Assembly: GCA_013343275.1 (NCBI GenBank)
Contig: CP046106.1
Coordinates: forward strand, 128,001 to 192,000
DNA from: Candidatus Nanohaloarchaea archaeon
GTDB lineage: Archaea > Nanohalarchaeota > Nanosalinia > Nanosalinales > Nanosalinaceae
Direction: 5' to 3'
Length of the DNA stretch: 64,000 nucleotides
Part shown: piece after piece, positions 1 through 64,000 of the stretch
How the letters are laid out: each line of letters starts with the position of its first letter
Numbering within the stretch: position 1 is the first letter of the stretch
Notes under the pieces: generated by a model
Seen by the model: the letters and a program-made list of their open reading frames with translations, nothing else
Databases searched by the model: none
Told to the model about the DNA's origin: nothing
Made by a program: the position numbers and the translations under genes

Positions 1-391
1 TTTCCTCTTTTATCTGCAAGGTATTAGAGGTTATCTCTTTTTCCTGCTTGGGTGTAACCTCTACATCTGCTAAGTCTACTCTGACTACTTTCCCTTTCAT
101 CTCTCCATGGTTTACTGCCTTGAATGGTAGAGCGTATTTTCCTGGATAATCTTTCTCCCAGTTAGGTTTGCCTTCAGATCTTATCTTTAGCTCATCTCCT
201 GGTTGAATCTCTATATCTGATGATGGTTTCTTGAAGTGGTTGAGGTATAGAGATGCAGATACTATTCCAAAAGTCAAGATTGAGAGGAGGGAGCTATAGT
301 TCTCCCAGACTCCAGGGAGGAAAATATTAACTAGAATTAGTAAAACTACTAAACATCCAATTCCTCCAAGAATTATCCTGTCTGAGTCCAT
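1..391 (-). CDS. Membrane-anchored hypothetical protein (runs off the left edge)
   Basis: ATG at 391; translates MDSDRIILGGIGCLVVLLILVNIFLPG... with two hydrophobic segments and stays open to position 1; not in ORF track. Confidence 0.7.
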   Translation of the reverse strand, partial: MDSDRIILGGIGCLVVLLILVNIFLPGVWENYSSLLSILTFGIVSASLYLNHFKKPSSDIEIQPGDELKIRSEGKPNWEKDYPGKYALPFKAVNHGEMKGKVVRVDLADVEVTPKQEKEITSNTLQIKEE

Positions 392-525
392 GGGCGTAAT
401 TTTGGAGACAAGACTTTACCTTCTTTGGGTAGGGGTTGGAGGCCAGATAGGTGCATAAACAAGATCAAGGAATGAATTATAGTAGGAATAAAGGGTAGGA
501 AATACTTAGTTCTCTCATTCAAGGA

Positions 526-846
526 TTAGGCCTTGATTTTAGTCCACTGGTTTCTTGGATTCTTATGCTCTGAGTCAATGCCTTCTATATACTGAGTTAG
601 CTTGCCTTTTTCTCTCCTGAAACTATCCTGCTCTATCTCACCAAACCAGACCTGCCTATAACCTCTCTGACCTTTCTTTACAATCATCAAATTATACTTG
701 CCAGTTCCAAAACGATCTCTCACTTTCTTAACCAGTTCAGATTCCCTCTTTATCCTACTATCATCTATCCTGATAGTATCTATGTTCTTGAACTGCTTAG
801 GACTTAGCTCTTTAGCCACTATCAGTTTAGCATTGTTATCTGCCAT
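526..846 (-). CDS. Hypothetical basic protein of the element
   Basis: 106 aa ORF with GAAGGTG SD-like sequence before the ATG; co-oriented with the element operon. Confidence 0.7.
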   Translation of the reverse strand: MADNNAKLIVAKELSPKQFKNIDTIRIDDSRIKRESELVKKVRDRFGTGKYNLMIVKKGQRGYRQVWFGEIEQDSFRREKGKLTQYIEGIDSEHKNPRNQWTKIKA

Positions 847-1020
847 GATGACACCTTCTCAAATTATATTTTCTTTTTTGATTTGGAGATCTCTGGCTTC
901 CAGGTCTTCTCATGTGCGTGCGTATGCGTGGATAACCAGGATTTTTCTTTGGCTGATTCAGTGCTGATGATGTTGAGGGTTTCTCCAGGAAGGGCCTCCA
1001 GGAGGAGAGGGCTGTTGATG

Positions 1021-2499
1021 TCATACAGATAGCTCATAGAAAACTTCTCTTCCTTCTCTGGTTTTCTCTATCAATCCTTCTTCTCTCCAGTCTGACAGGT
1101 GATTTCTGGCCATTGTCTCTCCTATATCCATTACTTGCTCCACTTTCTTTCTCTTGAACTTTTGCTCCTTGACAAGCTCTCCTGGAATGCTCACATAGTC
1201 ATTGGAGTTCTCTCCATCGCTCTCTTGCTCCTTGATCTTCTCCTCTACTCTCTCATTATGCTCTTCTACACTCTCCTGGATCTCTTCTCTTACCTGTTTA
1301 ACTTCATTATCCCAGTTCCTGAGTTCTCCATCAAGTTTCAACCATTCCTGTCTAAAGTTCTCTCCAGGTTCTCTATGCCTGGCTCTTGTAGGATAACTCT
1401 TGAAGTCTTTAATCAATGTCTCTGGAGTCCAGAGATAGAAATAATGATCTTCAAGGCCTTTGATCCTCTCCTTATCCTGTTTGGAAAACTCTTCTTTAGT
1501 TCTCTCATCAAGAACTGTCTGGATTCCTTTAGCAGTATTCAACCTGCCAGTAAACAGGTAGTTTAACTGACTTCTAGCTATATCTGAAAGCTCCTCAGGG
1601 TTCTGAGTATCAATGAAAACACTTACTCCCATCTGCCTGCTTTCCTTCAAGAACTCCTCTATAATCTCTCTAAAGGCCTCTGAACTACCTCCATTACCAT
1701 TATCATCTTTCAACAGTTTATGACCTTCTCTAATGAAGATAACAAGGTAAGGCTCTATATCCCCCTGTTTCAATAGTTCCAAGATTCTCTGCAAGATATG
1801 GACTACAGTGAACTTAGTGATTTTATCTGACTGAACTTGAGCAGTCTCCAATATCATTCTCCTGTCCTCACTGTTCAACTCCTTAAACAAGTTGAGTGAG
1901 AGAGGACTGTTTTCACTGGTTACAAGCCTGTGATCTGCAAGCTCTATCAGTGAGTGCTGTATAGGTCTCTTACCTCTCTTAGTTGGAGAACTGATCTTGA
2001 TCCCTGAACTACTTTCTATATAGTCCTGATCTGGTAGCTCCTCAGAGAGCTTCAATAGATCTGCAACATTAGGACTATCCATCTCCTGAATATCGTTTAT
2101 CATGGCGTTAAACAAGGCCTCATGGCTTTGTGATACATCTCCAAGAAGTGCTTTCAAGGAGTCCTCTGAGAGAGTCTTGATAGGTATAGTGAATGGTTGA
2201 ACTGGCTCTGGTTGAGTAAGATTCAAATCAGGTGTAAGTGGTTTGTAGATCTTTCCAGGAAAGGCCTTAGGCTCAGGGTTCTCAGGGTCCTGCCATACCT
2301 CATAGTTTGATCCTTCAGGTAGAACTGAGAATGAGCCTTCTATCTTTGATGAGAATATATCTACTACTTTGACATTCTCCTTTTCCTGGAATACTTCCAT
2401 AGCTCTCTCCAGGATCATTGATTTACCAGTTCCACTTTGTCCTGTTACTCCTGCTCTAACAGGTTTCTTACTGGGATGTGGGAATCTGACCTGTTTCAT
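1021..2499 (-). CDS. HerA/FtsK/VirB4-like P-loop ATPase with C-terminal winged HTH
   Basis: Walker A GQSGTGKS; Walker B-like IFIREGH; KESRQMGVSVFIDTQNP motif typical of HerA/FtsK; C-terminal ...RNHLSDWREEGLIEKTREGREVFY wHTH. Confidence 0.8.
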   Translation of the reverse strand: MKQVRFPHPSKKPVRAGVTGQSGTGKSMILERAMEVFQEKENVKVVDIFSSKIEGSFSVLPEGSNYEVWQDPENPEPKAFPGKIYKPLTPDLNLTQPEPVQPFTIPIKTLSEDSLKALLGDVSQSHEALFNAMINDIQEMDSPNVADLLKLSEELPDQDYIESSSGIKISSPTKRGKRPIQHSLIELADHRLVTSENSPLSLNLFKELNSEDRRMILETAQVQSDKITKFTVVHILQRILELLKQGDIEPYLVIFIREGHKLLKDDNGNGGSSEAFREIIEEFLKESRQMGVSVFIDTQNPEELSDIARSQLNYLFTGRLNTAKGIQTVLDERTKEEFSKQDKERIKGLEDHYFYLWTPETLIKDFKSYPTRARHREPGENFRQEWLKLDGELRNWDNEVKQVREEIQESVEEHNERVEEKIKEQESDGENSNDYVSIPGELVKEQKFKRKKVEQVMDIGETMARNHLSDWREEGLIEKTREGREVFYELSV

Positions 2500-3074
2500 A
2501 GCTCATCTCCTCCATAGATAAGTTCTTCCATAGTTTGAACTCTATCCTGAACATAATCACTGGTTATCTGGTTCTCTGAGGTTGCCTCTCCTATTGCATC
2601 TACCTTGCCTTCTGAACTGGAGAACTCTTCTGTAGATATGAAACCTAGATCAGAGAAGGCCTCTTTAACAGATTTCTCTACTTCTTGCTCCCATTCTCTT
2701 ATAGGCTCTTCTAACTTCTCTGCTCTCTCCTTTTTCCCTTCATCTTTCTTATTATACTTCTTAACCTGTTCCTTCAACTCCTCAGCCTTAGAATAGTGCT
2801 TTTTAGCCTCTTTACCATTCTCTACTAGGTAATGGCCTAATTCTGTTACTTCATCAGGCTCTATATCAAAGAAATCAGCTAAAACCTGCTTATTTTCATT
2901 GTATATCTCCTTAATTATCTCAAAGTCATCCATTTTCCTGTAGTCATGCCTTCTACTGCTCTCCTCACAGAACTCCATTAATACCAGTCTAAGCCTCTGA
3001 TCTCTGAAAGAGAACCTATAGCAACTGTAACTTAGCCTGGAGTAACTGCCTGGTTGATATTTCTGTATTCTCAT
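2496..3074 (-). CDS. Hypothetical protein
   Basis: 192 aa ORF with ATGA overlaps to both neighbours. Confidence 0.7.
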   Translation of the reverse strand: MRIQKYQPGSYSRLSYSCYRFSFRDQRLRLVLMEFCEESSRRHDYRKMDDFEIIKEIYNENKQVLADFFDIEPDEVTELGHYLVENGKEAKKHYSKAEELKEQVKKYNKKDEGKKERAEKLEEPIREWEQEVEKSVKEAFSDLGFISTEEFSSSEGKVDAIGEATSENQITSDYVQDRVQTMEELIYGGDEL

Positions 3075-3424
3075 AGCTCCACCTCCCCAACCTCTCTATG
3101 CAGGGTTTCCAAGATTATCTCATACTGCTCTTGCAGTGAATTAGCCTCTAAAACAAACTCTGCAGGCTCTCCAGTGTAAAGAGAAACCAGGTATTTGAGT
3201 TCTATCTTACTGATCTCCTGCAGGCCTGTAGATTTGAGGACTTCACTGAGTGAGTCATGCTCCTCTATCAAGGACTCTATCCTTTGAAAAGTAGAGGTAG
3301 GGAGTTCCCTCCTTAATTTCTCCAGTCCTGGTTCCTCAGTAATCTTATCTCTGTATTTCTCTAGGAGGCTATCCTGGACATAATTTCCATCATGGAACTC
3401 CTCAGTCATACCTTCTTTCCCCAT
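3071..3424 (-). CDS. Hypothetical protein
   Basis: 117 aa acidic ORF, coupled in the operon, GGTGAG SD. Confidence 0.7.
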   Translation of the reverse strand: MGKEGMTEEFHDGNYVQDSLLEKYRDKITEEPGLEKLRRELPTSTFQRIESLIEEHDSLSEVLKSTGLQEISKIELKYLVSLYTGEPAEFVLEANSLQEQYEIILETLHREVGEVEL

Positions 3425-3426
3425 TT

Positions 3427-3699
3427 TTACTCACCTTGGAGGTGTTTCTGCCCCTCAATCATCTTCTGGACAATCCTTCTCCATTCCTCTCTACCTAGTG
3501 AGTTAGAAGTGCCTCCAGGTTGCATGTCTTGGGCTATACTGAGTGCTAATTCTTTGAGCTGTCCTGCATCTAAATCTCTTATCTCAGAGTGTTTTAGGTT
3601 CCTGAACTCTCTGCCCTCAGTAAGGTCTCTAAGCTCTTGGATTTTGTTTTCTGAGATTTTGAAGTCTTCTGGAAAGTTTGTTGTGTTGTCGTCTTTCAT
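3427..3699 (-). CDS. Hypothetical protein
   Basis: 90 aa ORF with AGGTGA SD upstream. Confidence 0.65.
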   Translation of the reverse strand: MKDDNTTNFPEDFKISENKIQELRDLTEGREFRNLKHSEIRDLDAGQLKELALSIAQDMQPGGTSNSLGREEWRRIVQKMIEGQKHLQGE

Positions 3700-3859
3700 T
3701 GTGGTTCACCTTTTTGGTTAAATCTGGAAATGTAGATCCTGGCAGGAGGGATTTTAGCCCCCTGCTCAGGAGAGGGAGCCATGGCTCTTACTTGGAAATG
3801 GCTCAGACCTGCCTTGCGACAGGTAAAAAGTCTAGATAGCCAGTTAGACTGCTCTAGAC

Positions 3860-4156
3860 TCATCTTTCTGGAATATTGATCTTGTTGAGGACTATCTCCC
3901 CTTTCTCAGTGGTTTTGTAGAAAGTCCTACCATCTGCCTCACCTGTTTCCTTAACTAGGCCTTTTTCCTGCAGTTTCTCTACATGGTATTCTATGGTCTG
4001 ATGGGCCTTTCTGAGGTCTTTTGCAATGCTTGAGATGTAATCCTGATTCTCCAAGTGAGCTAATACTTTCCTGGTAGTTCTGCCTCCTACTTCTCTCACC
4101 AATGCATCAAAGTTGGTTTCCTCAGTGTTTCCAGAGTCTTTACCTATACTACTCAT
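3860..4156 (-). CDS. ArsR/MarR-like winged-helix regulator
   Basis: ISSIAKDLRKAHQTIEYHVEKLQEKGLV...FYKTTEKG wHTH pattern; start moved to ATG 4156 after GGGGTGAG. Confidence 0.8.
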   Translation of the reverse strand: MSSIGKDSGNTEETNFDALVREVGGRTTRKVLAHLENQDYISSIAKDLRKAHQTIEYHVEKLQEKGLVKETGEADGRTFYKTTEKGEIVLNKINIPER

Positions 4157-4250
4157 GGAACTCACCCCAATTCTCAACTCTATCTACTGATTTTCTCACT
4201 TGATTCTGAACTGTATCTGAGTGGTTGAATGACTCCATAATCTTGATCAC

Positions 4251-6515
4251 CTAGACTTTTGCAACCTTTCCAGGTTCAGGCTCAAAGAACTCGCCCTCAC
4301 TTTTCAGAGATTTTAAGGCCTCCTCTATCTTCTCTTCATCTGCATCCAGAGACTCTATAACTTCTTGCTCATCTTTCTGGCTATCTCCAACTTTCTCCCT
4401 AACTAGCTCCATTACTCCTTTCTTAACCTGAACTGAATCAGTGTTATCAGAGCTTTCAGAACTATCCAAGCCTTGAATCTGTTCTACTGTTATAGGCTCT
4501 CCTTCTCTGAAATCCATAGAACATCTGCATTTAGTGAAAAGCTCTATAGCCCTCTGAGCATCAATCTTCTGGGCTTTATCATCCAGTCTAGACTTTGCAA
4601 ACATCAAAGTGAGCTGGATGAGGTTCCTGATCATTCTTGGGCTTTCAGACTTAACCTCTGCCTTAATGTTGTTAGCCTCAGCATCTGCTAGATTTCCTTT
4701 GATGAATTTGTTGATCAGGTTTCCTGCATCCTCAGTTAATACTGGCTCTTTCTCCTTTGCTAGGCCTCTGTAAATGACCTGAGTCTGCTTATCCATTCCT
4801 TCATCTCTCTCACTGCCTCCTGTTTCCTGGTATCCCTGAATCATCTCATTTGCTATCTCAGAGAGATTCTGTTGCCTGATTCCATAGATCAAAGAGAATC
4901 TATCCTTGAAACCTTGAACCATCTCAGGCAGGTAACTATGTAGTTCCTCATACTGCCCTGTTTCAAAGTCTAGTTTCTCAGTAAAGTTACCAGTAGCTAT
5001 TATAGTGGCTCTACCATTCAGTTCAACATTCTGTGAGGCCTTATCAATAGGAAATTTACCTCTCTCCATAGCAGTGTTAAGCCTGCCTAGTTGCTCACTT
5101 CCTATCTTATCCATCTCATCTACTGAAAGAACTCCTTGATCTGCATAGACTAGCTTTCCTGCTCTGATCTCATAGCCTCCATTATCTAGGTTCTCAACTG
5201 TGGCAGTAAGGCCTACTCCTGTAGAGTTATTATCTGCATAGTATGTGTTTGAGAAAGTCTCCTGGATGTATTCCTGCAGATCTGATTTAGCTAACCCTGG
5301 ATTAGCAACTATCAGGGAATGGATTCTGTCATCATCTCCTCTAGATTCATTCTCTACTCCTCCTATCAGGCTTGCACCCATCACCTCTTTCAAGGTCTGA
5401 GCATCCACAATGTGAGGAGCAAGGCCTAGAGCAAACTCTTTGAAGGCATATGTATCAGGACTATTATTCCAGACCTTAACCTTCTCTTTTACCTCTTCTA
5501 TATCCTCTTGAGAAACTTCCTGCATCTGATCCTTTCTATCCAACCTCTTGAAACTCATTACATCTAGAACAGGATCTAACTCTGTCTGATCATTCTGTCT
5601 AGGAACTCCTCTGATAACTCCTGAAACTCTTACTTTCCTACCTGGAGTAAAGGCCTGCTTAGTATCCTCACTGATATTCTCCTTCTTGATAAAGGCCTCT
5701 AAAGGCTTATTTTCTACAGTCTGAGTTGAAAGAGTAATCTCCTTAACATCCTGAAAGTTTCTATCAACAAGGTCAAATTTCCTGCTACCACATTGACACT
5801 TGTAAGGAGATTTCAGCTTATCTCCATCCTGCTCCTTCTCATACAGGTCTCCACACTTAGAACATTCAAACTCTGCAGAAACTACTTTGGTATAGGAATC
5901 TTTCTCTCCCTCTACCATGGCCTCAATCGTTACAAACTCTCCAATATTCCTGTTATCTCTGGCCTCAGAGATCGTTTTCTCATAGTAATCAACATCTACA
6001 TCAAGCTCCAAGGTAAGACCAGGCAGGTTATCTGATAGATCCTTCTCTATCTCATCCAGAAGATCTATGAACTCATCAGTATTTTCCTCTGCCCAGTCCA
6101 AGATCTCAAACCTTATGCTCTCCAATTCACTCAGGCTTAACTCATAGACTCCATCATCTAATAAGGCCTGAGAAACCTTTTCTCTACCTTCTAAGGATAA
6201 ATAGTTCTTGATATCGCTCCTGATGTCCTTGTAACCTTCAGGTTTGCTGACCTCTTGCTCATCAGGGTTGAGAAGAGTTTCTGCAACATTCTCTCCTCTC
6301 TCATTAATCTCATAGTGGCCTCTCTCAGGTTTGTCCAGGAGGTTTCTCTCATCCTTACTTTCCAGTTTTCTCACTATCTTTGAGAAAGCAGGCTTAGATC
6401 CCTCATAGTTATGATCCTCTCTGAACTTCTCATAAAGATCTGATAAACTTGCAGGAGAGCCTATCTCATCCTGTTTTTCGTAAAACCAGGTAAGGAATTG
6501 GTCCTGTCTGTTCAT
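4251..6515 (-). CDS. mcm: MCM-family replicative helicase with extra N-terminal wHTH (element-encoded)
   Basis: Zn finger CSKCG...CQCG, Walker A NPGLAKS, Walker B SVDEMDK, DRF arginine finger, SPR sensor-2, C-terminal wHTH; GGAGG SD before ATG 6515. Confidence 0.92.
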   Translation of the reverse strand: MNRQDQFLTWFYEKQDEIGSPASLSDLYEKFREDHNYEGSKPAFSKIVRKLESKDERNLLDKPERGHYEINERGENVAETLLNPDEQEVSKPEGYKDIRSDIKNYLSLEGREKVSQALLDDGVYELSLSELESIRFEILDWAEENTDEFIDLLDEIEKDLSDNLPGLTLELDVDVDYYEKTISEARDNRNIGEFVTIEAMVEGEKDSYTKVVSAEFECSKCGDLYEKEQDGDKLKSPYKCQCGSRKFDLVDRNFQDVKEITLSTQTVENKPLEAFIKKENISEDTKQAFTPGRKVRVSGVIRGVPRQNDQTELDPVLDVMSFKRLDRKDQMQEVSQEDIEEVKEKVKVWNNSPDTYAFKEFALGLAPHIVDAQTLKEVMGASLIGGVENESRGDDDRIHSLIVANPGLAKSDLQEYIQETFSNTYYADNNSTGVGLTATVENLDNGGYEIRAGKLVYADQGVLSVDEMDKIGSEQLGRLNTAMERGKFPIDKASQNVELNGRATIIATGNFTEKLDFETGQYEELHSYLPEMVQGFKDRFSLIYGIRQQNLSEIANEMIQGYQETGGSERDEGMDKQTQVIYRGLAKEKEPVLTEDAGNLINKFIKGNLADAEANNIKAEVKSESPRMIRNLIQLTLMFAKSRLDDKAQKIDAQRAIELFTKCRCSMDFREGEPITVEQIQGLDSSESSDNTDSVQVKKGVMELVREKVGDSQKDEQEVIESLDADEEKIEEALKSLKSEGEFFEPEPGKVAKV

Positions 6516-6559
6516 TGTCCTCCAAACCTCCTCTGAGAGAAATGCCCATGGCCCCATGT

Positions 6560-6672
6560 GGTTAAGATGGTTAATTGGGTTAATTGAGGTAAATAAACCA
6601 TCTTGTTAGGCCTTGATAGTAGATTTTTCTGGGAATTAACCTCCTTTCTTAACCTAATTAACCTAATTAACC
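6560..6672. repeat. Inverted array of 9-bp iterons (candidate element origin)
   Basis: GGTTAAGAT-GGTTAATTG-GGTTAATTG at 6560-6586; inverted AATTAACC at 6634, then CTTAACCT-AATTAACCT-AATTAACC at 6648-6672. Confidence 0.75.
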
Positions 6673-6708
6673 ACCTACCCCCTAAGGTGTTTCTATATAG
6701 TATTTCTT

Positions 6709-7044
6709 TCATTGGATCAAATCACCATTACTTGGAATACGCTTTCTGTGGTTGACTGGAGCTTTTTGCAGGCCTACAGTTCTTCTGCAGTTAGGACAGG
6801 CCCAGTTCAAAAGGTCTTTCTGAGAATCTAGTTGATCTATCAGGTGTTCAGATGCAGGATCTTGGTTAAGGAATTGCTTGAGCTTCTTCTCAAAAACTGC
6901 TCTATGAAATACTGCCTCACATTCTGGGCATTGCAGTCTTCTAGGAGCTTCAAATCTGAACAGCTCCAGGACTCTTTCAGTTTTCTCACTGGACTTGAAC
7001 TCAAAGTTTGTTGGAGTCTCTACCATTGTCCTCATCAGAATCAC
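6709..7044 (-). CDS. Zinc-ribbon protein
   Basis: CPEC...CPNC. Confidence 0.7.
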   Translation of the reverse strand: MILMRTMVETPTNFEFKSSEKTERVLELFRFEAPRRLQCPECEAVFHRAVFEKKLKQFLNQDPASEHLIDQLDSQKDLLNWACPNCRRTVGLQKAPVNHRKRIPSNGDLIQ

Positions 7045-7274
7045 CTCTCCATCTCTGGAGCTGTCTGTTCTCCTGGTTTTGAGTTCATTAATTGTCTGAA
7101 GGCCATGTCAAGAAGATCTCTAACTACTTGGTTTCTGGATTTGTCTTCTGAGGTCTCTGCCAGATCTCTGATTATCTCATCTTGGTAGTTATCTATGTAG
7201 AAACCTACTTTGACTTTCTCTGATTCCTTATTCTGTAATGTAAAGCCTTTTTTAGGGTCTCTAAGCTGATACAT
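7041..7274 (-). CDS. Ribbon-helix-helix (CopG-like) protein
   Basis: VKVGFYID-NYQDEIIRDLAE-SRNQVVRDLL strand-helix-helix pattern. Confidence 0.7.
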   Translation of the reverse strand: MYQLRDPKKGFTLQNKESEKVKVGFYIDNYQDEIIRDLAETSEDKSRNQVVRDLLDMAFRQLMNSKPGEQTAPEMER

Positions 7275-7413
7275 TGTTAGAGCTTACCTCATTGCCAGGG
7301 CCACCAACCCTGGTATCTTCAGATTTTTCTTCTCTGACTTCCTGGAGCTTCTTCTCCAGGTGTCTTTCTAGCTCCTCTCTACTAGCGCCGTCGTTTTCAG
7401 ACTCTGTTCTCAT
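7261..7413 (-). CDS. Small hypothetical protein (50 aa), probable first gene of the leftward operon
   Basis: MRTESENDGASREELERHLEKKLQEVREKK...; below the ORF-track cutoff; overlaps the RHH start. Confidence 0.5.
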   Translation of the reverse strand: MRTESENDGASREELERHLEKKLQEVREEKSEDTRVGGPGNEVSSNNVSA

Positions 7414-7449
7414 ACTTAGTTCTTACAGCTAACATCATCTTATATTCGA

Positions 7450-7467
7450 ACTAACATAGATGTTAGT
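7450..7467. promoter_or_regulatory. Palindromic operator between divergent transcription units
   Basis: ACTAACAT-AG-ATGTTAGT; extra CTAACA half-sites near 7429 and 7523. Confidence 0.55.
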
Positions 7468-7538
7468 AAAATAGAACTTCTTTAGAGGGTTTTTTCCTGT
7501 GAGAAAGACTTAAAATAATAGACTAACAAAAACTTACT

Positions 7539-8732
7539 ATGGAAGATCTGAAAACTGAAAGCGATCTGATTCCTCTAGGCTCAGTTAAAGGAGACCAGGT
7601 GAAGTTCGAACTTGCCTACATCTATACTCTAGGATTAATGCAGGAAGAAATGAAGGATCCATATCAGGATCGAATAATTGAGGAAATGAAACCGCATTTA
7701 AGGAAAATATATGGGGAAGAATGGGTTGTTAACCAAAGTAAGCCTAAATTACGGCAGAAGATTAAAAGACTCGGAGGAGGCTCAGATCTTGTCGAAAAAA
7801 CGAGAGATGAAAGAAAAGTATATCATAAGCTTTCTACAAGGGGAAAAGAGTTCTACAAGAATATTAAGCCAATATTTTCCAGTTTTTCCTCAACAGACAT
7901 TGAAGAAGCGATAATTGACGAAATGGAGACATATATCCATGGTGATCATCACTCTGAATATTACGGGCATGGATATACCTTAGACGACTTCAAGGACTTG
8001 GTGGAAAGGGATTATGATGGAGAAAGAGATTTCGACAAACTTAAGGAAGATGTGGCAACCAGGCTTGGGGTAGGGCCATCTAGAGAAGTATTTGAAAACC
8101 AGTTCTATCAGGTTTTCTCTGATATGCGAGAACAAGCTGTTCCTCGAAAAATGGCTACTTTCCAATCTAGAAAAAACCTCATTATAGAGGCTTTTGAAGA
8201 GCAAAATTCCTCAAAAGAATTGCTTTCATTTGAAGAGATTGGAAATAAGACTGAAATTCTAGATTATCTGCCAAGAAAGGTTTTGAAAAGAGATGTAGAT
8301 AGGTTGCAAGGAGTAGAACCATCTTCAGATAGGATAAAGAAGGCTGTAAAGCAATATGGAAAAAAGGAAGATGAAATACATGTGGCTGATGTAAATGAAG
8401 TATTGAGGCTCTTTAACGACTATGAAAGAGCTGAAGAGATTTTAGAACAGGCAATAAGTAATGATGCTATTTATTTAGAGAGGGAAGGTTCAAAAATCAA
8501 GTGGAAATCTTACGAGTCTCGAAGAAAAGAGAAAGAGAGTAAAGAGGATAAAGAGAATAATGGATACTTAAATTCGCATTCCTACGGTGTCGAAGATTTA
8601 GGTTTCGCTAAAAAGCATCAACTCAAACCTGTTTTGAAAGAAAAGAAAGGTAAATACAAGCTGAGTGATATGGCTAAAGAGTTCCATAGGTCAAATGTTT
8701 ATCTTCCTAACAGGGATATAATCGGTCAATAA
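7539..8732 (+). CDS. Hypothetical protein with N-terminal wHTH-like domain
   Basis: 397 aa; ...DLVEKTRDERKVYHKLSTRGKEF wing motif; divergent from the replication operon. Confidence 0.7.
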   Translation: MEDLKTESDLIPLGSVKGDQVKFELAYIYTLGLMQEEMKDPYQDRIIEEMKPHLRKIYGEEWVVNQSKPKLRQKIKRLGGGSDLVEKTRDERKVYHKLSTRGKEFYKNIKPIFSSFSSTDIEEAIIDEMETYIHGDHHSEYYGHGYTLDDFKDLVERDYDGERDFDKLKEDVATRLGVGPSREVFENQFYQVFSDMREQAVPRKMATFQSRKNLIIEAFEEQNSSKELLSFEEIGNKTEILDYLPRKVLKRDVDRLQGVEPSSDRIKKAVKQYGKKEDEIHVADVNEVLRLFNDYERAEEILEQAISNDAIYLEREGSKIKWKSYESRRKEKESKEDKENNGYLNSHSYGVEDLGFAKKHQLKPVLKEKKGKYKLSDMAKEFHRSNVYLPNRDIIGQ

Positions 8733-8752
8733 GAGAAGCACTATTTCATATA

Positions 8753-9142
8753 TTATCTCTTTCTATATCTCCACTTATTCTCTCCAGGCATCAAAGGGGA
8801 TAGAATCTTCTTATTGTAGTTCTTACTACTTTGATTTAGCTTCTTCAATCCTTTTTTAGCAACACCTGCAGAGAATCCATAGTCAGCTCCTAAAGCAGTT
8901 GCTAAAGTCTTGAGATTCTTCATTGCTAGACCCATTCTGGTTACTTCAGGACCTATTCTGTCAGTATTATGTTTGAATGTCAGAAGGAACTTATCTTCTT
9001 CTGAGTGTAGCCTGCCTGGTAGATAGTGTCTGTTCAGTGCTAGAGTTCCTTTACTATTCTTCGCTATTTCTAATCTGCCTGCAGGTTTGGCCTCTTGGGG
9101 AACTTTCTCTTTTATTCCAATTTTATTGTAAATTCTTCTCAT
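8753..9142 (-). CDS. Hypothetical basic protein
   Basis: 129 aa ORF with ATGA overlap to the upstream gene. Confidence 0.5.
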   Translation of the reverse strand: MRRIYNKIGIKEKVPQEAKPAGRLEIAKNSKGTLALNRHYLPGRLHSEEDKFLLTFKHNTDRIGPEVTRMGLAMKNLKTLATALGADYGFSAGVAKKGLKKLNQSSKNYNKKILSPLMPGENKWRYRKR

Positions 9143-9930
9143 TCTTGAACCTCCTTTGCTCTAGAAACAAAGTCGTTAATTTCTCTCCTAGCTCCATCTA
9201 AGAGAGATTCTAACTCGCTTACTTTGGTTATGTAAGGAACTTTTTCTCCTGGGTTTACTCCAAGCTCATCCACCATTACCTGCATTGGAGGTGCTTTCAT
9301 CATTATTTTGTCTGACTCAGCTTTCTCAACTGCTGACTCTACCATATCTAGAGGTTGGGAAATATACATTTCTAGAGGTAGCTCCTCTATCTGTCCACTA
9401 TCGTCCATTAATCTAAATTTCATGGATAATTTCCTGTAATCTTTGTAGTAGTGAGCAGAAGTATCTTCTACCTCTGTTACTCCACTGCTTTCTTCATCTC
9501 TGAATCCATGAACCTCTTTCTCCAGCCATTCAACTTCTTTTTTCATATCTAACTGCTTAGCAAGCCTTAAAGCCATTCTAGCTATAGTGGAGACATCTTC
9601 ATCTGAGTCTATCTTGCTTTCAATTTTCTTTAGAAGTTTTCTTTCATCAGAGGTCTTTTCTTCTTCCTCTTTTCCAGATTCTTCCTCAAATTTCTGCTCA
9701 ATCCTGTCAAAGTTAATGTCTCCTTGGGCTTGGAATGCGTTAACTCCTTCAGCATCTTCAAATATCTGCTCTTGAGACCTATCTATCAGGTTTTTGATCT
9801 CATAACCTACTTTACCTACTCCAAGAAATCCTAGAGTGGTAACAATTAGAGATAGTATTCCTATGGCATGCTCTTGTAGGTATACTGCTAGTGAAATATT
9901 TTCACATCCTTTGGGAATTTTAATATTCAA
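9139..9930 (-). CDS. TM-anchored AbiTii-like domain protein
   Basis: N-terminal TM helix; DSDEDVSTIARMALRLAKQLDMKKEVEWLEKEVHGF resembles the AbiTii consensus (S.LLR....A.KL......W...EL.GY). Confidence 0.65.
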   Translation of the reverse strand: MNIKIPKGCENISLAVYLQEHAIGILSLIVTTLGFLGVGKVGYEIKNLIDRSQEQIFEDAEGVNAFQAQGDINFDRIEQKFEEESGKEEEEKTSDERKLLKKIESKIDSDEDVSTIARMALRLAKQLDMKKEVEWLEKEVHGFRDEESSGVTEVEDTSAHYYKDYRKLSMKFRLMDDSGQIEELPLEMYISQPLDMVESAVEKAESDKIMMKAPPMQVMVDELGVNPGEKVPYITKVSELESLLDGARREINDFVSRAKEVQE

Positions 9931-9944
9931 AGTAGAGTTTTCTT

Positions 9945-10346
9945 TTAAGTTCCAAATTCTTCCTTGTAATGATCATAACTCGTTAGAATATCCATTGACA
10001 ATCCTATCAACATGCAAATACCATTATTTTCTACACCTGTCTTTCTTTTCAAGTTTCTCTTACTTGCTAGACCTCCCCACCGCTGCATGAGCCATTCATG
10101 GTAGGAGTCCATATTTCCTTGTTTTATAGTAGTTAAATCTATTTCCTCTTCAAATTCTTCCTCAAGTAATGCCGTTACACGGTAGTTCTCAATGGCTTCT
10201 ATAGTCTTATCTAAGTCTAGTTCTTCTCCTTTATCGAGCAATATATTCAGTCGACTAACATGTTCTCGCCATAGACTTGGATATTCCATGAAATATCCTC
10301 TAAACCCGAAATTTAAGACTCTTTTGACTATTGTGGTTAGATGCAT
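9945..10346 (-). CDS. Hypothetical protein
   Basis: 133 aa ORF; true start may be an internal Met. Confidence 0.45.
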   Translation of the reverse strand: MHLTTIVKRVLNFGFRGYFMEYPSLWREHVSRLNILLDKGEELDLDKTIEAIENYRVTALLEEEFEEEIDLTTIKQGNMDSYHEWLMQRWGGLASKRNLKRKTGVENNGICMLIGLSMDILTSYDHYKEEFGT

Positions 10347-10491
10347 ATGATTAGAAATTCTCTGTATCGATTACAGTAGCAAATAAATCCCCTGACCTTT
10401 GATTGCGCTCTCCAATTATAGTAATCTGTCTGTTAATTGATAACTCTCCAATATAGACGACCTTTCATTACAAGTCCTTTCTGAGTTAGGT

Positions 10492-11172
10492 TCATTCTTC
10501 GTCACCAAAAACTTTGGACTTAAAGCGGGATTTATAGTAGCCTATAGGGCCAGCAGGCGTTGTTGTTTCTTCTATTTCAAAACCTAAAAATTCTGTGCTA
10601 AATATTATGAAGAAAGAATACAACATTGCTACAGAGAAAGTCGATGATGCGCCCAAAATAAGCAAGTAGGTGAAGACAAAAATTATTGCAGTTTCTGTGC
10701 CCTGAAAAAGGGTTAATTCAGCCAACGTCATCCCAAATTCTACAGTAGTTGAAACTTCTAGGTCCTGAGGTATTAAGTTAGCTCCTGCTATAATAACTGC
10801 AAAAATGTGTAACAAAAGTATCTGACCTCCTGTATACAGAAAGTTATGAGCTGTTCTAACATAGTGATACTCCTCCAGGCCACTAGAAAATTTGCTCAGA
10901 GGCTCTTCAAATGCCAGGATAACACTTCCTGCTGTAAAACACAGGAAAGAAAGATTGAATATAAGGCTCCCAAATCTCTGAAATTCTATCACGGCTATAC
11001 CAAGGGCTAAAAGTGCAGTGACTTGAATTAAGAGAAAAAATATGTTTGCAAAAACCTTGTGCGAGAGAAATTCTTTTGCTATCTGCTTCCAAGTCTGGAG
11101 ATCTCTCAGAGACCCATATTCATCCTTTCTCCAGCTCCACGGCGATCTTACTTTTCTATTATCATCACTCAT
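10492..11172 (-). CDS. Multi-pass membrane protein
   Basis: About four hydrophobic helices; overlaps the upstream gene. Confidence 0.7.
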   Translation of the reverse strand: MSDDNRKVRSPWSWRKDEYGSLRDLQTWKQIAKEFLSHKVFANIFFLLIQVTALLALGIAVIEFQRFGSLIFNLSFLCFTAGSVILAFEEPLSKFSSGLEEYHYVRTAHNFLYTGGQILLLHIFAVIIAGANLIPQDLEVSTTVEFGMTLAELTLFQGTETAIIFVFTYLLILGASSTFSVAMLYSFFIIFSTEFLGFEIEETTTPAGPIGYYKSRFKSKVFGDEE

Positions 11173-11689
11173 CTTCAGTTTTCTGAGCCTCCTTAGACAC
11201 TAATGGAATAGTCCATTTTGTTTGATTGGCAACATCTTCAAGGTTATCGCCATTTATTTCCAGTGCTACATATATTACTGCTATCATGAATATAGTGACT
11301 ATAATTGTGGTAAGATAATCTGAACCCGTAGGCTGCCCTCTAAGAAGTAAAGTTGTAATTTGAACAAAGGAGAAGGCGACTAGTGTAATTGTGAACAAGG
11401 TCTCCACTGCGGAGGACTTTTTCTCCTGCTCCATCAATTTCTGATTAAACTGTCTATTTTTCTCAATTTCCTCTAGGAGCGTGTAGTCTTGGAGCTTATC
11501 TATGCCATTATGAGTTAGAACTATGCTATGATTCCAATCAACTAAGTTATAGTCCTCAAGATATTCTATATCCGCTTTACTCACTTCTCTACCATCTACT
11601 TCATCGAAACTCCTGATAGTTGGGGCAGCACCAGTTCTCTCCTTGTGATTCCATATTTCTCTCAGAATTTTTAGGTGTCTCTCATCCAT
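11165..11689 (-). CDS. wHTH-like plus 2TM protein
   Basis: IEYLEDYNLV...LTHNGID wing motif, then two TM helices. Confidence 0.7.
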   Translation of the reverse strand: MDERHLKILREIWNHKERTGAAPTIRSFDEVDGREVSKADIEYLEDYNLVDWNHSIVLTHNGIDKLQDYTLLEEIEKNRQFNQKLMEQEKKSSAVETLFTITLVAFSFVQITTLLLRGQPTGSDYLTTIIVTIFMIAVIYVALEINGDNLEDVANQTKWTIPLVSKEAQKTEDE

Positions 11690-12256
11690 TTAGACCACTT
11701 CAAAACTCTTTACTACAGTTTCTGTATGCTTTTCCCCATCCTCCAAGTATTCGATCAGGATTTGAACTCTCCATTCCCCTTTTTTGGTAGGTTTATACCA
11801 AGAACTGTAAGGATTTGAAGCATTAGTTGTATTATATATCTTGGTGCTTCTTGTCTGCCATCCTTTATGTCTCGTATTGCCATTTAACCAGTCTACAGAT
11901 ACATTATAGGGGAGTTCCTTGGTGTTCCATACCCTAAAATAGATTGTAATATTGTCTCCTGGACTATAGATTTCTCTATCTCCAATTATCTTGGAGTTCG
12001 ATATTTTTAGCTCAGGTTCATATTCTGTCTGAGGTTGTTCTGCCCAAACTGGCTTTATGTAAGGCTCTGAGCCAATAAAATCTATATCAGGAAGTTCTCC
12101 AGTAACATAGACTCCTGCTATAAGATGTCTGGCATAAGGGGAAGTAAAAGGAACAGTAATAATAAATACGATCAAACCACCTATAACAGCAGAAATGAGC
12201 TGTTTTCTAGATACATGAGAGAAAAACTTGTCCTTTAATTTACTATAATATCCCAT
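11690..12256 (-). CDS. Membrane-anchored Ig-like beta-sandwich protein
   Basis: N-terminal TM; YSPGDNITIYFRVWN...GEWRVQI pattern. Confidence 0.7.
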   Translation of the reverse strand: MGYYSKLKDKFFSHVSRKQLISAVIGGLIVFIITVPFTSPYARHLIAGVYVTGELPDIDFIGSEPYIKPVWAEQPQTEYEPELKISNSKIIGDREIYSPGDNITIYFRVWNTKELPYNVSVDWLNGNTRHKGWQTRSTKIYNTTNASNPYSSWYKPTKKGEWRVQILIEYLEDGEKHTETVVKSFEVV

Positions 12257-12399
12257 TATTCAACCTCCTTCAGGACTAACTTTCCCTCTTTATTTAAAAC
12301 AAACTCTAGTTCTTGACCATTTTCCCATCCTTTGGCTTTTCTCATTGATTTGGGAACTGTGATTACTGCTTGGCCATTGGGTTTGACTTGGAGCTTCAT
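12256..12399 (-). CDS. AbrB/MazE/SpoVT-type small DNA-binding protein (47 aa)
   Basis: MKLQVKPNGQAVITVPKSMRKAKGWENGQELEFVLNKEGKLVLKEVE; TAATG coupling to the next gene; absent from ORF track. Confidence 0.8.
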   Translation of the reverse strand: MKLQVKPNGQAVITVPKSMRKAKGWENGQELEFVLNKEGKLVLKEVE

Positions 12400-12484
12400 A
12401 CAGTTATGGTTACTGTTAAAAAGTTAAGAACTTATTGCGTTAATAGAAGGTAGGAAGGCCTTATAATAAACAGCGAGGTTGAAG

Positions 12485-12497
12485 AAGGGCCGGTCCA
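12485..12497 (+). repeat. Direct repeat copy 1, AAGGGCCGGTCCA (candidate att)
   Basis: Identical to 13903-13915; followed by CTA; lies at the compositional boundary. Confidence 0.6.
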
Positions 12498-12854
12498 CTA
12501 CTCTACGTGTTCATTTACATTACTCGCTTTCTGAACCACTTCTTCGTCAACCTAAATAAACCGCTCGAAAAACTACGCTCAACCACGGGCGAAGAGGTTC
12601 CGGCAAGTGGGGAAAAGCGATTCTTCTCTTCAGAGCGAGAGAACAAGCTATCAAGAGAAGGAGCTGAATGATGCCTATGACTTAGGAAACTCTGTGAGCA
12701 GGTTCCCTCCTCTGCGAGGATTAGATCCTATGCGCGCGCAGACCTCAAAATTTCTGGAATCTTCGTAATAAATCAGAAGTTTACGTTCTATGCGCATAGG
12801 CGGGCGTAGAAATAATGAGAAATCTTATAGTATTTATTTTATACTCTTGTAGAT

Positions 12855-13556
12855 ATGGGGCAGAGTAGGAGACAAAACGAGCCAGAAGTAGAGGATATTA
12901 ATTTAGATGAAATACCTCCAATTGGAGCTCCTATTCTTTCACTAGGCCTTCTCTATGCGGCAGTTACAGTAGGTTTTGGAGATCTAATGATAAACTTAGT
13001 AGTCGGTGGCGCAGGAGTAGTGCTCTTGGGATTTTTCGCTTTCAAGCTTGGAACATTGTACAAACAGCGAGGCCCTAAAAGAGCAGTTAGATGGGCGACA
13101 ACCGCGCCCGTCGATAGAGTAGAAGACTATTCTCTCGACCTCCAAACAAGCTCGGGAGTAGAGAAAACAGAGGAAGGGATAACTCTAGAGCACTTGAGAG
13201 AGATAGATCCTTATGATTTCGAAGAGTTCGTAGCGAAGGTATGGAGAGGTAGAGGATATGAAGCAGAAGTAACACAGGGAAGTCAGGATCGAGGAATCGA
13301 TGTTGTAGCAGAGAAATCAGAACCATACAACGAGAAAGAGCTTATACAGGTAAAGCGGAAAGGAGAAGGAAACAAGGTTAGCGCTCCAACAGTTCGGAAA
13401 TGTTCTGGACTGAAAAACAAGAACGGGGTCGATAAAGTATTGGTAGTTACTTCAACAGACTTCACAGCTCAGGCAAAGGAAGAAGCCGAAGATTATAACT
13501 TAAAATTAGTAGATGGACGTAAACTTTTGGAATTATACGAAGATAACGTAGAATAA
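12855..13556 (+). CDS. Mrr-family restriction endonuclease with N-terminal TM helices
   Basis: PYDFEEFVAKVW...DRGIDVVA...LIQVKR PD-(D/E/Q)xK Mrr_cat motifs. Confidence 0.88.
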   Translation: MGQSRRQNEPEVEDINLDEIPPIGAPILSLGLLYAAVTVGFGDLMINLVVGGAGVVLLGFFAFKLGTLYKQRGPKRAVRWATTAPVDRVEDYSLDLQTSSGVEKTEEGITLEHLREIDPYDFEEFVAKVWRGRGYEAEVTQGSQDRGIDVVAEKSEPYNEKELIQVKRKGEGNKVSAPTVRKCSGLKNKNGVDKVLVVTSTDFTAQAKEEAEDYNLKLVDGRKLLELYEDNVE

Positions 13557-13573
13557 TAGGTGAAAAATACTTT

Positions 13574-13816
13574 ATGGGAGTTGTAAAGCGCGACGGCAAA
13601 TGGAGACTTGAAAAGAAGAAAGAAGGAGTTTACCTAGTGACGGAGAGAGGCGAACAAAAGGCAAAAATCATTACAGGAGAATATGAGCCCTCAGGCCCAA
13701 TGAATGATGAGAGAAATGATATGATGTCCCAAGTGATAGAGGTTAGAGATTTCGAAGAGGCGAAGAAAGAGTTCAAGAGTTTCGCCTCAGGAGGATCTTC
13801 CGGAGGCCTTTTCTAA
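13574..13816 (+). CDS. Hypothetical protein
   Basis: 80 aa ORF, GGTGA SD, downstream of the Mrr gene. Confidence 0.65.
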   Translation: MGVVKRDGKWRLEKKKEGVYLVTERGEQKAKIITGEYEPSGPMNDERNDMMSQVIEVRDFEEAKKEFKSFASGGSSGGLF

Positions 13817-13902
13817 TGGAAATAATGGTATAACTATCTATGGATTTTGACAGCTTTGATGCCACTCAGAAGAAGAGGTTCATCTGAACACGTACCTCAG
13901 AT

Positions 13903-13915
13903 AAGGGCCGGTCCA
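13903..13915 (+). repeat. Direct repeat copy 2, AAGGGCCGGTCCA (candidate att)
   Basis: Identical to 12485-12497. Confidence 0.6.
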
Positions 13916-13945
13916 AGCTTTTTCCTTTGGTGGACTTGTCTTCTT

Positions 13946-14602
13946 TCAGTTTTCTTTGATTGTGTGGTATAACTGGGAAGGAGTGTATATCTCAGGTCCG
14001 TGTCTCATTGTAAAGTCTTCAGTATCTGTGAAGTCTTCGTCGTATGTCACGATTACCGCATCTCTTTCTAGGGCCTCTGCCACTATTCCTGCATCTTCTG
14101 GATAGTCGCTTGTAGGTATAGGCTCGATTTCTACCGGTGTCGCATTTTCCTGGAGGAATTGGTGAACGGTATCGTTTGTTTTGTTTTCTTTGATGTGTGC
14201 GAATGTTGAAGGAAAATACAGTTCAACGTCTTTCTCTGCCGCTTTCTCGAGCATTTGAACTGTTTCTTCAAGAGGCTCCCTTATTTCAAGGCGCCGGTAG
14301 TCTAGGCCATCTTCTCCTCTGATATCTGACTGGTCTGATGAGTTAACGGGCAGATATGCCGTGGTTGATCTATCGGCGTTCATCTGCAAATCTATCAGAA
14401 TATTTTCATCCAGAAATATGTTATTATGCAGGGGCTCTTTGTAGTCCTTAATCAGATTTTGATTGAATCCTTTCGTGGCACGAGGTGTATCCGATATTGC
14501 TGCCTGCAGGTCTGACTCCGTTTCTCCAGAATCGCTGGGTTCAAGAAACCGGGATTTAAGCTTCACCAGCGACTCTCTCATAGAATGTAAACTGAGATCC
14601 AT
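13946..14602 (-). CDS. PIN-domain protein
   Basis: IFLDENILIDL ... EDAGIVAEALERDAVIVTYDEDF acidic PIN motifs. Confidence 0.7.
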   Translation of the reverse strand: MDLSLHSMRESLVKLKSRFLEPSDSGETESDLQAAISDTPRATKGFNQNLIKDYKEPLHNNIFLDENILIDLQMNADRSTTAYLPVNSSDQSDIRGEDGLDYRRLEIREPLEETVQMLEKAAEKDVELYFPSTFAHIKENKTNDTVHQFLQENATPVEIEPIPTSDYPEDAGIVAEALERDAVIVTYDEDFTDTEDFTMRHGPEIYTPSQLYHTIKEN

Positions 14603-14632
14603 TTTTTAATATTTGTCGGTGACAACATATGT

Positions 14633-15034
14633 ATGGGTTTTTCAGCGCAGGAACTGGATACTCGACAGACTGATGTAGAAGATCTGAGCGAACTTGAGAC
14701 TGTTTCTCACATGTATGGCCTTGTACAGAGCTATCAGAACGATAGGGAACAGAAGCAACTCGAAAAAGTCTATGATCAGGTGAAGAATTACAAGATAGCC
14801 AAGGCACCGGGAACACGTAGCGATCCTGTTGAGGAAGGCCTTGATCTCTGGGGAGAGATCGGCGCTTACTGGGATATGACAGGTAAGTACGATGGCAAGG
14901 CTCTGGCAGCTGCAACACCTATACTTGCTACAGAGGCCGATGATCTCGGAGTGAACGTGGAAGATGCTGAGAGCTTGGAGGAACTGAGAGATATACTGGA
15001 TGAAGGAATCGACTACTTTGAAGGCCTGGAATAA
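14633..15034 (+). CDS. Hypothetical acidic protein
   Basis: 133 aa; TATA-like TTTTAATA about 25 nt upstream. Confidence 0.65.
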   Translation: MGFSAQELDTRQTDVEDLSELETVSHMYGLVQSYQNDREQKQLEKVYDQVKNYKIAKAPGTRSDPVEEGLDLWGEIGAYWDMTGKYDGKALAAATPILATEADDLGVNVEDAESLEELRDILDEGIDYFEGLE

Positions 15035-15058
15035 ATAGAAAAAGAGAAAGAGGTCGTT

Positions 15059-15310
15059 TTATCCGTAGTGTTCTTCCAGATAGTCTACGATGTCGTCAGA
15101 TTCCGGCATCGTGGTATCGGTGTTTGGATCGACAAGTACAGGTACTCCGGTCTGACCTGATACTTCTTCTACACGTGCTCTGTCGCCGTTAGGCCTTACC
15201 TGGCGTGCGACGAAGTCGATCTGTAGTTCTGTAAGTTTTTCACGCACTTTCTTGCAGTAAGGGCATCCTTCGAACTGGTAGAGTTCAAGCATTTCATCTG
15301 GTTCTGACAT
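15059..15310 (-). CDS. Glutaredoxin / GST N-terminal domain protein
   Basis: CPYC, cis-Pro VPVL, ESDDIVDYL. Confidence 0.9.
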   Translation of the reverse strand: MSEPDEMLELYQFEGCPYCKKVREKLTELQIDFVARQVRPNGDRARVEEVSGQTGVPVLVDPNTDTTMPESDDIVDYLEEHYG

Positions 15311-15372
15311 AGTTTTCTTTCACCTGTCAAAAAGATGCTCTCCAGAAACTTTTATCGTAAATGGAAAAATGT

Positions 15373-15810
15373 TTACTCGGCTTTCTTCGAGGCCAGCTCC
15401 AGGACCTCTTTATGCTCATCGTATGTCAGAAGGCCGTTACAGTCCTCCTTTGATAGGAAAAACCCTTTCTCGTGTTCGTCGTGAGGGTTCTGCTCGACAT
15501 CAGCAATCGCCTCGGGATCGACTTCTACAAGAAAGGCCTTGTACTCTCGCTTAACTTCTTCGCCATCTTCGTCTTCGAAGCTCCACTCGACAGTGTGGTC
15601 CAGGTTCTCGATACTTTGAATCTGGCCTTCGTCAATACCGGCTTCCTCCCCCAGTTCCAGCTTTACGGTATGCTGGTAGTCGTCTTCCTCTAGGTGGCCT
15701 TTCGGCAGCTCCCATCCCTCCCAGTTCTTCTTCCTGTTCAGGATCAGGTACCGGTTCTCCCTGCTTGGCTTCTTGTGTGCTACGATAACTACGCCTTTTT
15801 CAGTTCTCAT
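15373..15810 (-). CDS. NUDIX hydrolase
   Basis: WELPKGHLE...ELGEEAG Nudix box. Confidence 0.85.
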   Translation of the reverse strand: MRTEKGVVIVAHKKPSRENRYLILNRKKNWEGWELPKGHLEEDDYQHTVKLELGEEAGIDEGQIQSIENLDHTVEWSFEDEDGEEVKREYKAFLVEVDPEAIADVEQNPHDEHEKGFFLSKEDCNGLLTYDEHKEVLELASKKAE

Positions 15811-15909
15811 ACTCTGGATTTTCTACCTCTGATTTTATTATTTTGATTGTATCTGGGGAACGGTTTTTATACCTACGGACCTGATTTATTATTGTCCGGT
15901 GTCAAAACT

Positions 15910-16539
15910 ATGATAGGCCGTCTTAAAAAGTTAATATCTGATCTATTCAGCTCAACTGAACAGGATGACATAAGTATAGGCCTTTATGGTCCTCCAAACG
16001 CAGGTAAGTCCACGCTCGCTAACCAGATCTCCAAGGATTTAACAGGAGAGGAAATGAGCAATGTTTCGGAGGTGCCTCACGAAACCAGGGCTGTAGAGAA
16101 GAAGGAGCAGGTAACACTGGAAGCTGAGGACGGCCGGACGATCGACATGAATCTTCTGGACATGCCAGGTATTTCCACCAATGTAGATTTCCAGGACTTT
16201 ACAGAGCACGGCCTTGAAGAAGAGGAATCGAAGGATCGTGCAAAAGAAGCGACAAAAGGAATTGTAGAGGCTATCAAGTATCTTGATGATGTCGATGCAT
16301 GTCTTGTGATCTTTGATTCGACTGAGGATCCTTACACTCAGGTAAATGTTACTATAATTGGAAACTTGGAGGCCAAGGATATCCCGATCTTGATCCTGGC
16401 GAACAAGACGGACCTTGAGGATGCTGATCCTTCCAGAGTCCGTGATGCTTTCCCTCAACACCCTGTTCTGGAGGTTTCTGCGAAGGAAGGTGAAAATATT
16501 GACAAACTTTATCAGGAAATAATTGAAAGGTTAAGTTGA
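15910..16539 (+). CDS. oapA: Era-like small GTPase OapA/ArvA
   Basis: GPPNAGKS, DMPG, NKTD, SAK motifs; followed by DUF2073- and DUF2072-like genes. Confidence 0.88.
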   Translation: MIGRLKKLISDLFSSTEQDDISIGLYGPPNAGKSTLANQISKDLTGEEMSNVSEVPHETRAVEKKEQVTLEAEDGRTIDMNLLDMPGISTNVDFQDFTEHGLEEEESKDRAKEATKGIVEAIKYLDDVDACLVIFDSTEDPYTQVNVTIIGNLEAKDIPILILANKTDLEDADPSRVRDAFPQHPVLEVSAKEGENIDKLYQEIIERLS

Positions 16540-16928
16540 TGAGCGACGATGGAGTTACAATAGAATTTCTCTCAAGAGACAAGCTTTCCGGCCACGAGCT
16601 TGACGACAAGCTCGACTTGGTGCTGGAGAAGGTGAAGGACGACGCAGTCCTCGTACTTGAGGAAGGATGGACTCCTGAAGAAAAGCGTACGCTCATCACC
16701 GATGCAATGGAGCAGGTGGACGACGAATTCCCGGGAATCGAGTTCATGGGGCTTAACTCCGGTCAGTCAAGACTTGACAAGGCCCGTAATCTTGTATATG
16801 ACAAACTTTTCGATGAGAAACCGCGCAGAGGCCTGACAATTGTCGGTAACTCCCGTGTAATGGAGAAAATCAAGGAAGAGAGGGACGCTGTTTCGTTCCT
16901 CGCAAAACTTGAGAATGAAAAGGAGTAG
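16539..16928 (+). CDS. oapB: DUF2073 protein OapB/ArvB
   Basis: LVLEEGWTPEE...FPGIE...GLTIVG motifs; operon context. Confidence 0.85.
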   Translation: MSDDGVTIEFLSRDKLSGHELDDKLDLVLEKVKDDAVLVLEEGWTPEEKRTLITDAMEQVDDEFPGIEFMGLNSGQSRLDKARNLVYDKLFDEKPRRGLTIVGNSRVMEKIKEERDAVSFLAKLENEKE

Positions 16929-16982
16929 GTCGAAAATCCTATGGCAGATTTTCTTGATCAGACTTCACGAGGTGAACTCTAA

Positions 16983-17363
16983 GTGCCTCACCGTTGTATG
17001 AACTGCGGTAAAACTTACGATGAGGATTCTGAGGAGCTTATCTCTGGATGTGAATGCGGTTCATCTCTTTTCATGTATGAGAACGAGCCGGAGGCCTCTG
17101 AAGAAGAGGAGGTTGAGGAAGAGCTGGTTAAATCTGATATCGAGGAGATGGTTGCCGCCGGTGAGAAGCAGAGAGGCAACATCAGTATAGAGTTCGACCT
17201 CGAATCGATCAAAGTTGAGGAAGAAGGAGTCTACAATATCAATGTCTCCCGACTCCTGGAAGAAGTACCACTTGTAATCGAGAAAAGAGAGGGAACATAC
17301 CATATACACCTGCCTTCAGCCTTCAACAGGCAGGACAGAAATGTAGATGTTCAGGATCTGTAG
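16983..17363 (+). CDS. oapC: Zn-ribbon protein OapC/ArvC (DUF2072)
   Basis: MPHRCMNCG...GCECG...ESIKVEEEGVYNIN. Confidence 0.85.
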   Translation: MPHRCMNCGKTYDEDSEELISGCECGSSLFMYENEPEASEEEEVEEELVKSDIEEMVAAGEKQRGNISIEFDLESIKVEEEGVYNINVSRLLEEVPLVIEKREGTYHIHLPSAFNRQDRNVDVQDL

Positions 17364-17418
17364 CCTGAAGCTTTAAATCGAGGCCTTCTAAACTTTAACT
17401 TAAGGTGCACGGTTTTTT

Positions 17419-17700
17419 ATGAGCGAAGACGAAGATACGGAAGAAGTGCGGGAGAAAGATGTTTTCGGCCTTCCTAAGCTTACATTAAATGCTGAAGTTG
17501 GAATCTCCTTCACGTTGTTCATCCTGGGGTCGCTGTTACTGTTCTCAGTGCTTTACCCGATGAGATACTCTGCAGACCTGATGCCTGCATACCTAGGCTT
17601 CCTGATGATCATGGTGGCCTACTTTTTCAGTATAGAGGCAATCAGGGAGCTGGAGGATAAGGAGCACTACCTTTCCGAGAGACTGATGGGCGGCGAGTGA
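17419..17700 (+). CDS. Small 2TM membrane protein
   Basis: Two hydrophobic helices. Confidence 0.7.
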   Translation: MSEDEDTEEVREKDVFGLPKLTLNAEVGISFTLFILGSLLLFSVLYPMRYSADLMPAYLGFLMIMVAYFFSIEAIRELEDKEHYLSERLMGGE

Positions 17701-17749
17701 TTGACACTCTTCAGTTACAAATAAAACTCTTAACCATTCTATTTTTTCT

Positions 17750-18031
17750 ATGGCCAGCAGGGAACTTGACCTCGACTTCGAATTTTCAAACGATGAACTA
17801 GCAAATTTTCTGGAAAGCTTCGCAGATAAGATAAGAGAAGGAGAAGTAGGCCTGAGCTTCAAAGGTAAGGAAGAAGTAAGAATCGAGCCAAACCAGGAGA
17901 ACACATTAAGTATGGAGTTCGAGGAAGGCGACGAATACCGGGAACTTGAAATAGAGTTCGTACTCAAGGAAGAAAGAGCGGTATCCAAGGACGCTGACGG
18001 AAGAAAGAAGATCTCAGTAGAAATAGTATAA
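17750..18031 (+). CDS. Amphi-Trp-domain-like protein
   Basis: SNDELANFLESFADKIREGEV...LEIEF pattern. Confidence 0.6.
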   Translation: MASRELDLDFEFSNDELANFLESFADKIREGEVGLSFKGKEEVRIEPNQENTLSMEFEEGDEYRELEIEFVLKEERAVSKDADGRKKISVEIV

Positions 18032-18087
18032 AAATAATTTCCTTCTCTACTTTTGTCTTCCTTGGGAGCTGAGACAGCAGAATATTT

Positions 18088-18465
18088 CTAATTCCCGAAG
18101 CTCTCAAGCACTTCAATCATCCGGGCGTTCTGCTCTATAATCTTGTCCAGCTTCTCCTCGATATTCGAGGAGTTCATAGAACCTGAACCTTCGGATACAT
18201 CCTTGCTGCTGTTCTGACTGCTCTGAGTCATAGGGTTGCTACCTGAGGAATCGCTGCCGCTACTGGAACTGTCCTTCTGCAGGCCTCCCTCCTCAAGCAC
18301 CTCTATAGGAGTATCATCTTCCTCCTGATTATCGGCGTTCTTCTCAGCCTCTTCACGGAGTGTGGAGAAGTTTCCTGGGCCTCCACCTCCTCCGCCATCG
18401 CTGGCGCTCTTGGCTTTTTCCTTTTCATCCTTTACAGAATCCTTCACGTTATCATAGTAGCTCAT
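18088..18465 (-). CDS. Low-complexity acidic protein with C-terminal EQNxRxIxxLES motif
   Basis: Disordered S/G/D-rich body; LDKIIEQNARMIEVLES. Confidence 0.7.
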   Translation of the reverse strand: MSYYDNVKDSVKDEKEKAKSASDGGGGGGPGNFSTLREEAEKNADNQEEDDTPIEVLEEGGLQKDSSSSGSDSSGSNPMTQSSQNSSKDVSEGSGSMNSSNIEEKLDKIIEQNARMIEVLESFGN

Positions 18466-18817
18466 TTTCTATATCACCTTTCAACTTGTCGTTGCTGTCG
18501 TCCTGAGTATCTCGAGTATTTTTTACATCGCTGTCCGGAATGCTTTCAAGCAGCTGGATAATCCTCTCGTTCTGCTCGTGGATATCCTCCAAAGTAACCT
18601 TGCTCTCATCCACCGCATTGCCATCGCCTTCAGCACTTGGAATAGCAATACCGCTACCGCTGCTGGAATCAGAGTCACTGTCCTGACTCTTGCTATCCTT
18701 GCCCTGGCTGACACGGGCCTCGTTACCTCGATCACGGCCTTTACGTGAGTTATCGGCAGGGCTGATAGAAACCTCTTCCTCCTCGGAGTCGGAATTCCCT
18801 CTATTATCGAACAGCAT
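18452..18817 (-). CDS. Low-complexity acidic protein, paralogous motif
   Basis: Start moved to ATG 18817 (MLFDNRG); LEDIHEQNERIIQLLES. Confidence 0.7.
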   Translation of the reverse strand: MLFDNRGNSDSEEEEVSISPADNSRKGRDRGNEARVSQGKDSKSQDSDSDSSSGSGIAIPSAEGDGNAVDESKVTLEDIHEQNERIIQLLESIPDSDVKNTRDTQDDSNDKLKGDIENELL

Positions 18818-18870
18818 AAAGAGAGACTTTACAGTCCTGAAATAAAAGCTTTGCCGGGACAACGGTAAAC

Positions 18871-19350
18871 ATGAAAGTAGAAATAAAACCAACCGAGAAA
18901 CCAGAACAGCTGGAAGACAACCTTGAGAAACGAGCAGAAGACGCAGAAACCAGTAACGGCCACGTAATAGCCGAGGTAAGAAACCCGGCAATCATTGAGA
19001 GGCTTCCAGGAGTAGAGAAATACTGGATCGACGATGAGGAACACGAAGGCCTCAAAGGAAGACCTGTACAGGAACAGGCCTACGCCCGAATACACTCCAA
19101 AGAAGACTTAGTGAAGGCCTTCCTGGCAACAGTCGACGGCTACGACCTGAGAATTCTAGACTGCGGCGATGAATGGGATCTCAGGCTGTTGAAAAGGTTC
19201 AACCCTGATATCAAGGAACTGGAGTTCGACGAACCAAAGGAAGTGCTCGGAATCAATAAGGCACTTTTCCAGCATGAAGGCCTTGAAGAGATAGAGATAG
19301 AGGTCGACCAGGAAGACATTCAAATGGTTTACGAATTCATGATGTACTAG
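18871..19350 (+). CDS. Hypothetical protein
   Basis: 159 aa acidic ORF, divergent from the previous gene. Confidence 0.7.
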   Translation: MKVEIKPTEKPEQLEDNLEKRAEDAETSNGHVIAEVRNPAIIERLPGVEKYWIDDEEHEGLKGRPVQEQAYARIHSKEDLVKAFLATVDGYDLRILDCGDEWDLRLLKRFNPDIKELEFDEPKEVLGINKALFQHEGLEEIEIEVDQEDIQMVYEFMMY

Positions 19351-19408
19351 TCGTGAAGTTCCGTTGCAAAACTTAAAATTGATTGACTACTAAGATATGT
19401 GATATAGA

Positions 19409-19720
19409 ATGGAAAAGGAGATAGATTTCGACCGCGTAGAATACGCAACTAACAGAGAGATAGAAAACGATGAAGGAGAGAAAACCGGCTACGTCAAAAT
19501 GTTTTCCTATGATACAGAGCTGTACTTCTACGAGATCGAATGCCCTTACTGCCAGAACGTTTTCGAGGGTGAACAGGAACTAGACCAGCGACCTTGGTGG
19601 ATCGAATGCCCTGACTGCACGAGAAGCATCAACGTCTACCGCATCAAGGACAAGGCCGAGAAAAAAGTCAAGAACCGAGGCCCTGAAGGCGTAGAAGACG
19701 CAGACGTAGACGTCACATAA
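19409..19720 (+). CDS. Zinc-ribbon protein
   Basis: CPYC...CPDC. Confidence 0.75.
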   Translation: MEKEIDFDRVEYATNREIENDEGEKTGYVKMFSYDTELYFYEIECPYCQNVFEGEQELDQRPWWIECPDCTRSINVYRIKDKAEKKVKNRGPEGVEDADVDVT

Positions 19721-19722
19721 AC

Positions 19723-20421
19723 TTATTCATCAATTCTTCTTTCCTCATATTCGTTCAACATAAAGGCCATCGCTTCTTCAGGCCCTACATCGTTCTCAAG
19801 TAGATTGTTGTAGCTTTCAGCAGCCAGTTCTGTCTCCTCTGCTAGAGCTTCAGGATCGGAGTAGTTGGAGTCGCGTAGACTATCTACTCTTCTATCGACT
19901 TTTCTATCCTCTTCTAGGATGCCTTCTCTGTACATGTTCAGTAACTGGGTTGAGGCCTCTGTGACAGGGAGGTTGTCTGAAAAAGTTCCTTCATAGCGGA
20001 GCTCCTGATCTCTGTGCTTTAGTTCATGTGCAACGCTACCGACAGGATCGAACTCAGAATACGTTCCATCGCGGGTTCTGGTAAAGACAAGAACTTCGTC
20101 CTCGCCGTGAATATAGGCTGCGCCCTGAGTTAGGTCAAGATCCTCGTCTATATAATCTACATCCTCTCTATCATCTACAATAACTAAATCTGCTTCGTCA
20201 ACAGCAGGATCAACATCAAACTGCGACAGGTAATCGCTTCCTGCTTCAAGAAGCCGGCCTTCAAAACCATCTTTCCTCTCATTAAGTTTACTGACTTCTT
20301 TCTTTGTCAGGCCTCTACTGTTTTCTAACACAGGCTCTCCATCCATAACAGACTTCATATCATCGGACCAGAATCGCTCCTCGTCTTTGACTTCGTCTTC
20401 TTCAGTAACAGGACGCGGCAT
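19723..20421 (-). CDS. Hypothetical zincin-like protein
   Basis: VAHELKH (HExxH) and a downstream E. Confidence 0.6.
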   Translation of the reverse strand: MPRPVTEEDEVKDEERFWSDDMKSVMDGEPVLENSRGLTKKEVSKLNERKDGFEGRLLEAGSDYLSQFDVDPAVDEADLVIVDDREDVDYIDEDLDLTQGAAYIHGEDEVLVFTRTRDGTYSEFDPVGSVAHELKHRDQELRYEGTFSDNLPVTEASTQLLNMYREGILEEDRKVDRRVDSLRDSNYSDPEALAEETELAAESYNNLLENDVGPEEAMAFMLNEYEERRIDE

Positions 20422-20451
20422 AACTGTTGTTACTCATAGATAAATAAAAGT

Positions 20452-21411
20452 TTACTGGTGGAGCTCGGACTCGGAAATATACTTTTTCTCTTCACCTAGC
20501 CAGTCTCTAATCTGGCCCGCTAATTCGCTTCCATATTTCTTCAGATTATCTATCTCGGAGACAGTGGTTCCGGTATCTTTAGATTTACTCAGCGGCTTCC
20601 CCTGCTCGTCGGCAATCATCGGGCCAAGGAAGTAGGCCGGCGTCTCTCCGCATGCAAGGTCGGTGATTCTCGCGACTTTAAGCACCTTGGAAGTCTTCTG
20701 ACCCTTCTCCGCATCCCTGTAGTCGCCGCCAAAAACATGCACCGCGACATCCCGGCCAGGATCACGCACAGGATCAACCAGGTAATAAACACCGATAGGC
20801 CCGTCAAGAGAAGTAGATGAGAAACCGGAGCTGCATTCAGAGCTCCAGCACGAATGCACCATCTCATCACACTCGCTGGAAAAGGCCGAACCCTTCGCAT
20901 GAGAGAAACCACAGCTACTGCATACACCAGTCACAGGAGACCGATACCTTCTCCTGAAGCCGCCGCCAAATATCTCGTCAAAATCATCAATATTATTCAA
21001 AACATTACGCAAGGCCTGAAGATAGGACTCATCACGGTAATCAGAAAGATAGTTAACCTCAATATCGACAGTTTCGGCCTCAAGGCCTTCCAGAAAATCT
21101 TTGATCTCATCTACTCTATGCTCAGCAACGTTCTCATGTTTTCCGCAGCTGCAGTCTCGCTGGAAAAACAATTTCATCACTCTGCTGTTGTCAGGCCTGT
21201 GATGCTCGTGGATGTGCGCGCTCCAGTCAGTATCGCAGCACCAGAGATCCAGCTCCATACCCAGTTCATCGGCGATCACCGCCGCATAACCGATACTTAA
21301 CAGGTTACCGACGTGAAGCTCTCCTGAAGGCCTGAATCCTACAGCAACTTTCTCTCCTTCCACGTTCTGAATTTCCTGAAAATCTGACGTGATCTCAAAA
21401 TCCTTCTTCAT
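20452..21411 (-). CDS. Class I lysyl-tRNA synthetase-like protein, catalytic domain only
   Basis: GFRPSGELHVGN (HIGH), Cys/Zn clusters, FGGDY, KPLSKS (KMSKS); ends about 40 aa after KMSKS. Confidence 0.75.
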   Translation of the reverse strand: MKKDFEITSDFQEIQNVEGEKVAVGFRPSGELHVGNLLSIGYAAVIADELGMELDLWCCDTDWSAHIHEHHRPDNSRVMKLFFQRDCSCGKHENVAEHRVDEIKDFLEGLEAETVDIEVNYLSDYRDESYLQALRNVLNNIDDFDEIFGGGFRRRYRSPVTGVCSSCGFSHAKGSAFSSECDEMVHSCWSSECSSGFSSTSLDGPIGVYYLVDPVRDPGRDVAVHVFGGDYRDAEKGQKTSKVLKVARITDLACGETPAYFLGPMIADEQGKPLSKSKDTGTTVSEIDNLKKYGSELAGQIRDWLGEEKKYISESELHQ

Positions 21412-21553
21412 ACAGCTTGGTTTAAGTTCTCAAGATTCAAAAAAATAGCAAACATCTTTCGCTGTAACTTATCTAAATTTCTGCAATACACATAATTAGC
21501 TCCCGACCACCAACCATATTTAACAGTTAACACCTCCTACAACAAATACACAG

Positions 21554-21628
21554 GCCTCGATGGCTCAGCCTGGCTAGAGCGGCCCCCTTGTAAGGGGCAG
21601 GTCGAGGGTTCAAATCCCTCTCGGGGCT
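21554..21628 (+). tRNA. tRNA-Thr(TGT)
   Basis: Acceptor GCCTCGA/TCGGGGC, anticodon arm GCCCC-CTTGTAA-GGGGC, T arm GAGGG-TTCAAAT-CCCTC. Confidence 0.95.
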
Positions 21629-21663
21629 TAATCTGAAAGCGAGGTGTGCGGAGAAAAATATTT

Positions 21664-22446
21664 TTATTCTTCTATCTGCTGCCTTATATGATCTAATCTT
21701 TCATCTTCGCCTCTGATATTGTCCTCTACTCTTTTCACAACTTTTATGAAGTTTTTTAAGCCTATTTTCCCTCCTTCGGCTTCGCCAGCATTTAATACTC
21801 TCTCAATTTGGTTTATCCGGTCAGAAGATATCTCTTCAGCATACTTCACTGCTTTAAGTTCATCTTCGGGCATAGAAATACTTCTTTTGCTCTCCTCATG
21901 GTTTGAAAGGTGTTCCAGATATTTGAGATGTCTCTGGATTTTAGCATATTTGCTTTTCAAGGGTGTAAGCGATAGAGAACCTCGCCCATACAGATAATGG
22001 TTAATGGGACCGTTAGCATTCTTCTCTATCTTTCCTTCTGAATCTATTTTGCTCAATCTTTTTTCCAGAGATCTATCAACTTTCTCTATCCTTTCTAGAT
22101 TGTACTCAAATAGAGCATCGTAAATTGCTTTATAGACCTCTTTGTGGGAAATATCTTCTTTTCCTCTCAAATCGAATTTTTTCTTACTTCTTCCACCTGG
22201 CACCTTGTAATACTCCTCTTCGTTAAATTTGTCGATCAAGAAATCAATCCGGGAGTCAGCAGCCTCAAAAACTTCTTTCAACTGCTCTTTGCTAGATGTC
22301 TTATCTAACTGGTTCATGCCACCACTCGCAATAAAATGAACCGCCTCTTCCCGCCCTTTTCTATCGACGAGACCTAATTTTGAAAAGAAATCATCGAACT
22401 TCTTCTCGAGTTTTGATGGCATTGAAACTATGTTTTCTGACCTCAA
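21664..22446 (-). CDS. Hypothetical protein (AT-rich, next to tRNA-Thr)
   Basis: 260 aa, Lys-rich, unlike the acidic core proteins. Confidence 0.65.
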   Translation of the reverse strand: MRSENIVSMPSKLEKKFDDFFSKLGLVDRKGREEAVHFIASGGMNQLDKTSSKEQLKEVFEAADSRIDFLIDKFNEEEYYKVPGGRSKKKFDLRGKEDISHKEVYKAIYDALFEYNLERIEKVDRSLEKRLSKIDSEGKIEKNANGPINHYLYGRGSLSLTPLKSKYAKIQRHLKYLEHLSNHEESKRSISMPEDELKAVKYAEEISSDRINQIERVLNAGEAEGGKIGLKNFIKVVKRVEDNIRGEDERLDHIRQQIEE

Positions 22447-22825
22447 ATAAAAATTCTTTTATCTTAACAGATGGTTTTCTAAGAGGGCAAGGCTTTCAGA
22501 GTCTCTTTTTCTTCCCCTCTTTCTTTGACTCTCCATACTCCCTCGGTTTTGGAGTTGTAGCTGTTCTTATGCCTCAATAAAGGATAGATACTGCTGCGGA
22601 AATAATATTCCTACTATTTAAAGTTGAGGCCTCAAGTTTTCTGTATAGGTTCCCGTTGCATTTGTGAGGTGTAGCGGATAGACCTGCTCAGGAACTCTTT
22701 TTGGGGTTCTAGGGGTCGGAGGCTTTGTTGATCTTCAGTCCCTTAATGAGTTTGCTTTTTTCTCGAGTTTTCAGATTTTTTTGGTAGCCCGGGTTTTGCT
22801 TGGCGGCTGGCCGGGCTAAACACAC

Positions 22826-23098
22826 TTATTCCTCTGATTCCTGGGCCTCGACTTCTTTCTCGAACATCTCTGGCAGTTTCTCCACTACATGATCTACAGC
22901 CTTCTCATCTGTCGGTACTGTGAACCTTTTCTTGTACTGCGGTTCTTCGTCCTGGTAGAAGCCGGTGGCGATCTGCAGGAAGCTGTTCTCCGATCCGTCG
23001 TCCTGTATGGCCTTATTGCGGCTTACCTCGATGAATTTTTCTCCTGGAAAGTTTCCGTAGTCTCGTCTTTCTTTCTCGATTGTTTCAAATTCTACCAT
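22826..23098 (-). CDS. Conserved small protein, possibly PC4/Pur-like nucleic-acid binding
   Basis: MVEFETIEKE...FIEVSRNKA...FLQIATGFY...KKRFTVP; start moved to ATG 23098. Confidence 0.65.
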   Translation of the reverse strand: MVEFETIEKERRDYGNFPGEKFIEVSRNKAIQDDGSENSFLQIATGFYQDEEPQYKKRFTVPTDEKAVDHVVEKLPEMFEKEVEAQESEE

Positions 23099-23251
23099 GA
23101 TATCAGGTAGTTTTACGGTAGAATTTGATTTAAGCATTCTTCCTCTGGAAGATGCGTTTCTCAAACTCTACCATATCTGATTTTTGAGGTAAAAGCTATT
23201 TGTAGAAAAGGGATTCAAAAATAGGAGAACTGTATGATGAAGCAAGGCCTG

Positions 23252-23329
23252 TTATTCGTCGTCCTCTTCTTCGTCTTCATCGTTGTCTTCTTCCATCTTG
23301 CTGAACTTCTTTGTAAGGCCTAGTCCCAT
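23252..23329 (-). CDS. Candidate 25-aa acidic micropeptide
   Basis: MGLGLTKKFSKMEEDNDEDEEEDDE; TTTAAATA box about 25-30 nt upstream. Confidence 0.4.
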   Translation of the reverse strand: MGLGLTKKFSKMEEDNDEDEEEDDE

Positions 23330-23394
23330 AACGTGGTGTGGTATAGGTCTGTATTTAAAGAGAGCGGATAGAAGAAAAGAGGTAAATCCGGGGT

Positions 23395-24360
23395 TTATTC
23401 TTTTTCTTCGATGTCGAGGCCTTCCATGAGGTCTCTGTAGCCTTTCCGGACTGTGACTTCTGTTACTCCTACTGTGTCTGCTATCTCTGTCTGTGTGAGT
23501 TCCTGGTCTCTCTGCTGTGATGCGAGGTAGATCGCTGCGGCTACGATGCTGCCTGGGCTTCTGCCTGCGAGAAGGTTTTCTCTTCTTGCGTCAAGGATGT
23601 ATTTCCGGGCCTGTGCCTGTGTCTCTCCTGAGATTCCGAGTTCCTCGGAGAACCTCGGCAGGAAATCTTCTGGTTTAACTGGTGTAATTCCTAGGTCGAG
23701 TTCTTTGGCGATGTACCGGTAGGTCTGGCCCAGCTTTCTCTTGTCGACGCCGCCTTCGTCCGAGATCTCCTTCATTGTACGTGGGATTCTCTGATTTCTT
23801 GCCACGATGTATACCAGTGCCGCGACAACCCTCTCGATTCTCCGACCTTTGATCAGACCTTCTTCCAGTGCCTTCTCGTAGAGTCTGGATGCTTCCTCCT
23901 TGACGGTTTCCGGGAGGTTGAGAACATCGACCAGCCGACCTATATCTCTGAGAGCTGTCTTCATCTTCTTGTCTTTAGACTCGCCGATCCTGTTCTGCCA
24001 CTTCTGCATCCTGTAGTACTGCCCACGCTTACCTGACGAAACATTTCTCATCTCGGAGCCACGGCCTATCGAGGTCCGGATCCCTTTACCTGCTTTAGTA
24101 TATGTTATAGGTGAACCTGTTCGGGCCTTCTTCTGTTTCTCCTCTGCTGAGAAAGCTCTAGGGCTTGCTGACTCCTCTACACGGTCCTCGTCAACAACTG
24201 TGCCACATTCTCTGCATATAAGCTCTGCCTGCGCCGATTTCTCTATAAAATCGGAAGCACCGCAGTTAGGGCACTTGAATCCTTCCTCTTCGTTTTTCTC
24301 TTCGGCCTCTTCCGGCCCTTCAAACTTGGTGTCTTCACTATCTACATCTACTTCTCCCAT
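23395..24360 (-). CDS. tfb: Transcription initiation factor IIB
   Basis: Zn ribbon CPNCG...CRECG, two cyclin repeats, GVTEVTVR HTH; GGTGA SD before ATG 24360. Confidence 0.95.
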   Translation of the reverse strand: MGEVDVDSEDTKFEGPEEAEEKNEEEGFKCPNCGASDFIEKSAQAELICRECGTVVDEDRVEESASPRAFSAEEKQKKARTGSPITYTKAGKGIRTSIGRGSEMRNVSSGKRGQYYRMQKWQNRIGESKDKKMKTALRDIGRLVDVLNLPETVKEEASRLYEKALEEGLIKGRRIERVVAALVYIVARNQRIPRTMKEISDEGGVDKRKLGQTYRYIAKELDLGITPVKPEDFLPRFSEELGISGETQAQARKYILDARRENLLAGRSPGSIVAAAIYLASQQRDQELTQTEIADTVGVTEVTVRKGYRDLMEGLDIEEKE

Positions 24361-24496
24361 AACCAATCACCTTCACTATTATATGGACAGAAAGCTTCAA
24401 AAACCTTTTCCTCGGTAAATACAGGGCCTCTACCAGTGTTTAACAGTATCTCTCATCTGGGTCGGTGATTTAATACCTGAAACCGGTAATTATGTC

Positions 24497-25258
24497 TTGA
24501 TGGATGTCGAGGAACTCGGAAGACTGTGGGGATCTCTAGACGATATAGAAAACTACACGTACAGAGAGGTCCATGATAACGATAAACCGGATTTTGAAGG
24601 CCTGAAAGAAGGTTTCAACGATCTCGAGGATCTAAACCGTTTGAAAGCTGCTCTCGTAATGCTCCGCCAGAAGAAGGGAGCAAGTATAACCCAGAAGTTC
24701 GATAGCAAAAACTCTCTGGAGGAATTCGCGGACTTTCTATCAGAACAAGGCCTCCACGTCTGGACAGGAGTAGGCTTGGAGGAAGATGATTTCGTCTACG
24801 CAGAGGTCTTCCTCAGTTACCGGAGTCGGCCTAAAGGCTTCTTCGACAGCTACCAGGATATGAGGGATAAGAGACCGGCACAGTACCACAGAAAGATGGG
24901 AGAGTTCTTCGGCTACCCGGAGGAAAGCATAGAGGCCTTTCTCCGCAAGCCTTCGCTGCTGCAGAGGGCAAGAGAGTTCCTGGCCTACCATCTGGGACTG
25001 TCGCTGGAAAGGCAGAATATCAACGGGGTAAAGGAGTCTATAGAGAAGTACGGCGATGACTTATCTGACAGGCAGAAAAAAGATGTCAGGACCTTGATCT
25101 TCTACATGCTGGATGACTCCGAGCAAGCGTTTAACTGTGCCGTGGAGACTGCCGAGGCCCGCAGGGAAAGCCTGGAAGAACTGAGGGATGAGGAAGATGT
25201 AGATTTCACAGGCCTTCAGGAGAGTTATGCAGAGATGCTGGATGGTTTCGGGGAGTAG
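24497..25258 (+). CDS. Hypothetical protein
   Basis: 253 aa; HRKMGEFFGYPEESIEAF motif. Confidence 0.7.
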   Translation: MMDVEELGRLWGSLDDIENYTYREVHDNDKPDFEGLKEGFNDLEDLNRLKAALVMLRQKKGASITQKFDSKNSLEEFADFLSEQGLHVWTGVGLEEDDFVYAEVFLSYRSRPKGFFDSYQDMRDKRPAQYHRKMGEFFGYPEESIEAFLRKPSLLQRAREFLAYHLGLSLERQNINGVKESIEKYGDDLSDRQKKDVRTLIFYMLDDSEQAFNCAVETAEARRESLEELRDEEDVDFTGLQESYAEMLDGFGE

Positions 25259-25298
25259 GTATACTTTCTTTAGTGCTGACTACTAATTTCTGGATAGA

Positions 25299-25658
25299 AT
25301 GGCTGTTGCTATTGTAGAGCTCAAGAACGACGTGAATCTAGGCCGGAACGCTACTGTTCAGCTGGAGGAGATGGGTGTGAACTCGAACACCTATACTGTC
25401 GACCAGCTGATGGATCTGCCTGGAGAGGTAGCAAGGAGACTGGAGGAGGCAGATGCGGTAATAGCTCTGGCAGATATGACCGACAGCAACTATATCTCGG
25501 AGGCCGTCTCCCAGATAATAAAGATAGATGCCGGTACAGAGAAACCGGTAGCAAAGGTACTAGATGAAAAAGGCGTTAGAGACAGGCACACATACCAGAG
25601 AGAGCTCAAAAGCCTTACAAACGAGAGAGCTGAAAGACTCGCCAGAGAAATAAACTGA
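25299..25658 (+). CDS. Divergent lumazine/riboflavin synthase-fold protein
   Basis: YTVDQLMDLP...ADAVIAL...TEKPV resembles archaeal RibC/RibH (TVPGxxDLP, DxVxALG, TxKPV). Confidence 0.5.
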   Translation: MAVAIVELKNDVNLGRNATVQLEEMGVNSNTYTVDQLMDLPGEVARRLEEADAVIALADMTDSNYISEAVSQIIKIDAGTEKPVAKVLDEKGVRDRHTYQRELKSLTNERAERLAREIN

Positions 25659-25691
25659 CTACTTAAAAATAAAACCTCAAACTGAAACTCT

Positions 25692-26519
25692 ATGGAACTA
25701 CCTGACAAATCCAGCATACTAGGCCTCGCTCTAACACTAGTATTCATAGCTACATCCATATACACTTTCTCAACAACTCCAAAAGTAGTAACTATAGGCT
25801 TTGTAGCATTTGCAGCAATGATGATGGGAGGCCTCCTGGCACTTAGAGATATCAAGTCTCACAAAATGATAGTCTGGCTCTACGGAATGTCAGGTGGCGC
25901 AGCCTTCGCATCGGTAATGCTTTTCATACTGCCACAGGCCCTCAACTTATCCAAAAACTTTGGAGCAGCAGGAATAATCGCAGGTTTCCTGGCAGGGCTT
26001 GTACTTCACTCGGCAAGCCACAGACTTACACACAGCGTGACAAAAGGCCACAGCAGCCTCTGGTCTGTATCCCTGCACTCGATAACAGCAGGACTTATTA
26101 TAGGCCTGATCTACAACCAGATGCCGTCCGCAGCACTAACACTCGGCCTTGCAATAGTATCACACAAGCTTCCAGCAGGATACATGGTTGCTGACAGATT
26201 GAAGAGAGATAGGGAATCCTTCTGGATGAAACTTCTACTGCCAGCATCAGGCATCGGAGCAATGGCCTCCCTTGTCAATATCTTCTCTGTTTCACTGGGA
26301 ACTACTTCGAGAGCACTGTTCTTCGGTTTCTCGGCCGGAATATTTCTTCACCTTGCGCTTGACTTCATACCGAACCCGGAGCCGGAATCGCATCTACGGA
26401 AAATCCTTACCGGCGATGAAGACCCGCATCACCACGAACTTGACGAAATCACAATACACTGCCTGGCCTCGACAATTATAGGGGCAGCAGTAATAATACT
26501 TGCAGCATTAACAGTTTAG
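25692..26519 (+). CDS. ZIP-family metal transporter
   Basis: Multi-TM; LHSITAG and SHKLPAG motifs; His-rich loop. Confidence 0.8.
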   Translation: MELPDKSSILGLALTLVFIATSIYTFSTTPKVVTIGFVAFAAMMMGGLLALRDIKSHKMIVWLYGMSGGAAFASVMLFILPQALNLSKNFGAAGIIAGFLAGLVLHSASHRLTHSVTKGHSSLWSVSLHSITAGLIIGLIYNQMPSAALTLGLAIVSHKLPAGYMVADRLKRDRESFWMKLLLPASGIGAMASLVNIFSVSLGTTSRALFFGFSAGIFLHLALDFIPNPEPESHLRKILTGDEDPHHHELDEITIHCLASTIIGAAVIILAALTV

Positions 26520-26533
26520 GAGGGGGAAAGTTG

Positions 26534-27679
26534 ATGATACGTGACTCTCTACACGGATATATACAGCCAAGTGAGGAGGAGTGGGCGGTGCTTGACTCGC
26601 CGGAAATGCAGAGACTTAGAAGAATAAGACAGATGGGGCTATCACCTCTGGTATATCCTTCTGGCACACATACCCGTTTCCAGCACTCTCTGGGCGTGAT
26701 GCATATTGCAGGTAGATTTGCGGAAAGTTTAAACCTCAACGAACAGAGAACCAAGGAAGTCAGAATGGCAGGACTACTGCACGACATTGGTCATGGTCCT
26801 TTCAGCCATGCCTCTGAAACAGTGGCGGAGCAGAAAGGCCTTTCCCATGAGGAAATCTCCTGTAGAAAGGTCGATAAGCTGGAAGACAAGTTCTCTGTAT
26901 CTGCGGACAGAGTCAAGAAAATGATAAGAGGTGAGCTAGAGGTAGGGCAGATAGTAGCAGGCGATATCGATGCAGACAGGATGGACTATCTACAGAGGGA
27001 TGCGCATACTTCAGGTGTGGAGTACGGCCATATAGATTCAGATACTATTATACGGCTGGCTCAGATAGACTCTCGCAGACTTGTATTCGACTACAAGGCA
27101 GTTCAGGCGCTGGAAGCACTTCTAACAGCCCGCTTCCATATGATAAAATCGGTTTATGTCCACGATACTTCAAGGATAGCGGAGAAAATGCTGGAGAGGG
27201 CTCTGGAGGACTATGTTCAGAAGAACTCTCTGGAGAAAATGATGGGTATGGATGACTACACTGCCCATACTGAACTCCTCAACTCAAGCGGAGTTGCCGA
27301 GAAATATTACTCAAGAATCAAGGACCGGAAACTGTTTAAGACAGCGCTCAGCTGGGACGTGGAAAACCGTTCAAGAGAGGAGCTGGAACGTCTGGAGGAA
27401 AAGATAGATGAGAAACAACTGGAGAAGGAGATTGCTGAAACAGCAGCCGTGCCGCAGGAAAAAGTAATTACAAGCAAACCCTGGACGCCTGAAATCAAGG
27501 ATATTGATATAAAAGTGAAGAGAGGTTCCAAGGTCCAGAAACTCTCCAGCTACTCTCCGATACCAGAAGCACTTAGCAGGGCCGAATGGAGACTGGTCGA
27601 TATGAACGTGTACACAGATCAGGCTCGTAAAGCAAAAGTCAGGGAAGCCGCGGAACAGGTACTTGAGGAAAAGCTATGA
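26534..27679 (+). CDS. HD-domain phosphohydrolase (dNTPase/SAMHD1-like)
   Basis: QRLRRIRQMG, HTRFQHSLG, LHDIGHGPFSH, DADRMDYL. Confidence 0.92.
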   Translation: MIRDSLHGYIQPSEEEWAVLDSPEMQRLRRIRQMGLSPLVYPSGTHTRFQHSLGVMHIAGRFAESLNLNEQRTKEVRMAGLLHDIGHGPFSHASETVAEQKGLSHEEISCRKVDKLEDKFSVSADRVKKMIRGELEVGQIVAGDIDADRMDYLQRDAHTSGVEYGHIDSDTIIRLAQIDSRRLVFDYKAVQALEALLTARFHMIKSVYVHDTSRIAEKMLERALEDYVQKNSLEKMMGMDDYTAHTELLNSSGVAEKYYSRIKDRKLFKTALSWDVENRSREELERLEEKIDEKQLEKEIAETAAVPQEKVITSKPWTPEIKDIDIKVKRGSKVQKLSSYSPIPEALSRAEWRLVDMNVYTDQARKAKVREAAEQVLEEKL

Positions 27680-28200
27680 CTCTCAATGTAGAGAAATACC
27701 TGGAACTCTACAGTGAGACACAGGGCCTCATGCCAGAGAAACTGCAGGAATACGGCGAAAAATATCGGGAGCAAGGCCATCTGACTCAGGATCAGCTATA
27801 TGAGATAGCGTATGAGTCATCGACTAGAAGCGCCTACCACGTCAGAAAGAATCCGGAGAAAATCTGTCGGGAGGTAACAACCAACATTCTTGGGGCCGAA
27901 GGCGATTTCTCGAAAATCGCACTGGCCTCGTCGCTGAAAGGGTTCAAGGCCCCAACAGCTTCCTGCATACTCACCGCACTAAACCCGGAGAAACACGCAG
28001 TAGTTGACACCCGGGTATGGGCCTCGCTAGAACGGTTTGGAGGCCTGGAAAGGAGAAAAGAGAGCTTCGGCCCGTTCGACTACATAGAAATGATAAAGCC
28101 TATTCGGGAAATCGCGGAGGAGCAAGGCTATTCAGCAGCCGAGATAGGATATGCGCTGTTCGCCCACGACTACGACAAAAGAGAAGGAACACTCCACTGA
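27676..28200 (+). CDS. HhH-GPD-like DNA glycosylase-fold protein
   Basis: LKGFKAPTASCIL...VVDTRV; ATGA-coupled to the HD gene. Confidence 0.6.
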   Translation: MTLNVEKYLELYSETQGLMPEKLQEYGEKYREQGHLTQDQLYEIAYESSTRSAYHVRKNPEKICREVTTNILGAEGDFSKIALASSLKGFKAPTASCILTALNPEKHAVVDTRVWASLERFGGLERRKESFGPFDYIEMIKPIREIAEEQGYSAAEIGYALFAHDYDKREGTLH

Positions 28201-28354
28201 TATGGTTTAAAAGAATTCACTTCAAACCAGTTCAACACAGGCCTCGAATGCCATTTCTCTGGAAATGGCCTCAGCTTGATCAAACTTAGCTCGAAAGTTT
28301 GGCGAGGGTCGAAAACTCTAAAGAGTTTTCTTGGCCCACACAAGATTAAATCTT

Positions 28355-28427
28355 GGCGGGATGGTGTAGTGGACTATCATTGGCCGTTTGGGACGGCCAG
28401 ACCCCGGTTCAAATCCGGGTCCTGCCA
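28355..28427 (+). tRNA. tRNA-Pro(TGG)
   Basis: Acceptor GGCGGGA/TCCTGCC, anticodon arm GGCCG-TTTGGGA-CGGCC, T arm CCCGG-TTCAAAT-CCGGG. Confidence 0.9.
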
Positions 28428-28576
28428 AAATTTATTCCTTAGCTGTTTTTCTCCCTAAGTTTTTGTGTGCGTGGATATAGGATCTGTTATTTTAGATAAA
28501 GTATCAACTGCACTCGTATCGAAAAAGTTTTTAACTATTTTCGAGTGATAACCTCTTATGAATCTGGAAAATTCTG

Positions 28577-29791
28577 GTGGGTACGAAAAGCAGTCCGGAA
28601 CTACCCGGCTGGCTTGATGAAGAGGCCTACAGTAATCATAGAGATACTGTTGAATATTGCTATGAGAATGGCTGGATAACAGGTCTGGCTGTAGCTCTTG
28701 ATACTTTCTTTCAAACTTGGTCTAGGAATGAATTAGCTGATCGTCCTGATTTTGAGCTGGTTGATACTGATGAAGGGTATTCGGCTCTGCAGGAGGAAGG
28801 CGAAGAAGTTAGGTATAGCGAACTTTACGATAGACTACTGCAGGCGCAGGATCTAGGATCAGAGTTTCTGCAGAACAGCCCATCTAACCCAGCTCAGGTA
28901 CTGGATAATGTATCAATGATAAGGAATGTAGCAACTCATAGAGCATCGGATGATGGTGATGGCTACTATGCGGAACCTCCTCTGGATGAAGAGGGCGATT
29001 TCTTTGATTATACTGAGGAAGGTTTGATTGACGCCAGTCCGGAAGATGCGGTAAACATTTATGAGGAGATTCTGGGGATTTCGGAAGAGGAGTCATTAAT
29101 GCAACGGGGGATGGGAGATGCAGAAATGAGCTTTTATGGTGAAGAGATTCTATCTAGCCCTGATATTGATACTGTGCTGGATACGGATTCAGAGGAGTCT
29201 AACTCTTCTGGAATAAACTACCTAAACTCTATAGCCTCTGCAATGTATCATGGATTAGGAAGCCCGCATTTGAATGAAACTTCCAGAAACGGCTATACTA
29301 CCCGCTATAATCCAGCTCAGCCTGCAGCAGCTATATTGTTTTGTAACTGGTTTGAACAGACTATACCTGAGTTGGTTGAAAGTGAATACCGATCCCAGGG
29401 TTTAGATGAAAGCATTCTCCCTGATGAGAGTCCTGAAAGAGATAATCAGGTCTTCCTGAGTGATTGGGTTGAGGAAGATATAATCTCTGACCTCGATATT
29501 TTGCCGACAACTGCCTACCCTAATGCTCTTGAAAACCCTCAACAGAGACTTCAAGACCTAGATGATCTAGCGCAAGATTTCAGGCACAACTTGAACTCTT
29601 ATGGAAGAATAGAGGATCTAGAGGTAAGAGATAACATATGGCATGCCTACGAGATGATGCATCTCATGAGCGACCGGGAAGGCCATACAACCAACAATTT
29701 CGAATTATTCGGAGAAGAGGCCGAACAACAGAGAAGATCCAGGCCCTATATGTTGAAGACAGAGAGACTTTCCCGATGGCCCAGTTCTTAG
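28577..29791 (+). CDS. Hypothetical acidic protein
   Basis: 404 aa ORF just downstream of tRNA-Pro; T-rich third codon positions. Confidence 0.65.
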   Translation: MGTKSSPELPGWLDEEAYSNHRDTVEYCYENGWITGLAVALDTFFQTWSRNELADRPDFELVDTDEGYSALQEEGEEVRYSELYDRLLQAQDLGSEFLQNSPSNPAQVLDNVSMIRNVATHRASDDGDGYYAEPPLDEEGDFFDYTEEGLIDASPEDAVNIYEEILGISEEESLMQRGMGDAEMSFYGEEILSSPDIDTVLDTDSEESNSSGINYLNSIASAMYHGLGSPHLNETSRNGYTTRYNPAQPAAAILFCNWFEQTIPELVESEYRSQGLDESILPDESPERDNQVFLSDWVEEDIISDLDILPTTAYPNALENPQQRLQDLDDLAQDFRHNLNSYGRIEDLEVRDNIWHAYEMMHLMSDREGHTTNNFELFGEEAEQQRRSRPYMLKTERLSRWPSS

Positions 29792-29838
29792 AACCGTACC
29801 CGATTGGATTTTTATCTTTTGAAGGTAACAAATATCTC

Positions 29839-30576
29839 ATGGAGCTAGGTATTCTTGGGCCTGAGGATCATGATGTTTTCGGGGAAGTAGCTGAGATCTT
29901 GAGTGATGGAGATGTATCTGTCGACTTTCTGGATCCAGAGAGCTATCATTCTCCAGAGGATCTTGAGAGTTACGATGGTGTTTTCCTGAAGAAGTCTAGA
30001 GAGCCTGGTTTCCGAACTTTAAAAGATGCTGAACTTGATGGCATACCTACTTTCAATGGTTTCTGTGCACATATGAAGACCAATCATAACCCTGGTTCTT
30101 ACTGGCATCTCAAGCAGGCAGGGCTCGATGTTCCCGAGGGTTCTTCTACAGGCCTGGACGGTGATGTAGTGGTGAAGCCGAGGACGGAGACTATGAGAGA
30201 GGAGCCCTGGAGAGAGCAGGATCCTGAACCTGATACTGATCACTTTTACCAGAGATTTATTGAAAACGGAGGTATAGACTACAAGCTCTATGTCACAGAT
30301 CTGGGGAGCGAGACAAATGTTACAGCGCTCTCAGCTGATTCCAAGCTTCTCTATAACCCTGACGAGAGAACCCAGATCGAAACAGATCAGGAGATGCAGG
30401 AGATCGGGGAAAAATGTGTAGAGGCCTTTGATGCAAGGATTTTAGGTATAGATCTGATAAGGCCGGATTCTGGTACCTATGTTGTAGATGTTAACGCTGC
30501 ACCGAGTTACAGAGGTACAGGTGATGAAGAAGTGGTTGCGGAAAGCCTTGAAGATTTCTTGTATGAAAATATTTAG
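29839..30576 (+). CDS. RimK-like ATP-grasp ligase
   Basis: VVVKP, FYQRFI, DYKLYV, GIDLI, VVDVNAAPSY; start moved to ATG 29839. Confidence 0.85.
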   Translation: MELGILGPEDHDVFGEVAEILSDGDVSVDFLDPESYHSPEDLESYDGVFLKKSREPGFRTLKDAELDGIPTFNGFCAHMKTNHNPGSYWHLKQAGLDVPEGSSTGLDGDVVVKPRTETMREEPWREQDPEPDTDHFYQRFIENGGIDYKLYVTDLGSETNVTALSADSKLLYNPDERTQIETDQEMQEIGEKCVEAFDARILGIDLIRPDSGTYVVDVNAAPSYRGTGDEEVVAESLEDFLYENI

Positions 30577-32246
30577 TCCAGCAAGTCTTTAACCTCTTCT
30601 ATTGAGCTCACCTGCAGAACTTCTTCCGCTTTACTTGACGACTTCTCCTGTTCTATCTCTTTAATCTCTGACTTTACGCCCGGTACTACTCCGGAGGACA
30701 TGCTTAATTCATCGAGACCGAGGCCGACAAGAAGTTCTGTTAGTTGAGGGTTTCCTGCCATTTCTCCGCACATTCCTACCCATGCATCGTTTTCACGGCC
30801 TTTCTCAACTGTCTGTTTAATTGAACGCAGTACTGAAGGGTAAAGAGGGTTCTGGAGCTCTGCTACTTCGCTGTCTGTTCTGGAAGCTGCCATGGTGTAC
30901 TGTGTGAGGTCGTTGGTGCCGATACTCAGGAAGTCTGCTCTCTCCGCCAGCTCACCTGCCATCTGAACTGTGGAAGGAGTCTCCACCATTAACCCAAGTT
31001 CAGGCCTCGCATAGTCTTTCTCTTCTTCCTCAAGTTCCTGTTCCAGCTCTTCTACTTTTTCTAGCGCGCTGTCGAACTCCTCTACGCTGGAAACCATAGG
31101 AAACATTACTCCGAGGTTGCTACCGTTCTCGGAAGCAGCTGCGCGGAGCAAGGCCTTCATCTGAGTATCGAACAGTTCTTCTCCCTCGCTGTCGAATGCC
31201 AGTCTTATACCTCTCTTTCCCAGGAATGGGTTGTCGGTTTCCTCAAGATCTAGATAAGGTACAGGTTTATCCCCGCCTATATCCATAGTTCTTACAATCA
31301 CTCTGTCGTCAGGGAACTGGTCCAGGGCATCTACATAGTTTTCGTAGTGTTCTTCCTCTGTAGGAGGCTGTTCACGATCCAGGAACATGAACTCTGTGCG
31401 GTAGAGGCCTATTCCATCTGCGCCTTTTTCAGCAGCTTGCTTAACTTCTTCATGGTTGGCTACATTGGCTGCGACTTCTATCTTTTTCCCGTCTCCGGTT
31501 GCAACGCGTTCTCTGATTACTTCTGCCTTTTCAGACTTCTTTACCTGCTTCAACTGCTCCTCACTGGGATCTACAACCACGTTTCCGTTTTCCCCATCTA
31601 CAAGCACTTCCTCTCCTTCCTTCAGGCCTTCCAGGGTTCCGGTACCGACTACAGCAGGGATGCCCATAGATTTCGATAGTATAGCTACGTGCGATGTTCT
31701 GCTCCCTTTTGCTGTTACCAGGCCCTCTACCTTTGATCTATCCATCTCAGAGGTATCGGACGGCTTCAGGTTCTCGGCAACTATAACTGCTTCATCTGGA
31801 ATATCTGAGAGATTCGTACGCTCCTCGCCTACAAGGATACTGATCAGGCGATCCCTAACATCCCGCAGATCGTCCGCTCTCTCCTTCATACGGCCTTCCT
31901 GAGACTCCAGCTGACTGATAGGATCTTCGAACCCTTTCCTGACCGCGGCTTCTGCTGTAATGCCTTCCTCAATATTGTCCTCTATACCGGAGGTGATCTG
32001 AGGATCCTCCAGGAACTGGATCTGGGCCTTGAAAATATCGCCTTCATCGCCTTCGGACTTCTCACCTGTCTTCTCAGCAGCCTCCTCCAGCTGACTCCTG
32101 GCCTCTTCCTTTGCAGACTCAAATCTTTCTTTCTCATCCTCAGCAGTCTTATCCGATTTCTCTTCGATTGAGAAATCTGTTTCTTCATGTCTCACGATTT
32201 TTCCTGAGGCCTTCTGCTGTGTAATCCCTGTTCCCTCTATCTCCAT
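30573..32246 (-). CDS. ptsI: PTS Enzyme I (PEP-protein phosphotransferase)
   Basis: TSHVAIL phospho-His, GLYRTEF, DIGGDK, NPFLGKRGIR, GTNDLTQY, GMCGE. Confidence 0.97.
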   Translation of the reverse strand: MEIEGTGITQQKASGKIVRHEETDFSIEEKSDKTAEDEKERFESAKEEARSQLEEAAEKTGEKSEGDEGDIFKAQIQFLEDPQITSGIEDNIEEGITAEAAVRKGFEDPISQLESQEGRMKERADDLRDVRDRLISILVGEERTNLSDIPDEAVIVAENLKPSDTSEMDRSKVEGLVTAKGSRTSHVAILSKSMGIPAVVGTGTLEGLKEGEEVLVDGENGNVVVDPSEEQLKQVKKSEKAEVIRERVATGDGKKIEVAANVANHEEVKQAAEKGADGIGLYRTEFMFLDREQPPTEEEHYENYVDALDQFPDDRVIVRTMDIGGDKPVPYLDLEETDNPFLGKRGIRLAFDSEGEELFDTQMKALLRAAASENGSNLGVMFPMVSSVEEFDSALEKVEELEQELEEEEKDYARPELGLMVETPSTVQMAGELAERADFLSIGTNDLTQYTMAASRTDSEVAELQNPLYPSVLRSIKQTVEKGRENDAWVGMCGEMAGNPQLTELLVGLGLDELSMSSGVVPGVKSEIKEIEQEKSSSKAEEVLQVSSIEEVKDLLD

Positions 32247-32253
32247 TATTTTT

Positions 32254-32520
32254 TCACCCCTCTGGTGTAGTGATAACTTTTTCTAGTGCATCGAGGGCCT
32301 CTTCTGCGTCCTCGCCTTCTGCCTCTATCTTCATTTTATCGCCCTGTTTGAGACCGAGGCTTGTAATGGCCAGCATGCTTCTGGCATCGACAGGTTCCTC
32401 GTCTCCCTCTGCATCGCTGATTTTCAGTTCGCAGTCGTACTCCTGTGCAGTCTCCACAAATTTTGATGCAGGCCTTGCATGTAGTCCTGCCTCCGGTACT
32501 ATCTCCACAGTTCTCTCCAT
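32254..32520 (-). CDS. ptsH: PTS phosphocarrier HPr
   Basis: GLHARPA; DARSML. Confidence 0.96.
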   Translation of the reverse strand: MERTVEIVPEAGLHARPASKFVETAQEYDCELKISDAEGDEEPVDARSMLAITSLGLKQGDKMKIEAEGEDAEEALDALEKVITTPEG

Positions 32521-32987
32521 TACTTGGATACCTCTTCTTCGATTATCTCCATTATTTTTTCTGCATTATCCGCTTCAAGAAGTTTGTTGCGAACGTCTTC
32601 GTGTATAAGCGAGCGCGAGATACTACTGAGCACGTCCAGGTATTCGTCTTCAGTACCTTCCGGGAAGAGCAGCATGAAGAGCAGTCTTGCAGGTTCTCCA
32701 TCAGCTGCTCCAAAATTCACTCCGTTTTCAGCACGGATGAATGCTGCAGAAGGCTCCGTAACGGCCTCAGTCTTTGCATGAGGTATTCCAATCCCTTTGC
32801 CCACTCCTGTAGTGGCCTCTTCCTCCCTCTCTTTCAGGGCCTTCAGTGCTTTTTCCGTATCATTTATTTTGCCTTTCTGGTCTATAAGCTGTAGGAGGCC
32901 TTCTATTGCTTCTGTCTTGTTTTCGAAATCTCTGTCAAGTTCGATGGTTTCCGGTGATATGAGTGATTGAAGGGCTTTGCTGCTCAT
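32520..32987 (-). CDS. ptfA: PTS fructose-type EIIA
   Basis: REEEATTGVGKGIGIPHA. Confidence 0.92.
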   Translation of the reverse strand: MSSKALQSLISPETIELDRDFENKTEAIEGLLQLIDQKGKINDTEKALKALKEREEEATTGVGKGIGIPHAKTEAVTEPSAAFIRAENGVNFGAADGEPARLLFMLLFPEGTEDEYLDVLSSISRSLIHEDVRNKLLEADNAEKIMEIIEEEVSK

Positions 32988-33072
32988 ATGGTTATGGATT
33001 GGGTTCTGTACGGGTTTAAACTTTCCCTGGTAGGAGGGGTGAAAAAGAAAAATAAGAAAGGTATGGGTATTT

Positions 33073-34185
33073 TTATTCCTCTGAAGTTTCCTCTGATTCG
33101 TCTACGTCTGGCTTGAGTAGTGTTACCATTCCTGCTGTGACCACGGTTCCTAGAGCAAGTGCTCCGAGGAAGGCCAGTGGCTTGTTTGATAGAGGTACTA
33201 CGAAGATACCTCCGTGTGGTGCAGGCATTGTAACGTTCATCGCCATTGATGCCGCTCCTGCGACTCCTGATCCTACCATGAGGCTTGGAATGACTCTGGC
33301 TGGATCGGATGCTGCGTAAGGGATTGCTCCCTCTGTAACGAAGGAGAATCCCAGGACTGTGGCCGACTTGGCGTTCTCATACATCTCTTTCGGATATTTC
33401 TGAGGTGCTAGGAAGTTGGACAGCGCCATTCCAAGTGGCGGTGTCATTCCTGCGATCATTGCTGCAGCCATAGGCTGCGCAACCATTGGATCGCTGCTCA
33501 GAAGTCCTACGGAGAATACATAGGCGACCTTGTTGACAGGTCCTCCCATGTCGAATGCCATCATCAGGCCGATGATTGCTCCTAGTCCCAGGGCCTGTGT
33601 TGTACCCATCGACTGCAGGAAGCCTGTGAGGGCCTGGTTTGCAAGTGCGATTGGTACGCCCAGGAATAGGAGTAGAACCGGTGCCAGGATTGCGGTTGTT
33701 GCAACCGGCACAACTAGAATCGGCATAAGTGAATCAAGTGATTCCGGTACGTCCAGATTCTTGATGTATCTGGCGACGTAACCTGCCAGGAGTCCTGCGA
33801 TGAGGGCTCCCAGGTATCCGGCGACTAGCGGAGCGTCTGTACCTGTTGCTCCACTGAAGCCCATGACTTTTGCAGCTGCGGACATAACGCCGTTCTGCTG
33901 TAGTAGGTAGGACAGGATGAAACCTGGTGCGAGTGCAGGTCTATCTGCTATCGCATAGGCCACGTAGGCACCGAGTACCGGTACCATCAGTGTAAGTCCT
34001 GCTATCCCGATCTGGGCAAGGAACCATCCCAGGCTGCCTGTGTTGCTGAATACTGCTTGCGTGTCTCCAACTGCATAGGCAATTGCCAGGAAGATTCCGC
34101 CGACGGTTACGAAGGGAATCATGTAGGAAACTCCAGTCATCAAGTTTTCCTTGGTAGTCTGGAGATCTTCCTTTGAAAAGGTCAT
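33073..34185 (-). CDS. ptfC: PTS fructose-type EIIC permease
   Basis: LMTGVSYMIPFV, FDMGGPVNK, TEGAIPYA, APHGG; start moved to ATG 34185. Confidence 0.95.
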   Translation of the reverse strand: MTFSKEDLQTTKENLMTGVSYMIPFVTVGGIFLAIAYAVGDTQAVFSNTGSLGWFLAQIGIAGLTLMVPVLGAYVAYAIADRPALAPGFILSYLLQQNGVMSAAAKVMGFSGATGTDAPLVAGYLGALIAGLLAGYVARYIKNLDVPESLDSLMPILVVPVATTAILAPVLLLFLGVPIALANQALTGFLQSMGTTQALGLGAIIGLMMAFDMGGPVNKVAYVFSVGLLSSDPMVAQPMAAAMIAGMTPPLGMALSNFLAPQKYPKEMYENAKSATVLGFSFVTEGAIPYAASDPARVIPSLMVGSGVAGAASMAMNVTMPAPHGGIFVVPLSNKPLAFLGALALGTVVTAGMVTLLKPDVDESEETSEE

Positions 34186-34287
34186 TATAGTAACCCGTGA
34201 GAAAATTGCCTTCACTCCTATTTAAAATAAACTATTTAAACAGGTTTCTGTAGGGCCTTTTTTACCCTGTAGAACCAATAACAGGTT

Positions 34288-35193
34288 ATGATCCTTACCG
34301 TAACTTTCAATCCTGCAATAGACCACACATACGTAATTGACGAAGATCTGGAGAGCGAAAAGATTATGCGAACCAGCGAATCACATTTCGACGCCGGAGG
34401 AAAAGGTATCAACGTAGCCTCCTACCTGAATACTCTGGGTCACGACTCGCTGGCGACAGGCCTCCTCGGAGGATTTACAGGAGATTATATCCGAACGGAA
34501 CTGGACAGGGAAGGCCTGGCCCATGATTTCGCTGAGGGGGGAATCACAAGGATAAATACTACTGTAGCAGGCGATAATGAGGAGTACAAGCTGAACCATT
34601 CCGGTCCAGAGACAGGGGAAAAGGCCGTGGAACGTGTTCTGAGCAAGGTTTCCAGCAGAAGCCCTGGTAAAGTTGTGATATCTGGCAGTCTGCCTCCAGG
34701 CCTGGATAGCTCCGCGGTTGAGGAGATCGCTAGCGAAGTGGAGACAGATGTAGCAGTTGACCTTCACGGCGATGTGCTTGGAGAACTGGAGGAAAAGTAC
34801 TTTCTAGCGAAGCCCAACAGAAATGAGCTGTCCGAGGCAACAGGTATCGATATAGATAGCATACAGAAATGCAGAGAAGCTGCTGAAAAACTGCTTGATA
34901 GAGGGTTCGAGAACGTTCTGGCATCGATGGGAGAGGACGGAGCACTTCTGGTTACAGAGGAGAGAGCTCTCTATGCGGAAGGCCTTGACTCCGATGTAGC
35001 AGATACCACTGGTGCCGGTGATGCAATGCTTTCCGCAATGCTGGCAGGGTTAGAAGAGAATAAGGATAAAAAAGAAGCCTTCAGAAAGGCCCTGGCATTT
35101 GCTACTCTAGTAGTTGAGACTCCAGGAACAGGTAAGCCTGAAATAGAGAAAATGAATGATTATGTAGAAAGGGTTGAAGTTGAAGAGCTGTGA
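34288..35193 (+). CDS. pfkB: 1-phosphofructokinase (PfkB/FruK family)
   Basis: TVTFNPAID, AGGKGINVA, KPNRNEL, DTTGAGD; located in the PTS cluster. Confidence 0.92.
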   Translation: MILTVTFNPAIDHTYVIDEDLESEKIMRTSESHFDAGGKGINVASYLNTLGHDSLATGLLGGFTGDYIRTELDREGLAHDFAEGGITRINTTVAGDNEEYKLNHSGPETGEKAVERVLSKVSSRSPGKVVISGSLPPGLDSSAVEEIASEVETDVAVDLHGDVLGELEEKYFLAKPNRNELSEATGIDIDSIQKCREAAEKLLDRGFENVLASMGEDGALLVTEERALYAEGLDSDVADTTGAGDAMLSAMLAGLEENKDKKEAFRKALAFATLVVETPGTGKPEIEKMNDYVERVEVEEL

Positions 35194-35195
35194 TT

Positions 35196-35579
35196 TCAGG
35201 AGAACAGTTCCTTGATCTTCTTAACGAGCCCCATTGAGTTAGTATCGGACTTGTACTCTACATGTTCTTCTCTGTTCTCTTTAGCTTCCTTAACCTTATC
35301 TATTAACTCTTCTGCATCTGTTACTGCGGCCTGAACCTGTGTATGCAGGGAGGTCATATCCTCGAACCTCTCGGTATCTACAGAGATATCGGATGCAATA
35401 ATAGCTGCATCAGCCTCTTCGATATCTTCCTCGTTCAGGACGTTCTCGGTGCCTGAAGAACCATGAACTTCAACTTTTATCTCGTCGTCAGTACCTTCAA
35501 CTGCTTCTTCAAGGCTTTCCGCCGCCATCTGGCTGTGAGCGATACCGGTCGGGCACCCAGTAACTGCAACTAGCTTCAT
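35196..35579 (-). CDS. ptfB: PTS fructose-type EIIB
   Basis: VAVTGCPTGIAHSQMAAE. Confidence 0.94.
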   Translation of the reverse strand: MKLVAVTGCPTGIAHSQMAAESLEEAVEGTDDEIKVEVHGSSGTENVLNEEDIEEADAAIIASDISVDTERFEDMTSLHTQVQAAVTDAEELIDKVKEAKENREEHVEYKSDTNSMGLVKKIKELFS

Positions 35580-35614
35580 ATACTCCTACACTTCTCGGAG
35601 CTGGAATAAAAGCT

Positions 35615-36244
35615 TTACCGCCCGACGATCTCGAAAACCCTCTCACGCAACAGTTTCGGAGAGTCAACAACTTCATCCGCGTTAGAAGGCGCATCTCCCC
35701 CTGATTCAGAGTAACCTATACAGTAGAGGCCTGCACCTTTAGCCGAAGCAACACCGGCCTCAGTATCGTCAACAGCAACAGCATCCTCCGGATCAACACC
35801 TAGACTTTCTACCGCCATTCTGTAGGTCTCAGGCTCCGGCTTGCCCTTGCCATCCACATCACCGGAGTCAACAACTGCATCAAAATCCAGGTCAAACCTG
35901 TCAATCACGTAGCCAGGCCAGTAAGAACCTGTAGCAAGACCGATAAGAAGACCTAGATCTCGCAGCTCCTGAATAAACTCTTTCAGGCCTTCCATAAGTT
36001 CGGCCTTCTCACAGTAAACCTCTTCAGCCCTGCTCTCGTACATCTCAAAGAACTCTTCTCTGGAGACCTCTACATCGAAATCCTCACACAGCTTCTCGTA
36101 AGTATTTGTAATGCTCATGCCAGCAAGCCTGTCAGGATCAACTTCCGAACCTGTGGCCTCCCGGTAGATCTCTTTCTCTGCTCTATTCCAGTGTTTCTCG
36201 GTATCAACAACGACGCCATCCAGGTCAAAAATTACTGCCTCCAT
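35615..36244 (-). CDS. HAD-superfamily phosphatase (beta-PGM-like)
   Basis: IFDLDGVVVDT, GKPEPE, VDD; start moved to ATG 36244. Confidence 0.9.
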   Translation of the reverse strand: MEAVIFDLDGVVVDTEKHWNRAEKEIYREATGSEVDPDRLAGMSITNTYEKLCEDFDVEVSREEFFEMYESRAEEVYCEKAELMEGLKEFIQELRDLGLLIGLATGSYWPGYVIDRFDLDFDAVVDSGDVDGKGKPEPETYRMAVESLGVDPEDAVAVDDTEAGVASAKGAGLYCIGYSESGGDAPSNADEVVDSPKLLRERVFEIVGR

Positions 36245-36403
36245 AAAGTAAGAAACCGTGCAGCCGCAATAAAAATCTGGTATAAACACCGGCCTAACTT
36301 AATTCCAGGAAGCCTTTCCGAATCTAGAAATCCATTATTTCTCTACCTGCACCACTAACCTACAGAGGCCGGTTTTAAATAACTCTAAGCCCAATTAACT
36401 GGC

Positions 36404-37777
36404 ATGAAGAAGGCCTTGCTGCTGATAATAACGATTTTCCTGATTTCTATAACAGCAGCTTTTCCGGCCTCTCTGAAAGTTGTGGACCGTACAGCTTCTC
36501 CCGACGAACCTGCAAACTTCCAGGTTGAGATAAAGAATAATTACAGCACCGAGCAGTCCTTCCGTGTCTCACCTCATGCAGGAAACCTTGACTGGTTCTT
36601 CAACGACGGCCCTATAACACTTGATCCTTCTGAAAACGGCACAATCAATATTACTGTAACTCCTTCCGTAAATTCCTATCCTCATAACTGGCAGTTCGAT
36701 CTACGGGTCTGGATGACAGGCACAAACCGCTTCGAAATGCTCTCCAGCTACTACCGTGTCGAGAGAAGAGCCGAGCTTGAGGTAGTATCTACAGGCCTAC
36801 AGAAGAAATTTGTGAAGCCAGGCCATGAAAATAGTTTGAATATAACTGTCAGAAATCTGGGAACTGAAAGCCTTGAGGACTACAGTTTTGTTCTTAGCTA
36901 CATGAACAGGGCTGTGGAGAGAGGAGGAGAAACTCTCCTACCGGGAACCGATCAGAGAATGCCTGGCCAGAAGACTTACAGCTTTAATCTTGAAGTACCA
37001 GAAGGCACTCCTCCTGGAAACATAACACCGGTCCTGAAGGTAGTTTACGACAACAAGACCAGGGTCTACAACTACTCATTCCATGTTGAGAAAGTAACCA
37101 ACGTTTTCCGATTACAGAACGGTACTGACGGTGCCTGGGGTTTTACTAAAGAGCTTTACGCTGAAAACAGAGGAAATACCAAGGTTAACGTTACTTTTGA
37201 TGAAACTGTACCTGTCTACGTAACTCCATTCGTAGCTTACAGCGCTGAACCAGATGAGGTAGTTCACAGCCAGAGCAAAGCAACATATGTCTGGAAATAC
37301 GCGCTTTCTCCTGGTGAGGAAGCTACTGTACAGTACAGCGTGAACTACTGGATGCCGGCACTGATTGTACTGCTTATAGTTGCTGGGCTTGTAGCTCTGA
37401 AACGTTTGGGCAGCACAGCTACTATTACAAAGACAGCGCGGAAAGAAGACGGGATGGTTAAAGTAGGTATCGAGGTAAAGAATAATTCGGACAGAGTACT
37501 CAGCGACCTGGCTGTCGTCGACTTCGTACCTGATATAGCCTCCGTCTCACAGAACTTCAACGTTGCAACGCCAGAAATCCATAGAACAGGTGAAGGAACA
37601 AAGCTTGAATGGCGTATAGATTCTTTAAGGCCTGGAGAGGAGAGAGTATACGAGTACAGGATAAAGCCTAAGGTAGAGGTTGAAGGAGGAGCGACTTTAC
37701 AGCCTGCGGAGATCAAAAAAGGAGAAGAAACCCTTGCCCTATCCTCAGAGCGCTCAGTCGAGTTCAGCCCCGAGTAA
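36404..37777 (+). CDS. Secreted/membrane Ig-repeat cell-surface protein
   Basis: Signal peptide, many NxT/S sequons, a TM helix near residue 320, C-terminal DUF11-like domain. Confidence 0.75.
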   Translation: MKKALLLIITIFLISITAAFPASLKVVDRTASPDEPANFQVEIKNNYSTEQSFRVSPHAGNLDWFFNDGPITLDPSENGTINITVTPSVNSYPHNWQFDLRVWMTGTNRFEMLSSYYRVERRAELEVVSTGLQKKFVKPGHENSLNITVRNLGTESLEDYSFVLSYMNRAVERGGETLLPGTDQRMPGQKTYSFNLEVPEGTPPGNITPVLKVVYDNKTRVYNYSFHVEKVTNVFRLQNGTDGAWGFTKELYAENRGNTKVNVTFDETVPVYVTPFVAYSAEPDEVVHSQSKATYVWKYALSPGEEATVQYSVNYWMPALIVLLIVAGLVALKRLGSTATITKTARKEDGMVKVGIEVKNNSDRVLSDLAVVDFVPDIASVSQNFNVATPEIHRTGEGTKLEWRIDSLRPGEERVYEYRIKPKVEVEGGATLQPAEIKKGEETLALSSERSVEFSPE

Positions 37778-37822
37778 CCCACTTAAAGATTCGGTTGGTT
37801 AAAACAGTATACGGTTCTCACA

Positions 37823-37838
37823 CCCGACTTAGCTCAGT
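37823..37838 (+). repeat. 16-nt copy of the tRNA-Tyr 5' end
   Basis: CCCGACTTAGCTCAGT identical to 37884-37899. Confidence 0.85.
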
Positions 37839-37883
37839 GCGAAGCTGGAAAAAGCTTCTTGAAAGAGACTAAGATAGAGAACT

Positions 37884-37957
37884 CCCGACTTAGCTCAGTC
37901 TGGCAGAGCGGTCGACTGTAGATCGACTTGTCCCAGGTTCAAATCCTGGAGTCGGGA
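37884..37957 (+). tRNA. tRNA-Tyr(GTA), no intron
   Basis: C1-G72 acceptor CCCGACT/AGTCGGG, anticodon arm GTCGA-CTGTAGA-TCGAC, T arm CCAGG-TTCAAAT-CCTGG. Confidence 0.96.
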
Positions 37958-37965
37958 CTACCTTT

Positions 37966-38348
37966 CTATATAATCTCTTCTACAGGATTTCTTAGCACAA
38001 TTTTACCTACTGCTGCACCAATTAGCGCTCCAGCAATGACGTCAAACAGGAAATGCACTCCGAGATAGAGTCTGGAGAAACAGATCAGTGTCGCCATTGT
38101 GTACAGATACGGCCTTAACCCAGGTTTCCTACCTGAGAGAATTACTGCTAGTGTCCAGGCAACTGCCGAATGACCTGAAGGGAAGGAAGATGTGGTTGTG
38201 GATACTAGATGTTCTGCCAATTCAGGCCTGCTACAAGTAGAGCTGCGACGGAGAACGACGCCAGAGAAGTTACATTAGTGAAAAACTGGTTTAGCAGCGG
38301 GCTTCTCATGGCCTGTATAAGACCGTATTCTCCGGCGGCGTAGATCAT
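37966..38348 (-). pseudogene. PAP2-family phosphatase, internally deleted and frameshifted
   Basis: 5' frame MIYAAG...NVTSLAS...LLVAGL stops at 38205; 3' frame RPE...SFPSGH...SRLYLGVHFLFDV; frames switch at AGGCCT 38224-38229. Confidence 0.75.
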
Positions 38349-38364
38349 AAGTCTTTTTCCTCTT

Positions 38365-39501
38365 CTAGAAAGTGTTTATCTGGTTCTCCACGCATTTCTT
38401 GGTTATTTCATCGATACTGTCGAGATGTCTCTGGATTATTTCCTGGAATTCTTCTTTCTCTGCGGGTGTTTCGACCTCGATCAGCTTCGGGTCGTCTATC
38501 GGAGCCCCTATCTGTGAGAGCATCTTCACCTGAGCGTATTCTCCGGTCTCTTCGTGTATGCTTTTCGCTATCTCACGTGACAGCAGGTTGTAGATCTTCC
38601 CGACGTGGGTAACAGGGTTTTTACCGGAGGCAGCCTCCATGCTCATCGATCTGTGCGGTGTTATCAGGCCGTTAACACGGTTTCCTCTGCCAACCGATCC
38701 ATCGTCACCCATCTCTGCCGAGGTCCCTGTAACAGTCATGTAGATCTCTTCCTCCTCTATATCATCGGCTGTATTGACATGTACTTCGGGATCCAGGCCG
38801 TTCTCACGCGCCTTTCTCTCGGCAACATCTCTCACGTTTTCGATATGGTTTCTGTAGTCATCCATGGAACCGGTTCGTGAGGAAATTGCTGGAGCTGCAA
38901 CAGTAAGAGTTATGCCCTCGCCCTGTCTCAAACCCATGACTTTCACGTCCTCTCCGCACTGATCAAGCTGTCTAACACCTTTCTCCACCTGCTTCACGGT
39001 TTTCTCTGCCGGTGAGAGAGGTGCGTGGCCTACGCCAAAGCTGGTGTCGTTCGACATTCTCTGTTCTCTCTCGTAGACTGCTGCCAGATCAGTAGACGTC
39101 TCTCCAATCCGGGACTTGAACTCTATTTGCGAAGGATCCAGGGCCTTGAAATTATCTTCAATATACTCTTTCGCGGCGTCCAGCGCTATCTTGTCGACGG
39201 GAATCTCTTCACCTTCAAACTGCTTCGTCGCACGGCCTGTCAACAGAATAAAGATAGGTTCTATAACTTCTCCACTATTGAACTCTGGATTGGACTCTCC
39301 AGCTACCAGCTGGGCCTCGTCTGTGTTGTGATGCAGTATGTGGCCGAATCTGTCTCTGTACTCTCTGGAGAGCTCGCGGGAGATCTTCTCGGCGATGCCG
39401 TCGCAGATGCTGTCTGGATGGCCAAGCCCTTTCCGCTCTACCAGTTCTACTTCTCTGTTTTTGACAGGGTCTGACTGTGTCTCGGTTCTTGAGATATTCA
39501 T
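38365..39501 (-). CDS. mat: Archaeal S-adenosylmethionine synthetase
   Basis: [42 protein letters not shown]. Confidence 0.96.
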
Positions 39502-39541
39502 GTTGAGTACTGGTCTCTGTGGTTTCAATAATCTAGTGGTC

Positions 39542-40177
39542 TCAGAGGTTTTCTTCACGGTATTCTTCAGGTAATTCAGGCCCTTCATCCTCTTCCTCGA
39601 AAGGCATGAACCGGACCGGAGAGTGATCTGTTATCTCGCCTTTCTCGTACTTCCGGAGAACCTGTCCGTGATCCACGTAGACCGGTGCAACGATGATTCC
39701 ATCCTCGGTAAGATGTCTGCGTGCCTCATCGAAAGAGTCGATAGCACAGGAGTACAGTATCCTGTCGAATTCACCTTCTACAGGATTGAAACCGTTTCCA
39801 TGGAGAATTTTTACGTTGTCGTAATCCAGTCTCTCACGGGAGTTCTCGATTACTTCCTCGATGATGTCTACTCCGATAACCTCTCCATCTGTCAACTCGG
39901 CAAGTAGAGCTACCTGGTACCCGGAACCGGAACCAATCTCAATCACTCGATCATTTTCCCCGACATCCAGCAACTCAGTGTTCTCCGCGATAACACTGGG
40001 CTGAGAAGTCACTGAACCGCCGGCTATCGGCAGAGGAGTATCAGCATAGGCCTTATCTTTATGCGGCTCAGGGACAAAATCCTTCCTGTCCACGTTCCTG
40101 AAGGCCTGCTCCACTCTATCCGACTCTATAATACCTCTTTCAACCAGACGGTCAACCATCTCATCGTTAGACTCCAT
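39542..40177 (-). CDS. pcm: Protein-L-isoaspartate O-methyltransferase
   Basis: AYADTPLPI, SQP, EIGSGSGYQ, VRFMP. Confidence 0.9.
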   Translation of the reverse strand: MESNDEMVDRLVERGIIESDRVEQAFRNVDRKDFVPEPHKDKAYADTPLPIAGGSVTSQPSVIAENTELLDVGENDRVIEIGSGSGYQVALLAELTDGEVIGVDIIEEVIENSRERLDYDNVKILHGNGFNPVEGEFDRILYSCAIDSFDEARRHLTEDGIIVAPVYVDHGQVLRKYEKGEITDHSPVRFMPFEEEDEGPELPEEYREENL

Positions 40178-40264
40178 AAAAGGCCTTATTCTGGGCCTAG
40201 AGTTTTCAGTTTTGTGACCGGGGATAGAACGCGGAGAAGTTAAGAAAAAAGGAAAGAGAGGATT

Positions 40265-40777
40265 CTATTCCAGCTTGCTGTCGATACTCTGAAGGAGCTT
40301 CCTTATCTCTTTCAGTTCCTGAAGCTGTTCGTCTGAGCCGGTTTCTTTCTTACCGGTGCTCTGGCCTTTCTCCTTTTTCAGGTGTCTGTTGATGATCTGT
40401 TCGACCTCTCGCGGGTTGTCGATGCTGTTGAAACGCATCTCGACTCCCTGACCTCCAGCAGTGGAGATTTCGATATTTCCGTAGTCGAAGTAGCTGCCGA
40501 GGACTCCCTGACTGAAGCTGATGTTCTGTACCTTGTCGAAACCGATCTTCTGCACGTTACGCGAGAGAACACCGGACTTCCTGTAAAGGCCTTGATCGGT
40601 AACCACGAAGTACGTGTTTTTGACGCTGTAGTAAGCGCCAACGATAATCGCAATACCGATAAGGAACGGAATCAGCGGAATACCGACGATAACAGCTGGC
40701 AAAATGCTTTTGATACGAGGCTGGCCCTGCCACAGAACCTCCTCATCATCGTCCAGATTAACCCAGTCAACTGACAT
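40265..40777 (-). CDS. Membrane protein with bacterial PH (bPH_2) domain
   Basis: TM hairpin; KVQNISFSQG...YGNIEISTAG. Confidence 0.82.
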   Translation of the reverse strand: MSVDWVNLDDDEEVLWQGQPRIKSILPAVIVGIPLIPFLIGIAIIVGAYYSVKNTYFVVTDQGLYRKSGVLSRNVQKIGFDKVQNISFSQGVLGSYFDYGNIEISTAGGQGVEMRFNSIDNPREVEQIINRHLKKEKGQSTGKKETGSDEQLQELKEIRKLLQSIDSKLE

Positions 40778-40820
40778 AACAGAAAAATATTCGAGAGAAA
40801 GAAAAATTAAACTAACGGCC

Positions 40821-41438
40821 TCACTCCTCTATAATACTGGAGGCCTTCTCAATCTCATACTCTACAATGCCGTGATTGGACCCTTCCATAATGTACTTCT
40901 CGATCTCTCCGTTCAACTCCTCTAAAACTTTCTCAGTGGCGTTAACTCTTTCAAGAGGGATGTGAGGATCGTTATCAGAACAGCCGATGAACACAGGGGT
41001 CTCTTCCAGGTCACCGCTGAAATCTCCGATCTCTTCTCCAATAAGGCCTCCGCTGAACAGGATCGCTCCGCCGTATCTGTCAGGATTCGATGCTGTATAC
41101 TCTGAGGCCAGGCAGGCTCCCTGAGAGAAACCAAGGAGATATACGTTGTCTTTTCCAACTTTTTCAGAGGCCTTCTCTACCAGCGTGTCTACTTTGCGCA
41201 GTGCGGAGTCCAGATGCGGTTGATTTTTCTCCCGTGGCTCAAGAAAGCTGTGGGGATACCAGGTCCTGCGAGAGGCCTGAGGAGCAAGATACGCTGCCTC
41301 AGGAAGCTGTTCGGAAAGCTGGATCATTCCTCCTGCGGAAGCGCCACGACCGTGAAGCATGATAACGGCCTTTTCCGCTTCCTTCAGATCAAGGCCTGCG
41401 GTCTGTACCGGTTGATCTTCGTGTATCTCTTCTGTCAC
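40821..41438 (-). CDS. Phospholipase/carboxylesterase (alpha/beta hydrolase)
   Basis: LHGRG, GFSQGA, D and H of the triad. Confidence 0.9.
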   Translation of the reverse strand: MTEEIHEDQPVQTAGLDLKEAEKAVIMLHGRGASAGGMIQLSEQLPEAAYLAPQASRRTWYPHSFLEPREKNQPHLDSALRKVDTLVEKASEKVGKDNVYLLGFSQGACLASEYTASNPDRYGGAILFSGGLIGEEIGDFSGDLEETPVFIGCSDNDPHIPLERVNATEKVLEELNGEIEKYIMEGSNHGIVEYEIEKASSIIEE

Positions 41439-42364
41439 TGGTTGATCTCCTCCTCTCTGAACTCTGGAAGGTTCTCTAGAATCTCCTCTCTACGATCCTG
41501 AAGCTCTTCAGGCAGCACGAAGTTTGTTCCGAGCTCCTCTACAGACTCATCTGCGGTATAGCCAGGCCCCATGGTGGAGAACTCGAAGAGAACTCCGGTA
41601 GGCATCCGGCAGTAGATCGAGGAGAAGTACTTCCTGCTGATAACTGGTGATGGCTGAAGGCCGATTCTCTGCAGTTGATCTCTCCATTTCTCGAGTTCTT
41701 GCTCGCTTTCTGCAGCTTTAAACGCGGTGTGGTGGACACTGCCTCGGCCCATCCTGCCGTGTTCAGAAGTCTCGATTATCTCAACTCCAGAACCATCTTC
41801 TGCCTCGTAGTAAGTATCTTCAAGGCCTTTAATCTCTTCCAGATCCATTATATCAAGTACTTTCTCCAAGTCCTCAGAGCTGTGGGCCTGTACTGTTACG
41901 TGGTGCATTCCACGGATCTGGTTTTCTTCTGGAACAGTGCTGTCGGGCCATGGCGTGTAGTCTTCGGTATCTTCCGGGATCAGTCGAAGTGAGAGGCCGT
42001 CAGGGTCTTCAAAACTTAGAGTTTCTTTCCCATGCCATTTTTCATTTTCAAAGTCGAGGCCTTCATCTTCCAGTCTATCTTTCCAGTAATCTACTGAGTT
42101 CTCGGGTATTCTGAGGCCTAGCTCTGTGATCATTCCGGCGCCGGGCTTTCCTTTTTGCTGGGCCATTCCGGGGAAGAATGTTACGCTGGTGCCGGGGGAG
42201 CCTTCTCTGTCGCCGTAGAATAGGTGGTACATCTCCGGTGCGTCGTGGTTGACAGTTTTCTTGACCATGCGGAGGCCTAGAGTGTTTACGTAGAACTTGG
42301 CGTTTTCTGTTGGGTCGCCTGCGATCGCTGTGAAATGGTGGAGGCCTTTAACTTCTGGTGTCAT
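41435..42364 (-). CDS. Ring-cleaving dioxygenase/glyoxalase (MhqO-like)
   Basis: GLHHFT, LGLRMVKKTVNHD, VHHTAF, RKYFSSIY, LFEFST. Confidence 0.9.
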   Translation of the reverse strand: MTPEVKGLHHFTAIAGDPTENAKFYVNTLGLRMVKKTVNHDAPEMYHLFYGDREGSPGTSVTFFPGMAQQKGKPGAGMITELGLRIPENSVDYWKDRLEDEGLDFENEKWHGKETLSFEDPDGLSLRLIPEDTEDYTPWPDSTVPEENQIRGMHHVTVQAHSSEDLEKVLDIMDLEEIKGLEDTYYEAEDGSGVEIIETSEHGRMGRGSVHHTAFKAAESEQELEKWRDQLQRIGLQPSPVISRKYFSSIYCRMPTGVLFEFSTMGPGYTADESVEELGTNFVLPEELQDRREEILENLPEFREEEINQ

Positions 42365-42424
42365 AATGTTATCTGGTTTGAAAACGAACCATTAAATAAA
42401 GTGAAGGGACACAGGTGTAACCAC

Positions 42425-42763
42425 ATGCAACAGGAAAACGCTGGGCCGTGCTCGATAGTCGAATCGTTCGACATGATTGGCTCGAAATGGAAACTGATAG
42501 TACTCAACGACCTGCAGGGCGGAGAGAAAAGGTTCAACCAGCTGAAGAGATCGACAGAGGCCTCCTCGAGGACGCTTTCACGTGTACTTCAGAACCTGAA
42601 GGGTGAAGGCCTTGTAGAGAAAAGAGTCGAAGATGGAAACCCGGTAGCAACTTTTTACTCGTTGACCGAGGCCGGAAAATCGCTGTGCCCGGTATTCGAA
42701 GAGATAGAGGACTGGGCTGATGAATGGCTGAACGAGGCAGAAATTAAAAATTCGGAGGCCTGA
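42425..42763 (+). CDS. HxlR-family transcriptional regulator
   Basis: PC..., IGSKWKLIVL, KRFNQL, YSLTEAG; divergent from the dioxygenase. Confidence 0.9.
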   Translation: MQQENAGPCSIVESFDMIGSKWKLIVLNDLQGGEKRFNQLKRSTEASSRTLSRVLQNLKGEGLVEKRVEDGNPVATFYSLTEAGKSLCPVFEEIEDWADEWLNEAEIKNSEA

Positions 42764-42772
42764 AACTTTTTC

Positions 42773-43339
42773 ATGAACTTCAAAGAAAAGTACTCAGATT
42801 TCTTCGAAACACTGCATCCGAACTACTGGGACGAGGACCGGTTCGTACCGGCGGTAGGCCCGGAAGACGCGGATGTAATGATGATAGGCGAGGCCCCGGG
42901 AGCGAACGAAGTGGAGGAAGGAGAGCCTTTCGTCGGAAGAGCTGGAGAACGACTCAATGATATACTTCACGATATCGATGTTGATCGGGACGAAATCTAT
43001 ATTACCAATCTGGTGAAGATCAGGCCTCCTGACAACCGCGATCCGAAAAGCGATGAGATCGAGGCCTGGGCACCGCTTCTCGAACAGGAAATCGAGAACG
43101 TCGAGCCGGATATAATCGTGACTCTGGGGAACTTCGCATCCAAGCACATGCTCGATACTTCCAAAGGAATCAGCAAGATTCACGGCCGGATATTCACACG
43201 TGAGGGCCAGAAAATCATGCCGGTATACCATCCGGCAGCAACACTGTACGACCGATCTAAAGGCCCGGAACTTGAGAAAGACCTGAGAAAGGCCTTTGGG
43301 AAAGAAGAGTCTGGTCAGAAGAAGTTCACTGATTTCTAG
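42773..43339 (+). CDS. udg: Uracil-DNA glycosylase family 4
   Basis: GEAPGANE, PFVGRAG, HPAA. Confidence 0.9.
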   Translation: MNFKEKYSDFFETLHPNYWDEDRFVPAVGPEDADVMMIGEAPGANEVEEGEPFVGRAGERLNDILHDIDVDRDEIYITNLVKIRPPDNRDPKSDEIEAWAPLLEQEIENVEPDIIVTLGNFASKHMLDTSKGISKIHGRIFTREGQKIMPVYHPAATLYDRSKGPELEKDLRKAFGKEESGQKKFTDF

Positions 43340-43378
43340 GCCGGAAAATACTTCAGACTTCCCACCTTAACTTTCACT

Positions 43379-43567
43379 ATGGTAGGGTCGCCTTATCAGG
43401 GCCGTGAAAGTATAGAGAAACTTGTCCAGGAGGAAGAGCTACCGGACCTGTCCGATTTCTCATACAGGGAAGGCCTAAGTGGCGATAGAGATATAATCTA
43501 TGAGGAAGACAGTATGAAGGCCTGGCTTTCGGCAGAGTACTCTCTCGATCTGTCGGAGGAGCTGTAG
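43379..43567 (+). CDS. Small hypothetical protein
   Basis: 62 aa acidic ORF; C-terminal AWLSAE...DL. Confidence 0.55.
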   Translation: MVGSPYQGRESIEKLVQEEELPDLSDFSYREGLSGDRDIIYEEDSMKAWLSAEYSLDLSEEL

Positions 43568-43609
43568 AGCCTTCTCCATTCTAAAAGTTTAGTAACCTAA
43601 AAATACTCT

Positions 43610-44476
43610 ATGAAGAAGTACAAACCTATAATCGATGACTGGGATGCCTTCAAGGCAGAATCAGACGAGCATCCGGTTAACGCTGTCAGAAAAAACCCGC
43701 TGAAGGCAAAGGAAGACTTCGAGGAGAAACTTGCTGAGAGATTTCAATATGAGAAAGCAGACTGGGCCGATGGAATCTACAGGCTCGATACGGAATCCCC
43801 GGGGAAAAGCCTTCTGCACTGGAGAGGAGAGTACTATGTACAGGAGGAATCCGCAGCCCTACCTATAGAAGTACTGGATCCAAAGCCCGGAGAAAAAGTA
43901 CTTGACATGTGCGCCGCACCTGGGGGAAAAACCACTCAGATAGCTGCAAAAATGAATAATAAAGGCCTTGTAGTAGCAAACGATGAATCCAGCCAGCGAA
44001 TGAAAAGCTTGCACGCCAACGTCTACAGGACAGGCTCAGCTATTGTAGACGCCACCAACTACGATGCCCGAAGGCTACCTGAGGAGAAATTCGACAGAAT
44101 ACTTGTCGATGCACCCTGTTCGGGTGAAGGAGATCGTTTCTACGAAACATTTACAGCTATCGATGAGCAGGACTCCCGTGACCTGGCCAAGCTACAGTTT
44201 CAGATACTGGAAAAGGCCTCACAGATGATCAGAGAAGGAGGAACGGTTGTCTATTCCACATGTACTATCAGCCCGATTGAAAACGAGGGAGTGGTACAGA
44301 GAGCTGTAGATGAGACAGAACTGGAACTTAAAGAGATCGAAACCAGTATACCGCACGTAGAAGGGGTAGACTCTTTCGAGGATCTTGATTACGATGCTGA
44401 TATGAGCAAATGCGTCCGCGTATATCCACATCACGTTAATTCAGGGGTGATCTTCGTTGCAAAACTTGAGAAGTAA
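43610..44476 (+). CDS. RsmB/NOL1/NOP2 RNA m5C methyltransferase
   Basis: DMCAAPGGKT, DAPCSG, YSTCT, ENE. Confidence 0.95.
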   Translation: MKKYKPIIDDWDAFKAESDEHPVNAVRKNPLKAKEDFEEKLAERFQYEKADWADGIYRLDTESPGKSLLHWRGEYYVQEESAALPIEVLDPKPGEKVLDMCAAPGGKTTQIAAKMNNKGLVVANDESSQRMKSLHANVYRTGSAIVDATNYDARRLPEEKFDRILVDAPCSGEGDRFYETFTAIDEQDSRDLAKLQFQILEKASQMIREGGTVVYSTCTISPIENEGVVQRAVDETELELKEIETSIPHVEGVDSFEDLDYDADMSKCVRVYPHHVNSGVIFVAKLEK

Positions 44477-44891
44477 AGGATACCGCTATCTGGAGGACAG
44501 GTTTGGAATAGAGGAAGGCGATCTTGAGAGCCTGGAGCTTGTAGAGCGGCATGATGATCTGTGGCTGGCCTCGGAAGAGGAAACAGGTTACGACGCCGAG
44601 ACTCGAGGGATAAGAGCGCTTCGGGATACCGGTATTGGCCTTAAACCCACGACTTATCTGTTGCAGCAGCTAGATGAGAAAATTGAGAAAAATATCGTTG
44701 ACCTGACGGACGAAGAGTTCAAGGATCTGCTGGCCAGGGAAAACATGATTGACAGAGAACTGAGTGAGGGAGGATACGTGGCCCTGAAATATGGTTCAAG
44801 GATCGTAGGCTGCGGTTTCTACAAGAACGAGAAGGTCTCCAGCAGGATTCCCAAAGGCCGCTCAAAAGAACTTCTGAAAGCGCTTTTCTAG
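44457..44891 (+). CDS. Methyltransferase-associated PUA/NIP7-like protein
   Basis: YLEDRFGI, GIRALR, KPTT, SRIPKGR; overlaps the m5C MTase gene; start uncertain. Confidence 0.7.
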   Translation: MQNLRSKGYRYLEDRFGIEEGDLESLELVERHDDLWLASEEETGYDAETRGIRALRDTGIGLKPTTYLLQQLDEKIEKNIVDLTDEEFKDLLARENMIDRELSEGGYVALKYGSRIVGCGFYKNEKVSSRIPKGRSKELLKALF

Positions 44892-45130
44892 TGTCCGTCG
44901 CCTGAACTATCGATTATAGCTTCCAGAATATAGACGACGAGTAACAGGCCTGTCAGCTGCGCTGCAATTATCTCAGGAGTGGTGGATATCTGGAGCAGGT
45001 TAGTGGAGCCGTAACCCTGGTTCTTCAGAAGCATAAAGTCGTAGCCAAGGACGGCAACTGTCATTATATCTACAACTGTAGATCCCTCAATCTTTTCCCG
45101 AAGACCTCCGCCACTACTACCGTAACTCAT
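44888..45130 (-). CDS. Small membrane protein
   Basis: 80 aa with two hydrophobic stretches. Confidence 0.55.
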   Translation of the reverse strand: MSYGSSGGGLREKIEGSTVVDIMTVAVLGYDFMLLKNQGYGSTNLLQISTTPEIIAAQLTGLLLVVYILEAIIDSSGDGH

Positions 45131-45194
45131 AGTTTCAGATTTCGAGGCCTGAAATAAATAAGCTACCTGTCTCTAACTCCAGGCCCTCTTTACC

Positions 45195-45203
45195 TATATA
45201 AAA
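45195..45203 (+). promoter_or_regulatory. TATA box of the 5S rRNA gene
   Basis: TATATAAAA about 25-30 nt upstream of the 5S start. Confidence 0.6.
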
Positions 45204-45226
45204 GTTACAGTCTGTATTTTTGCATA

Positions 45227-45339
45227 CTGGCGGCCATAGCGAGGGGGCAACACCCGTACCCATTCCGAACACGGAAGTAAAGTCCCTCAGCGATCGCATC
45301 AGTACTGCCTTTTCGGCGGAAGCGTGCGGACGCTGCCAG
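45227..45339 (+). rRNA. rrf: 5S rRNA (stand-alone)
   Basis: CTGGCGGC/GCTGCCAG helix I; CACCCGTACCCATTCCGAACACGGAAGTAAAG; AGTACT loop E. Confidence 0.93.
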
Positions 45340-45403
45340 ACTATTTTTACCTTTCGTTTCTCCGATCGAAAGAGTTAATTACTTCTTCTGTGAAGACACT
45401 GTC

Positions 45404-46090
45404 ATGATCTCTGCTCTTGAGGACGCAGTCAGGGGATACTGGCCCTATAAAATCTCTACTGTACTTGTTCTGCTGATTCTCTTCTTCGGGTCTGTAATGG
45501 TGATGGATCAGAGGATTGATGCTAACTCTGATGCTGCGATCGCAAATGTAGAAGTAACAGCAAACCTTTCCGCAGTATACGCATTCCAGCACTACTATAA
45601 CAGTACCAATCAATCTCAAAACGTTCAGAAGATGCAGGGTTTGAGAGAGGATACTCTGGACAGCTCCCAGACTGTCAAGAGAGGAAAAGTTTACCAGGCG
45701 GCGCTTTTTACTGGGTTTGCAATAAAGCAGATAGATCCCTTTTACCGTGTTCCCTGTCTAGAAACCTCAGACGGCTGTATATTCTATTTAGATAAGAGCG
45801 TCAGGCAGGAAATTAGTTCCATACTTGATAAGTCGGGCTCGGAGCAGTTTCTCAGAGATTTCGCAGACAACTATAACTTGACTGTTGAAGAACGGTTCTA
45901 CAACAAGTACTCCAGAAATAACACTGGGACTCCAGGAAGTTTCGGTGCATCATTGCTGGAGAAAGGCTCTGGGAAAGAACTGGATGCTACAACTTTCACA
46001 GTTAATGCCCTCTACCTGGCTATACTTGGACTAATTATCTCAACTTTTGCTGCATTCCTGCGAGAGATGATTAAAGGTGATAGAAGCTGA
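45404..46090 (+). CDS. Membrane protein with extracellular domain
   Basis: N- and C-terminal TM helices; NxS/T sequons. Confidence 0.7.
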   Translation: MISALEDAVRGYWPYKISTVLVLLILFFGSVMVMDQRIDANSDAAIANVEVTANLSAVYAFQHYYNSTNQSQNVQKMQGLREDTLDSSQTVKRGKVYQAALFTGFAIKQIDPFYRVPCLETSDGCIFYLDKSVRQEISSILDKSGSEQFLRDFADNYNLTVEERFYNKYSRNNTGTPGSFGASLLEKGSGKELDATTFTVNALYLAILGLIISTFAAFLREMIKGDRS

Positions 46091-46521
46091 GTAAGCTCAC
46101 TTCGTGGATTCTCTGGAAGGGAGAAAATATTGGGGCAAAAATTCTCTCTAAGTTTCTGTGGCCGCCGGCAGCAGCACACACAGTAGTAATCAGAGATGGA
46201 AGTTTACTGGCTGTGAATACTGGAGAGTACCTCATGCTGCCAGGAGGCCTTCTTGACGCAGGAGAAAGCTTTGAGGATGCAGCAGTCAGGGAGACAAGAG
46301 AGGAAACAGGCCTGGAGATCGAACTGAGAAATGAAATAAAGATAGAGCGTAGAGAAGGCCTAGGGCCTGCAGCTTTCTTCACTGCAGATGTGGCTGGTGG
46401 AGAAATGCAGGGGTCGTGGGAAGGAGAACCGTGCTGGGTTCCTCTGGAACAGGTGGAAGATCACCGGTGGCGTTACAACAGGGATATGCGCTCGCTTATC
46501 GATGAAGCAGAAACCAGATGA
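46087..46521 (+). CDS. NUDIX hydrolase (probable CTG start)
   Basis: LPGGLLDAGESFEDAAVRETREETG; frame open back to 46084; GGTGA SD before CTG 46087. Confidence 0.8.
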   Translation: MSKLTSWILWKGENIGAKILSKFLWPPAAAHTVVIRDGSLLAVNTGEYLMLPGGLLDAGESFEDAAVRETREETGLEIELRNEIKIERREGLGPAAFFTADVAGGEMQGSWEGEPCWVPLEQVEDHRWRYNRDMRSLIDEAETR

Positions 46522-46555
46522 AACTGGTAAATAAGTTGACACCAATCTCTGCAAC

Positions 46556-47419
46556 ATGGTAACAACTCAAGGCCTGAGGGCCAATGGTAAAATCTTTCTA
46601 CTCATATCAGTACTTACAGGAGTATTCCTCGGCGCCGGATACCTTCTAGGCGGTACAGGAGGCATGATTATAGGCCTTCTGATTGCAGGAGTAATGAATA
46701 TCGCAAGCTACTGGTTCTCCGACCGTATCGTACTCAAGATGTACGGCGCTGAAGAGATAAAAGAGGAGGAAAACCCTGAAATACACCAGATGGTTGAAAA
46801 ACTGGCCTCTAACGCTGGCATACCGAAACCAAGAATCTACAGATCCTCCATGCAGGTGCCGAACGCCTTCGCAACAGGAAGAAACCCGGAAAAAGGCGTA
46901 GTATGCGTAACCGACGGCCTCATGAACTCTCTAAATCAGGAGGAAATCGAAGGAGTAATCGCCCATGAACTGGCCCACATCAGGAACCGCGACACATTAA
47001 TCAATACAGCAGTTGCAACAGTTGCCGGAGCACTAGGCTTCCTGGCAGAAATGGCTTTCTGGGGAGCAATGTTCGGAGGCCGAGAAGAAGACGGAGAAAT
47101 GATCTCCGCACTCGCATTAATGATCATCACTCCGCTGATAGCTACAGTTATCCGGCTGGCAGTATCCAGAAGCATGGAGTATAGGGCCGATGCCCACGCA
47201 GTACAGATACACGGCCAGAAACAAGGTCTTTCCTCAGCACTAAAAAAGATAAACAGGGCGAGCTCCGGGCCTCAAAGGAGGCACGTTAACCGTTCGCAGG
47301 AGGCCGCTGCAAACCTGTTTATAGAAAATCCTTTCTCCAGCCACGGCATAACCAAATGGTTCTCAACGCACCCTGCGCTCCACGACAGGCTGAAGAACAT
47401 CGAGAAGACTGAACTATAA
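46556..47419 (+). CDS. htpX: Zinc metalloprotease HtpX
   Basis: PNAFATG, AHELAH, SRSMEYRAD, STHP. Confidence 0.95.
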   Translation: MVTTQGLRANGKIFLLISVLTGVFLGAGYLLGGTGGMIIGLLIAGVMNIASYWFSDRIVLKMYGAEEIKEEENPEIHQMVEKLASNAGIPKPRIYRSSMQVPNAFATGRNPEKGVVCVTDGLMNSLNQEEIEGVIAHELAHIRNRDTLINTAVATVAGALGFLAEMAFWGAMFGGREEDGEMISALALMIITPLIATVIRLAVSRSMEYRADAHAVQIHGQKQGLSSALKKINRASSGPQRRHVNRSQEAAANLFIENPFSSHGITKWFSTHPALHDRLKNIEKTEL

Positions 47420-48198
47420 TGGCAGGGATCGCTGGCAACATCAACAGAACCTCGGACGCCTGGAAAGCAGATTACTGGGACAGAGTCGATCAGGTAGAGG
47501 ATGAGACAGGCCTGGACTTCTCTGAGTCTATAGACGATATCGAGAAAAAGGAGATGCCAGCGTTGGCCTCAATGGAGAAAAGAACGTACAGTATCGACGG
47601 CCAGGAATACGACCGCAACGTACTGAACATAAGCAACACCTTCGACTACCTCAACCCGGAGCTACAGCAGCACGTTCTTTCGCATGAAGGTATCCATGCA
47701 CTGGATTTCGAAAATGAACTTGTTCCACAGCTAGAGGCCTCGAGAAATATTTCTCCGGATGCAGCCCAGAGAATTTCTGTTCTGAAAGATCAGGGCCGTG
47801 ACAGGAAGGAAGGAGTTACTCAGGCCATCAACAAGAGGATTGCTCCGGATGCCAGCTCCCATTACTTCTACCCTGATGAAACCCGTGAAGTAGAGCAACT
47901 GCTCGAACAGAATGGAACAGATCTCGACTCAGAACTTCTAGAGGAGACGCAGAGTCTGGAAGAAGATATTGTAGATGCATACCGCGAAATAGATGCTCAG
48001 GTATCAGCGCCAGGTCTCTACTTCGAGTACGGTTCTTTCAACGGTACTGATTACAGCGTGATGGTGCTTGGAGAAGATGCAGAGGCCTATGGAGGAAATC
48101 TTACCGATGACTACCTGCTTGATGAGGAGAAGGGTCTTACGGATCTCGATTACGATGAGTTTGTTGATGCTGATCTGGAGAAGTATGATCTGGATTAG
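47419..48198 (+). CDS. Hypothetical zincin-like protein
   Basis: LSHEGIH ... EGVTQ; TAATG-coupled to htpX. Confidence 0.65.
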   Translation: MAGIAGNINRTSDAWKADYWDRVDQVEDETGLDFSESIDDIEKKEMPALASMEKRTYSIDGQEYDRNVLNISNTFDYLNPELQQHVLSHEGIHALDFENELVPQLEASRNISPDAAQRISVLKDQGRDRKEGVTQAINKRIAPDASSHYFYPDETREVEQLLEQNGTDLDSELLEETQSLEEDIVDAYREIDAQVSAPGLYFEYGSFNGTDYSVMVLGEDAEAYGGNLTDDYLLDEEKGLTDLDYDEFVDADLEKYDLD

Positions 48199-48228
48199 AA
48201 ATGAAGAAAAGAAGAGGTATGAAGGCCT

Positions 48229-49197
48229 TTAGAGTGTTGTGTGTTCTCCGATTACTGCGTCGTTGATGTCCATGTCGTCGATTTCTGATTTCTGGTCGAT
48301 GATTGAGTTCCGGATGTCGGAGTTCTTGATGGTGGCCTCTGGGAATATGATTGAGTTCTGTACTTTTGCGTTTTCCAGTTGAACTCCTTCCATGATGAAA
48401 ACGTTGTCTCCGACTTCCGAGTTCTTTACACTGTCCGCGTTGTTGATACTTCCGTCAACTACTGTCTCGAATGCGTCAAGGTATCCGCGTGGCGTTCCCA
48501 CGTCGAACCAGTAACCGTCGAAGCTGAACGCGTAGGTAGGTGTCTGATTGTGCGCCCATTCAATAAGCCGGCCTGGCTCATCCAGGTACTGGTCTGCCGG
48601 AACATCTGTCTGCTTGAAATGCTGTTCGTACTCTTCGAAAAGAGAGACCTTGTCCTGTGGGAAGTAGTAGACCGCGATCGATCCCAGTGTTGAAGGCGGG
48701 TTCTCAGGTTTCTCAACGAAATCCATGATCTGATCGCCTTCAAGATCCACGACACCGATGCTTTTCGCGATCTCTTCGTCCTTCACATCGAATACAACAT
48801 TCGCCGGAGCATCTTTTTCACGGCAGAAATCCAGGAACTCAGATGTATCAAAGCTGTAGATATTGTCTCCGCCGATAACAACCAGGTCATCGTCAAGGCC
48901 TTCCTTCTCGATCAAGTTGATGATCGCACCGATAGTACCGGGCTTCTCCTCCTCAGAGTCCTGATTCTCGACAACTACTCGAGCATTCCTATCGTACTCC
49001 TCAACATAGTCTTCGAAATCCCCGGCGAATTTCTCGTTCGTCGAGATAATAGTCTCGTCAACCTCCTCATCCAGATCCTCAAGAATATAGTCAATTATAG
49101 GTTTTTCCTCTCCAAGAGGCAATAACGGCTTTGCACGGTCCTTGGTAATAGGCCACAAACGAGTAGCATGGCCTCCAGCAAGCACAATAGCTTTCAT
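48229..49197 (-). CDS. Sugar-1-phosphate nucleotidyltransferase
   Basis: LAGGHATRLWP...KPLLP, EKP, WFDVG; C-terminal beta-helix. Confidence 0.92.
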   Translation of the reverse strand: MKAIVLAGGHATRLWPITKDRAKPLLPLGEEKPIIDYILEDLDEEVDETIISTNEKFAGDFEDYVEEYDRNARVVVENQDSEEEKPGTIGAIINLIEKEGLDDDLVVIGGDNIYSFDTSEFLDFCREKDAPANVVFDVKDEEIAKSIGVVDLEGDQIMDFVEKPENPPSTLGSIAVYYFPQDKVSLFEEYEQHFKQTDVPADQYLDEPGRLIEWAHNQTPTYAFSFDGYWFDVGTPRGYLDAFETVVDGSINNADSVKNSEVGDNVFIMEGVQLENAKVQNSIIFPEATIKNSDIRNSIIDQKSEIDDMDINDAVIGEHTTL

Positions 49198-49342
49198 ACG
49201 TAATACAACGTAATACCAACTTAAATATCTCTGCCGAATCTTCAGAAAAGATTCGAGTCAAAGTAATTTTTACTCAATTCTGCGAGCTCGGGTAAACGCA
49301 CCGACCAAAAGACAGAAACCAGTAACTATCGAAGGCCTTCAC

Positions 49343-50428
49343 ATGAGCAACAGGAAAATCCTGCACGTCGATATGGACTCCTTCTACGCATCACTGGAGA
49401 AGGAGAGGAAAGGCCTTGAAGGCCCGATCGTGATATGTGTCTACTCCGGCCGTACAGAGGATTCCGGCGCGGTATCGACATGCAGTTATGAGGCCCGTGA
49501 TCTGGGCATCCATGCTGCGATGCCGATTACCAGAGCCAAGGAGATAGCGGATGAGTCAGGACAAGAAGTTCATTTCCTGCCGATGGACCGCGAGTACTAC
49601 CGTCAGGTATCCGATGAGATCCGAGAACAGATTTACGAAAACTACACGGAGAGGATCGAACAGGCCTCTATAGATGAAGCATACCTGGATACAACCGGAG
49701 AGGTTGAAAGTTTCGAGGAGGCCGAGGCCATAGCAAAAGAAATCCAGAAAGAGGTCGAGGAAAAGTTCGGCATCACCTGTTCTGTGGGAATCGGGCCGAA
49801 CAAATTGGTGGCGAAAATCGCCTCCGACCGTGAAAAACCTGAAGGTCTCACAGTCGTTAAACCGGATGAAGTCGATGAGTTCATGCGTTCTCTCGATCTG
49901 GAGGATATCCACGGAATCGGCGATAAAACCGTTGAAAAACTTGAGGCCCTTGGAATCACATCTGTAGAGGAACTAGCCAAGGCTGACACTCGGCAACTCA
50001 TCGAGGAGTTCGGACAGAACCTGGGAGTAAAGATACAGGAAAAGGCCCGCGGAGTTGACGATGAATCGGTAGAGGAGAGAGGCCAGAAACAGATCACACG
50101 TATTACTACTCTTGATCAGAACTCACGCAGTGTTAACCATATCAAAACCTATTTTCCAGATCTGGCTGATGAGATATTCGAGCAACTGGATGATAAAGGC
50201 CTTTACTTCGGAAAGGTAGTGCTTGTAGTTATCGATTCGGACATCCAGATGCATACACGGTCGAAGACTTTGAAAGCCCGGATTCAGGACAAAGAAAAGT
50301 TTATAGAGGTAGAAGAGGCCTTGCTGGAAGATTTCATGGATGGTTTCGATGGAGAGGTGCGCCGGATAGGCCTCAGGGTTTCTGACTTGGAGGAAGGTAG
50401 CGGTCAGAGAAGGCTGGGGAGTTTCTAG
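49343..50428 (+). CDS. dinB: DNA polymerase IV (DinB/Dpo4)
   Basis: HVDMDSFYAS, SYEAR, SIDEAYLD, AKIASD..KPEG. Confidence 0.96.
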   Translation: MSNRKILHVDMDSFYASLEKERKGLEGPIVICVYSGRTEDSGAVSTCSYEARDLGIHAAMPITRAKEIADESGQEVHFLPMDREYYRQVSDEIREQIYENYTERIEQASIDEAYLDTTGEVESFEEAEAIAKEIQKEVEEKFGITCSVGIGPNKLVAKIASDREKPEGLTVVKPDEVDEFMRSLDLEDIHGIGDKTVEKLEALGITSVEELAKADTRQLIEEFGQNLGVKIQEKARGVDDESVEERGQKQITRITTLDQNSRSVNHIKTYFPDLADEIFEQLDDKGLYFGKVVLVVIDSDIQMHTRSKTLKARIQDKEKFIEVEEALLEDFMDGFDGEVRRIGLRVSDLEEGSGQRRLGSF

Positions 50429-50435
50429 AGATATT

Positions 50436-51413
50436 TTATTCTTCTACTGAGAAGTTGTGGTCTTCGGATTTGTCGGCTGCGATCTTGATCTCGTCAAGCA
50501 GCTGACATTTACGGCATATATCAGATGAGCATGGTTCTCCGCATTTCTCGCATTCCTGTATCTGATTCTCATCTGATTTATAGTCTATTTCGTCTTCTAC
50601 CATGTCAGAGATCTCTCTGCCGTGCGATACTATCTGATTCTTGACGCCAGGCATCTCGGATTCCAACTTGTTCAAAAAGCTCTTTACCATAGGCCTCATC
50701 GAACCTTCCTGTACGTGTGGACAGCGATCGATAACGCCGAGATCGTGGATACGGGAGTAAAGCGCTACTTCTTTCTCTCGTACATCTCGCAGAGGCTTAA
50801 TCCTCTGAGTAAACTTTTCATGGTCTGAAGGGTCTTTCTTCGGGCCGATACGTGCCATACGTTTCATGTCGCCTTTGATATGGTTCATCATTATGGCCTG
50901 GGCCTCGTCATCGAGGTTGTGGCCGATTGCCATCTTATCTGCGTCTACCTCTCTGCACAGCTTGTTAAGGAGGTCTCTGCGCATGATTCCGCAGTAAGTA
51001 CAGTTACCTTTCGCTCCTGCGTCCGCTACATCGTCCATCTTCAGGTCGTAGTAGTCATCGTACTTTCCAAGCTTCAATTCTACACCTAGCTCATCGCAGA
51101 GCTCTTCTGCTGCGGAGATAGATTCATCACGGTAAGGATCGATACCTTCATGTACTGATACTCCGATTATCTCGATGTCAGGCCTTTCTCCGAAAATCTC
51201 TACCAGTTGCTCCAGCATGACGGCCGAGTCTTTTCCGCCGGAGAGGCCTACTGCGATAGTGTCTCCGGATTCTACAAGGTTGCCTTCTCTGATCGTTTTC
51301 TTGATTTTCTTGTTGATATCGATCGAGAAGTGCTCTTTGCAGAGGGCCCGGCCCTCGTACTCTCTGTGGATTACCGCGGGTTCTCCGCATTTCGAACAGG
51401 TTTCGTCAGTCAT
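50436..51413 (-). CDS. tRNA 2-thiolation protein (TtuA/Ncs6 family)
   Basis: N-terminal Zn finger, SGGKDS PP-loop, CTYC, GHNLDD, C-terminal CxxC; start moved to ATG 51413. Confidence 0.92.
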   Translation of the reverse strand: MTDETCSKCGEPAVIHREYEGRALCKEHFSIDINKKIKKTIREGNLVESGDTIAVGLSGGKDSAVMLEQLVEIFGERPDIEIIGVSVHEGIDPYRDESISAAEELCDELGVELKLGKYDDYYDLKMDDVADAGAKGNCTYCGIMRRDLLNKLCREVDADKMAIGHNLDDEAQAIMMNHIKGDMKRMARIGPKKDPSDHEKFTQRIKPLRDVREKEVALYSRIHDLGVIDRCPHVQEGSMRPMVKSFLNKLESEMPGVKNQIVSHGREISDMVEDEIDYKSDENQIQECEKCGEPCSSDICRKCQLLDEIKIAADKSEDHNFSVEE

Positions 51414-51498
51414 ACAGAAAAAGAAGTAGTTGAAATCTTTTAATCCCATCTGCACTTTCAGAAGGCAGCTGGTTAAAAAATTAACAATCTCTGGCTTG

Positions 51499-52152
51499 CT
51501 ACTCGATAAATCTTTTTAGCTCGGCCAGTCGGGTTACTCTGTGTGTTGGATCGAGTTCAGGCCTTTCTCCGTAGCTTTCTACAAGTATTGAGTCGATTCC
51601 TGCGTTTTCTGCGGCTTTGATATCTGATTCTGTGTCGCCGACCATTACCGGGTTGCTGCAGTCCATGTAGTTCATTGCGGCTTCCAGCATCTCTGTGCTT
51701 GGCTTTCTCTGGTTGAAGTACTCCTGTATAGGGTCCATTGGAGGGGCGTTGATTATCCGGAAATGGCCTTCAAGTCCGAAATGGTCAAATGTGAAGTTGG
51801 TGGTTCTACGCGGGGCGTTTGTTGCAACAGCTTTCTCCACATCAAGGTTGTCAAGTATCGTTCCTACCTGTGGGAAGGGTGTGATGTAGTGTTCTTCCAT
51901 GAGCCTGATCTTGCTGTCCTGTACAGTGTTTTCGATCTTCTGCAGCTGCTTCCATGATGCACCTTTTCTGTTGAGAAGTTTCTGAACTTTCTCCGCTGAG
52001 GAGGCCTTTGCAACTGTCATTGCATCGTCTACATCCATTTCTATGCCGTGTTTCTTTGCTGCGTTGATCCTGACTTTGTCCATCCACAGAAAGTTGTTAA
52101 CAGCTGAGTCAAGCAGCACTCCGTCCTTGTCGAAAATTATTCCGTCATACAT
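51499..52152 (-). CDS. HAD-superfamily hydrolase
   Basis: IFDKDGVL, RKP, VGDTESD. Confidence 0.9.
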   Translation of the reverse strand: MYDGIIFDKDGVLLDSAVNNFLWMDKVRINAAKKHGIEMDVDDAMTVAKASSAEKVQKLLNRKGASWKQLQKIENTVQDSKIRLMEEHYITPFPQVGTILDNLDVEKAVATNAPRRTTNFTFDHFGLEGHFRIINAPPMDPIQEYFNQRKPSTEMLEAAMNYMDCSNPVMVGDTESDIKAAENAGIDSILVESYGERPELDPTHRVTRLAELKRFIE

Positions 52153-52191
52153 TTCTTCTAGAACCCTTCAACTAATTCGGGGCCAAGGCTT

Positions 52192-52872
52192 TTATTCAGA
52201 ACGGTCTGCAACTACGTGATCTACGATCTCTTCAAGAGAGTCTACCTCAAAACTGTGGCCTGTCTGCGCCTCTCCATGTCTCCTCACCCATGCGGAATCC
52301 ATCTGTGCGTTCTCTGCTGCCCTGAGATCGGAGTCTGAATCACCGATGTAGATGAAAGGATTTCTTTTCAACTCGGCCTTCGCAAGTTCCAGGTGGTTAG
52401 GGTGAGGTTTCCTGTCCCTGAGATCCTCGAAGTTCCGTATACCGGCGTAGAACTTGAAGTACTGTTTGAGATCGAAGTACTCCATCATCGTCTTAACTGC
52501 GGATTCAGGGGCGTTACTGATTACGGCCAGAGGAATATCTCTCTGATGTAGATCCTTCACTGTCTTCTCCGCCGAAGGATAAAGCTCGAAGTTTCCGTTC
52601 TCCAGTTGCTCTCTCCTCGCAGTAGTGGTTTCCTGGGCAACTAGAGACCAGATTTCCCGTGGATCAACACCTAGCTCGGAGGACTTCTTCAAGCAGGCCT
52701 TGTATCCTCTATCGCCGAGAACTGCGTTCTTGTCTTTGCGGGAAAGCTCCTCTGGATCAATATCTTTCTCCTTGAGTGCGTGGCCTACTGCTCTGTACTT
52801 CCATTCTTCGTCATCGACGAGCGAGTTAAGAAGCACGCCGTCCATATCGAAGATCACTGAGTTGTAGGCCAT
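52192..52872 (-). CDS. HAD-superfamily hydrolase (tandem paralog)
   Basis: IFDMDGVL, RKPHP, IGDSDSD. Confidence 0.9.
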   Translation of the reverse strand: MAYNSVIFDMDGVLLNSLVDDEEWKYRAVGHALKEKDIDPEELSRKDKNAVLGDRGYKACLKKSSELGVDPREIWSLVAQETTTARREQLENGNFELYPSAEKTVKDLHQRDIPLAVISNAPESAVKTMMEYFDLKQYFKFYAGIRNFEDLRDRKPHPNHLELAKAELKRNPFIYIGDSDSDLRAAENAQMDSAWVRRHGEAQTGHSFEVDSLEEIVDHVVADRSE

Positions 52873-52982
52873 ACTACTTGGTAAGGCACGTAAAGCTTTA
52901 ACTTCTGACGATTAATCTCGGCGACTTCATCGAATGGTTTTTACCTTTTGAGAAGTATAACGTGGCTAAGGTGGAATAAGTT

Positions 52983-53408
52983 ATGTATGATAGTATAGTT
53001 TTGCCAACTGACGGCAGCGAGGGAACTGAGAACGCGGTAAACCATGCACTAGGCCTTGCAGAGAAGTTTGATGCAGAACTTCACGTTATCAACGTGGTCG
53101 ATGTCAGAAACTTTTACGACGGCGTTAACTGGGAGGAAGTACTTGAAAACGTGGAGCTACAGGGGGAAGTAATAGTCGGAGATGTAGTAGATAGAGCCGA
53201 GGAGAAAGGCCTTGACGTGACAGAGAACGTGACAAGAGGAATTCCGCATCAGGAGATCAACGACTACGTCGAGGAGAAAGACGCTGACCTCATCGTGATG
53301 GGTACTCACGGCAGGGAAGGAGTAGAAAGACTGCTACTGGGTAGTGTAACAGAGAAAGTGCTCAGAACCTCAGAAGTGCCGGTCCTGACAGTAGGCCTGG
53401 AAGACTAA
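52983..53408 (+). CDS. Universal stress protein
   Basis: PTDGS, DLIVMGTHGREG...LLGSVTEKVLR. Confidence 0.95.
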   Translation: MYDSIVLPTDGSEGTENAVNHALGLAEKFDAELHVINVVDVRNFYDGVNWEEVLENVELQGEVIVGDVVDRAEEKGLDVTENVTRGIPHQEINDYVEEKDADLIVMGTHGREGVERLLLGSVTEKVLRTSEVPVLTVGLED

Positions 53409-53500
53409 TTAAAAACATTTACTTCACCTTTCTCTTCTACACAGTATATCTATCGCACGAAGGAACTTCGAGAGCTCCTGAACGAAAGCATCTTACAGAT

Positions 53501-53589
53501 GCCAGCGTGGCGGAGTCTGGTTGAACGCGGCAGATTCGAGATCTGCTGGCCCATATGCGGCCTCCCCGGTTCAAATCCGGGCGCTGGCG
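53501..53589 (+). tRNA. tRNA-Ser(CGA)
   Basis: Acceptor GCCAGCG/CGCTGGC, anticodon arm GCAGA-TTCGAGA-TCTGC, long variable arm, G discriminator. Confidence 0.94.
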
Positions 53590-53596
53590 ATCGTTC

Positions 53597-54166
53597 TTAT
53601 TCGTGTACCCCAGGTTGATTTTTCAGGCATTCTCTGAATTCTTCTGGGTATCCTTCTACTCTGAGCAGGTGGACGAGACCGTCTTTGACGGGTTTGAGGT
53701 ATTCATGTTCTTCTAGAAGTTCTTCGTCCTGCAGTGCATTGGTGGCCAGTGACGAAAGGAAGTCGTCAAAAATGATGTTCTGAAGGTTTTTCTGATTTAT
53801 TTCACACTTCCGCAGCATCTTCTTTGTGAATGCTATGTTCAGCTCTTTGATCTCTTCCTTATTTTTCTGCAGTAGCTCTACATCTTTTTCCCTGTTAAGT
53901 TCTTCCAGTTCCTCTTTTATCTCCTGGAACCAGAATTCGGCGATTCCCTGGTAGTTAAGCCGGTAGTACTGTGCTTTCTTTCTCTCACCTTTCTCCGTGA
54001 AATTTAGCTCGTTAAGCTGTTTGATAATCCGACTTATTGAGGACTGAGGCTTGTCAAGTTCCTCTGCGATTTTAGTCGAGTAGCTGCCTGGATTCGATTG
54101 AGCTATTCTCTGTAAAACCTGAACAGAGAGTTCAGAATTCAGTATAGATGGAAATTCCTCTTTCAC
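53597..54166 (-). CDS. Winged-helix transcriptional regulator
   Basis: YSTKIAEELDKPQSSISRIIKQL...KAQYY. Confidence 0.8.
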   Translation of the reverse strand: MKEEFPSILNSELSVQVLQRIAQSNPGSYSTKIAEELDKPQSSISRIIKQLNELNFTEKGERKKAQYYRLNYQGIAEFWFQEIKEELEELNREKDVELLQKNKEEIKELNIAFTKKMLRKCEINQKNLQNIIFDDFLSSLATNALQDEELLEEHEYLKPVKDGLVHLLRVEGYPEEFRECLKNQPGVHE

Positions 54167-54242
54167 ATCTTCCAGTTTATCGACATCACATATTAAAAAA
54201 TACTTCGATCGTATAACATTATACCTAATAGGAGTGATCGAT

Positions 54243-54443
54243 ATGGAATTTTCAATCTACAGAATGAAGCAGGTACTGAAAGGAGAAACCGATAAAAGAG
54301 TCTCAGAAGATGCAGCGACAGCTCTAGGCGAGCAAATGGATGAATACGGTGAAGAAGTTGCTTCCAGAGCTGTAGATATTGCTGCTGAAGACGGTAGAAA
54401 GACTGTCAGAGCCGAAGACATCAGAAAGGCCTTGAGAAACTAA
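54243..54443 (+). CDS. Archaeal histone
   Basis: RVSEDA...GRKTVRAEDI histone-fold motifs; SD before ATG 54243. Confidence 0.93.
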   Translation: MEFSIYRMKQVLKGETDKRVSEDAATALGEQMDEYGEEVASRAVDIAAEDGRKTVRAEDIRKALRN

Positions 54444-54569
54444 GTATTTCTCTGAAGGCCTGGATTTGACTATCTTTCCTCTTCAAGTTCAGAAATTCTA
54501 TTTTTCTAACTCTCTATTACTGTAGCTGGAGTTAAGATAAAGAATAATCTGTGGAAGGGGAGTCGCTCT

Positions 54570-54890
54570 CTAGAATGGAGGCATATCGTCTTCAGGTTCC
54601 TGCGGGCCTCCCATGCCGTCGTCCATTCCTTCTTCCATGCCTGGGCCCATTGGATCTGATTCCATTCCCTGGTCTTCAAGTTCGTCCATGAGTTCTTTGA
54701 CGTCGTTGATGAGTTTTCTCAGAGATCTCTCTGAGTCAGGGTCCTGGACTTCCTGCTCCAGTTCTGTTATCTTGCCTTGCAGCTCTCTGGCGGTTTTCCC
54801 CTCCCCGGGAAATGTATCTAGCAGCATTTCTGCAGAGTCAATTACTGCTTCAGCCTCTTCCTTGGCTTCATCTAGTGACATAAAGATCAA
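54570..54890 (-). CDS. Hypothetical acidic protein
   Basis: Helical body with G/M/P/D-rich tail. Confidence 0.65.
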   Translation of the reverse strand: MIFMSLDEAKEEAEAVIDSAEMLLDTFPGEGKTARELQGKITELEQEVQDPDSERSLRKLINDVKELMDELEDQGMESDPMGPGMEEGMDDGMGGPQEPEDDMPPF

Positions 54891-54985
54891 AACAGGGTAA
54901 ATCTATTTAAAAACCTTTTGATGAGGAGATTTTCCGGTAGAAATAGAATAAATAGGGGGTTGGAGAAAAAGCAGAGAGGTGTTTT

Positions 54986-55429
54986 TTACTCTACTTCTTC
55001 CTCAATTTCTGCGAAAGCGAACTTCCGGCCTACGGAGGTAACTTCTACTTCGTACTTCTTTCCAACTTCTCCGCCAGGGACGAAGACCACAAAACCTTCT
55101 ACTCTTGCAATACCATCGCCTTTGCTTCCAAGGTCTTCGACTTCAAGCTCTACAGTTTCGCCTTCGGAAACAGGCTTATCAAGTTCTTCTTCATCTTCCT
55201 CGGATTCTTCTTCCTCAAACTCCTCTTCTTCGTCTTCAAACTCTTCCTCAACTTCTTCGGAAGCTTCCTCGAACTCTTCTTCAGTCTCCTCGATTTCCTC
55301 TTCAAGGGCTTCTTCAGCCTCTTCAAGCTCTTCTTCGACTTCTTCGACTTCTTCTTCCATTTCCTCTAGGTTTTCGTCGTCAAACTGATCTTCAAAATCT
55401 CCTGTTTCATCTTCGATATTATCTGCCAT
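54986..55429 (-). CDS. TRAM-domain RNA-binding protein with long polyacidic N-terminus
   Basis: GSKGDGIARVEGFVVFVP...FAFAE; start moved to ATG 55429. Confidence 0.88.
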   Translation of the reverse strand: MADNIEDETGDFEDQFDDENLEEMEEEVEEVEEELEEAEEALEEEIEETEEEFEEASEEVEEEFEDEEEEFEEEESEEDEEELDKPVSEGETVELEVEDLGSKGDGIARVEGFVVFVPGGEVGKKYEVEVTSVGRKFAFAEIEEEVE

Positions 55430-55520
55430 AGGTATATGCACCTTACAAACAATCAAGACACTGGAGATTTTTATAAAGACATCGAATCCGAATAAAAGAA
55501 ATGCTGCCAAATAACTATCT

Positions 55521-56135
55521 ATGCCAGCACAAGGAGACCAGTGCATCTTCTGCCAGCTAATGGAGCAGCCAGAACAACTCAACATAATCGCAGAGACAGA
55601 CAACTTCTACGTATGGCACGAATATCCAGAGCCAAGAGCCAGAGGCCAGGCCAACGTAGTACCCAAAGAACACAAAGAATCGATAATGGAGCTCTCACCG
55701 GCAGAGTACAGCGAGGCCATGACACTGGTCAGAGAAGTAATGGAGAAAGCAAAAGACGGCATCGATGCAGAAGGCCTCACAGTTGTAATACCGGAAGGCC
55801 AGATGGGAGGCCAGATGCTGGACCACATGTACATACAGATATTCCCACGGTTCGAGGACGACGAAAACGCAGGCACACCGGCCTCAGCAGTCTTCCCGCA
55901 GAAAGAAATGAGCGAACAGGAAATCAAAGACACAGCCGACACAATGGCCTCAATAGATGCCAACTTCCAGACAGAGACCATCGAACCACACCCCGACAGT
56001 CAGAAATTCAAGGAAAACTCAGGTAACTCGGCCTCGATAAATACAGGTCCTGAAGAGGAAACAGAGAATGGAGACCAGGAACAGGAAACCGAGGAGGCCT
56101 CAGATTTCGAAGGAAAAAGTTACAGCTGGGAGTAA
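55521..56135 (+). CDS. HIT-family protein with degenerate histidine triad
   Basis: CIFC, VVPKEH, GQMLDHMYIQIFPR. Confidence 0.82.
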   Translation: MPAQGDQCIFCQLMEQPEQLNIIAETDNFYVWHEYPEPRARGQANVVPKEHKESIMELSPAEYSEAMTLVREVMEKAKDGIDAEGLTVVIPEGQMGGQMLDHMYIQIFPRFEDDENAGTPASAVFPQKEMSEQEIKDTADTMASIDANFQTETIEPHPDSQKFKENSGNSASINTGPEEETENGDQEQETEEASDFEGKSYSWE

Positions 56136-56242
56136 GTTAGCCCGCTAAATATTCTACACCTGTTTTTATTTTCTCTGGCAGAACCAAACTAAATTCTGGA
56201 CTGCGGAAAATGCTTTTAACATTCCGAGTCTGAAATCGGTGT

Positions 56243-59200
56243 ATGACCGACTACAATCCAGAAAAAATTGAAGAAACAGTTCTCAATCAATGGAACGAGA
56301 ACGACACCAGGAAAAAAGTACTGAACAGAAACAAGGGAAATGAAAGGTTCTACTTCCTTGACGGGCCTCCTTACGCATCAGGAAATATTCACATGGGTAC
56401 AGGCCTCAACAAAATACTGAAGGACTTCTATCTACGATTCCACAGGAAGCTTGGCTACAATGTACACAGCCAGCCAGGTTACGATACTCACGGCCTTCCA
56501 ATCGAGAACAAGGTTGAGGAGGAGAAAGGCTTCAACTCGAAGAAAGAGATCGAGGAGTTCGGTGTAGAGAACTTCATTAAGGAATGCCAGAAGTTCGTCG
56601 ACCAGCATATCGACCAGATGAACGACGACTTCGAGGACATGGGAGTCTGGATGGACTGGGAGAACCCTTACGTAACGTACCACGACTACTACATTGAAGG
56701 CGCATGGCAGACCTTCAAGGAAGCCTACCAGAAAGACTTCCTGTACGAGGACCAGTACCCTGTACATATCTGCACACGCTGTGAAACAGCAGTAGCGTAC
56801 AACGAAATTGAGTATACTAAACTGAATGATCCAGAGGTCTACGTCGCTATGCCAGTCAGAGACTCCGATACCGAGTTCTTGATCTGGACTACAACTCCAT
56901 GGACACTGCCGGCAAACGCAGCGATCATGGTAGGTCCAAGCTACAAGTACTCTCTTGTACAGTTCAACGACAGAAAAGTCTGGATGGCCTCAGAACTCGT
57001 CGATGAGATAATGGACAAGTTCGGTATAGAGGAGTACGATATACTGAAAGAGGTTGAAGGTTCAGAGCTTGAAGGCCTCGAATACGACCACCCTCTGGAA
57101 AACATTGTTCCTGCACAGGATAAAGTGCAGGGCCGTGTAGTTCTATCCGAGCGCTACGTCGATCTGGAAGGAGGAACAGGCCTTGTACACTCCGCACCGG
57201 GACACGGTAAGGAGGACTACGAGGTAGGCCAGGAAAACGATATTAAACAGATCTCTCCTGTCGATCTGAAAGGAGAGTTCACAGAAGAAGCCGGAAAGTA
57301 TGAGGGAACATACGTTAAGGATGCGGACCCGGAGATCATGGATGATCTCGCCGACCAGCTTCTCTACTCCGGCGAAATAAGACACGAATATCCGAAGTGC
57401 TGGAGATGCGACACCCCATTACTACAGCTCTCGATCCCGCAGTGGTTCTTCGGAGCTACAAAGTTCAGAGAGGAACTGATCGAAAGCAACGAAGAGGTTA
57501 ACTGGGTTCCTGACTGGGCCGGCCAGAAGTTCCATGAATGGCTGGAACAGCTCGGCGACTGGCCTGTATCCCGGCAGCGTTACTGGGGAATCCCGCTTCC
57601 AATCTGGGAGTGCAACGACTGCGACCACACCAAGGTCATCGGAGACAGATCAGAGCTTCCGGAAGTACCCGACGATCTTCACAGGCCTTACATCGACAAT
57701 GTAGAGCTTGACTGTGAGGAATGTGGCGGCACAATGGAAAGAATTCCTGACGTGCTGGATGTATGGTTCGATTCAGGGGTAGCTCCATGGGCCTCACTGA
57801 AGCATCCGGAGATCGACTTCAGCTTCGAGGAACATAATCCTGTAGATCTTGAGCTTGAAGGATTCGACCAGATCCGTGGATGGTGGAACAGCCAGTTCAT
57901 AACATCGCACATGACCTATGATCAGAAACCTTTCGAGAACGTCATCTACCACGGAAAGGTAATGCTTGATGGCAAGGAAATGTCGAAGTCCAAAGGTATT
58001 GTAGTCTCTCCAGGAGAGGCCATCGAGAAATACGGTAGAGACGTACTCAGATTCTTCATCCTGTCCGGAGACCCAAGCGACGATCTTAACTTCACATGGG
58101 ACAAGATGGAGGAAAACCAGGAGTTCATGAACATCCTCTGGAACACCTACAACTACAAAGAAACCTACACAGAGGAAAGAGAAAGGCCTGAGGACCTCAA
58201 CATTGAGGATGAATGGATTCTATCCAGGTTGAATACTCTTATCGAGGATGTCCGAGAGTACTCAACTGAGCCAAATTATCAGGCCTTCAAGGCTGCTCAA
58301 GAGGTAGAAAGGTTTACTAAAGAGGATCTCTCCCGTGGATACATCAAGATGATCCGTGACAGGCTCCGGCCTGGATACGAGGGAGATGACAGGAAGGCTG
58401 CCGAATGGACTCTGCAGAAAGTCTGCGACGAGCTTCTCCAGGTTATGTCGCCTTTCCTACCTTACCTGACAGAGTACCTCTACTCTGGTGAAGCAGACTC
58501 CATCCATATGCTGGATTATCCAGAGGTAGAGGAAGAGTTCATCGATGAGGCCCTTGAAAGGGAGATGGAGCTGTTCCAAGATATTGAGGAGGCCGTTGCC
58601 CGGCTTCGACAGGAGAAAGGAATCAAGCTCCGTCACCCTGTCAAGAAGGTCACTGTATCAGGCAGCGAAGAAGTCAGAGAGGCCGTTGAGAGCCTGGAAG
58701 AGCTTCTGGAGGAGCGATTGAATACGCGCGATGTTTCTTTCGAGAAAGTCGAGCTGGATTATGAGGTAAAGCTTGACTACGCGAAGGCCGGCCCGGAGCT
58801 TGGAGGAGATGTAAAATCCGTTGAGTCTTCGCTGGCTGAGATGGATCACAACGATCTTGCTGATAAAATCGAAGACGGAGAATCAATAGAAGTCGGAGGC
58901 CACGAGCTGAGCTCTGATATGTTCGAGGTCAGAAGCTTTGTTCCTGAAGGAATGGAGGGAGAAGAGTTCTCCGAGGGAACCGTCTACATCGACGACGAAA
59001 TGACAGAAGAGCTGAAAGATGAGGCCCTGGTTGCAGAAGTTCTCAGAGAGCTGCAGCAAGCCAGAAAAGAGGCCGAACTGGATGTAGAGGATACAGTCGA
59101 TGTCTCGTTCGGTGGTGACGTTGGGCCTGTACAGGATAATATCGAAACTGTCAGGGATCGTGTGAACGTGGCCTCGATTGACTTCGAGGATAGGGATCTC

Positions 59201-59269
59201 GAGTTCTCAGGAAGCGTCGAGTTCGAGGATAGAAAAGTTTCCTACAGCTTTTCGAGGCCTGTGGAGTAA
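56243..59269 (+). CDS. ileS: Isoleucyl-tRNA synthetase
   Basis: DGPPYASGNIHMG, DTHGLPIE, WTTTPWTLP, SRQRYWG, EMSKS. Confidence 0.96.
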   Translation: MTDYNPEKIEETVLNQWNENDTRKKVLNRNKGNERFYFLDGPPYASGNIHMGTGLNKILKDFYLRFHRKLGYNVHSQPGYDTHGLPIENKVEEEKGFNSKKEIEEFGVENFIKECQKFVDQHIDQMNDDFEDMGVWMDWENPYVTYHDYYIEGAWQTFKEAYQKDFLYEDQYPVHICTRCETAVAYNEIEYTKLNDPEVYVAMPVRDSDTEFLIWTTTPWTLPANAAIMVGPSYKYSLVQFNDRKVWMASELVDEIMDKFGIEEYDILKEVEGSELEGLEYDHPLENIVPAQDKVQGRVVLSERYVDLEGGTGLVHSAPGHGKEDYEVGQENDIKQISPVDLKGEFTEEAGKYEGTYVKDADPEIMDDLADQLLYSGEIRHEYPKCWRCDTPLLQLSIPQWFFGATKFREELIESNEEVNWVPDWAGQKFHEWLEQLGDWPVSRQRYWGIPLPIWECNDCDHTKVIGDRSELPEVPDDLHRPYIDNVELDCEECGGTMERIPDVLDVWFDSGVAPWASLKHPEIDFSFEEHNPVDLELEGFDQIRGWWNSQFITSHMTYDQKPFENVIYHGKVMLDGKEMSKSKGIVVSPGEAIEKYGRDVLRFFILSGDPSDDLNFTWDKMEENQEFMNILWNTYNYKETYTEERERPEDLNIEDEWILSRLNTLIEDVREYSTEPNYQAFKAAQEVERFTKEDLSRGYIKMIRDRLRPGYEGDDRKAAEWTLQKVCDELLQVMSPFLPYLTEYLYSGEADSIHMLDYPEVEEEFIDEALEREMELFQDIEEAVARLRQEKGIKLRHPVKKVTVSGSEEVREAVESLEELLEERLNTRDVSFEKVELDYEVKLDYAKAGPELGGDVKSVESSLAEMDHNDLADKIEDGESIEVGGHELSSDMFEVRSFVPEGMEGEEFSEGTVYIDDEMTEELKDEALVAEVLRELQQARKEAELDVEDTVDVSFGGDVGPVQDNIETVRDRVNVASIDFEDRDLEFSGSVEFEDRKVSYSFSRPVE

Positions 59270-59285
59270 CAGAGGTGATCCAGCA

Positions 59286-60386
59286 ATGACAGAAGAAGTA
59301 GGGCCAGCTGTAGATTTCATTAAAGGTATTGACGAAGATGACAGGGTTGTGATTATCCATCACTGGGATATGGATGGCACATCCAGCTCAGTTATCACCT
59401 CCAGGATCTTGGAAGAGGTTAGAGGCCGTCCAGCGGACGAAGTCTCTATTCCTGAGGAAAGAGCCTACCATCTAGGTGAGGACGATCACAGGAAACTGGA
59501 GGATGCTGACAAACTGATTGTTCTAGACTTCAACCTGAAGGCCGACGAACTTGAAGAGCTGAACCAGGATCAGGACGTGCTGGTAGTTGACCACCACAGC
59601 TTTGATCGTGTGCCTGATGTTCCGTTCGTCAATCCGAGAGAGTTCGATGATGAAGTCTATGTACCGTGCAGCAAGATCTGTCTCGATATTGCAGAACAGT
59701 TCGGTATAAGAGAGCAGGTTAAATGGATTGCAGGCCTCGGAGTAATACAGGATTTCGGAGTAGATTCCTGCCCGGAGCTTTTCGAGGAACTGAAACAGGA
59801 GTACAAGGAATTCTTCCCGGAAGAACTCAGTCAACAACAGCTGGCGAAAAACTGCGAATACGGCCGGTACAGTAGTGTTCTTAACATCAAACCGTACCGT
59901 GACTCCGCACACTTTGCAAAACTCGCATATGAGGCCCTGATGAAATCAGAGGACTTGAAAGAGTTAGAGGCCCAAGAGGAGTACCGTCAGGTCTATGAGG
60001 TATATCTCGAGATGCAGGACGAGTTCAACGATGTTATGGAGAACTACGAGGAGGAACGTGAGATCGACAGGGAACAGTGCATAATATTCTTCGAACTGGA
60101 CTCCGACTTCCACATCACCTCTTCGATCGCCACTAATATGTCAACGAAGACTCCGGAGTGGATCCATCTCGTTATTCAGAGAGACGACGAGGTCAATATC
60201 TCGGCAAGATGTCAGAGCGGCCGGGTAGATCTAGGAGAGCTTATGGAAGAGGCTTTGCCGGAATCCGCTGTTGAGGAAGGCGCTGAAGCAGGAGGCCACC
60301 GGAAGGCTGCAGGAGCTTCAATGCCGGACGAATACTTCGAAGATTTCAAGGGGAACTTCAAAGAACTGGTGAAGCAGAATGGATAA
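59286..60386 (+). CDS. DHH/DHHA1 phosphoesterase (RecJ-like)
   Basis: HHWDMDG, VLD, VDHH, AGGHRKAAG; GAGGTGA SD before ATG 59286. Confidence 0.9.
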   Translation: MTEEVGPAVDFIKGIDEDDRVVIIHHWDMDGTSSSVITSRILEEVRGRPADEVSIPEERAYHLGEDDHRKLEDADKLIVLDFNLKADELEELNQDQDVLVVDHHSFDRVPDVPFVNPREFDDEVYVPCSKICLDIAEQFGIREQVKWIAGLGVIQDFGVDSCPELFEELKQEYKEFFPEELSQQQLAKNCEYGRYSSVLNIKPYRDSAHFAKLAYEALMKSEDLKELEAQEEYRQVYEVYLEMQDEFNDVMENYEEEREIDREQCIIFFELDSDFHITSSIATNMSTKTPEWIHLVIQRDDEVNISARCQSGRVDLGELMEEALPESAVEEGAEAGGHRKAAGASMPDEYFEDFKGNFKELVKQNG

Positions 60387-60422
60387 AAACTGTTTAAAAA
60401 GAGGAAAACTAGATAGTTTACC

Positions 60423-60563
60423 ATGAGCAGAAAAGAAGACAACGCCCGCAAGCAGTTAGACGAGGCAAAGGAAATGCTCGGAATCTCCGACGAGAGAGCA
60501 GACGAAATCTTCAACGACGAAACCAACCACAAACAGGAGAAAAGGAAAGAGAAGGAGAAGTAA
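60423..60563 (+). CDS. Small hypothetical protein (46 aa)
   Basis: MSRKEDNARKQLDEAKEMLGISDERADEIF...; TTTAAAA box about 25-30 nt upstream; not in ORF track. Confidence 0.55.
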   Translation: MSRKEDNARKQLDEAKEMLGISDERADEIFNDETNHKQEKRKEKEK

Positions 60564-60591
60564 CGGATTAGTAAGGGTTAGCCATACTAAT

Positions 60592-61194
60592 CTATCCAAG
60601 CTTTCTTTTCCAATGTTTCTCTAAGCGTGACGCCGTTACTTTCTCACTCATTTTCTTTTTGAAAGTCTCTTTCTGACTCTGAGTCAAGTCCTCGCTGTAA
60701 CTCCATTTCTCAAGCCACTTTTCCTCTTCTACTTCTGACCTTACTCTGGCTTTGTCGAAAACTATCTCTCCGAAATCCATCTGGAACATTTTGCCATCTC
60801 TGTACCCATTGTTAACAGTAAAGTTGTAGATGGTGTCTCCAATGCCGTAGCGCCACAGTTCGTGGAGGAGATTAATGTAGTCATCAACTATCTCGGGAAA
60901 CTCTTTCCCCTCGAAATCCTCAACCGGAGTCATTAAGTTCTGGTACACTTCTGGGTCTTCTACCCTCTTTATTCCAAAAAGCTTTCTCTCAGGGATATCA
61001 GAAGAAACAATCCTTCCAACAGCTTTTTCCCTCCTATCAAGGCCTTTACTCACTAGGCTTTCCACAGACTCCTGTCTGGACTCCCAGCTCTTAATAGTCT
61101 CTACCATCTCCTCCCGAGACTTCGGAACCTTCCGTACAGTATCCTCACTGATCCTATACACTGTGTACTGAAGGCCTTCACCAATCTTCCTCAT
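60592..61194 (-). CDS. Protein-kinase-like fold protein
   Basis: KIGEGLQYTVY, VRK, GIGD...NNG, MDFG. Confidence 0.6.
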   Translation of the reverse strand: MRKIGEGLQYTVYRISEDTVRKVPKSREEMVETIKSWESRQESVESLVSKGLDRREKAVGRIVSSDIPERKLFGIKRVEDPEVYQNLMTPVEDFEGKEFPEIVDDYINLLHELWRYGIGDTIYNFTVNNGYRDGKMFQMDFGEIVFDKARVRSEVEEEKWLEKWSYSEDLTQSQKETFKKKMSEKVTASRLEKHWKRKLG

Positions 61195-61201
61195 GTAGAA
61201 A

Positions 61202-62650
61202 TCACTTCAGCCATTTACTTCCTTCCTCAGTGTCCTCTACCTCGAAGCCGAGATCTTCCAGCCTGTCACGGATCATATCGGAAGTCTCCCAGTCCTCTTC
61301 CTCACGGGCCTCATCACGCAGTTCCATCAAGAGATCAGCAAGCTCCGATTCCTCTTCAGAGGCCTGAGGCCTGATATCAACTCCTAGAACTTGGAATAAC
61401 TTTTCCAGTGTGTCAGCATATTTTGGCTTGACGTCTCCCTCTATCGAATTTAAGTGGTTTACAACTTCCAGGAGATATTGCTTTGCTCGCGGAGTGTTGA
61501 GGTCATCATCCATTCTCTCTCTAAACTCTTTCTCAATCTCATCTGTAGAGGTATCATAATTTACCGGAGATTCTGCTGAGATACTACTATCTCTTATTTT
61601 CTTCACAGTCCTTCTCACTCGCTGAAGCTCTTTCTCGGCTTTTTCCAGGCCTTTGATCGAGAAATTGGTCTCGCTGCGGTAATGAGTGCTGATAAGGTAA
61701 AGCCTGATCGCATCGCCACTGAAATCTTTTTCCAGCAGCTCTCTTACGGTATAGAAATTGCCTTCGGACTTCGACATCTTCTCTCCTTCAACATTAATGA
61801 ACTCATTGTGAAGCCAGTAACGGGCCTGACCTTCTCCGGAAGCTGCAAAGGCCTGAGCTCTCTCATTTGGATGGTGTGGGAAGATATGGTCTTTTCCACC
61901 GGCGTGGATATCGAACTCGTCGCCCAGGTACTTCTGGGACATGACAGAACACTCGATATGCCAGCCGGGATATCCAACAGATTCGACTAATTCGCCGTCG
62001 ATCTCGAACTTGGCCGTCCATTTCATCAGATGGCCGGAGTCCTCGGCGTCCAACCAGAGGGCGAAATCAAACTGGTTCTTCTTTTTTTCGTCCGGCTCTA
62101 CACGGCTTCTGGCCTCTTCCTTCAACTGTTCCAGATCTTTGTTCGCCATCTCGCCGTACGGATAATCCTGTGCAAACTTCTCGACGTCGAAGTAGATATT
62201 GCCGTCAACCTCGTACGCGTATCCATTATCTATAATCTTCTGAACGTACTCGATCATCTCGTTGATATGGCCTGTTGCTCTCGGCACGATATCTTGACGC
62301 TTGACATTCAAGGCCTTCGTATCCTCGAAGTAGCGCTCGATCTGATCCTCTACAAGCTCCATAGGCTCAAGGCCTAGCTTTTTCGCCCGTTTCTCAACTT
62401 TATCTTCTCCCTGATCGCCATCGTCAGTTAGATGGCCTACATCTGTGATGTTCTGTACATGCCGGACCGTATATCCTTTCCACCGTAGGTATCGAGTTAG
62501 TGTATCCCAGGCTGTGTAGGCCTTGGCGTTTCCAATGTGGAGGTCGTCGTAGATTGTCTGCCCGCAGCTGTAGAAAGTAAATTTTCCTTCTTCAAGAGGT
62601 TTGAATTCTTCTTTCTCCCGTGTCAGCGTATTGAATAACTTCAGTGTCAT
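61202..62650 (-). CDS. cysS: Cysteinyl-tRNA synthetase
   Basis: CGQTIY..LHIGN, DFALW, PGWHIECS, FPHH, KMSKS. Confidence 0.97.
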   Translation of the reverse strand: MTLKLFNTLTREKEEFKPLEEGKFTFYSCGQTIYDDLHIGNAKAYTAWDTLTRYLRWKGYTVRHVQNITDVGHLTDDGDQGEDKVEKRAKKLGLEPMELVEDQIERYFEDTKALNVKRQDIVPRATGHINEMIEYVQKIIDNGYAYEVDGNIYFDVEKFAQDYPYGEMANKDLEQLKEEARSRVEPDEKKKNQFDFALWLDAEDSGHLMKWTAKFEIDGELVESVGYPGWHIECSVMSQKYLGDEFDIHAGGKDHIFPHHPNERAQAFAASGEGQARYWLHNEFINVEGEKMSKSEGNFYTVRELLEKDFSGDAIRLYLISTHYRSETNFSIKGLEKAEKELQRVRRTVKKIRDSSISAESPVNYDTSTDEIEKEFRERMDDDLNTPRAKQYLLEVVNHLNSIEGDVKPKYADTLEKLFQVLGVDIRPQASEEESELADLLMELRDEAREEEDWETSDMIRDRLEDLGFEVEDTEEGSKWLK

Positions 62651-62849
62651 TTTAGTTCAGCTCCGAGCAGCGCTGTAACTAGGTTTAGAAGTTCAGAATT
62701 AAAGGCCTGTCGAAACAGAGAACTGTTTCCTGAGACAAAAACGTCCACCTTTGCTGCTCATAACTGAGGTTTGCGATGTGAATAATTAAAAACTCAGGCC
62801 TTTCACTCTGGCGAAACCAATTAATCCCTGGGCCTCGGTAACTGGATAC

Positions 62850-63551
62850 ATGGTATTTGGAGATGTAGAGATGGTGCATAGAGTGGAGGATATTCCACAT
62901 GATCGCGGGGTATACGTGATCGTGGATGTGAAGTACTTTTCATCGACTGTAGTTGAGCTCTTCTCCCAGGGGATAGAGGAAGTGCATGTCAGCGAGGAAA
63001 GAGGAGATGAACACAGGTTCAAGGAGGAAAACCCTGGATCTGTGATCGGAGGGCCTACCCTACCAGGCTACGAAGTTGAGGAAGGCTACGACTTCTTTAA
63101 CTCTCCTGCATCCGTTCGAAAGGTAGAAGGGATAGAAGATGCGGATTCAGCAGCTCTCACCTCCTCGAATGGCGGAAGAGCGATCAACAGGCTGATGGAG
63201 AAAGATGAAGATCCGGATATATTTGTAGGTTCAACAACAAATGCCAGGCCTCTCGGAAAATACCTCAGGGAGAACATGGAACCTTCCGATATCTGTATAG
63301 TGCCATGTGGCTCAAAAGGCGTTCCTGCAGCAGAGGACTATATAGGAGCAGTCCACATCTCCGCAGCAATCAACCAGAGAGAAATTTCCGATAAAAAATA
63401 CAGAAGTCATACCAGCGTGATACGAAACGCGAAAGGGCCCTACCAGGAAAGACATGAACACCGGCAGAAAGACGCCGATATCGCCTCAAACTTCAACAGC
63501 TGTCAGGCCGTACCTAGAGCCAAGGGCCGAGTACTCGAAGATATAGAATAG
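62850..63551 (+). CDS. comB: 2-phosphosulfolactate phosphatase (ComB-like)
   Basis: VIVDV..FSST, FNSP, LTSSNG, EDYIGA. Confidence 0.78.
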   Translation: MVFGDVEMVHRVEDIPHDRGVYVIVDVKYFSSTVVELFSQGIEEVHVSEERGDEHRFKEENPGSVIGGPTLPGYEVEEGYDFFNSPASVRKVEGIEDADSAALTSSNGGRAINRLMEKDEDPDIFVGSTTNARPLGKYLRENMEPSDICIVPCGSKGVPAAEDYIGAVHISAAINQREISDKKYRSHTSVIRNAKGPYQERHEHRQKDADIASNFNSCQAVPRAKGRVLEDIE

Positions 63552-63559
63552 TGTGTGAT

Positions 63560-64000
63560 CTAGAACGGAGCTTTCTCTATTTTCTCGAGGAACTGGGCCT
63601 GATCTTCCCTGTTTTCCAGTCTTTCAGCTTCTTCTGAGTGCACGAAGTCTGTTAGTTCTCCTGGCTCAACCCATTTAACCTCTGCGAGGTCATCGAGGGC
63701 TTCTGCGTCTTTTTCTTCGGCTTCGCAGTGGAATACTATCTGCAGAGAATCTTTTTCTCCTCCGTCCCATGCAAATGTCATTACGTCGACTGTCTGATGT
63801 ACGTCTACTTCAAGGCCTGTCTCTTCCTCTACTTCTCTTTCTATTGCTTCCTCTACCTGTTCTCCATGTTCTAAATGGCCGCCGAGTAGGTGCCATTCTC
63901 CGCTGATTGGATGGCCTTCTGTTTCTTCTTTCCTGCCTATCAGGATTTCTCCTCTGTGTGTTATCAGACCTTTGACAACAGTTCTGAAATCGTGTTTTTC
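63560..64000 (-). CDS. NUDIX hydrolase (5' end beyond the window)
   Basis: Open frame to the edge includes WHLLGGHLEHGEQVEEAIEREVEEETGL. Confidence 0.85.
   Translation of the reverse strand, partial: EKHDFRTVVKGLITHRGEILIGRKEETEGHPISGEWHLLGGHLEHGEQVEEAIEREVEEETGLEVDVHQTVDVMTFAWDGGEKDSLQIVFHCEAEEKDAEALDDLAEVKWVEPGELTDFVHSEEAERLENREDQAQFLEKIEKAPF

What the first reader, a model, noticed from the sequence alone, without database searches (positions are those of the whole stretch)
1..7450. Mobile-element backbone almost free of CG dinucleotides
Seen: by eye only about 20 CG dinucleotides occur in 7.45 kb, although C and G are common and hundreds would be expected; Arg is coded nearly only by AGA/AGG. 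Host DNA after ~12.5 kb is CG-rich (TCGA and CCGG everywhere). The element still carries many AGGCCT sites, so it looks adapted to this lineage yet has purged CG. Inference: strong selection against CG-containing restriction targets, or long-term CG methylation and deamination, acting specifically on this replicon.
Basis: partly seen in the sequence, partly recalled or inferred. Interest (0 to 1): 0.8.

Follow-up and report, generated by a model that had tools for sequence, protein, structure and literature searches.

The report
Mobile element nearly free of CG
A 17-kb mobile element inserted in a tRNA gene of a tiny salt-lake archaeon has spelled its core genes so that the two-letter word CG, and a few other short words, almost never occur, most likely to slip past DNA-cutting defences.

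Summary
Window 1-7450 holds 21 CG where 310 are expected (O/E 0.068), against 0.78 for the 916-kb genome. It is the genome's only CpG-poor island. The tract is the conserved backbone of a 17.16-kb element integrated at tRNA-Ile(GAT), with a tyrosine integrase, a HerA-like ATPase, a wHTH protein and an MCM helicase. An 11-nt repeat bounds it.

CG is missing in all three codon phases. Junction CGs are about 14-fold rarer than the element's own codon usage predicts. The core shows no TpG/CpA excess. The host has no C5 methyltransferase match. An integrase 67% identical, on another nanohaloarchaeal contig, has normal CG (O/E 0.68). So methylation with deamination, and a foreign compositional legacy, are poorly supported.

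The element also lacks GTAC, GCNGC, GDGCHC, CCGG and ACGT. The genome's longest gaps for these words all fall on it. A related MCM-bearing contig lacks 9 of 16 palindromic tetramers. Best reading (0.6): selection to evade restriction-type defence, carried down to a dinucleotide. The agent that reads bare CG is unknown. This is a new variant of known restriction-site avoidance.

The parts
1..7450 (.). CG-depleted tract given in the finding; from about 553 onward it is the conserved backbone of the integrated element
   Evidence: 21 CG against 310 expected. Coding O/E is 0.044 and non-coding 0.26. Relatives in four metagenome runs cover this part.
2..391 (-). N-terminal part of a 206-aa membrane-type ORF that runs off the window start (full ORF is L032:5271-5891); lies in the variable cargo stretch
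   Evidence: ORF list. No PHROGs match. In a related metagenome contig the stretch L032 2332-6052 is replaced by other DNA.
526..846 (-). 106-aa ORF, function unknown
   Evidence: no Pfam match over cut-off or PHROGs match
914..930 (.). Cluster of 3 of the 21 surviving CGs, in a thrice-repeated TGCGT word in non-coding DNA; possible protein-binding site (inferred)
   Evidence: CG positions 917, 921 and 927; sequence read
1021..2499 (-). 492-aa P-loop ATPase of the HerA/FtsK kind with a C-terminal winged-helix tail
   Evidence: Pfam HerA_C 1.1e-5 (24.7 bits, cut-off 22). PHROGs phrog_7035 1.8e-12 and terminase-like 5.9e-8. In 70 class genomes, the best matches outside the host itself are 26% identical or less.
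2496..3699 (-). Three small ORFs (2496-3074, 3071-3424, 3427-3699), function unknown; replaced by other DNA in one metagenome relative
   Evidence: joint 7984->9366 in L032 coordinates
3860..4177 (-). 105-aa winged-helix DNA-binding protein
   Evidence: Pfam HTH_27 3.2e-7
4251..6557 (-). 768-aa MCM helicase of the element, distinct from the chromosomal MCM
   Evidence: Pfam MCM 1.2e-28, MCM_OB, MCM_lid. It is 30% identical to the host's own MCM at genome 111,749-113,716 and 38-40% to second MCM copies in three other genomes.
6561..6679 (.). Inverted sets of GGTTAA(TT) words just upstream of the MCM gene; possible origin or operator (inferred)
   Evidence: Inverted repeat arms 6565-6592 and 6649-6676, 82% complementary; sequence read
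6709..7274 (-). Two small ORFs (6709-7044 with two CxxC pairs; 7041-7274), function unknown
   Evidence: only sub-threshold zinc-finger matches
7539..12256 (.). Right-hand cargo: seven ORFs, including an AbiTii-like protein (9139-9930, minus strand). Less CG-depleted (O/E 0.36). Keeps TCGA but lacks CCGG and GTAC, with one ACGT.
   Evidence: Mostly uncovered in run X1, which covers the backbone.
12487..12497 (+). attR: 11-nt direct repeat of the 3' end of tRNA-Ile(GAT). attL is at genome 123,324-123,334, outside the window.
   Evidence: Sequence read; tRNA found. The genome's longest CCGG-free gap (17,163 bp) runs exactly from one copy to the other.
12498..13915 (.). Separate 1.4-kb module with normal CG, bounded by a third copy of the att core (13905-13915). 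Carries a membrane-anchored Mrr_cat nuclease gene (12855-13556, plus strand).
   Evidence: Third repeat found. Pfam Mrr_cat 3.9e-29. PADLOC PDC-S02 3.4e-22 and type IV methyl-directed REase 5e-8.

Best explanation
What it is. Window 1-7450 is most of the conserved backbone of a 17.16-kb integrative element. Its parts are a tyrosine integrase, a HerA/FtsK-like ATPase, a winged-helix protein and an MCM helicase. It is inserted in the 3' end of tRNA-Ile(GAT) of a small, probably nanohaloarchaeal, genome.

How it most likely works. Selection has rewritten the backbone, almost entirely through synonymous choices, so that CG nearly vanishes. Arg is coded by AGR. NCG codons are not used. C-ending codons are avoided before G-starting codons. 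Several other short words have vanished too: GTAC, GCNGC and GDGCHC from the backbone, and CCGG and nearly all ACGT from the whole element.

The most likely benefit is escape from DNA-level defence as the element moves between cells. Without CG, no CG-containing restriction site exists. Nor can any CG-directed methyltransferase mark the DNA for methyl-dependent (Mrr-type) nucleases. Every amino acid can be coded without CG, so the purge costs nothing at the protein level.

Shown: the depletion, its codon-phase pattern, its restriction to one lineage and to the conserved backbone, and the co-avoided words.

Inferred: that defence evasion is the selective agent, and which enzymes are involved.
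For: 1. Size and uniqueness. O/E is 0.068 (21 against 310). It is the only such island in the genome.

2. The depletion is at dinucleotide level, not codon or amino-acid level.
- By codon phase, observed against expected: positions 1-2, 2 against 62; positions 2-3, 2 against 102; positions 3-1, 10 against 158.
- Host codon usage on the same proteins gives 326 +/- 14 CG.
- The element's own codon usage, shuffled, still gives 141 +/- 10.
- Observed: 14.

3. Other restriction-type words are also gone.
- Backbone: GTAC 0 sites (both-strand count 0 against 34.7 expected under the Markov model, about 17 sites), GCNGC 0 against 16, GDGCHC 0 against 10, GCWGC 0 against 9.4.
- The genome's longest gaps all lie on the element: CCGG 17,163 bp (att to att), GDGCHC 16,494, ACGT 15,426, GCNGC 15,146, GTAC 13,976, and TCGA and YCGR 7,662.
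- GDGcHC is the motif found methylated in a cultivated nanohaloarchaeon that also carries an Mrr-type nuclease (PMC11001535, passages read).

4. The purge is lineage-specific and recent on the scale of protein divergence.
- An integrase 67% identical, on a Candidatus Nanohaloarchaea contig, has 45 CG (O/E 0.68) and 3 GTAC. Ours has 3 CG and 0 GTAC.
- Eight related loci have O/E 0.39-0.72.

5. It tracks the conserved backbone. The two stretches that relatives in metagenome runs replace or lack are the less depleted ones, O/E 0.20 and 0.36.

6. Word purging occurs in kin. G050:C14, a 21,954-bp contig with an MCM 38% identical, lacks 9 of 16 palindromic tetramers, while two other contigs of that genome are normal.

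7. Absent palindromic tetramers are documented for haloarchaeal viruses and plasmids (PMC7911831 and PMC11431627, passages read).
Against: 1. No cognate system was found in the present host. There is no match to PF00145. The only matches to PF01555 (weak, below cut-off) and PF02384 (22.4 bits, just over the 20.4-bit cut-off) fall in one ORF, which reads like an RNA methyltransferase. There is one Mrr_cat nuclease. Only these four families were searched, and restriction nucleases are hard to recognise.

2. Ordinary 4-base palindromes cover only about 28% of host-rate CG sites. Non-palindromic contexts are wiped out as well: CCGA/TCGG 0 against 62, and CCGC/GCGG 0 against 34. A plain sum of Type II sites therefore does not suffice, and no enzyme that reads bare CG is known in archaea.

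3. None of the 5 nanohaloarchaeal C5 methyltransferases compared with solved structures resembles the CpG methylase M.MpeI (best E 1.8e-7, catalytic core only). One is HaeIII-like.

4. Non-coding DNA of the tract is less depleted (9 CG in 720 bp, O/E 0.26) than coding DNA (0.044). Pure DNA-level selection does not predict this unless those CGs are functional.

5. DNA of the closest relatives (MCM 84% identical) could not be obtained. Whether they share the purge rests on only 40 listed differences, none of which creates a CG.
Confidence: 0.6

Rival explanations
1. Mutational origin. The element's CGs were methylated by a CpG methyltransferase, in this or an earlier host, and were lost by deamination of 5-methylcytosine, as in vertebrate genomes or Mycoplasma penetrans.
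For: - At 44 aligned places where the 67%-identical integrase has CG, ours has TG (16) or CA (5), 21 of 44 in all.
- TpG/CpA is slightly raised in the integrase gene (1.14 against host 0.97).
- C5 methyltransferases exist in 15 of 70 genomes of the class.
Against: - No C5-methyltransferase match in the host, and none among the element's ORFs.
- No TpG/CpA excess in the 7.4-kb core (1.01 against 0.97). The gain is in ApG/CpT instead (1.59 against 1.27).
- Arg CGN is gone (2 observed against 62 expected), although deamination there changes the amino acid. Of 9 CG-containing codons at residues conserved with the relative, 6 were CGN changed to AGR.
- The flanking chromosome, under the same mutational regime while the element is integrated, has O/E 0.78.
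- C-to-T at third codon positions is also the cheapest route under selection, so the TG counts do not discriminate.
Confidence: 0.08
2. Compositional legacy. The backbone evolved in a different host whose whole genome is CpG-poor, arrived recently, and has not yet drifted toward the present host's composition.
For: The signature without CG words is unlike the host (r = 0.60, against 0.93 for host chunks) and closer to other nanohaloarchaeal mobile-element loci (up to 0.78). G+C is 41% against 47%.
Against: - No sampled relative is CpG-poor. The 32 loci of other genomes and contigs tabulated have O/E 0.56-1.24, and the lowest of all related loci is 0.39.
- The nearest relatives of the backbone proteins are nanohaloarchaeal, with normal CG.
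- The backbone shares the host genus's unusual AGGCCT enrichment: 2.4/kb, against 0.5-0.8/kb in three related contigs examined (L019, L033, L034).
- From my own knowledge, not from a call here: I know of no cellular genome with O/E near 0.05.
Confidence: 0.1
3. Selection unrelated to restriction: on the RNA (a CG-sensing RNA defence like vertebrate ZAP, or mRNA stability and translation), or on DNA mechanics (bendability, packaging in a capsid).
For: Coding DNA is more depleted (O/E 0.044) than non-coding DNA (0.26). CpG loss has been tied to DNA flexibility in thermophilic bacteria (PMC11282364, passages read).
Against: - The co-purged words (GTAC, GCNGC, GDGCHC, CCGG, ACGT) are typical restriction or methylation targets, and an RNA or bending model does not predict them.
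- Six of the 9 non-coding CGs sit in two tight clusters that look like retained functional sites.
- No CG-sensing RNA defence is known outside vertebrates (PMC11282364, passage read).
- No capsid gene was recognised.
Confidence: 0.1
4. Avoidance of a CRISPR protospacer-adjacent motif that contains CG.
For: None direct. Nanohaloarchaeal CRISPR spacers against mobile elements are reported (bioRxiv 10.1101/2025.02.15.638363, passages read).
Against: No CRISPR array was found in the host by a repeat-spacing scan. Such motifs are usually 2-5 nt on one side of a target. From my own knowledge, not tested here: complete loss of such a motif from a mobile element has not been described.
Confidence: 0.03

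Closest known systems
Restriction-site (palindrome) avoidance in haloarchaeal viruses and plasmids: Hardycor1 lacks AGCT, CTAG and TGCA, with CAGC at 0.01; pL6-family plasmids lack GGCC and CTAG (PMC7911831 and PMC11431627, passages read)
   Same: Complete absence of specific short words in a mobile element while the host chromosome keeps them. Here the absent words are GTAC, CCGG, ACGT, TCGA, CGCG, GCNGC and GDGCHC, with CAGC/GCTG at about a third of expectation. Acquired cargo carries the words that the backbone lacks, as reported for pL6 plasmids.
   Different: Here the avoided unit is a dinucleotide. All 16 NCGN contexts are depleted, and YCGR is at 0 against 140. No set of 4-6-bp sites explains this. 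No report of this kind turned up in the six literature searches.
CpG under-representation linked to the CpG-specific methyltransferase M.MpeI in Mycoplasma penetrans (Wojciechowski et al. 2013; seen only as a sentence and a reference entry in PMC11282364)
   Same: A prokaryotic replicon with strong CpG under-representation.
   Different: There it is genome-wide and tied to a resident CpG methylase. Here it is confined to a mobile backbone, the host has no C5-methyltransferase match, and there is no TpG/CpA excess.
CpG suppression in vertebrate viruses (ZAP and TLR9 evasion; seen in search listings and abstracts)
   Same: A parasite genome recoded synonymously to remove CG and so escape host sensing; it would work in a like manner.
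   Different: ZAP and TLR9 are vertebrate proteins and no archaeal counterpart is known. Here other DNA words typical of restriction targets are purged too.
MCM-encoding integrative elements and viruses of archaea (Krupovic et al. 2010; seen as a reference and one sentence in bioRxiv 10.1101/2025.02.15.638363)
   Same: MCM as the only recognisable replication protein, a tyrosine integrase and a tRNA target.
   Different: No capsid or other virion gene was recognised. The closest annotated viral integrases are 22-27% identical, and viral or plasmid MCMs 21-26%.
G050:C14, a 21,954-bp contig of another genome of the same family, carrying an MCM 38% identical
   Same: Same kind of element with extreme word purging: 9 of 16 palindromic tetramers at 0-2 copies.
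   Different: It keeps non-palindromic CG and TCGA (96 against 80 expected), with CpG O/E 0.70. This is classical palindrome avoidance, not a dinucleotide purge.

Membership tests
tRNA-integrating tyrosine-recombinase element (integrative plasmid or provirus) | Tyrosine recombinase gene next to the attachment site | tested here: met
   Pfam Phage_integrase 7e-13 (49.1 bits, cut-off 27.1) for L001:9395-10831, 60 bp downstream of the tRNA-Ile gene
tRNA-integrating tyrosine-recombinase element (integrative plasmid or provirus) | Direct repeats of the tRNA 3' end at both ends | tested here: met
   The 11-nt core occurs at genome 123,324-334, at window 12487-12497, and a third time at window 13905-13915. 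It is short: the search for exact repeats of 12 nt or more found none. The CCGG-free gap ends exactly at the first two copies.
tRNA-integrating tyrosine-recombinase element (integrative plasmid or provirus) | Absent from the same site in close relatives | tested here: met
   In the same-genus genome G054, the tRNA-Ile end and the DNA matching window ~15.2 kb lie about 675 bp apart. G053 has 13 kb of other, CG-normal DNA there.
tRNA-integrating tyrosine-recombinase element (integrative plasmid or provirus) | Excision and transfer | not testable with these tools
   Only assembled contigs could be laid on the locus. No circular-junction joint appeared among the 15 joints listed, and 26 more were not shown.
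Restriction-site avoidance in mobile elements | Short, mostly palindromic words absent or far below Markov expectation in the element but not in the host | tested here: met
   GTAC both-strand count 0 against 34.7 (second-order Markov). CCGG, ACGT, TCGA and CGCG at 0. GCNGC 0 against 16. GDGCHC 0 against 10. The host ratios for GTAC and the CG palindromes are 0.76-1.13 (second-order Markov); for GCNGC and GDGCHC they are 1.08 and 0.57 (zero-order).
Restriction-site avoidance in mobile elements | Avoided words match recognition sites of systems in the host range | tested here: inconclusive
   The present host shows no DNA methyltransferase match in PF00145, PF01555 or PF02384 that is not better read as an RNA enzyme. 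In kin, GDGcHC methylation is reported (PMC11001535), and a HaeIII-like methylase (E 2.9e-96) sits in a locus without GGCC. No enzyme for bare CG or for GTAC was identified.
CpG loss by methylation and deamination | A CpG (C5) methyltransferase acting on the replicon | tested here: not met
   PF00145 gives 0 matches in the host (96.5% complete). None among 20 element ORFs scanned.
CpG loss by methylation and deamination | Compensating excess of TpG/CpA | tested here: not met
   Core 1.01 against host 0.97; integrase gene 1.14
CpG loss by methylation and deamination | Weaker loss where deamination changes the amino acid (Arg CGN) | tested here: not met
   Codon positions 1-2: 2 observed against 62 expected, as depleted as the other two phases
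Archaeal MCM-encoding mobile elements | Full MCM helicase (OB fold, P-loop, lid) distinct from the cellular copy | tested here: met
   Pfam MCM 1.2e-28, MCM_OB 2.8e-6, MCM_lid 8.4e-6 (the lid at 26.6 bits is just under its 27.4 cut-off). It is 30% identical to the chromosomal MCM and 38-40% to extra copies in 3 of 70 genomes.

The most novel reading that the evidence does not exclude
Cells in this hypersaline community carry a defence that reads the bare dinucleotide CG. It would act either directly, or through a CpG methyltransferase in some hosts whose marks are then cut by Mrr-type nucleases in others. This element family has answered by becoming essentially CG-free. That would be the first CpG-directed immunity, and the first CpG-free parasite, known outside vertebrates and their viruses.
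Probability: 0.25. Interest if true: 0.8.

Novelty: new variant of a known kind. Interest (0 to 1): 0.6.

Why it matters
Word avoidance in viruses and plasmids is the footprint of the defences they meet. Known footprints are 4-6-base sites. A conserved 9-kb backbone at CpG O/E about 0.05, well below the roughly 0.2 I recall for vertebrate genomes (a figure from memory, not from a call), points to a pressure that acts on two bases. No known archaeal system has that property.

The finding gives a concrete, testable handle:
- a native CG-free replicon;
- an adjacent Mrr-type nuclease module;
- relatives in several metagenomes.

These can be used to look for CG-directed methylation or cleavage in the symbiosis between nanohaloarchaea and haloarchaea. 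That system has been proposed to exchange proteins, including methyltransferases, between cells (PMC11001535). The finding also shows that archaeal mobile elements can be sorted into old backbone and recent cargo by word content alone.

Tried and rejected
Searches that did not deliver:
- A search for exact repeats of 12 nt or more between the tRNA region and the right edge found none. The 11-nt core was then seen by eye and a third copy by mismatch scan.
- Single-protein scans for MCM relatives in genome contigs and viral contigs found nothing.
- The MCM alignment found nothing in viral contigs and only two distant metagenome contigs.
- The integrase found nothing in viral contigs.
- The closest protein relatives (MCM 84, 51 and 49% identical) come from collections whose DNA I could not fetch, so their CpG content is unknown.
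- The phages and plasmids collections hold only distant relatives, 21-27% identical.

Tests that gave no support:
- No listed holder among the sequencing runs is on record as RNA.
- No circular or empty-site joint was among those listed; parts without cover are not interpreted.
- A CRISPR repeat-spacing scan of the host found no array.
- Five of the eight full-length nanohaloarchaeal C5 methyltransferases that I extracted were compared with solved structures. None is M.MpeI-like. Top matches to Dnmt1 cover mainly the catalytic core, and I do not read them as CG specificity.
- I considered tRNA supply as a cause of AGR-only Arg and rejected it, because the host itself uses CGN for 36% of Arg codons.
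- I considered an assembly artefact and rejected it. The genome is one contig, and contigs from four independent runs match the backbone.

Limits:
- Supplementary tables of the papers were not seen. Tetramer tables (Table S3 of PMC11431627) and virus genome tables of the nanohaloarchaeal virus preprint may bear on whether CG-poor elements were already tabulated.

Full report
**1. The observation**

Window 1-7450 contains 21 CG dinucleotides. With 1833 C and 1261 G, 310 are expected, so O/E is 0.068. GC dinucleotides are at 0.80, and the rest of the window (12,501-64,000) is at 0.81.

The window is bases 128,001-192,000 of a single 915,886-bp contig. Across that genome the O/E is 0.78. In 2-kb windows the mean is 0.78 (sd 0.13). 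All 16 windows below 0.45 lie between 123,001 and 140,000. At 500-bp resolution the island has sharp edges at 123,501 and 140,500.

- Arg is coded by AGR 145 times and by CGN twice in the ten backbone genes. The host uses 4427 AGR and 2506 CGN.
- AGGCCT is as dense as in the host, 2.43 against 1.98 per kb.

**2. What is there**

A tRNA-Ile(GAT) gene lies at genome 123,260-123,334. A 478-aa tyrosine recombinase follows it directly (Pfam Phage_integrase 7e-13).

The last 11 nt of the tRNA recur at window 12487-12497, where the composition changes. This bounds a 17.16-kb insertion. A third copy at window 13905-13915 bounds a further 1.4-kb module. That module has normal CG content and carries a membrane-anchored Mrr_cat nuclease.

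In the same-genus genome G054, the tRNA end and DNA matching window ~15.2 kb are about 675 bp apart. G053 has 13 kb of other, CG-normal DNA at the site.

Within the window, all on the minus strand, the element encodes:
- a HerA/FtsK-like ATPase (1021-2499);
- a winged-helix protein (3860-4177);
- an MCM helicase (4251-6557; Pfam 1.2e-28);
- small ORFs without matches.

No capsid or other virion gene was recognised, so I call it an integrative element and leave open whether it is a provirus or a plasmid.

The MCM is 30% identical to the host's own MCM and 38-40% to extra MCM copies in 3 of 70 genomes of the class. Metagenome proteins reach 84, 51 and 49%. Annotated viruses and plasmids are far more distant, at 21-27%.

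**3. A mosaic of backbone and cargo**

Symmetrised CpG odds ratios by segment:

| Segment | CpG odds ratio |
|---|---|
| Integrase gene | 0.06 |
| Genome 124,832-128,000 ('mid') | 0.20 |
| Genome 128,001-135,400 (core) | 0.06 |
| Genome 135,401-140,450 ('right') | 0.36 |

Contigs of four public runs from four studies match the backbone at 80-99%. One 14.7-kb contig has 3.1 kb of other DNA in place of the 'mid' stretch (L032 2332-6052), and 986 other letters in place of three small ORFs. One run covers the core but almost none of the 'right' stretch. So the near-CG-free parts are the conserved backbone, and the less depleted parts are variable cargo.

Of the 40 best-supported differences listed, none creates a CG once adjacent changes are read together, and one removes a CG. 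About 13% of all possible transitions would create one. This is a weak hint, from a truncated list (1370 further differences were not shown), that the relatives avoid CG too.

**4. Nature of the depletion**

It affects all three codon phases, given as observed against expected:
- positions 1-2: 2 against 62;
- positions 2-3: 2 against 102;
- positions 3-1: 10 against 158.

Rewriting the same ten proteins with host codon usage gives 326 +/- 14 CG. Shuffling synonymous codons under the element's own usage still gives 141 +/- 10, all at codon junctions. Observed: 14. The avoided unit is therefore the dinucleotide, not a set of codons.

The core has no TpG/CpA excess (1.01 against host 0.97). ApG/CpT rises instead (1.59 against 1.27).

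Depletion is graded by context relative to host rates (Fisher p = 2e-5 for YCGR against the rest):
- YCGR: 0 against 140;
- RCGY: 10 against 59;
- mixed contexts: 13 against 185.

Coding DNA is at O/E 0.044. The 720 non-coding bases are at 0.26, and six of their nine CGs sit in two clusters.

**5. Other missing words**

- The backbone has no GTAC. The both-strand count is 0 against 34.7 under a second-order Markov model.
- It has no GCNGC (16 expected), no GCWGC and no GDGCHC (10 expected). CAGC/GCTG is at a third of expectation.
- Genome-wide, the longest gaps between copies all fall on the element:

| Word | Longest gap (bp) | Next-longest gap (bp) |
|---|---|---|
| CCGG | 17,163 (att core to att core) | 3,499 |
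| GDGCHC | 16,494 | 6,963 |
| ACGT | 15,426 | 4,163 |
| GCNGC | 15,146 | 3,513 |
| GTAC | 13,976 | 3,074 (also on the element); next elsewhere 2,554 |
| TCGA, YCGR | 7,662 | 2,610 (TCGA); 2,184 (YCGR) |

- Other palindromic tetramers (AGCT, CATG, CTAG, GATC, GGCC, TGCA) are not avoided.
- The cargo on the right keeps TCGA (15 against 28.5 at host rate) but lacks CCGG and GTAC and has a single ACGT.

**6. Relatives**

- An integrase 67% identical, on a contig titled Candidatus Nanohaloarchaea, has 45 CG (O/E 0.68) and 3 GTAC. Ours has 3 and 0.
- Eight related loci have O/E 0.39-0.72.
- The 32 loci of other genomes and contigs tabulated have O/E 0.56-1.24.
- G050:C14, a 21,954-bp contig with an MCM 38% identical, has 0-2 copies each of ACGT, CATG, CCGG, CGCG, CTAG, GATC, GCGC, GGCC and GTAC. 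Two other contigs of that genome are normal. It keeps TCGA and non-palindromic CG, with O/E 0.70.

Heavy word purging thus runs in this kind of element, but the dinucleotide purge is particular to the lineage studied here.

**7. Host defences**

The host has no PF00145 match. Its only PF01555 and PF02384 matches fall in one ORF of 308 aa. I read that ORF as an RNA methyltransferase, from recalled motifs and without a test. There is one Mrr_cat gene, the one beside the element. No CRISPR array was found.

In the class, 15 of 70 genomes have a C5 methyltransferase over the cut-off, and none of the 3 genomes in the host's genus does. Of five compared with solved structures, one is HaeIII-like (E 2.9e-96) and sits in a locus without GGCC. 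None is like the CpG methylase M.MpeI.

From papers, as passages read:
- A cultivated nanohaloarchaeon methylates GDGcHC, carries two Dcm-like methylases and one Mrr-type nuclease, and may pass a methyltransferase to its host (PMC11001535).
- E. coli Mrr is cited as restricting DNA modified at 6mA and 5mC. One reference is titled for DNA modified at CG dinucleotides; I saw only the review's sentence and the reference entry (PMC12707154).

**8. Explanation**

The best reading (confidence 0.6) is selection for evasion of DNA-level defence, carried to the point where the backbone contains almost no CG. The grounds are:
- the dinucleotide-level pattern in all codon phases;
- the co-purged restriction-type words, including one shown to be a nanohaloarchaeal methylation target;
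- the restriction of the purge to one lineage and to the conserved backbone;
- the parallel in a related contig;
- the documented absence of tetramers in haloarchaeal viruses and plasmids (PMC7911831, PMC11431627).

What is not explained is the agent. Palindromic CG tetramers cover only about 28% of host-rate CG sites, and non-palindromic contexts are purged as well. That calls for many different specificities across the element's host range, or for something that acts on bare CG. One candidate is CpG methylation in one host followed by Mrr-type cleavage in the next. I found no direct evidence for such a system.

The rivals are less well supported, for the reasons given under each:
- methylation with deamination (0.08);
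- legacy of a CpG-poor donor (0.10);
- selection on the RNA or on DNA mechanics (0.10);
- avoidance of a CRISPR protospacer-adjacent motif containing CG (0.03).

**9. Comparison, novelty and verdict**

In mechanism this belongs with restriction-site avoidance in mobile elements. It differs in that the avoided unit is a dinucleotide, and in degree: O/E about 0.05 over some 9 kb.

Six literature searches turned up no report of a CpG-free archaeal or bacterial mobile element. The nanohaloarchaeal virus preprint does not contain the word 'dinucleotide'.

I rate it a new variant of a known kind, interest 0.6. The boldest reading that the data allow, a CG-directed defence in this community, I put at 0.25.

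Noticed in passing
whole genome (G000); for example 18 sites in window 1-7400: AGGCCT is 9.2-fold over zero-order expectation in the host: 1778 sites, one per about 505 bp, 30% of all GGCC. It occurs in all three reading frames and has no wider consensus around it. GGGCCC is at 0.32. The excess is already present at the 5-mer level (AGGCC/GGCCT). Loci of G053 and G040 share it (2.1-4.2 per kb); the other loci examined do not.
   Followed up: partly
L018 + L056 (G050:C14, 21,954 bp): A contig with an MCM 38% identical to the element's has 0-2 copies each of 9 of the 16 palindromic tetramers: ACGT, CATG, CCGG, CGCG, CTAG, GATC, GCGC, GGCC and GTAC, each with 39-80 expected. Two other contigs of the same genome are normal. 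It is a striking case of restriction-site avoidance in its own right.
   Followed up: partly
window 12498-13915: A 1.4-kb module lies between the second and third copies of the att core. It has normal CG content and carries a 233-aa protein with two predicted membrane helices (read by eye) and an Mrr_cat nuclease domain. It looks like the remnant of a second element, or a small defence cassette, at the same tRNA site.
   Followed up: partly
window 6561-6679: Three and four copies of GGTTAA(TT), in inverted orientation around a 56-bp spacer, lie directly upstream of the element's MCM gene. This may be an origin or an operator.
   Followed up: no
window 914-930 and 7386-7393: Six of the 21 surviving CGs sit in two tight clusters. 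One is a thrice-repeated TGCGT word in non-coding DNA. The other is GCGCCGTCG, upstream of the 7041-7274 gene. They may be functional sites kept despite the purge.
   Followed up: no
L021 and L007 (G032): Another complete genome of the family is poor in GGCC (0.35-0.4 per kb). In the 20-kb locus L021 it is also poor in CATG (4 against 71), CCGG (2 against 34) and GATC (14 against 71). No PF00145 match was found in that genome.
   Followed up: no
L044 (G063) and L045 (G047): C5 methyltransferases that match M.HaeIII over their full length (E 2.9e-96 for L044) sit in 4-kb loci with 0 and 2 GGCC. This suggests GGCC-specific restriction-modification in some nanohaloarchaea.
   Followed up: partly
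L042 (G053:C1:735001-751000): The complete same-genus genome has about 13 kb of different, CG-normal DNA between its tRNA-Ile and the conserved right flank. The tRNA-Ile site is therefore a variable hotspot in this genus.
   Followed up: no

Follow-up and report, generated by a model that had tools for sequence, protein, structure and literature searches.

Introduction

How might an integrated element that encodes an MCM helicase, and in which no Orc1/Cdc6 loader gene is found, start its own replication? This question is raised by a low-GC element of ~17 kb in a nanohaloarchaeal genome, which we analysed within a window of 64,000 nucleotides (positions 128,001 to 192,000 of contig CP046106.1); unless stated otherwise, coordinates refer to this window. 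The element, which contains the mcm gene with an adjoining array of short inverted repeats as well as an integrase gene, is integrated at tRNA-Ile(GAT) (G000:C1:123260-123334, outside the window). An 11-nt copy of the 3' end of this tRNA at 12487-12497 (+ strand) is a candidate right attachment site, and a second such copy lies at 13905-13915; since the right border of the element is marked just by this 11-nt repeat, which occurs at two places, its position is tentative. A preliminary description of the locus had set it in a Haloferax context, which was wrong, as the host is a nanohaloarchaeon of the same family as Nanohaloarchaea archaeon SG9. Its statement that no Orc1/Cdc6 is visible in this part of the element was borne out: a search for the Cdc6_C domain returned no match in the element (G000:C1:123260-141915), and the three matches in the genome all lie outside it. 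No initiator family was detected among the scanned ORFs of the element, leaving MCM as the sole replication protein found. Contigs from four metagenome runs contain pieces that are 95-99% alike over the MCM operon, some of them carrying different cargo, and none of these contigs shows a circle, an empty site or a copy number.

Results

A unique array of inverted repeats adjoins mcm

Reading of the sequence shows seven GGTTAA cores within 113 bp (6560-6672), three on the + strand facing four on the - strand. The MCM-proximal arm (6560-6583) has its cores at 6560, 6569 and 6578, a spacing of 9 bp, while the cores of the MCM-distal arm (6636-6672), which appear as TTAACC on the + strand, lie at 6636-6641, 6649-6654, 6658-6663 and 6667-6672, with the 9-bp spacing kept for three of the four copies and one copy offset by 13 bp. 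The 64-kb window contains 37 copies of GGTTAA, seven of which fall in the array, and nine copies of GGTTAAT, five of them in the array. In a strict scan of the whole genome (915,886 bp) for a 6-mer repeated at 9 bp together with its reverse complement likewise repeated, all within 160 nt, the array was the sole locus detected. A looser scan of the genome yielded 15 loci, of which the array alone has seven copies. Together, the two scans revealed no comparable repeat cluster elsewhere in the element or genome, ruling out a chance origin of the array and confirming the inverted 9-bp repeats that had been described at this site.

The arms are separated by a central spacer of 52 nt (6584-6635), which contains AGGCCT (as TAGGCCT at 6607-6613) and a TATA-like TTTATTTA (6589-6596, read on the - strand). 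The spacer had been described as AT-rich and as containing AGGCCT; the motif is present, and the AT-richness is mild only, with 65% AT (0.65) compared to 0.59 in the surrounding 3 kb. Scans of positions 3700-7700 gave nine sigma-70 matches against a shuffle mean of 7.0 and six terminator matches against a shuffle mean of 3.3, both near shuffle level and with models unsuited to archaeal promoters. GC skew was also considered as an origin indicator and set aside, as it tracks the coding strand and is uninformative on origin position.

The element MCM is predicted to carry an additional N-terminal winged helix

The mcm gene (4251-6515, - strand) encodes 754 residues from an ATG at 6515, an assignment supported by Pfam matches, by the starts of homologues and by an AF2 model. 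The MCM P-loop domain (PF00493) is matched with an E-value of 1.2e-28 (100.2 bits, cut-off 23.3) and MCM_OB with 27.5 bits (cut-off 24.8), while MCM_lid, at 26.6 bits, is slightly below its cut-off of 27.4. Four cysteines forming a zinc site (C218, C221, C240 and C242) are invariant across 26 sequences, and the AF2 model of the full-length protein (mean pLDDT 80.4) has C-terminal helices at residues 595-666 and 677-739. Judged by its sequence, the gene is a true archaeal-type MCM. The ATG at 6515 (the MNRQ position) is the start in 14 homologues and is preceded by Shine-Dalgarno-like GGAGGT and GGAGGA motifs (6518-6531, - strand); the first ATG of the frame, at 6557, which would give a 768-residue product, is probably unused. 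The array had been placed directly upstream of MCM, a position that holds, with the start corrected from 6557 to 6515; because this ATG is the true start, the array lies 44 nt upstream of it.

Residues 1-82 (6270-6515, - strand) form an extra winged helix, followed by a low-confidence linker of ~12 residues. This N-terminal domain is modelled by AF2 with pLDDT >90 over residues 1-80 and has an H-H-H-hairpin-H topology. Structural comparison with VIA-align, which gave a clearer fold call than Foldseek, returned Z-scores of up to 10.8 against winged-helix DNA-binding domains of the HrcA, PadR, RosR, MarR, F-93 and TubR types, with TubR at Z 8.9. Foldseek against the PDB gave nothing at E <= 0.001 for this domain, its best matches being DtxR/IdeR/MntR at E about 0.01, and a profile of the domain searched against PDB sequences gave weak wHTH matches, the best being a PhiH1 repressor-like protein (E 0.0087). 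The cellular MCM of the host genome aligns from residue 114 of the 768-residue frame onward and is without the winged helix. Hence the claim of an extra wHTH that has no counterpart in cellular MCMs is upheld by the AF2 model, the VIA comparison and the alignment. The modelled protein is a helicase fused on one chain to a winged helix, which may read DNA in a sequence-specific manner.

The array lies within a conserved bridging ORF

The array is spanned by an ORF of 66 codons (6512-6712, - strand), whose ATG overlaps the stop codon of the upstream gene (ATGA) and whose stop codon overlaps the MCM ATG (ATGA), confirming in the sequence what had been described for this ORF. A bridging ORF, coupled at one end to the stop codon of the upstream gene and at the other to the MCM start, spans the array in all six array-bearing loci that we identified (see below), which lends support to the earlier idea that the array is embedded in a translational-coupling ORF; the reverse strand across the array is open in just one of the six. 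The six loci have bridging peptides of 43 to 100 residues that show no sequence relationship to one another, and a Pfam search with the bridging ORF of the window gave no match. For the predicted transcript of 6500-6715, the folding energy is -55.5 kcal/mol (z -2.0); of 200 shuffled sequences, 7 fold equally well.

Upstream of the bridging ORF lies a gene for a zinc-ribbon-like protein of 111 residues with two CxxC pairs (6709-7044, - strand; weak Pfam zinc-ribbon matches, best E 0.002), and upstream of that a gene for a possible ribbon-helix-helix (RHH) protein of 77 residues (7041-7274, - strand). The latter matches RHH_1 at E 0.063, under the Pfam cut-off, and has 42% identity to an ORF located upstream of MCM in G011. 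Downstream of MCM, a small stand-alone wHTH protein of 105 residues (3860-4177, - strand; HTH_27, E 3.2e-7) is encoded, and a 44% identical gene is located directly downstream of MCM in G058. Both the RHH-like and the small wHTH protein are rival candidates for binding the array.

Array layout is conserved across related loci while its sequence changes

The preliminary description proposed looking upstream of homologous wHTH-MCMs for co-varying iterons, and the outcome was positive. Six of the seven loci in our census carry an array: the window, L045/SG9, L005/G011, L023, L024 and L050/G058. Each of these arrays consists of 2-3 + 2-3 head-to-head units, spaced by 9 bp and occasionally by 10 bp, located 15-51 nt upstream of the MCM start. 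The seventh locus, L025, has a winged-helix MCM and no array in 3.6 kb of upstream sequence. L023-L025 are the only ones among 20 metagenome loci to match the N-terminal domain; the remaining 17 encode distant MCMs outside the census and were included in the repeat scans. The contigs of L023 (4.6 kb) and L024 (4.8 kb) are short, so that other DNA-binding genes could fall outside them.

The cores of the six arrays all differ (GGTTAA, TGTGAC, ATGTGG, TGTGGTG, CTTTAA and TATAGAC). A fixed layout with a changing sequence is what would be expected of a co-evolving protein-site pair. Of the DNA-binding domains detected, the MCM winged helix alone occurs at every one of the six loci, RHH genes being seen in four and the small wHTH in two. 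A predicted recognition helix with the pattern T-F-G/Y-N is common to the three loci with TGTG-type cores and absent in the others; since iteron similarity follows MCM phylogeny, this match between helix and iteron could stem from nothing more than common descent. Comparable to the Shine-Dalgarno-like motifs of the window, GGAGG or GGGGGTG motifs are located ahead of the MCM start in the five remaining loci with arrays. Spacer AT content relative to the local 3 kb varies, at 0.87 vs 0.45 in L023, 0.71 vs 0.60 in L005 and 0.54 vs 0.56 in L050.

A phmmer search with the N-terminal domain against 1.84 billion representatives returned 17 proteins, 14 of which are 560-808 residues long and match at their N-terminus, the other three being 85-175 residues long. 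A FastTree phylogeny with a midpoint root groups 24 of 25 element MCMs in a single clade (support 0.93), separate from cellular MCMs. Seven distant, short or partial sequences (P0016, P0017, P0021, P0024, P0025, P0028 and P0030) are absent from this tree, as are three loci on short contigs (L014, L017 and L020) and two with frames exceeding 1000 residues (L026 and L027). Patterns from alignment A1 and the proteins P0004 and P0008 did not find the MCM family in IMG/VR, and the matches from phage and plasmid collections all fall outside the N-terminal domain, the highest identities (21-26%) starting at residue 93 or beyond.

Discussion

A putative self-loading origin

These observations suggest a model in which the 193 bp that separate mcm from the zinc-ribbon gene (6516-6708) would be the cis-acting replication origin of the element. 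The seven GGTTAA units, three facing four and mostly 9 bp apart, would act as iterons, read by the winged helix held on a flexible linker at the N-terminus of MCM. Binding at both arms would place MCM rings in opposite orientations on either side of the spacer, and the helicase, having loaded itself without Orc1/Cdc6, would recruit parts of the host replisome. We infer both who binds the repeats and the subsequent self-loading and origin firing. Because the arms flank the TATA-like spacer motif and lie 44 nt from the mcm start, the same binding probably throttles mcm expression. The array would be translated within the short ORF, which would chain translation of mcm to that of the upstream genes.

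In our estimate, it is about as likely as not that the array serves a self-loading helicase as its origin, is recognised by the winged helix of MCM itself and probably functions as an operator as well. The original proposal that MCM recognises its own origin is therefore partly supported: the winged helix and the arrays in homologous loci speak for it, and its Haloferax context did not survive. Several observations count against an origin, namely the array-less L025, the spacer AT content, which is barely raised in the window and not raised in L050, and the placement of the array next to a TATA-like motif and inside sequence that is translated and probably co-transcribed, a setting just as suitable for a pure operator. 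A more specific reading, which we consider unlikely, is that a self-loading origin of a true archaeal MCM is placed within a translated, coupled frame, such that iteron-bound MCM keeps its own gene from being transcribed and translated, and the passage of ribosomes and polymerases through the array in turn resets the occupancy of the origin.

Alternative explanations

The main rival to an origin is an operator-only role, in which the array controls mcm expression, the protein bound to it being either the MCM winged helix or a different regulator of the element, and replication is initiated elsewhere or through the host Orc1/Cdc6. This is a serious contender that we nevertheless hold to be somewhat unlikely. 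The arms flank the TATA-like TTTATTTA, the arrays of the six loci end 15-51 nt from the start codon, the AT-richness of the spacer is weak and L025 has an MCM without an adjacent array, all of which an operator would accommodate; however, a simple repressor dimer would not need as many as three units per arm in two opposed sets, the layout resembles known self-loading helicase origins, and no second such repeat cluster is present in the element or the genome. RHH and TubR-type proteins bind arrays of short repeats, and it is conceivable, though improbable, that the RHH-like protein (7041-7274) or the small wHTH protein (3860-4177) binds the repeats as an operator or a centromere-like partition site, with the MCM winged helix having another role. 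RHH-type genes lie upstream of the array in four of six loci, counterparts of the two proteins occur at 42% (RHH-like, G011) and 44% identity (small wHTH, G058), and TubR is among the fold matches of the MCM domain itself (Z 8.9), but neither protein was found across all six array-bearing loci, the RHH match in the window is below the Pfam cut-off (E 0.063), and the array adjoins mcm, downstream of the RHH gene, rather than standing at the head of the operon. Nor was a ParA- or TubZ-type gene seen beside the array.

Two further explanations place the function in RNA or protein. MCM synthesis could be gated by an mRNA hairpin that precedes the mcm ribosome site and is melted when ribosomes translate the bridging ORF, in which case the repeats would have no protein partner. 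The conserved bridging ORF and the folding energy of the 6500-6715 transcript (-55.5 kcal/mol, z -2.0) are consistent with such gating, which we nonetheless think very improbable, as the z-score is modest and the internal 9-nt periodicity of each arm, unneeded for a hairpin, is present in all six loci. Even harder to credit is that the 66-codon ORF encodes a functional small protein whose repetitive peptide the repeats just mirror: the ORF is retained in six of six loci, but the six peptides are unrelated and vary from 43 to 100 residues, there was no Pfam match for the ORF, and since the arms are reverse-complementary, the symmetry resides in the DNA and not in the peptide.

Implications

We know of no genetic tools and no characterised plasmid origin for nanohaloarchaea or other DPANN archaea. 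If one gene and ~190 bp replicate on their own, this compact module would be an obvious starting point for a vector. The locus also offers a clean test of whether an MCM of the archaeal/eukaryotic type can load itself at a specific sequence without Orc1/Cdc6; in the available text of a 2026 preprint, sequence-specific self-loading of MCM is so far only proposed, for viruses of Thermococcales (PMC12934983). The six differing arrays with their matched winged helices form a natural set for specificity swaps, and the conserved bridging ORF poses a separate puzzle, that of a structured DNA site tolerated inside an operon. Were the coupled-frame reading true, copy number, MCM dosage and upstream expression would be tied together by a single 190-bp module, and the locus would provide the first defined initiator-origin pair of DPANN archaea, a ready minimal replicon.

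Comparison with known systems

Neither this nanohaloarchaeal MCM family nor its repeats are described in any paper returned by our literature search. A bioRxiv study (10.1101/2025.02.15.638363) reports an MCM for the tailed virus DNTV-1; its main text uses neither 'iteron' nor 'origin of replication'. Among established origin types, the locus shares with archaeal Orc1/Cdc6-ORB origins the inverted repeats by a replication gene and the G-runs nearby. ORB elements have a conserved consensus, whereas the 9-bp units described here vary between elements, and no Orc1/Cdc6 gene is found in this element. Classical iteron plasmid origins have direct repeats of ~17-22 bp in helical phase and a dedicated, non-helicase Rep; here, the units are of 9 bp in two inverted sets, and MCM is the only replication protein found. 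In lambda, the iterons of ori lie inside the translated gene O, the coding sequence of the initiator itself, so that both systems have an iteron-bearing origin within a translated frame of a replication operon, although here a distinct short ORF, encoding a non-conserved peptide, holds the iterons.

Origins of SV40 large T antigen, papillomavirus E1 and phage P4 alpha have short opposed repeats around a melting region. These proteins are replicative hexameric helicases fused to an origin-binding domain, as outlined in the available text of PMC4889955. They differ from the MCM described here in being SF3 helicases, in the fold or position of the origin-binding domain, and in their sources, which are eukaryotic viruses or a bacterial phage. 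The idea that a winged-helix MCM could be an initiator is already in print for Thermococcales viruses, which lack Orc1/Cdc6 and whose MCMs have an added N-terminal winged helix and are proposed to combine origin recognition with helicase activity; the available text of this Research Square preprint names no cognate repeats (PMC12934983). Compared by length and description, the viral extension is of ~200 residues and the one here of ~94 residues, and none of the 17 phmmer representatives of the domain in the window is shown to be from Thermococcales.

Staphylococcus aureus pathogenicity islands (SaPIs) are integrated islands of about 15 kb in which, according to the available text of PMC9371898, the winged helix of the Rep helicase reads short iterons with no separate loader, and the origin has six to twelve iterons by rep around a central region, with at least two on each side in opposite directions. 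The likeness to the present locus includes a winged-helix helicase, opposed repeats about a centre by the helicase gene, the lack of a loader and an integrated element. In SaPI Rep, mostly an SF3 helicase of a bacterial host, the winged helix is C-terminal and the origin is downstream of rep, whereas the nanohaloarchaeal element has an N-terminal winged helix on an archaeal-type MCM and an upstream, translated array of 9-bp units about a weakly AT-rich centre.

The element and its host

Across genome positions ~123 kb to ~141 kb of G000, the source genome (a single contig of 0.92 Mb), GC content drops from ~0.47 to 0.34–0.44. The window covers G000:C1:128001-192000 of this contig. The low-GC island lies at tRNA-Ile(GAT) (G000:C1:123260-123334, outside the window), which is followed by a tyrosine integrase (PF00589, E 7e-13; tRNA and integrase together G000:C1:123260-124831, or 5260-6831 of locus L046), and on its far side are two 11-nt copies of the tRNA 3′ end, at 12487-12497 and 13905-13915. 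In our reading, an element of ~17 kb has integrated here, and a 1.4-kb remnant may lie beyond it. DNA 3′ of the first 11-nt copy is similar to DNA 3′ of the tRNA, a hint that these 1.4 kb could be a second element, either tandem or decayed. The preliminary description assumed a Haloferax context, which was wrong: the host is a nanohaloarchaeon, with Nanohaloarchaea archaeon SG9 as a family-level relative. It was right about the missing initiator, as all three Cdc6_C matches of the genome fall outside the element.

Genes on the MCM strand (-) include a possible RHH protein (7041-7274), a zinc-ribbon-like protein (6709-7044), a small wHTH protein (3860-4177) and, at the end of the MCM operon, a 492-aa HerA/FtsK-like ATPase (1021-2499; HerA_C E 1.1e-5, phrog_7035 E 1.8e-12), with many stop/start overlaps. 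No capsid gene was recognised in the element. Defence-like cargo in or beside it comprises an AbiTii domain (9139-9930, -; E 3.8e-10), an Mrr-type restriction endonuclease (12855-13556, +; E 3.9e-29) and a weak HEPN match (L046 7424-8095, -). One metagenome contig joins position 2231 of locus L047, at the integrase end, to 17708, at the att-side end, around 8027 differing letters, and a second joins 12780 to 17653 around 2607 other letters; related elements therefore have common ends and different cargo.

An element MCM with an N-terminal winged helix

The minus-strand frame 4251-6557 matches MCM (PF00493, E 1.2e-28, plus OB and lid domains). We place the start at ATG 6515, for a protein of 754 aa, because 14 homologues (33-84% identical) begin at this residue and Shine-Dalgarno-type GGAGGT and GGAGGA lie directly 5′ of it. 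The cellular MCM of the same genome (G000:C1:111749-113716) is 30% identical, with the alignment starting only at residue 114 of the 768-aa frame, and cellular MCMs from 39 relatives likewise align without the N-terminal part. Modelled with 30 aligned sequences, this part gave a confident winged helix (pLDDT >90, residues 1-80; helices 3-18, 24-35, 41-52 and 72-82, hairpin 60-70), bearing out the earlier claim of an extra wHTH foreign to cellular MCMs. VIA-align matched it to winged-helix DNA-binding domains, led by HrcA (Z 10.8), then PadR, RosR, MarR, SSV1 F-93 and TubR, with an ORC/Cdc6 chain at Z 8.8; the best Foldseek rows were DtxR/IdeR/MntR (E ~0.01, rmsd 2.3 over 82 columns). In the full-length model (pLDDT 80.4), a low-confidence linker connects the winged helix to an otherwise ordinary MCM.

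A phmmer search of 1.84 billion representatives with the N-terminal domain retrieved 17 proteins, 14 of 560-808 aa carrying it N-terminally and three of just 85-175 aa. Phylogenetically, 24 of 25 element MCMs form one clade (support 0.93) separate from nanohaloarchaeal cellular MCMs, and close relatives were not found in the phage, plasmid and IMG/VR collections searched. Directly downstream of the cellular MCM lies a ~250-aa gene (G000:C1:114270-114503, outside the window), with counterparts in ~10 relatives, that resembles the C-terminal ~70 residues of MCM (E 3.9e-4 in G000, down to 1.6e-7 in relatives). In six related genomes (G012, G014, G024, G026, G038 and G039), cellular MCM matches are broken into 2-3 pieces and lie in open frames of 1019-1951 aa, a pattern that intein-bearing MCM genes would show.

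A repeat array of constant layout and variable sequence

Upstream of the MCM start, the proposed GGTTAA units at 9-bp spacing facing inverted copies were confirmed by reading the sequence, as seven cores at 6560-6672: a proximal arm on the plus strand (6560, 6569 and 6578) and a distal arm on the minus strand (6636-6641, 6649-6654, 6658-6663 and 6667-6672). The spacer separates the arms as described, but its supposed AT enrichment is barely present. Of 37 GGTTAA copies in the window, seven fall in these 113 bp, as do five of the nine copies of GGTTAAT. A strict scan covered all 915,886 bp of the genome, asking for any 6-mer that recurs at 9 bp and whose reverse complement does likewise, both within 160 nt. 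It returned this locus only; a looser rule returned 15 loci, the others all with at most six copies each. Since both scans single it out, the array is real and not a product of chance.

Among 70 genomes of the phylum, four were found to encode a winged-helix MCM, and three metagenome contigs bring the total to seven loci. We compared their upstream DNA, the check proposed in the preliminary description. In six, units stand in two opposed groups of 2-3, at 9-bp or occasionally 10-bp spacing, 15-51 nt ahead of the MCM start. Their cores differ: GGTTAA (window), TGTGAC/G (SG9, where the module is doubled), A/GTGTGG (genome G011), TGTG/AGTG (contig L023), CTTTAA (contig L024) and TATAGAC (genome G058). 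The seventh, contig L025, lacks an array in the 3.6 kb upstream. A constant layout with varying repeat sequence points to recognition of the site by a specific, fast-evolving protein. The predicted recognition helix has T-F-G/Y-N in common among the three TGTG-type loci and not in the others, which is weak evidence because these loci are also closer relatives of each other in the tree.

On either side of every one of the six arrays are G runs, GGGG and often in pairs (6540-6559 and 6676-6686 in the window, with equivalents in L045 of SG9, L005 of G011, L023, L024 and L050 of G058). Some coincide with Shine-Dalgarno motifs, but those of the window and L050 do not. In L035, a distant and very AT-rich element, three CGTTATTTC units at 2716-2950 are opposed to ~12 inverted 9-bp units, with (TA)n and (TTA)n tracts after them. 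The site lies ~290 nt ahead of the gene for an 808-aa MCM (23% identity to the MCM of the window), and 9-bp iterons may have arisen independently here next to an element MCM.

An open frame bridges the array

Each of the six arrays is crossed by an ORF on the MCM strand (6512-6712 in the window, 66 codons). Its start meets the upstream stop by ATGA overlap in four loci, adjacently in one and by a 34-nt overlap in one; its end overlaps the MCM start by A/GTGA in four and by 8-11 nt in two. The whole intergenic stretch is open in one forward frame in 6/6 loci versus 1/6 on the reverse strand, which carries nearly identical repeats (Fisher one-sided p 0.008). Mononucleotide shuffles gave per-locus probabilities of 0.015-0.31 (product ~5e-7), but as they destroy the repeats, comparing the two strands is a fairer control. 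We read this as translational coupling, in which ribosome passage across the array is under selection, and the earlier suggestion of a coupling ORF thereby gains support. The peptides are 43-100 aa long and mutually unrelated; the ORF does not look like a conserved small protein, and that it encodes a real one is the least probable reading we considered. A role for the inverted repeat as an RNA hairpin is also very unlikely. The transcript can fold into a hairpin of moderate stability (-55.5 kcal/mol, z -2.0), one that ribosomes in translation would melt. Loosely parallel is L044, an IMG/VR contig in which an AT tract and a CTAGTA-based inverted repeat (5500-5570) lie inside a 191-aa ORF (5441-6016) whose stop overlaps the start of an MCM gene (6013-7998).

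A candidate self-loading origin

Parallels with SaPI Rep, SF3 helicases and Thermococcales MCMs lead us to favour, at roughly even odds, a self-loading origin: the winged helix of the MCM would recognise the array units, and the helicase would load without a separate loader. Such an origin would probably double as an operator, since the arms flank a TATA-like motif near the start codon. That the array is an operator only is a less likely but serious alternative, in keeping with the barely AT-rich spacer, the position within a translated stretch and the array-less L025. Recognition by the RHH or small wHTH protein instead seems unlikely; RHH genes accompany four of the six arrays and small wHTH genes two, and the MCM winged helix is the sole DNA-binding domain found at all six, although two contigs of <5 kb limit this argument.

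The closest worked example is SaPI Rep with its ori (PMC9371898): the helicase's winged helix reads 6-12 short iterons adjoining rep, a central region divides them so that each side has two or more, oppositely oriented, and the system is loader-free. Among SF3 helicases, a replicative helicase is commonly fused to an origin-binding domain (PMC4889955). A 2026 preprint on Thermococcales viruses proposes an added N-terminal winged helix as the viral MCM's means of origin recognition, and the sections consulted name no cognate repeats (PMC12934983). The principle of a helicase with an origin-reading domain is already known, and its MCM version already hypothesised. New here is a nanohaloarchaeal MCM family for which a candidate site can be pinpointed, together with its natural specificity variants and the ORF conserved across that site.

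What the first reader, a model, noticed from the sequence alone, without database searches (positions are those of the whole stretch)
40841..42761. Highly iterated palindrome AGGCCT throughout the genome (HIP-like)
Seen: a manual count finds 13 AGGCCT in this ~1.9-kb sample (e.g. 40841, 41044, 41168, 41273, 41392, 41823, 42114, 42273, 42342, 42756), where about one per 4 kb is expected by chance. High density is visible across the core and the element backbone, in different reading frames and between genes, and other GGCC variants are also common. It drops out in foreign-looking cargo. Established: palindromes are usually under-represented in prokaryotes; cyanobacterial HIP1 is the known exception and has been linked to methyltransferases and recombination. 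Inference: an analogous archaeal system (methylation-directed repair, self-marking or chromosome organisation).
Basis: partly seen in the sequence, partly recalled or inferred. Interest (0 to 1): 0.85.

Follow-up and report, generated by a model that had tools for sequence, protein, structure and literature searches.

The report
Archaeal highly iterated palindrome AGGCCT
One clade of tiny salt-loving archaea has filled its genomes with the six-letter palindrome AGGCCT, inside genes in every reading frame and between genes, by a force that acts on the DNA itself and is not yet identified.

Summary
AGGCCT occurs 13 times in 40841-42761, 152 times in the window (18.5 expected) and 1803 times in the 915,886-bp genome. 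It is the top hexamer, at 9.2x the base-composition expectation.

Codon or dipeptide usage does not explain it. Synonymous shuffles give 353±18 sites in genes against 1584 observed, about 4.5x in each frame. Strictly non-coding DNA is enriched 12.8x. About half of all amino-acid contexts that allow the word carry it, against 9% in a word-poor relative, which is exactly that relative's codon-usage expectation.

AGGCCT is the best-conserved hexamer between two congeners. It also arises often at empty permissive positions.

Thirteen of 70 genomes of the phylum are rich, and the 11 of them placed on the tree all fall in one clade, which has at least two internal losses.

No C5, N4/N6 or Dam-type DNA methyltransferase, MutS, Vsr or ComEC goes with it. 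A word-depleted relative carries a HaeIII/NgoPII-like restriction-modification system.

I read it as a HIP-like or uptake-sequence-like word kept up by an unidentified symmetric DNA-recognising process. This is more likely a molecular drive than selection on each site.

The parts
40841..42761 (.). The sampled stretch. It holds 13 AGGCCT sites spread over three ORFs (40821-41438 -, 41435-42364 -, 42335-42763 +).
   Evidence: positions; ORFs
1..64000 (.). Whole window: 152 AGGCCT sites (2.4 per kb). This is part of a genome-wide population of 1803 sites.
   Evidence: 152 against 18.5 in dinucleotide shuffles; genome count, O/E0 9.2
6776..12455 (.). Stretch of 5.7 kb with no site and low GC (0.37-0.38). 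It is cargo of an integrated element and includes an AbiTii-domain gene (9139-9930 -) and six ORFs without a Pfam match.
   Evidence: (third largest gap in the genome)
1021..6557 (-). Backbone of the integrated element: HerA-like ATPase (1021-2499) and MCM-family helicase (4251-6557). Window 1-6775 carries 18 sites, that is, native density.
   Evidence: PF05872 E 1.1e-5; PF00493 E 1.2e-28
41435..42364 (-). Example gene (309 aa). Seven of the listed site positions (41823, 42057, 42114, 42273, 42342 and others) lie within its coordinates.

Best explanation
AGGCCT is a highly iterated palindrome of one clade of Nanohaloarchaeota. It is imposed on the DNA itself, whatever the reading frame and whether or not the DNA codes. 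The process both creates the word wherever proteins tolerate it and protects existing copies. It fills about half (this genus) to about three quarters (genus g7) of all synonymous opportunities and even raises the frequency of the peptides that can encode it. Most likely (inferred, not shown) the agent is a two-fold symmetric factor that recognises double-stranded DNA. Its action would bias which allele survives repair, recombination or DNA exchange, giving a molecular drive like the one proposed for uptake sequences, rather than selection on each of the roughly 2000-4500 sites. It does not work through a resident classical DNA methyltransferase plus MutS/MutL, as proposed for cyanobacterial HIPs. 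Sublineages that lost the agent decayed to background.
For: SHOWN.
(1) The effect is at DNA level. With amino-acid sequence and each gene's codon usage kept, 100 synonymous shuffles give 51/112/190 sites per frame (total 353, sd 17.5, maximum 399), against 230/510/844 (1584) observed. Strictly non-coding DNA holds 62 sites against 4.8 expected; the reversed control word TCCGGA has 11.
(2) Occupancy of permissive peptide contexts is 230/448, 510/1067 and 844/1596, against about 9-10% expected from codon usage. Summed over frames it is 0.595 in G001, 0.55 in G002 and 0.73 in a 160-kb sample of G008. In the poor relative G015 it is 0.09, which equals the codon-usage expectation: 41 observed against 40.8, 128 against 108, 75 against 74.
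(3) Occupancy is uniform, nearly binomial across genes (chi2/df 1.18 over 845 genes).
(4) Retention and gain. G000 and G001 are 78% identical in nucleotides and 0.486 identical at four-fold sites. Across them AGGCCT is the most conserved of 1974 hexamers (664/1032 = 64%, against 26.6% overall). Where both genomes are permissive, P(site in G001 | site in G000) = 0.80 and P(site | no site in G000) = 0.40.
(5) Proteins are bent. In 172,046 aligned residues against G015, [EKQ]A[CLFSYW] occurs 677 against 507 times and xGL 1003 against 813. The reversed-peptide controls are 496/467 and 788/824.
(6) Symmetry. In the G008 sample the full palindrome is at 19x while half sites are near background (flank odds ratio 6.3).
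(7) The trait is labile and limited to one clade. It is found in 13 of 70 genomes. The 11 rich genomes on the RpoB' tree fall in one clade (support 100/99), which also holds six poor genomes. Four of those six share the clade's GC (0.46-0.52 at the rpoB locus); G005 and G015 are at 0.56-0.57. Three of the six still carry relic sites.
(8) A native mobile-element backbone is saturated and its foreign cargo is empty.
(9) No methyltransferase or MutS route.
INFERRED: that the agent is a symmetric DNA-binding factor, and that drive rather than per-site selection explains points 2-4.
Against: No agent was found. Five candidate genes did not fit the rich/poor pattern: a Y-family polymerase, an AlkA-like glycosylase, a ParB-like protein, a small winged-helix protein and an 898-aa orphan. 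My candidate list (genes in G000 and G001 but not G015) contains false positives from assembly gaps, and I could not profile whole genomes of G003 and G008. ComEC was found in 0 of 50 genomes, so a bacterial-type uptake route is not present. In this genus the two flanks are statistically independent (odds ratio 0.99-1.04). This means the pentamer AGGCC/GGCCT, not the hexamer, is the enriched unit here. That fits a process acting on each strand, but it weakens the 'symmetric dimer' argument for G000 itself. High conservation (0.80) is what Xu et al. took as evidence for selection in HIP1 (abstract); my data do not separate selection from a drive that also blocks loss. Three-way parsimony suggests G000 is now losing sites (30 losses, at most 18 gains in 50 kb), so the agent may be weakened or gone in this very genome (small numbers, no outgroup for G002).
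Confidence: 0.4

Rival explanations
1. Each site, or the density of sites, is selected because a chromatin, segregation or 'self'-marking protein binds AGGCCT. This is the reading Xu et al. gave for HIP1: selection, with a function in nucleoid structure.
For: Sites are hyper-conserved in genes and between genes: 64% against 26.6% overall, and 14/22 against 0.44 in strict non-coding DNA. The palindrome is strict in G008. Close pairs are rare: observed/expected 0.34 at 6-20 bp and 0.70 at 21-50 bp. Native density extends to a resident mobile element.
Against: Selection per site among about 2000-4500 sites would be very weak in small-population symbionts, yet occupancy reaches 0.5-0.73 against codon usage. 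Forty per cent of the permissive positions that are empty in G000 are filled in G001, so positions are interchangeable. There is no periodicity beyond 3 bp, and no large-scale peak (best peak 0.69 of the 95% shuffle threshold). The short-gap deficit is mostly a locally lower occupancy rather than mutual exclusion: P(occupied | neighbour occupied) is 0.43 against 0.42 at 21-50 bp. The trait was lost at least twice without visible genome upheaval. No clade-specific DNA-binding protein was found.
Confidence: 0.3
2. A methylation-linked HIP in Elhai's sense. A methyltransferase that recognises GGCC or AGGCCT (of an unrecognised family, carried by a host or virus, or recently lost), together with a methyl-dependent repair bias, ratchets near-sites into AGGCCT.
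For: One-off variants are enriched only at the first and last position: NGGCCT at 2.4-3.1x against inner variants at 0.5-1.6x. Elhai reports the same signature for HIP1 (abstract). Hexameric alternative HIPs with a cognate methyltransferase exist, such as GGCGCC in Calothrix (section 2.3). GGCC-type restriction-modification systems circulate in the same family. Trans-cellular methylation between a nanohaloarchaeon and its host has been reported (passages of PMC11001535).
Against: PF00145 gave no match in G000, G001, G002, G003 or G008, and matched only 1 of 13 rich genomes against 15 of 37 others. PF01555 was above cut-off only in G001 among the five rich genomes searched. PF02384 gave strong matches only in G001 and G003. 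PF02086 matched 0 of 5. A [DNS]PP[YFW] motif scan of G000 found five proteins, all with homologues in the poor G015. MutS matched 0 of 31 and Vsr 0 of 5. The deamination products AGGTCT and AGGCTT are not depleted (1.58 and 1.25x).
Confidence: 0.12
3. A by-product of composition, codon usage, dipeptide or codon-pair bias, or of a dispersed repeat family.
For: The maximal-order Markov expectation equals the count (3611 against 3606 on both strands). The sense strand prefers AGGCC over GGCCT (1781 against 940). The purine-rich coding strand raises AG and GA dinucleotides.
Against: The Markov result only says that the pentamers are already enriched. Enrichment persists with the protein sequence and codon usage fixed (z about 70). 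It is equal in all three frames. It is 12.8x in stop-rich non-coding DNA. It is absent in relatives of the same GC and in G015, where the same method returns exactly the codon-usage expectation. Flanks beyond +/-1 are at background, so it is not a repeat element.
Confidence: 0.02

Closest known systems
HIP1 (GCGATCGC) of cyanobacteria
   Same: Both are palindromic, hyper-abundant (here 1969 per Mb in G000 and about 4000 per Mb in G008; Elhai gives about 500-2500 per Mb for HIPs) and found in all frames and between genes. Both are conserved between relatives beyond background (Xu et al. abstract). In both, one-off variants are biased to the outer positions (Elhai abstract), and some sublineages have lost the word.
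   Different: This word is a 6-mer, not an 8-mer, and is 9-19x rather than 15-300x over expectation. It is in an archaeon. No cognate methyltransferase was found and no MutS. I found no 10-90 kb periodicity with my simpler periodogram.
Alternative hexameric HIPs (GGCGCC in Calothrix PCC 7103; rCCGGy in Oscillatoria PCC 10802)
   Same: Each is a GC-rich palindromic hexamer that is by far the top hexamer of its genome, sporadic among relatives, and of comparable density (section 2.3 of PMC4390886).
   Different: Elhai reports a methyltransferase specific for the word whenever an alternative HIP is frequent (abstract). Here that defining companion was searched for and not found.
DNA uptake sequences (USS of Pasteurellaceae, DUS of Neisseriaceae) and their accumulation by molecular drive (recalled, not from a call)
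   Same: A short word spread evenly through genes in all frames and between genes. Peptide usage is bent towards it, it is missing from recently acquired DNA, and 'dialects' differ between related lineages (strict hexamer in g7, relaxed in g1).
   Different: Uptake sequences are 9-12 nt, not palindromic, and tied to ComEC and type IV pilus uptake. ComEC was found in 0 of 50 genomes here. Six palindromic bases carry little information for discrimination.
Avoidance of palindromes caused by restriction-modification systems
   Same: The same word family (GGCC) is involved in the same archaeal family. G018 carries an M.HaeIII-like methyltransferase next to an NgoPII-family endonuclease and has 73 AGGCCT against 491 of the control word.
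   Different: The sign is opposite: depletion there, 9-19x enrichment here. The rich genomes lack the system.
Chi and other oriented architecture words (recalled)
   Same: A short over-represented word proposed to mark 'self' DNA. In this genus the enriched unit is the pentamer.
   Different: There is no orientation switch along the chromosome. The half-site strand bias simply follows gene orientation.

Membership tests
Highly iterated palindrome (HIP) in the descriptive sense | A palindromic oligomer that is the most over-represented word of its length, at hundreds to thousands of copies per Mb | tested here: met
   1803 copies in 915,886 bp; O/E0 9.2; rank 1 of 4096 hexamers. 3.96 per kb in the G008 sample.
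Highly iterated palindrome (HIP) in the descriptive sense | Not explained by codon or amino-acid usage; present in all frames and in non-coding DNA | tested here: met
   negative control G015.
Highly iterated palindrome (HIP) in the descriptive sense | Sites conserved between related genomes beyond background | tested here: met
   664/1032 conserved against 26.6% overall; rank 1 of 1974 hexamers. Non-coding: 54/82 and 14/22.
Highly iterated palindrome (HIP) in the descriptive sense | One-nucleotide variants biased to the first and last positions | tested here: met
   Outer variants at 2.4-3.1x and inner ones at 0.47-1.58x in G000. Not so in the G008 sample, where outer variants are 0.7-1.9x.
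HIP as a methyltransferase-linked system (Elhai 2015) | A methyltransferase specific for the word or its core is encoded in genomes where the word is frequent | tested here: not met
   PF00145 in 1 of 13 rich against 15 of 37 other genomes. PF01555, PF02384 and PF02086 gave no DNA-methyltransferase-grade match in G000 or G008. Motif scan. An unrecognised family or a host enzyme is not excluded.
HIP as a methyltransferase-linked system (Elhai 2015) | MutS/MutL mismatch repair that the methyl mark could direct | tested here: not met
   PF00488 matched 0 of 31 genomes while the controls gave hits. NucS/EndoMS is present in 5 of 5, rich and poor alike.
HIP1 as a periodic chromosome-structure signal (Xu et al. 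2018) | Significant 10-90 kb periodicity of site density | tested here: inconclusive
   A periodogram of 1-kb bins showed no peak above the 95% level of bin shuffles (best 0.69). My method is simpler than theirs, and I read only their abstract.
DNA uptake sequence (USS/DUS) | Uptake machinery (ComEC channel) present | tested here: not met
   PF03772 matched 0 of 50 genomes; controls gave hits in 10 of 14. Pili and archaeal DNA-exchange systems were not tested.
DNA uptake sequence (USS/DUS) | Biased uptake or exchange of DNA carrying the word | not testable with these tools
   Needs transformation or cell-contact transfer assays.
Restriction-modification target | The word is avoided where the cognate system is present | tested here: not met
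   The sign is opposite in G000. The expected avoidance is seen instead in G018, which has a HaeIII/NgoPII-like pair.
Chi-like oriented word | Strand skew that switches with replication direction | tested here: not met
   Half sites follow gene orientation only (sense 1781, antisense 940), with no replichore pattern in 50-kb bins.

The most novel reading that the evidence does not exclude
A methylation-independent system of 'self' words in Nanohaloarchaeota. An unknown symmetric DNA-recognising factor would use AGGCCT to bias repair, recombination or cell-to-cell DNA exchange. The word then spreads by molecular drive until it occupies most synonymous opportunities and reshapes peptide usage. 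GGCC-cutting restriction systems in sister lineages would act as barriers between 'word-rich' and 'word-free' populations. This would be the first archaeal counterpart of HIP or uptake sequences, and it comes with natural loss-of-function congeners.
Probability: 0.25. Interest if true: 0.85.

Novelty: new variant of a known kind. Interest (0 to 1): 0.7.

Why it matters
Why certain palindromes swamp whole genomes has been open since HIP1 was described; the papers I saw still argue between biased repair, selection and a role in gene transfer. Three things make this case useful.

(1) It is outside cyanobacteria, in archaea with genomes of about 1 Mb.

(2) It lacks the methyltransferase and MutS that the leading model needs. 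Either that model is not general or a new modification route exists.

(3) It offers clean natural contrasts. Rich and poor species occur in one genus (G003 and G060 against G059, G061, G062 and G063) with the same GC. This turns the search for the agent into a small comparative-genomics problem.

The word also works as a sharp marker of native against newly acquired DNA in these genomes. It predicts strong restriction barriers towards relatives that carry GGCC systems.

Tried and rejected
Codon, dipeptide and composition artefact: rejected.

Dispersed repeat: rejected, because flanks are at background beyond +/-1.

Repair of the very-short-patch type: no depleted deamination neighbour, and Vsr matched 0 of 5.

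Chi-like orientation: rejected.

Helical, histone-scale or large-scale periodicity: none beyond 3 bp.

Mutual exclusion of neighbouring sites: the short-gap deficit is mostly lower occupancy where permissive contexts cluster, so I do not claim interference.

GC content as the cause: rejected, since poor genomes of the same GC exist.

Phylogenetic profiling for the agent:
- 133 G000 proteins have a G001 match and no G015 match.
- By eye I picked DNA-related ones and tested five. The Y-family polymerase is present in G003, G005 and G012 but not found in G008. The AlkA-like glycosylase has an orthologue only in G003. The ParB-like protein is in G008, G005 and G012 but not G003. The winged-helix g0754 is in 41 of 50 genomes. 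The orphan g0088 is in 48 of 50. None fits the rich/poor pattern.
- Ten further candidates (the genes shared with the G008 sample) were only read by eye. Pfam on ten others gave nothing DNA-specific.
- The remaining roughly 100 candidates were not scanned.
- A 20-kb DNA query across genera works only as blastn and is too insensitive for profiling.

Literature. Searches listed no paper that links AGGCCT with nanohaloarchaea. Only the listed top rows were seen, so this is 'not found in those listings'. One search was an unhelpful query.

Papers and what I saw of each:
- PMC4390886: abstract, outline, section 2.3, and part 1 of 2 of section 3.4; a term search returned nothing.
- PMC5861425: abstract and outline only.
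- PMC11001535: passages only. Its supplements, which may list motifs of the nanohaloarchaeon, were not seen.
- PMC13756078 and 10.1101/2024.09.10.611283: search listing only.

Sequencing runs: none was listed, so no read-level test was possible.

Recalled, not from calls: the specificities of StuI (AGGCCT) and of HaeIII and NgoPII (GGCC), the drive model for USS/DUS, Chi, and very-short-patch repair.
Full report
WHAT IS THERE. It occurs 13 times in 40841-42761 and 152 times in the 64-kb window. One hundred dinucleotide-preserving shuffles give 18.5 ± 4.8, and none exceeds 30. The window is part of a single-contig genome of 915,886 bp (G000). That genome holds 1803 sites, one per 508 bp. This is 9.2 times the base-composition expectation, and AGGCCT ranks first of all 4096 hexamers. 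The next palindrome, CTGCAG, is at 2.8x, and most palindromes are at or below 1. The proteome is strongly acidic (E 11.4%, D 7.2%). RpoB' is 78-94% identical to that of records titled Candidatus Nanohaloarchaea, Nanohalobium and Nanosalina. The organism is therefore a nanohaloarchaeon.

IT IS NOT CODON OR DIPEPTIDE USAGE. I called 956 genes (87% coding) with a simple codon-usage ORF caller (no curated annotation was available).
- Within genes the word occurs in all three frames: AGG|CCT 230, xAG|GCC|Txx 510, xxA|GGC|CTx 844.
- Shuffling synonymous codons within each gene keeps every protein sequence and each gene's codon usage. It gives 51, 112 and 190 sites (total 353 ± 17.5, maximum 399 of 100 shuffles). 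The excess is about 4.5-fold in each frame, z about 70.
- Put differently, 51%, 48% and 53% of all Arg-Pro, [EKQ]-Ala-[CLFSYW] and x-Gly-Leu contexts that could carry the word synonymously do carry it, against 9-10% expected from codon usage.
- Gly is GGC in 75% of cases when preceded by A and followed by CT, against 27% otherwise.
- Outside my genes there are 200 sites against 20 expected.
- In the 33 kb that have no stop-free stretch of 80 codons or more in any frame, there are 62 sites against 4.8 expected. The reversed control word TCCGGA occurs 11 times there.
- The same occupancy script run on the word-poor relative G015 returns 41, 128 and 75 sites against 40.8, 108 and 74 expected. This shows the method does not manufacture the excess.

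The maximal-order Markov expectation does equal the count. That only says the pentamers AGGCC and GGCCT are themselves enriched, in all frames and in non-coding DNA.

ANATOMY OF THE WORD.
- In G000, GGCC is 1.61x over its trinucleotide expectation and AGGCC a further 1.29x.
- GGCC with neither an A before it nor a T after it is at 0.3-1.0x. With one of them it is at 2.4-3.1x, and with both at 9.2x. The two flanks are independent (odds ratio 0.99).
- Inner single-base variants are at 0.47-1.58x, and none is conspicuously depleted.
- Beyond the word only the next base on each side is biased (A 37% at -1, T 38% at +1). AAGGCCTT reaches 20x.
- In a 160-kb sample of G008, from another genus, the picture is sharper. 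AGGCCT is at 19x, half sites at 0.7-1.9x and C/G-flanked GGCC at 0.14-0.24x. The odds ratio is 6.3, and two thirds of all GGCC lie inside AGGCCT.
- So the palindrome is the unit there, while the genus of the window shows a relaxed, pentamer-wise version.
- Half sites are twice as common on the sense strand as on the antisense strand (1781 against 940). They show no replichore switch.

DISTRIBUTION.
- Density per 5 kb is close to Poisson (variance/mean 1.28).
- Occupancy is close to binomial across genes (chi2/df 1.18).
- There is no periodicity other than 3 bp, and no large-scale peak.
- Pairs closer than 50 bp are rare (observed/expected 0.34 at 6-20 bp and 0.70 at 21-50 bp). This is mostly because occupancy is lower where permissive contexts cluster, not because neighbours exclude each other.
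- A few long gaps stand out. The one in the window, 6770-12456, has GC 0.37-0.38. It encodes an AbiTii-domain protein and ORFs without a Pfam match.
- That gap lies next to a HerA-like ATPase and an MCM helicase, which carry the word at native density (18 sites in 6.8 kb). A protein that by eye looks like a tyrosine integrase lies just upstream of the window.
- The word thus separates a resident element backbone from recently acquired cargo.

EVOLUTION. I compared G000 with 800 kb of its congener G001. The aligned part is 507,539 bp at 78% identity, and four-fold sites are 0.486 identical.
- AGGCCT is the best-conserved of 1974 hexamers with at least 100 aligned copies: 664/1032 = 64%, against 26.6% overall. 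The same holds in non-coding DNA: 54/82, and 14/22 in the strict set.
- Where both genomes have a permissive peptide, a G000 site is a site in G001 in 80% of cases. A G000 non-site is a site in G001 in 40% of cases (605/147/259/388).
- Copies are therefore retained far better than several independent synonymous positions would be. New copies also arise readily wherever the protein allows.
- The pressure reaches the proteins. In 172,046 aligned residues against G015, [EKQ]A[CLFSYW] is 677 against 507 and xGL 1003 against 813. The reversed peptides are 496/467 and 788/824.
- A three-way comparison over 50 kb (G000, G001, G002) gives 30 sites lost in G000 against 14 lost in G001, and 18 sites private to G000 against 37 private to G001. 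G000 may be in net decay. The numbers are small and parsimony is crude at this divergence.

WHO HAS IT.
- Among the 70 species genomes held for the phylum, 13 have at least 4.3 times more AGGCCT than the reversed control word. The other 57 have at most 1.6 times.
- The rich ones are all 3 of genus g1, all 3 of g7, all 5 of g26, and 2 of the 6 of g2.
- On an RpoB' tree of 37 genomes, the 11 rich genomes included fall in one clade (support 100/99). That clade also holds six poor genomes: G062, G061, G063 and G059 of g2, plus G005 and G015. The fewest changes of state is 3 (single gene; G042 and G050 not included).
- Within rpoB' itself, five site positions are shared among rich genera. Three of the six poor clade members keep one or two of them. 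Four genomes outside the clade have none.
- One gain at the base of the clade followed by at least two losses is the simplest reading.
- GC does not explain it. Rich genomes are at 0.45-0.51 at this locus, except the weakly rich G040 at 0.41. Poor genomes span that range too, including the poor g2 members at 0.46-0.52.
- In named public records, 8 of 37 nanohaloarchaeal rpoB loci are rich (2.5-3.9 per kb). These include L249, titled Nanohaloarchaea archaeon SG9. L209, titled Candidatus Nanosalina sp. J07AB43, is not rich.

SEARCH FOR THE MACHINERY.
- C5 methyltransferase (PF00145): no match in G000, G001, G002, G003 or G008. Across the family it matches 1 of 13 rich genomes against 15 of 37 others.
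- N4/N6 (PF01555): above cut-off only in G001 among the five rich genomes searched.
- PF02384: strong matches only in G001 and G003. G000 has only a weak match in an ORF that has weak matches at E <= 0.001 in most genomes searched, rich and poor.
- Dam-type PF02086: 0 of 5.
- A [DNS]PP[YFW] scan of G000 found five proteins, all with homologues in G015.
- MutS 0 of 31. Vsr 0 of 5. NucS 5 of 5, in rich and poor alike. ComEC 0 of 50.
- A crude profile (in G000 and G001, not in G015) left 133 proteins. The five I tested across genomes do not follow the trait. One of them exposed assembly-gap false positives in that list.
- Conversely, G018, one of the most word-depleted genomes (73 against 491 for the control word), carries an M.HaeIII-like methyltransferase (1dct, E 2.9e-96) beside an NgoPII-family endonuclease. 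G054, also depleted, has a similar 338-aa enzyme.

INTERPRETATION. What is shown is a frame-blind force at DNA level that creates and retains AGGCCT. It is limited to one clade, has been lost repeatedly, and is not accompanied by a recognisable DNA methyltransferase or MutS.

What I infer is this. The strict palindrome in G008 points to recognition of double-stranded DNA by a symmetric factor. The equal occupancy in all frames and in non-coding DNA, the near-binomial spread, the interchangeability of positions (the 40% gain figure) and the bending of peptide usage are what a molecular drive predicts. Such a drive could be biased repair, gene conversion or exchange. These features are harder to obtain from selection on thousands of individual sites in small-population symbionts.

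I put 0.4 on this reading, 0.3 on selection for protein-binding sites, 0.12 on a hidden or host-supplied methylation system, and 0.02 on an artefact. The data do not separate a drive that also blocks loss from purifying selection.

COMPARISON AND NOVELTY. In pattern this is a HIP. Its density, frame independence, conservation and outer-position variants match what Elhai and Xu et al. describe. Hexameric alternative HIPs are also known (GGCGCC). It fails the methyltransferase and MutS features of Elhai's model, and I could not reproduce the periodicity of Xu et al.

It resembles uptake sequences in how it spreads, but lacks their length, asymmetry and ComEC.

My literature searches listed no report of it in nanohaloarchaea (listings only). 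I rate it a new variant of a known kind.

LIMITS.
- Gene calls are my own.
- G008 is represented by 160 kb, G002 by 131 kb and G001 by 800 of 1047 kb.
- Related genomes are not independent observations.
- The tree rests on one gene.
- Absence of a family means 'not found with these Pfam models'.

Noticed in passing
L001 (G018:C1:265821-269774), ORFs 1456-2469 (-) and 2474-3355 (-): A word-depleted relative (73 AGGCCT against 491 of the control word) carries an M.HaeIII-like C5 methyltransferase (PDB 1dct, E 2.9e-96) directly beside an NgoPII-family restriction endonuclease (PF09521, E 7e-73). This is a likely GGCC restriction-modification system. G054, also depleted (97 against 344), has a similar 338-aa enzyme.
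   Followed up: partly
window 1-12456 (and genome 123395-124831, just upstream of the window): Integrated element. It has a protein that by eye looks like a tyrosine integrase with zinc-ribbon motifs, a HerA-like ATPase, an MCM helicase and a small winged-helix protein, all at native AGGCCT density. It also carries a 5.7-kb low-GC cargo with no site, holding an AbiTii-domain gene and six ORFs without a Pfam match.
   Followed up: partly
window 32520-35193 (genome 160520-163193): By eye, a fructose-type PTS cluster (IIA-like, IIC-like membrane protein, 1-phosphofructokinase-like). It is present in G001 and not found in G015. The IIC-like gene has 0 of 8 permissive contexts occupied, the lowest occupancy of any gene (p = 0.003), which suggests late acquisition.
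   Followed up: no
window 49343-50428 (+): Y-family (DinB/Dpo4-like, by eye) DNA polymerase gene with patchy distribution. It is present in G003, G005 and G012, and was not found in G008 or G015.
   Followed up: partly
G015 (whole, about 979 kb fetched) and G005: These two word-poor genomes sit inside the word-rich clade and have shifted to much higher GC: 0.57 genome-wide in G015, and 0.56-0.575 at the rpoB locus, against 0.45-0.51 in most rich clade members (0.41 in G040).
   Followed up: partly
genome-wide, G000: No DNA methyltransferase of the C5, N4/N6-beta, gamma or Dam-type Pfam families was found in this complete genome. No MutS was found in any of 31 genomes of the order. NucS/EndoMS lies near rpoB (G000:35220-35534) and was present in all five genomes tested.
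   Followed up: yes
window 45226-45341, 21554-21628, 37884-37957, 53501-53589: A 5S rRNA gene with no other rRNA match in the window, and three tRNA genes. The tRNA at 21554 starts two bases after an AGGCCT at 21552.
   Followed up: no
L188:5939-8635 (genome 80939-83635) with its neighbour at 79340-80935: An 898-aa acidic protein without any Pfam match is conserved in 48 of 50 genomes of the family. It sits next to a 531-aa coiled-coil protein. This is a family-wide orphan pair of unknown function.
   Followed up: partly
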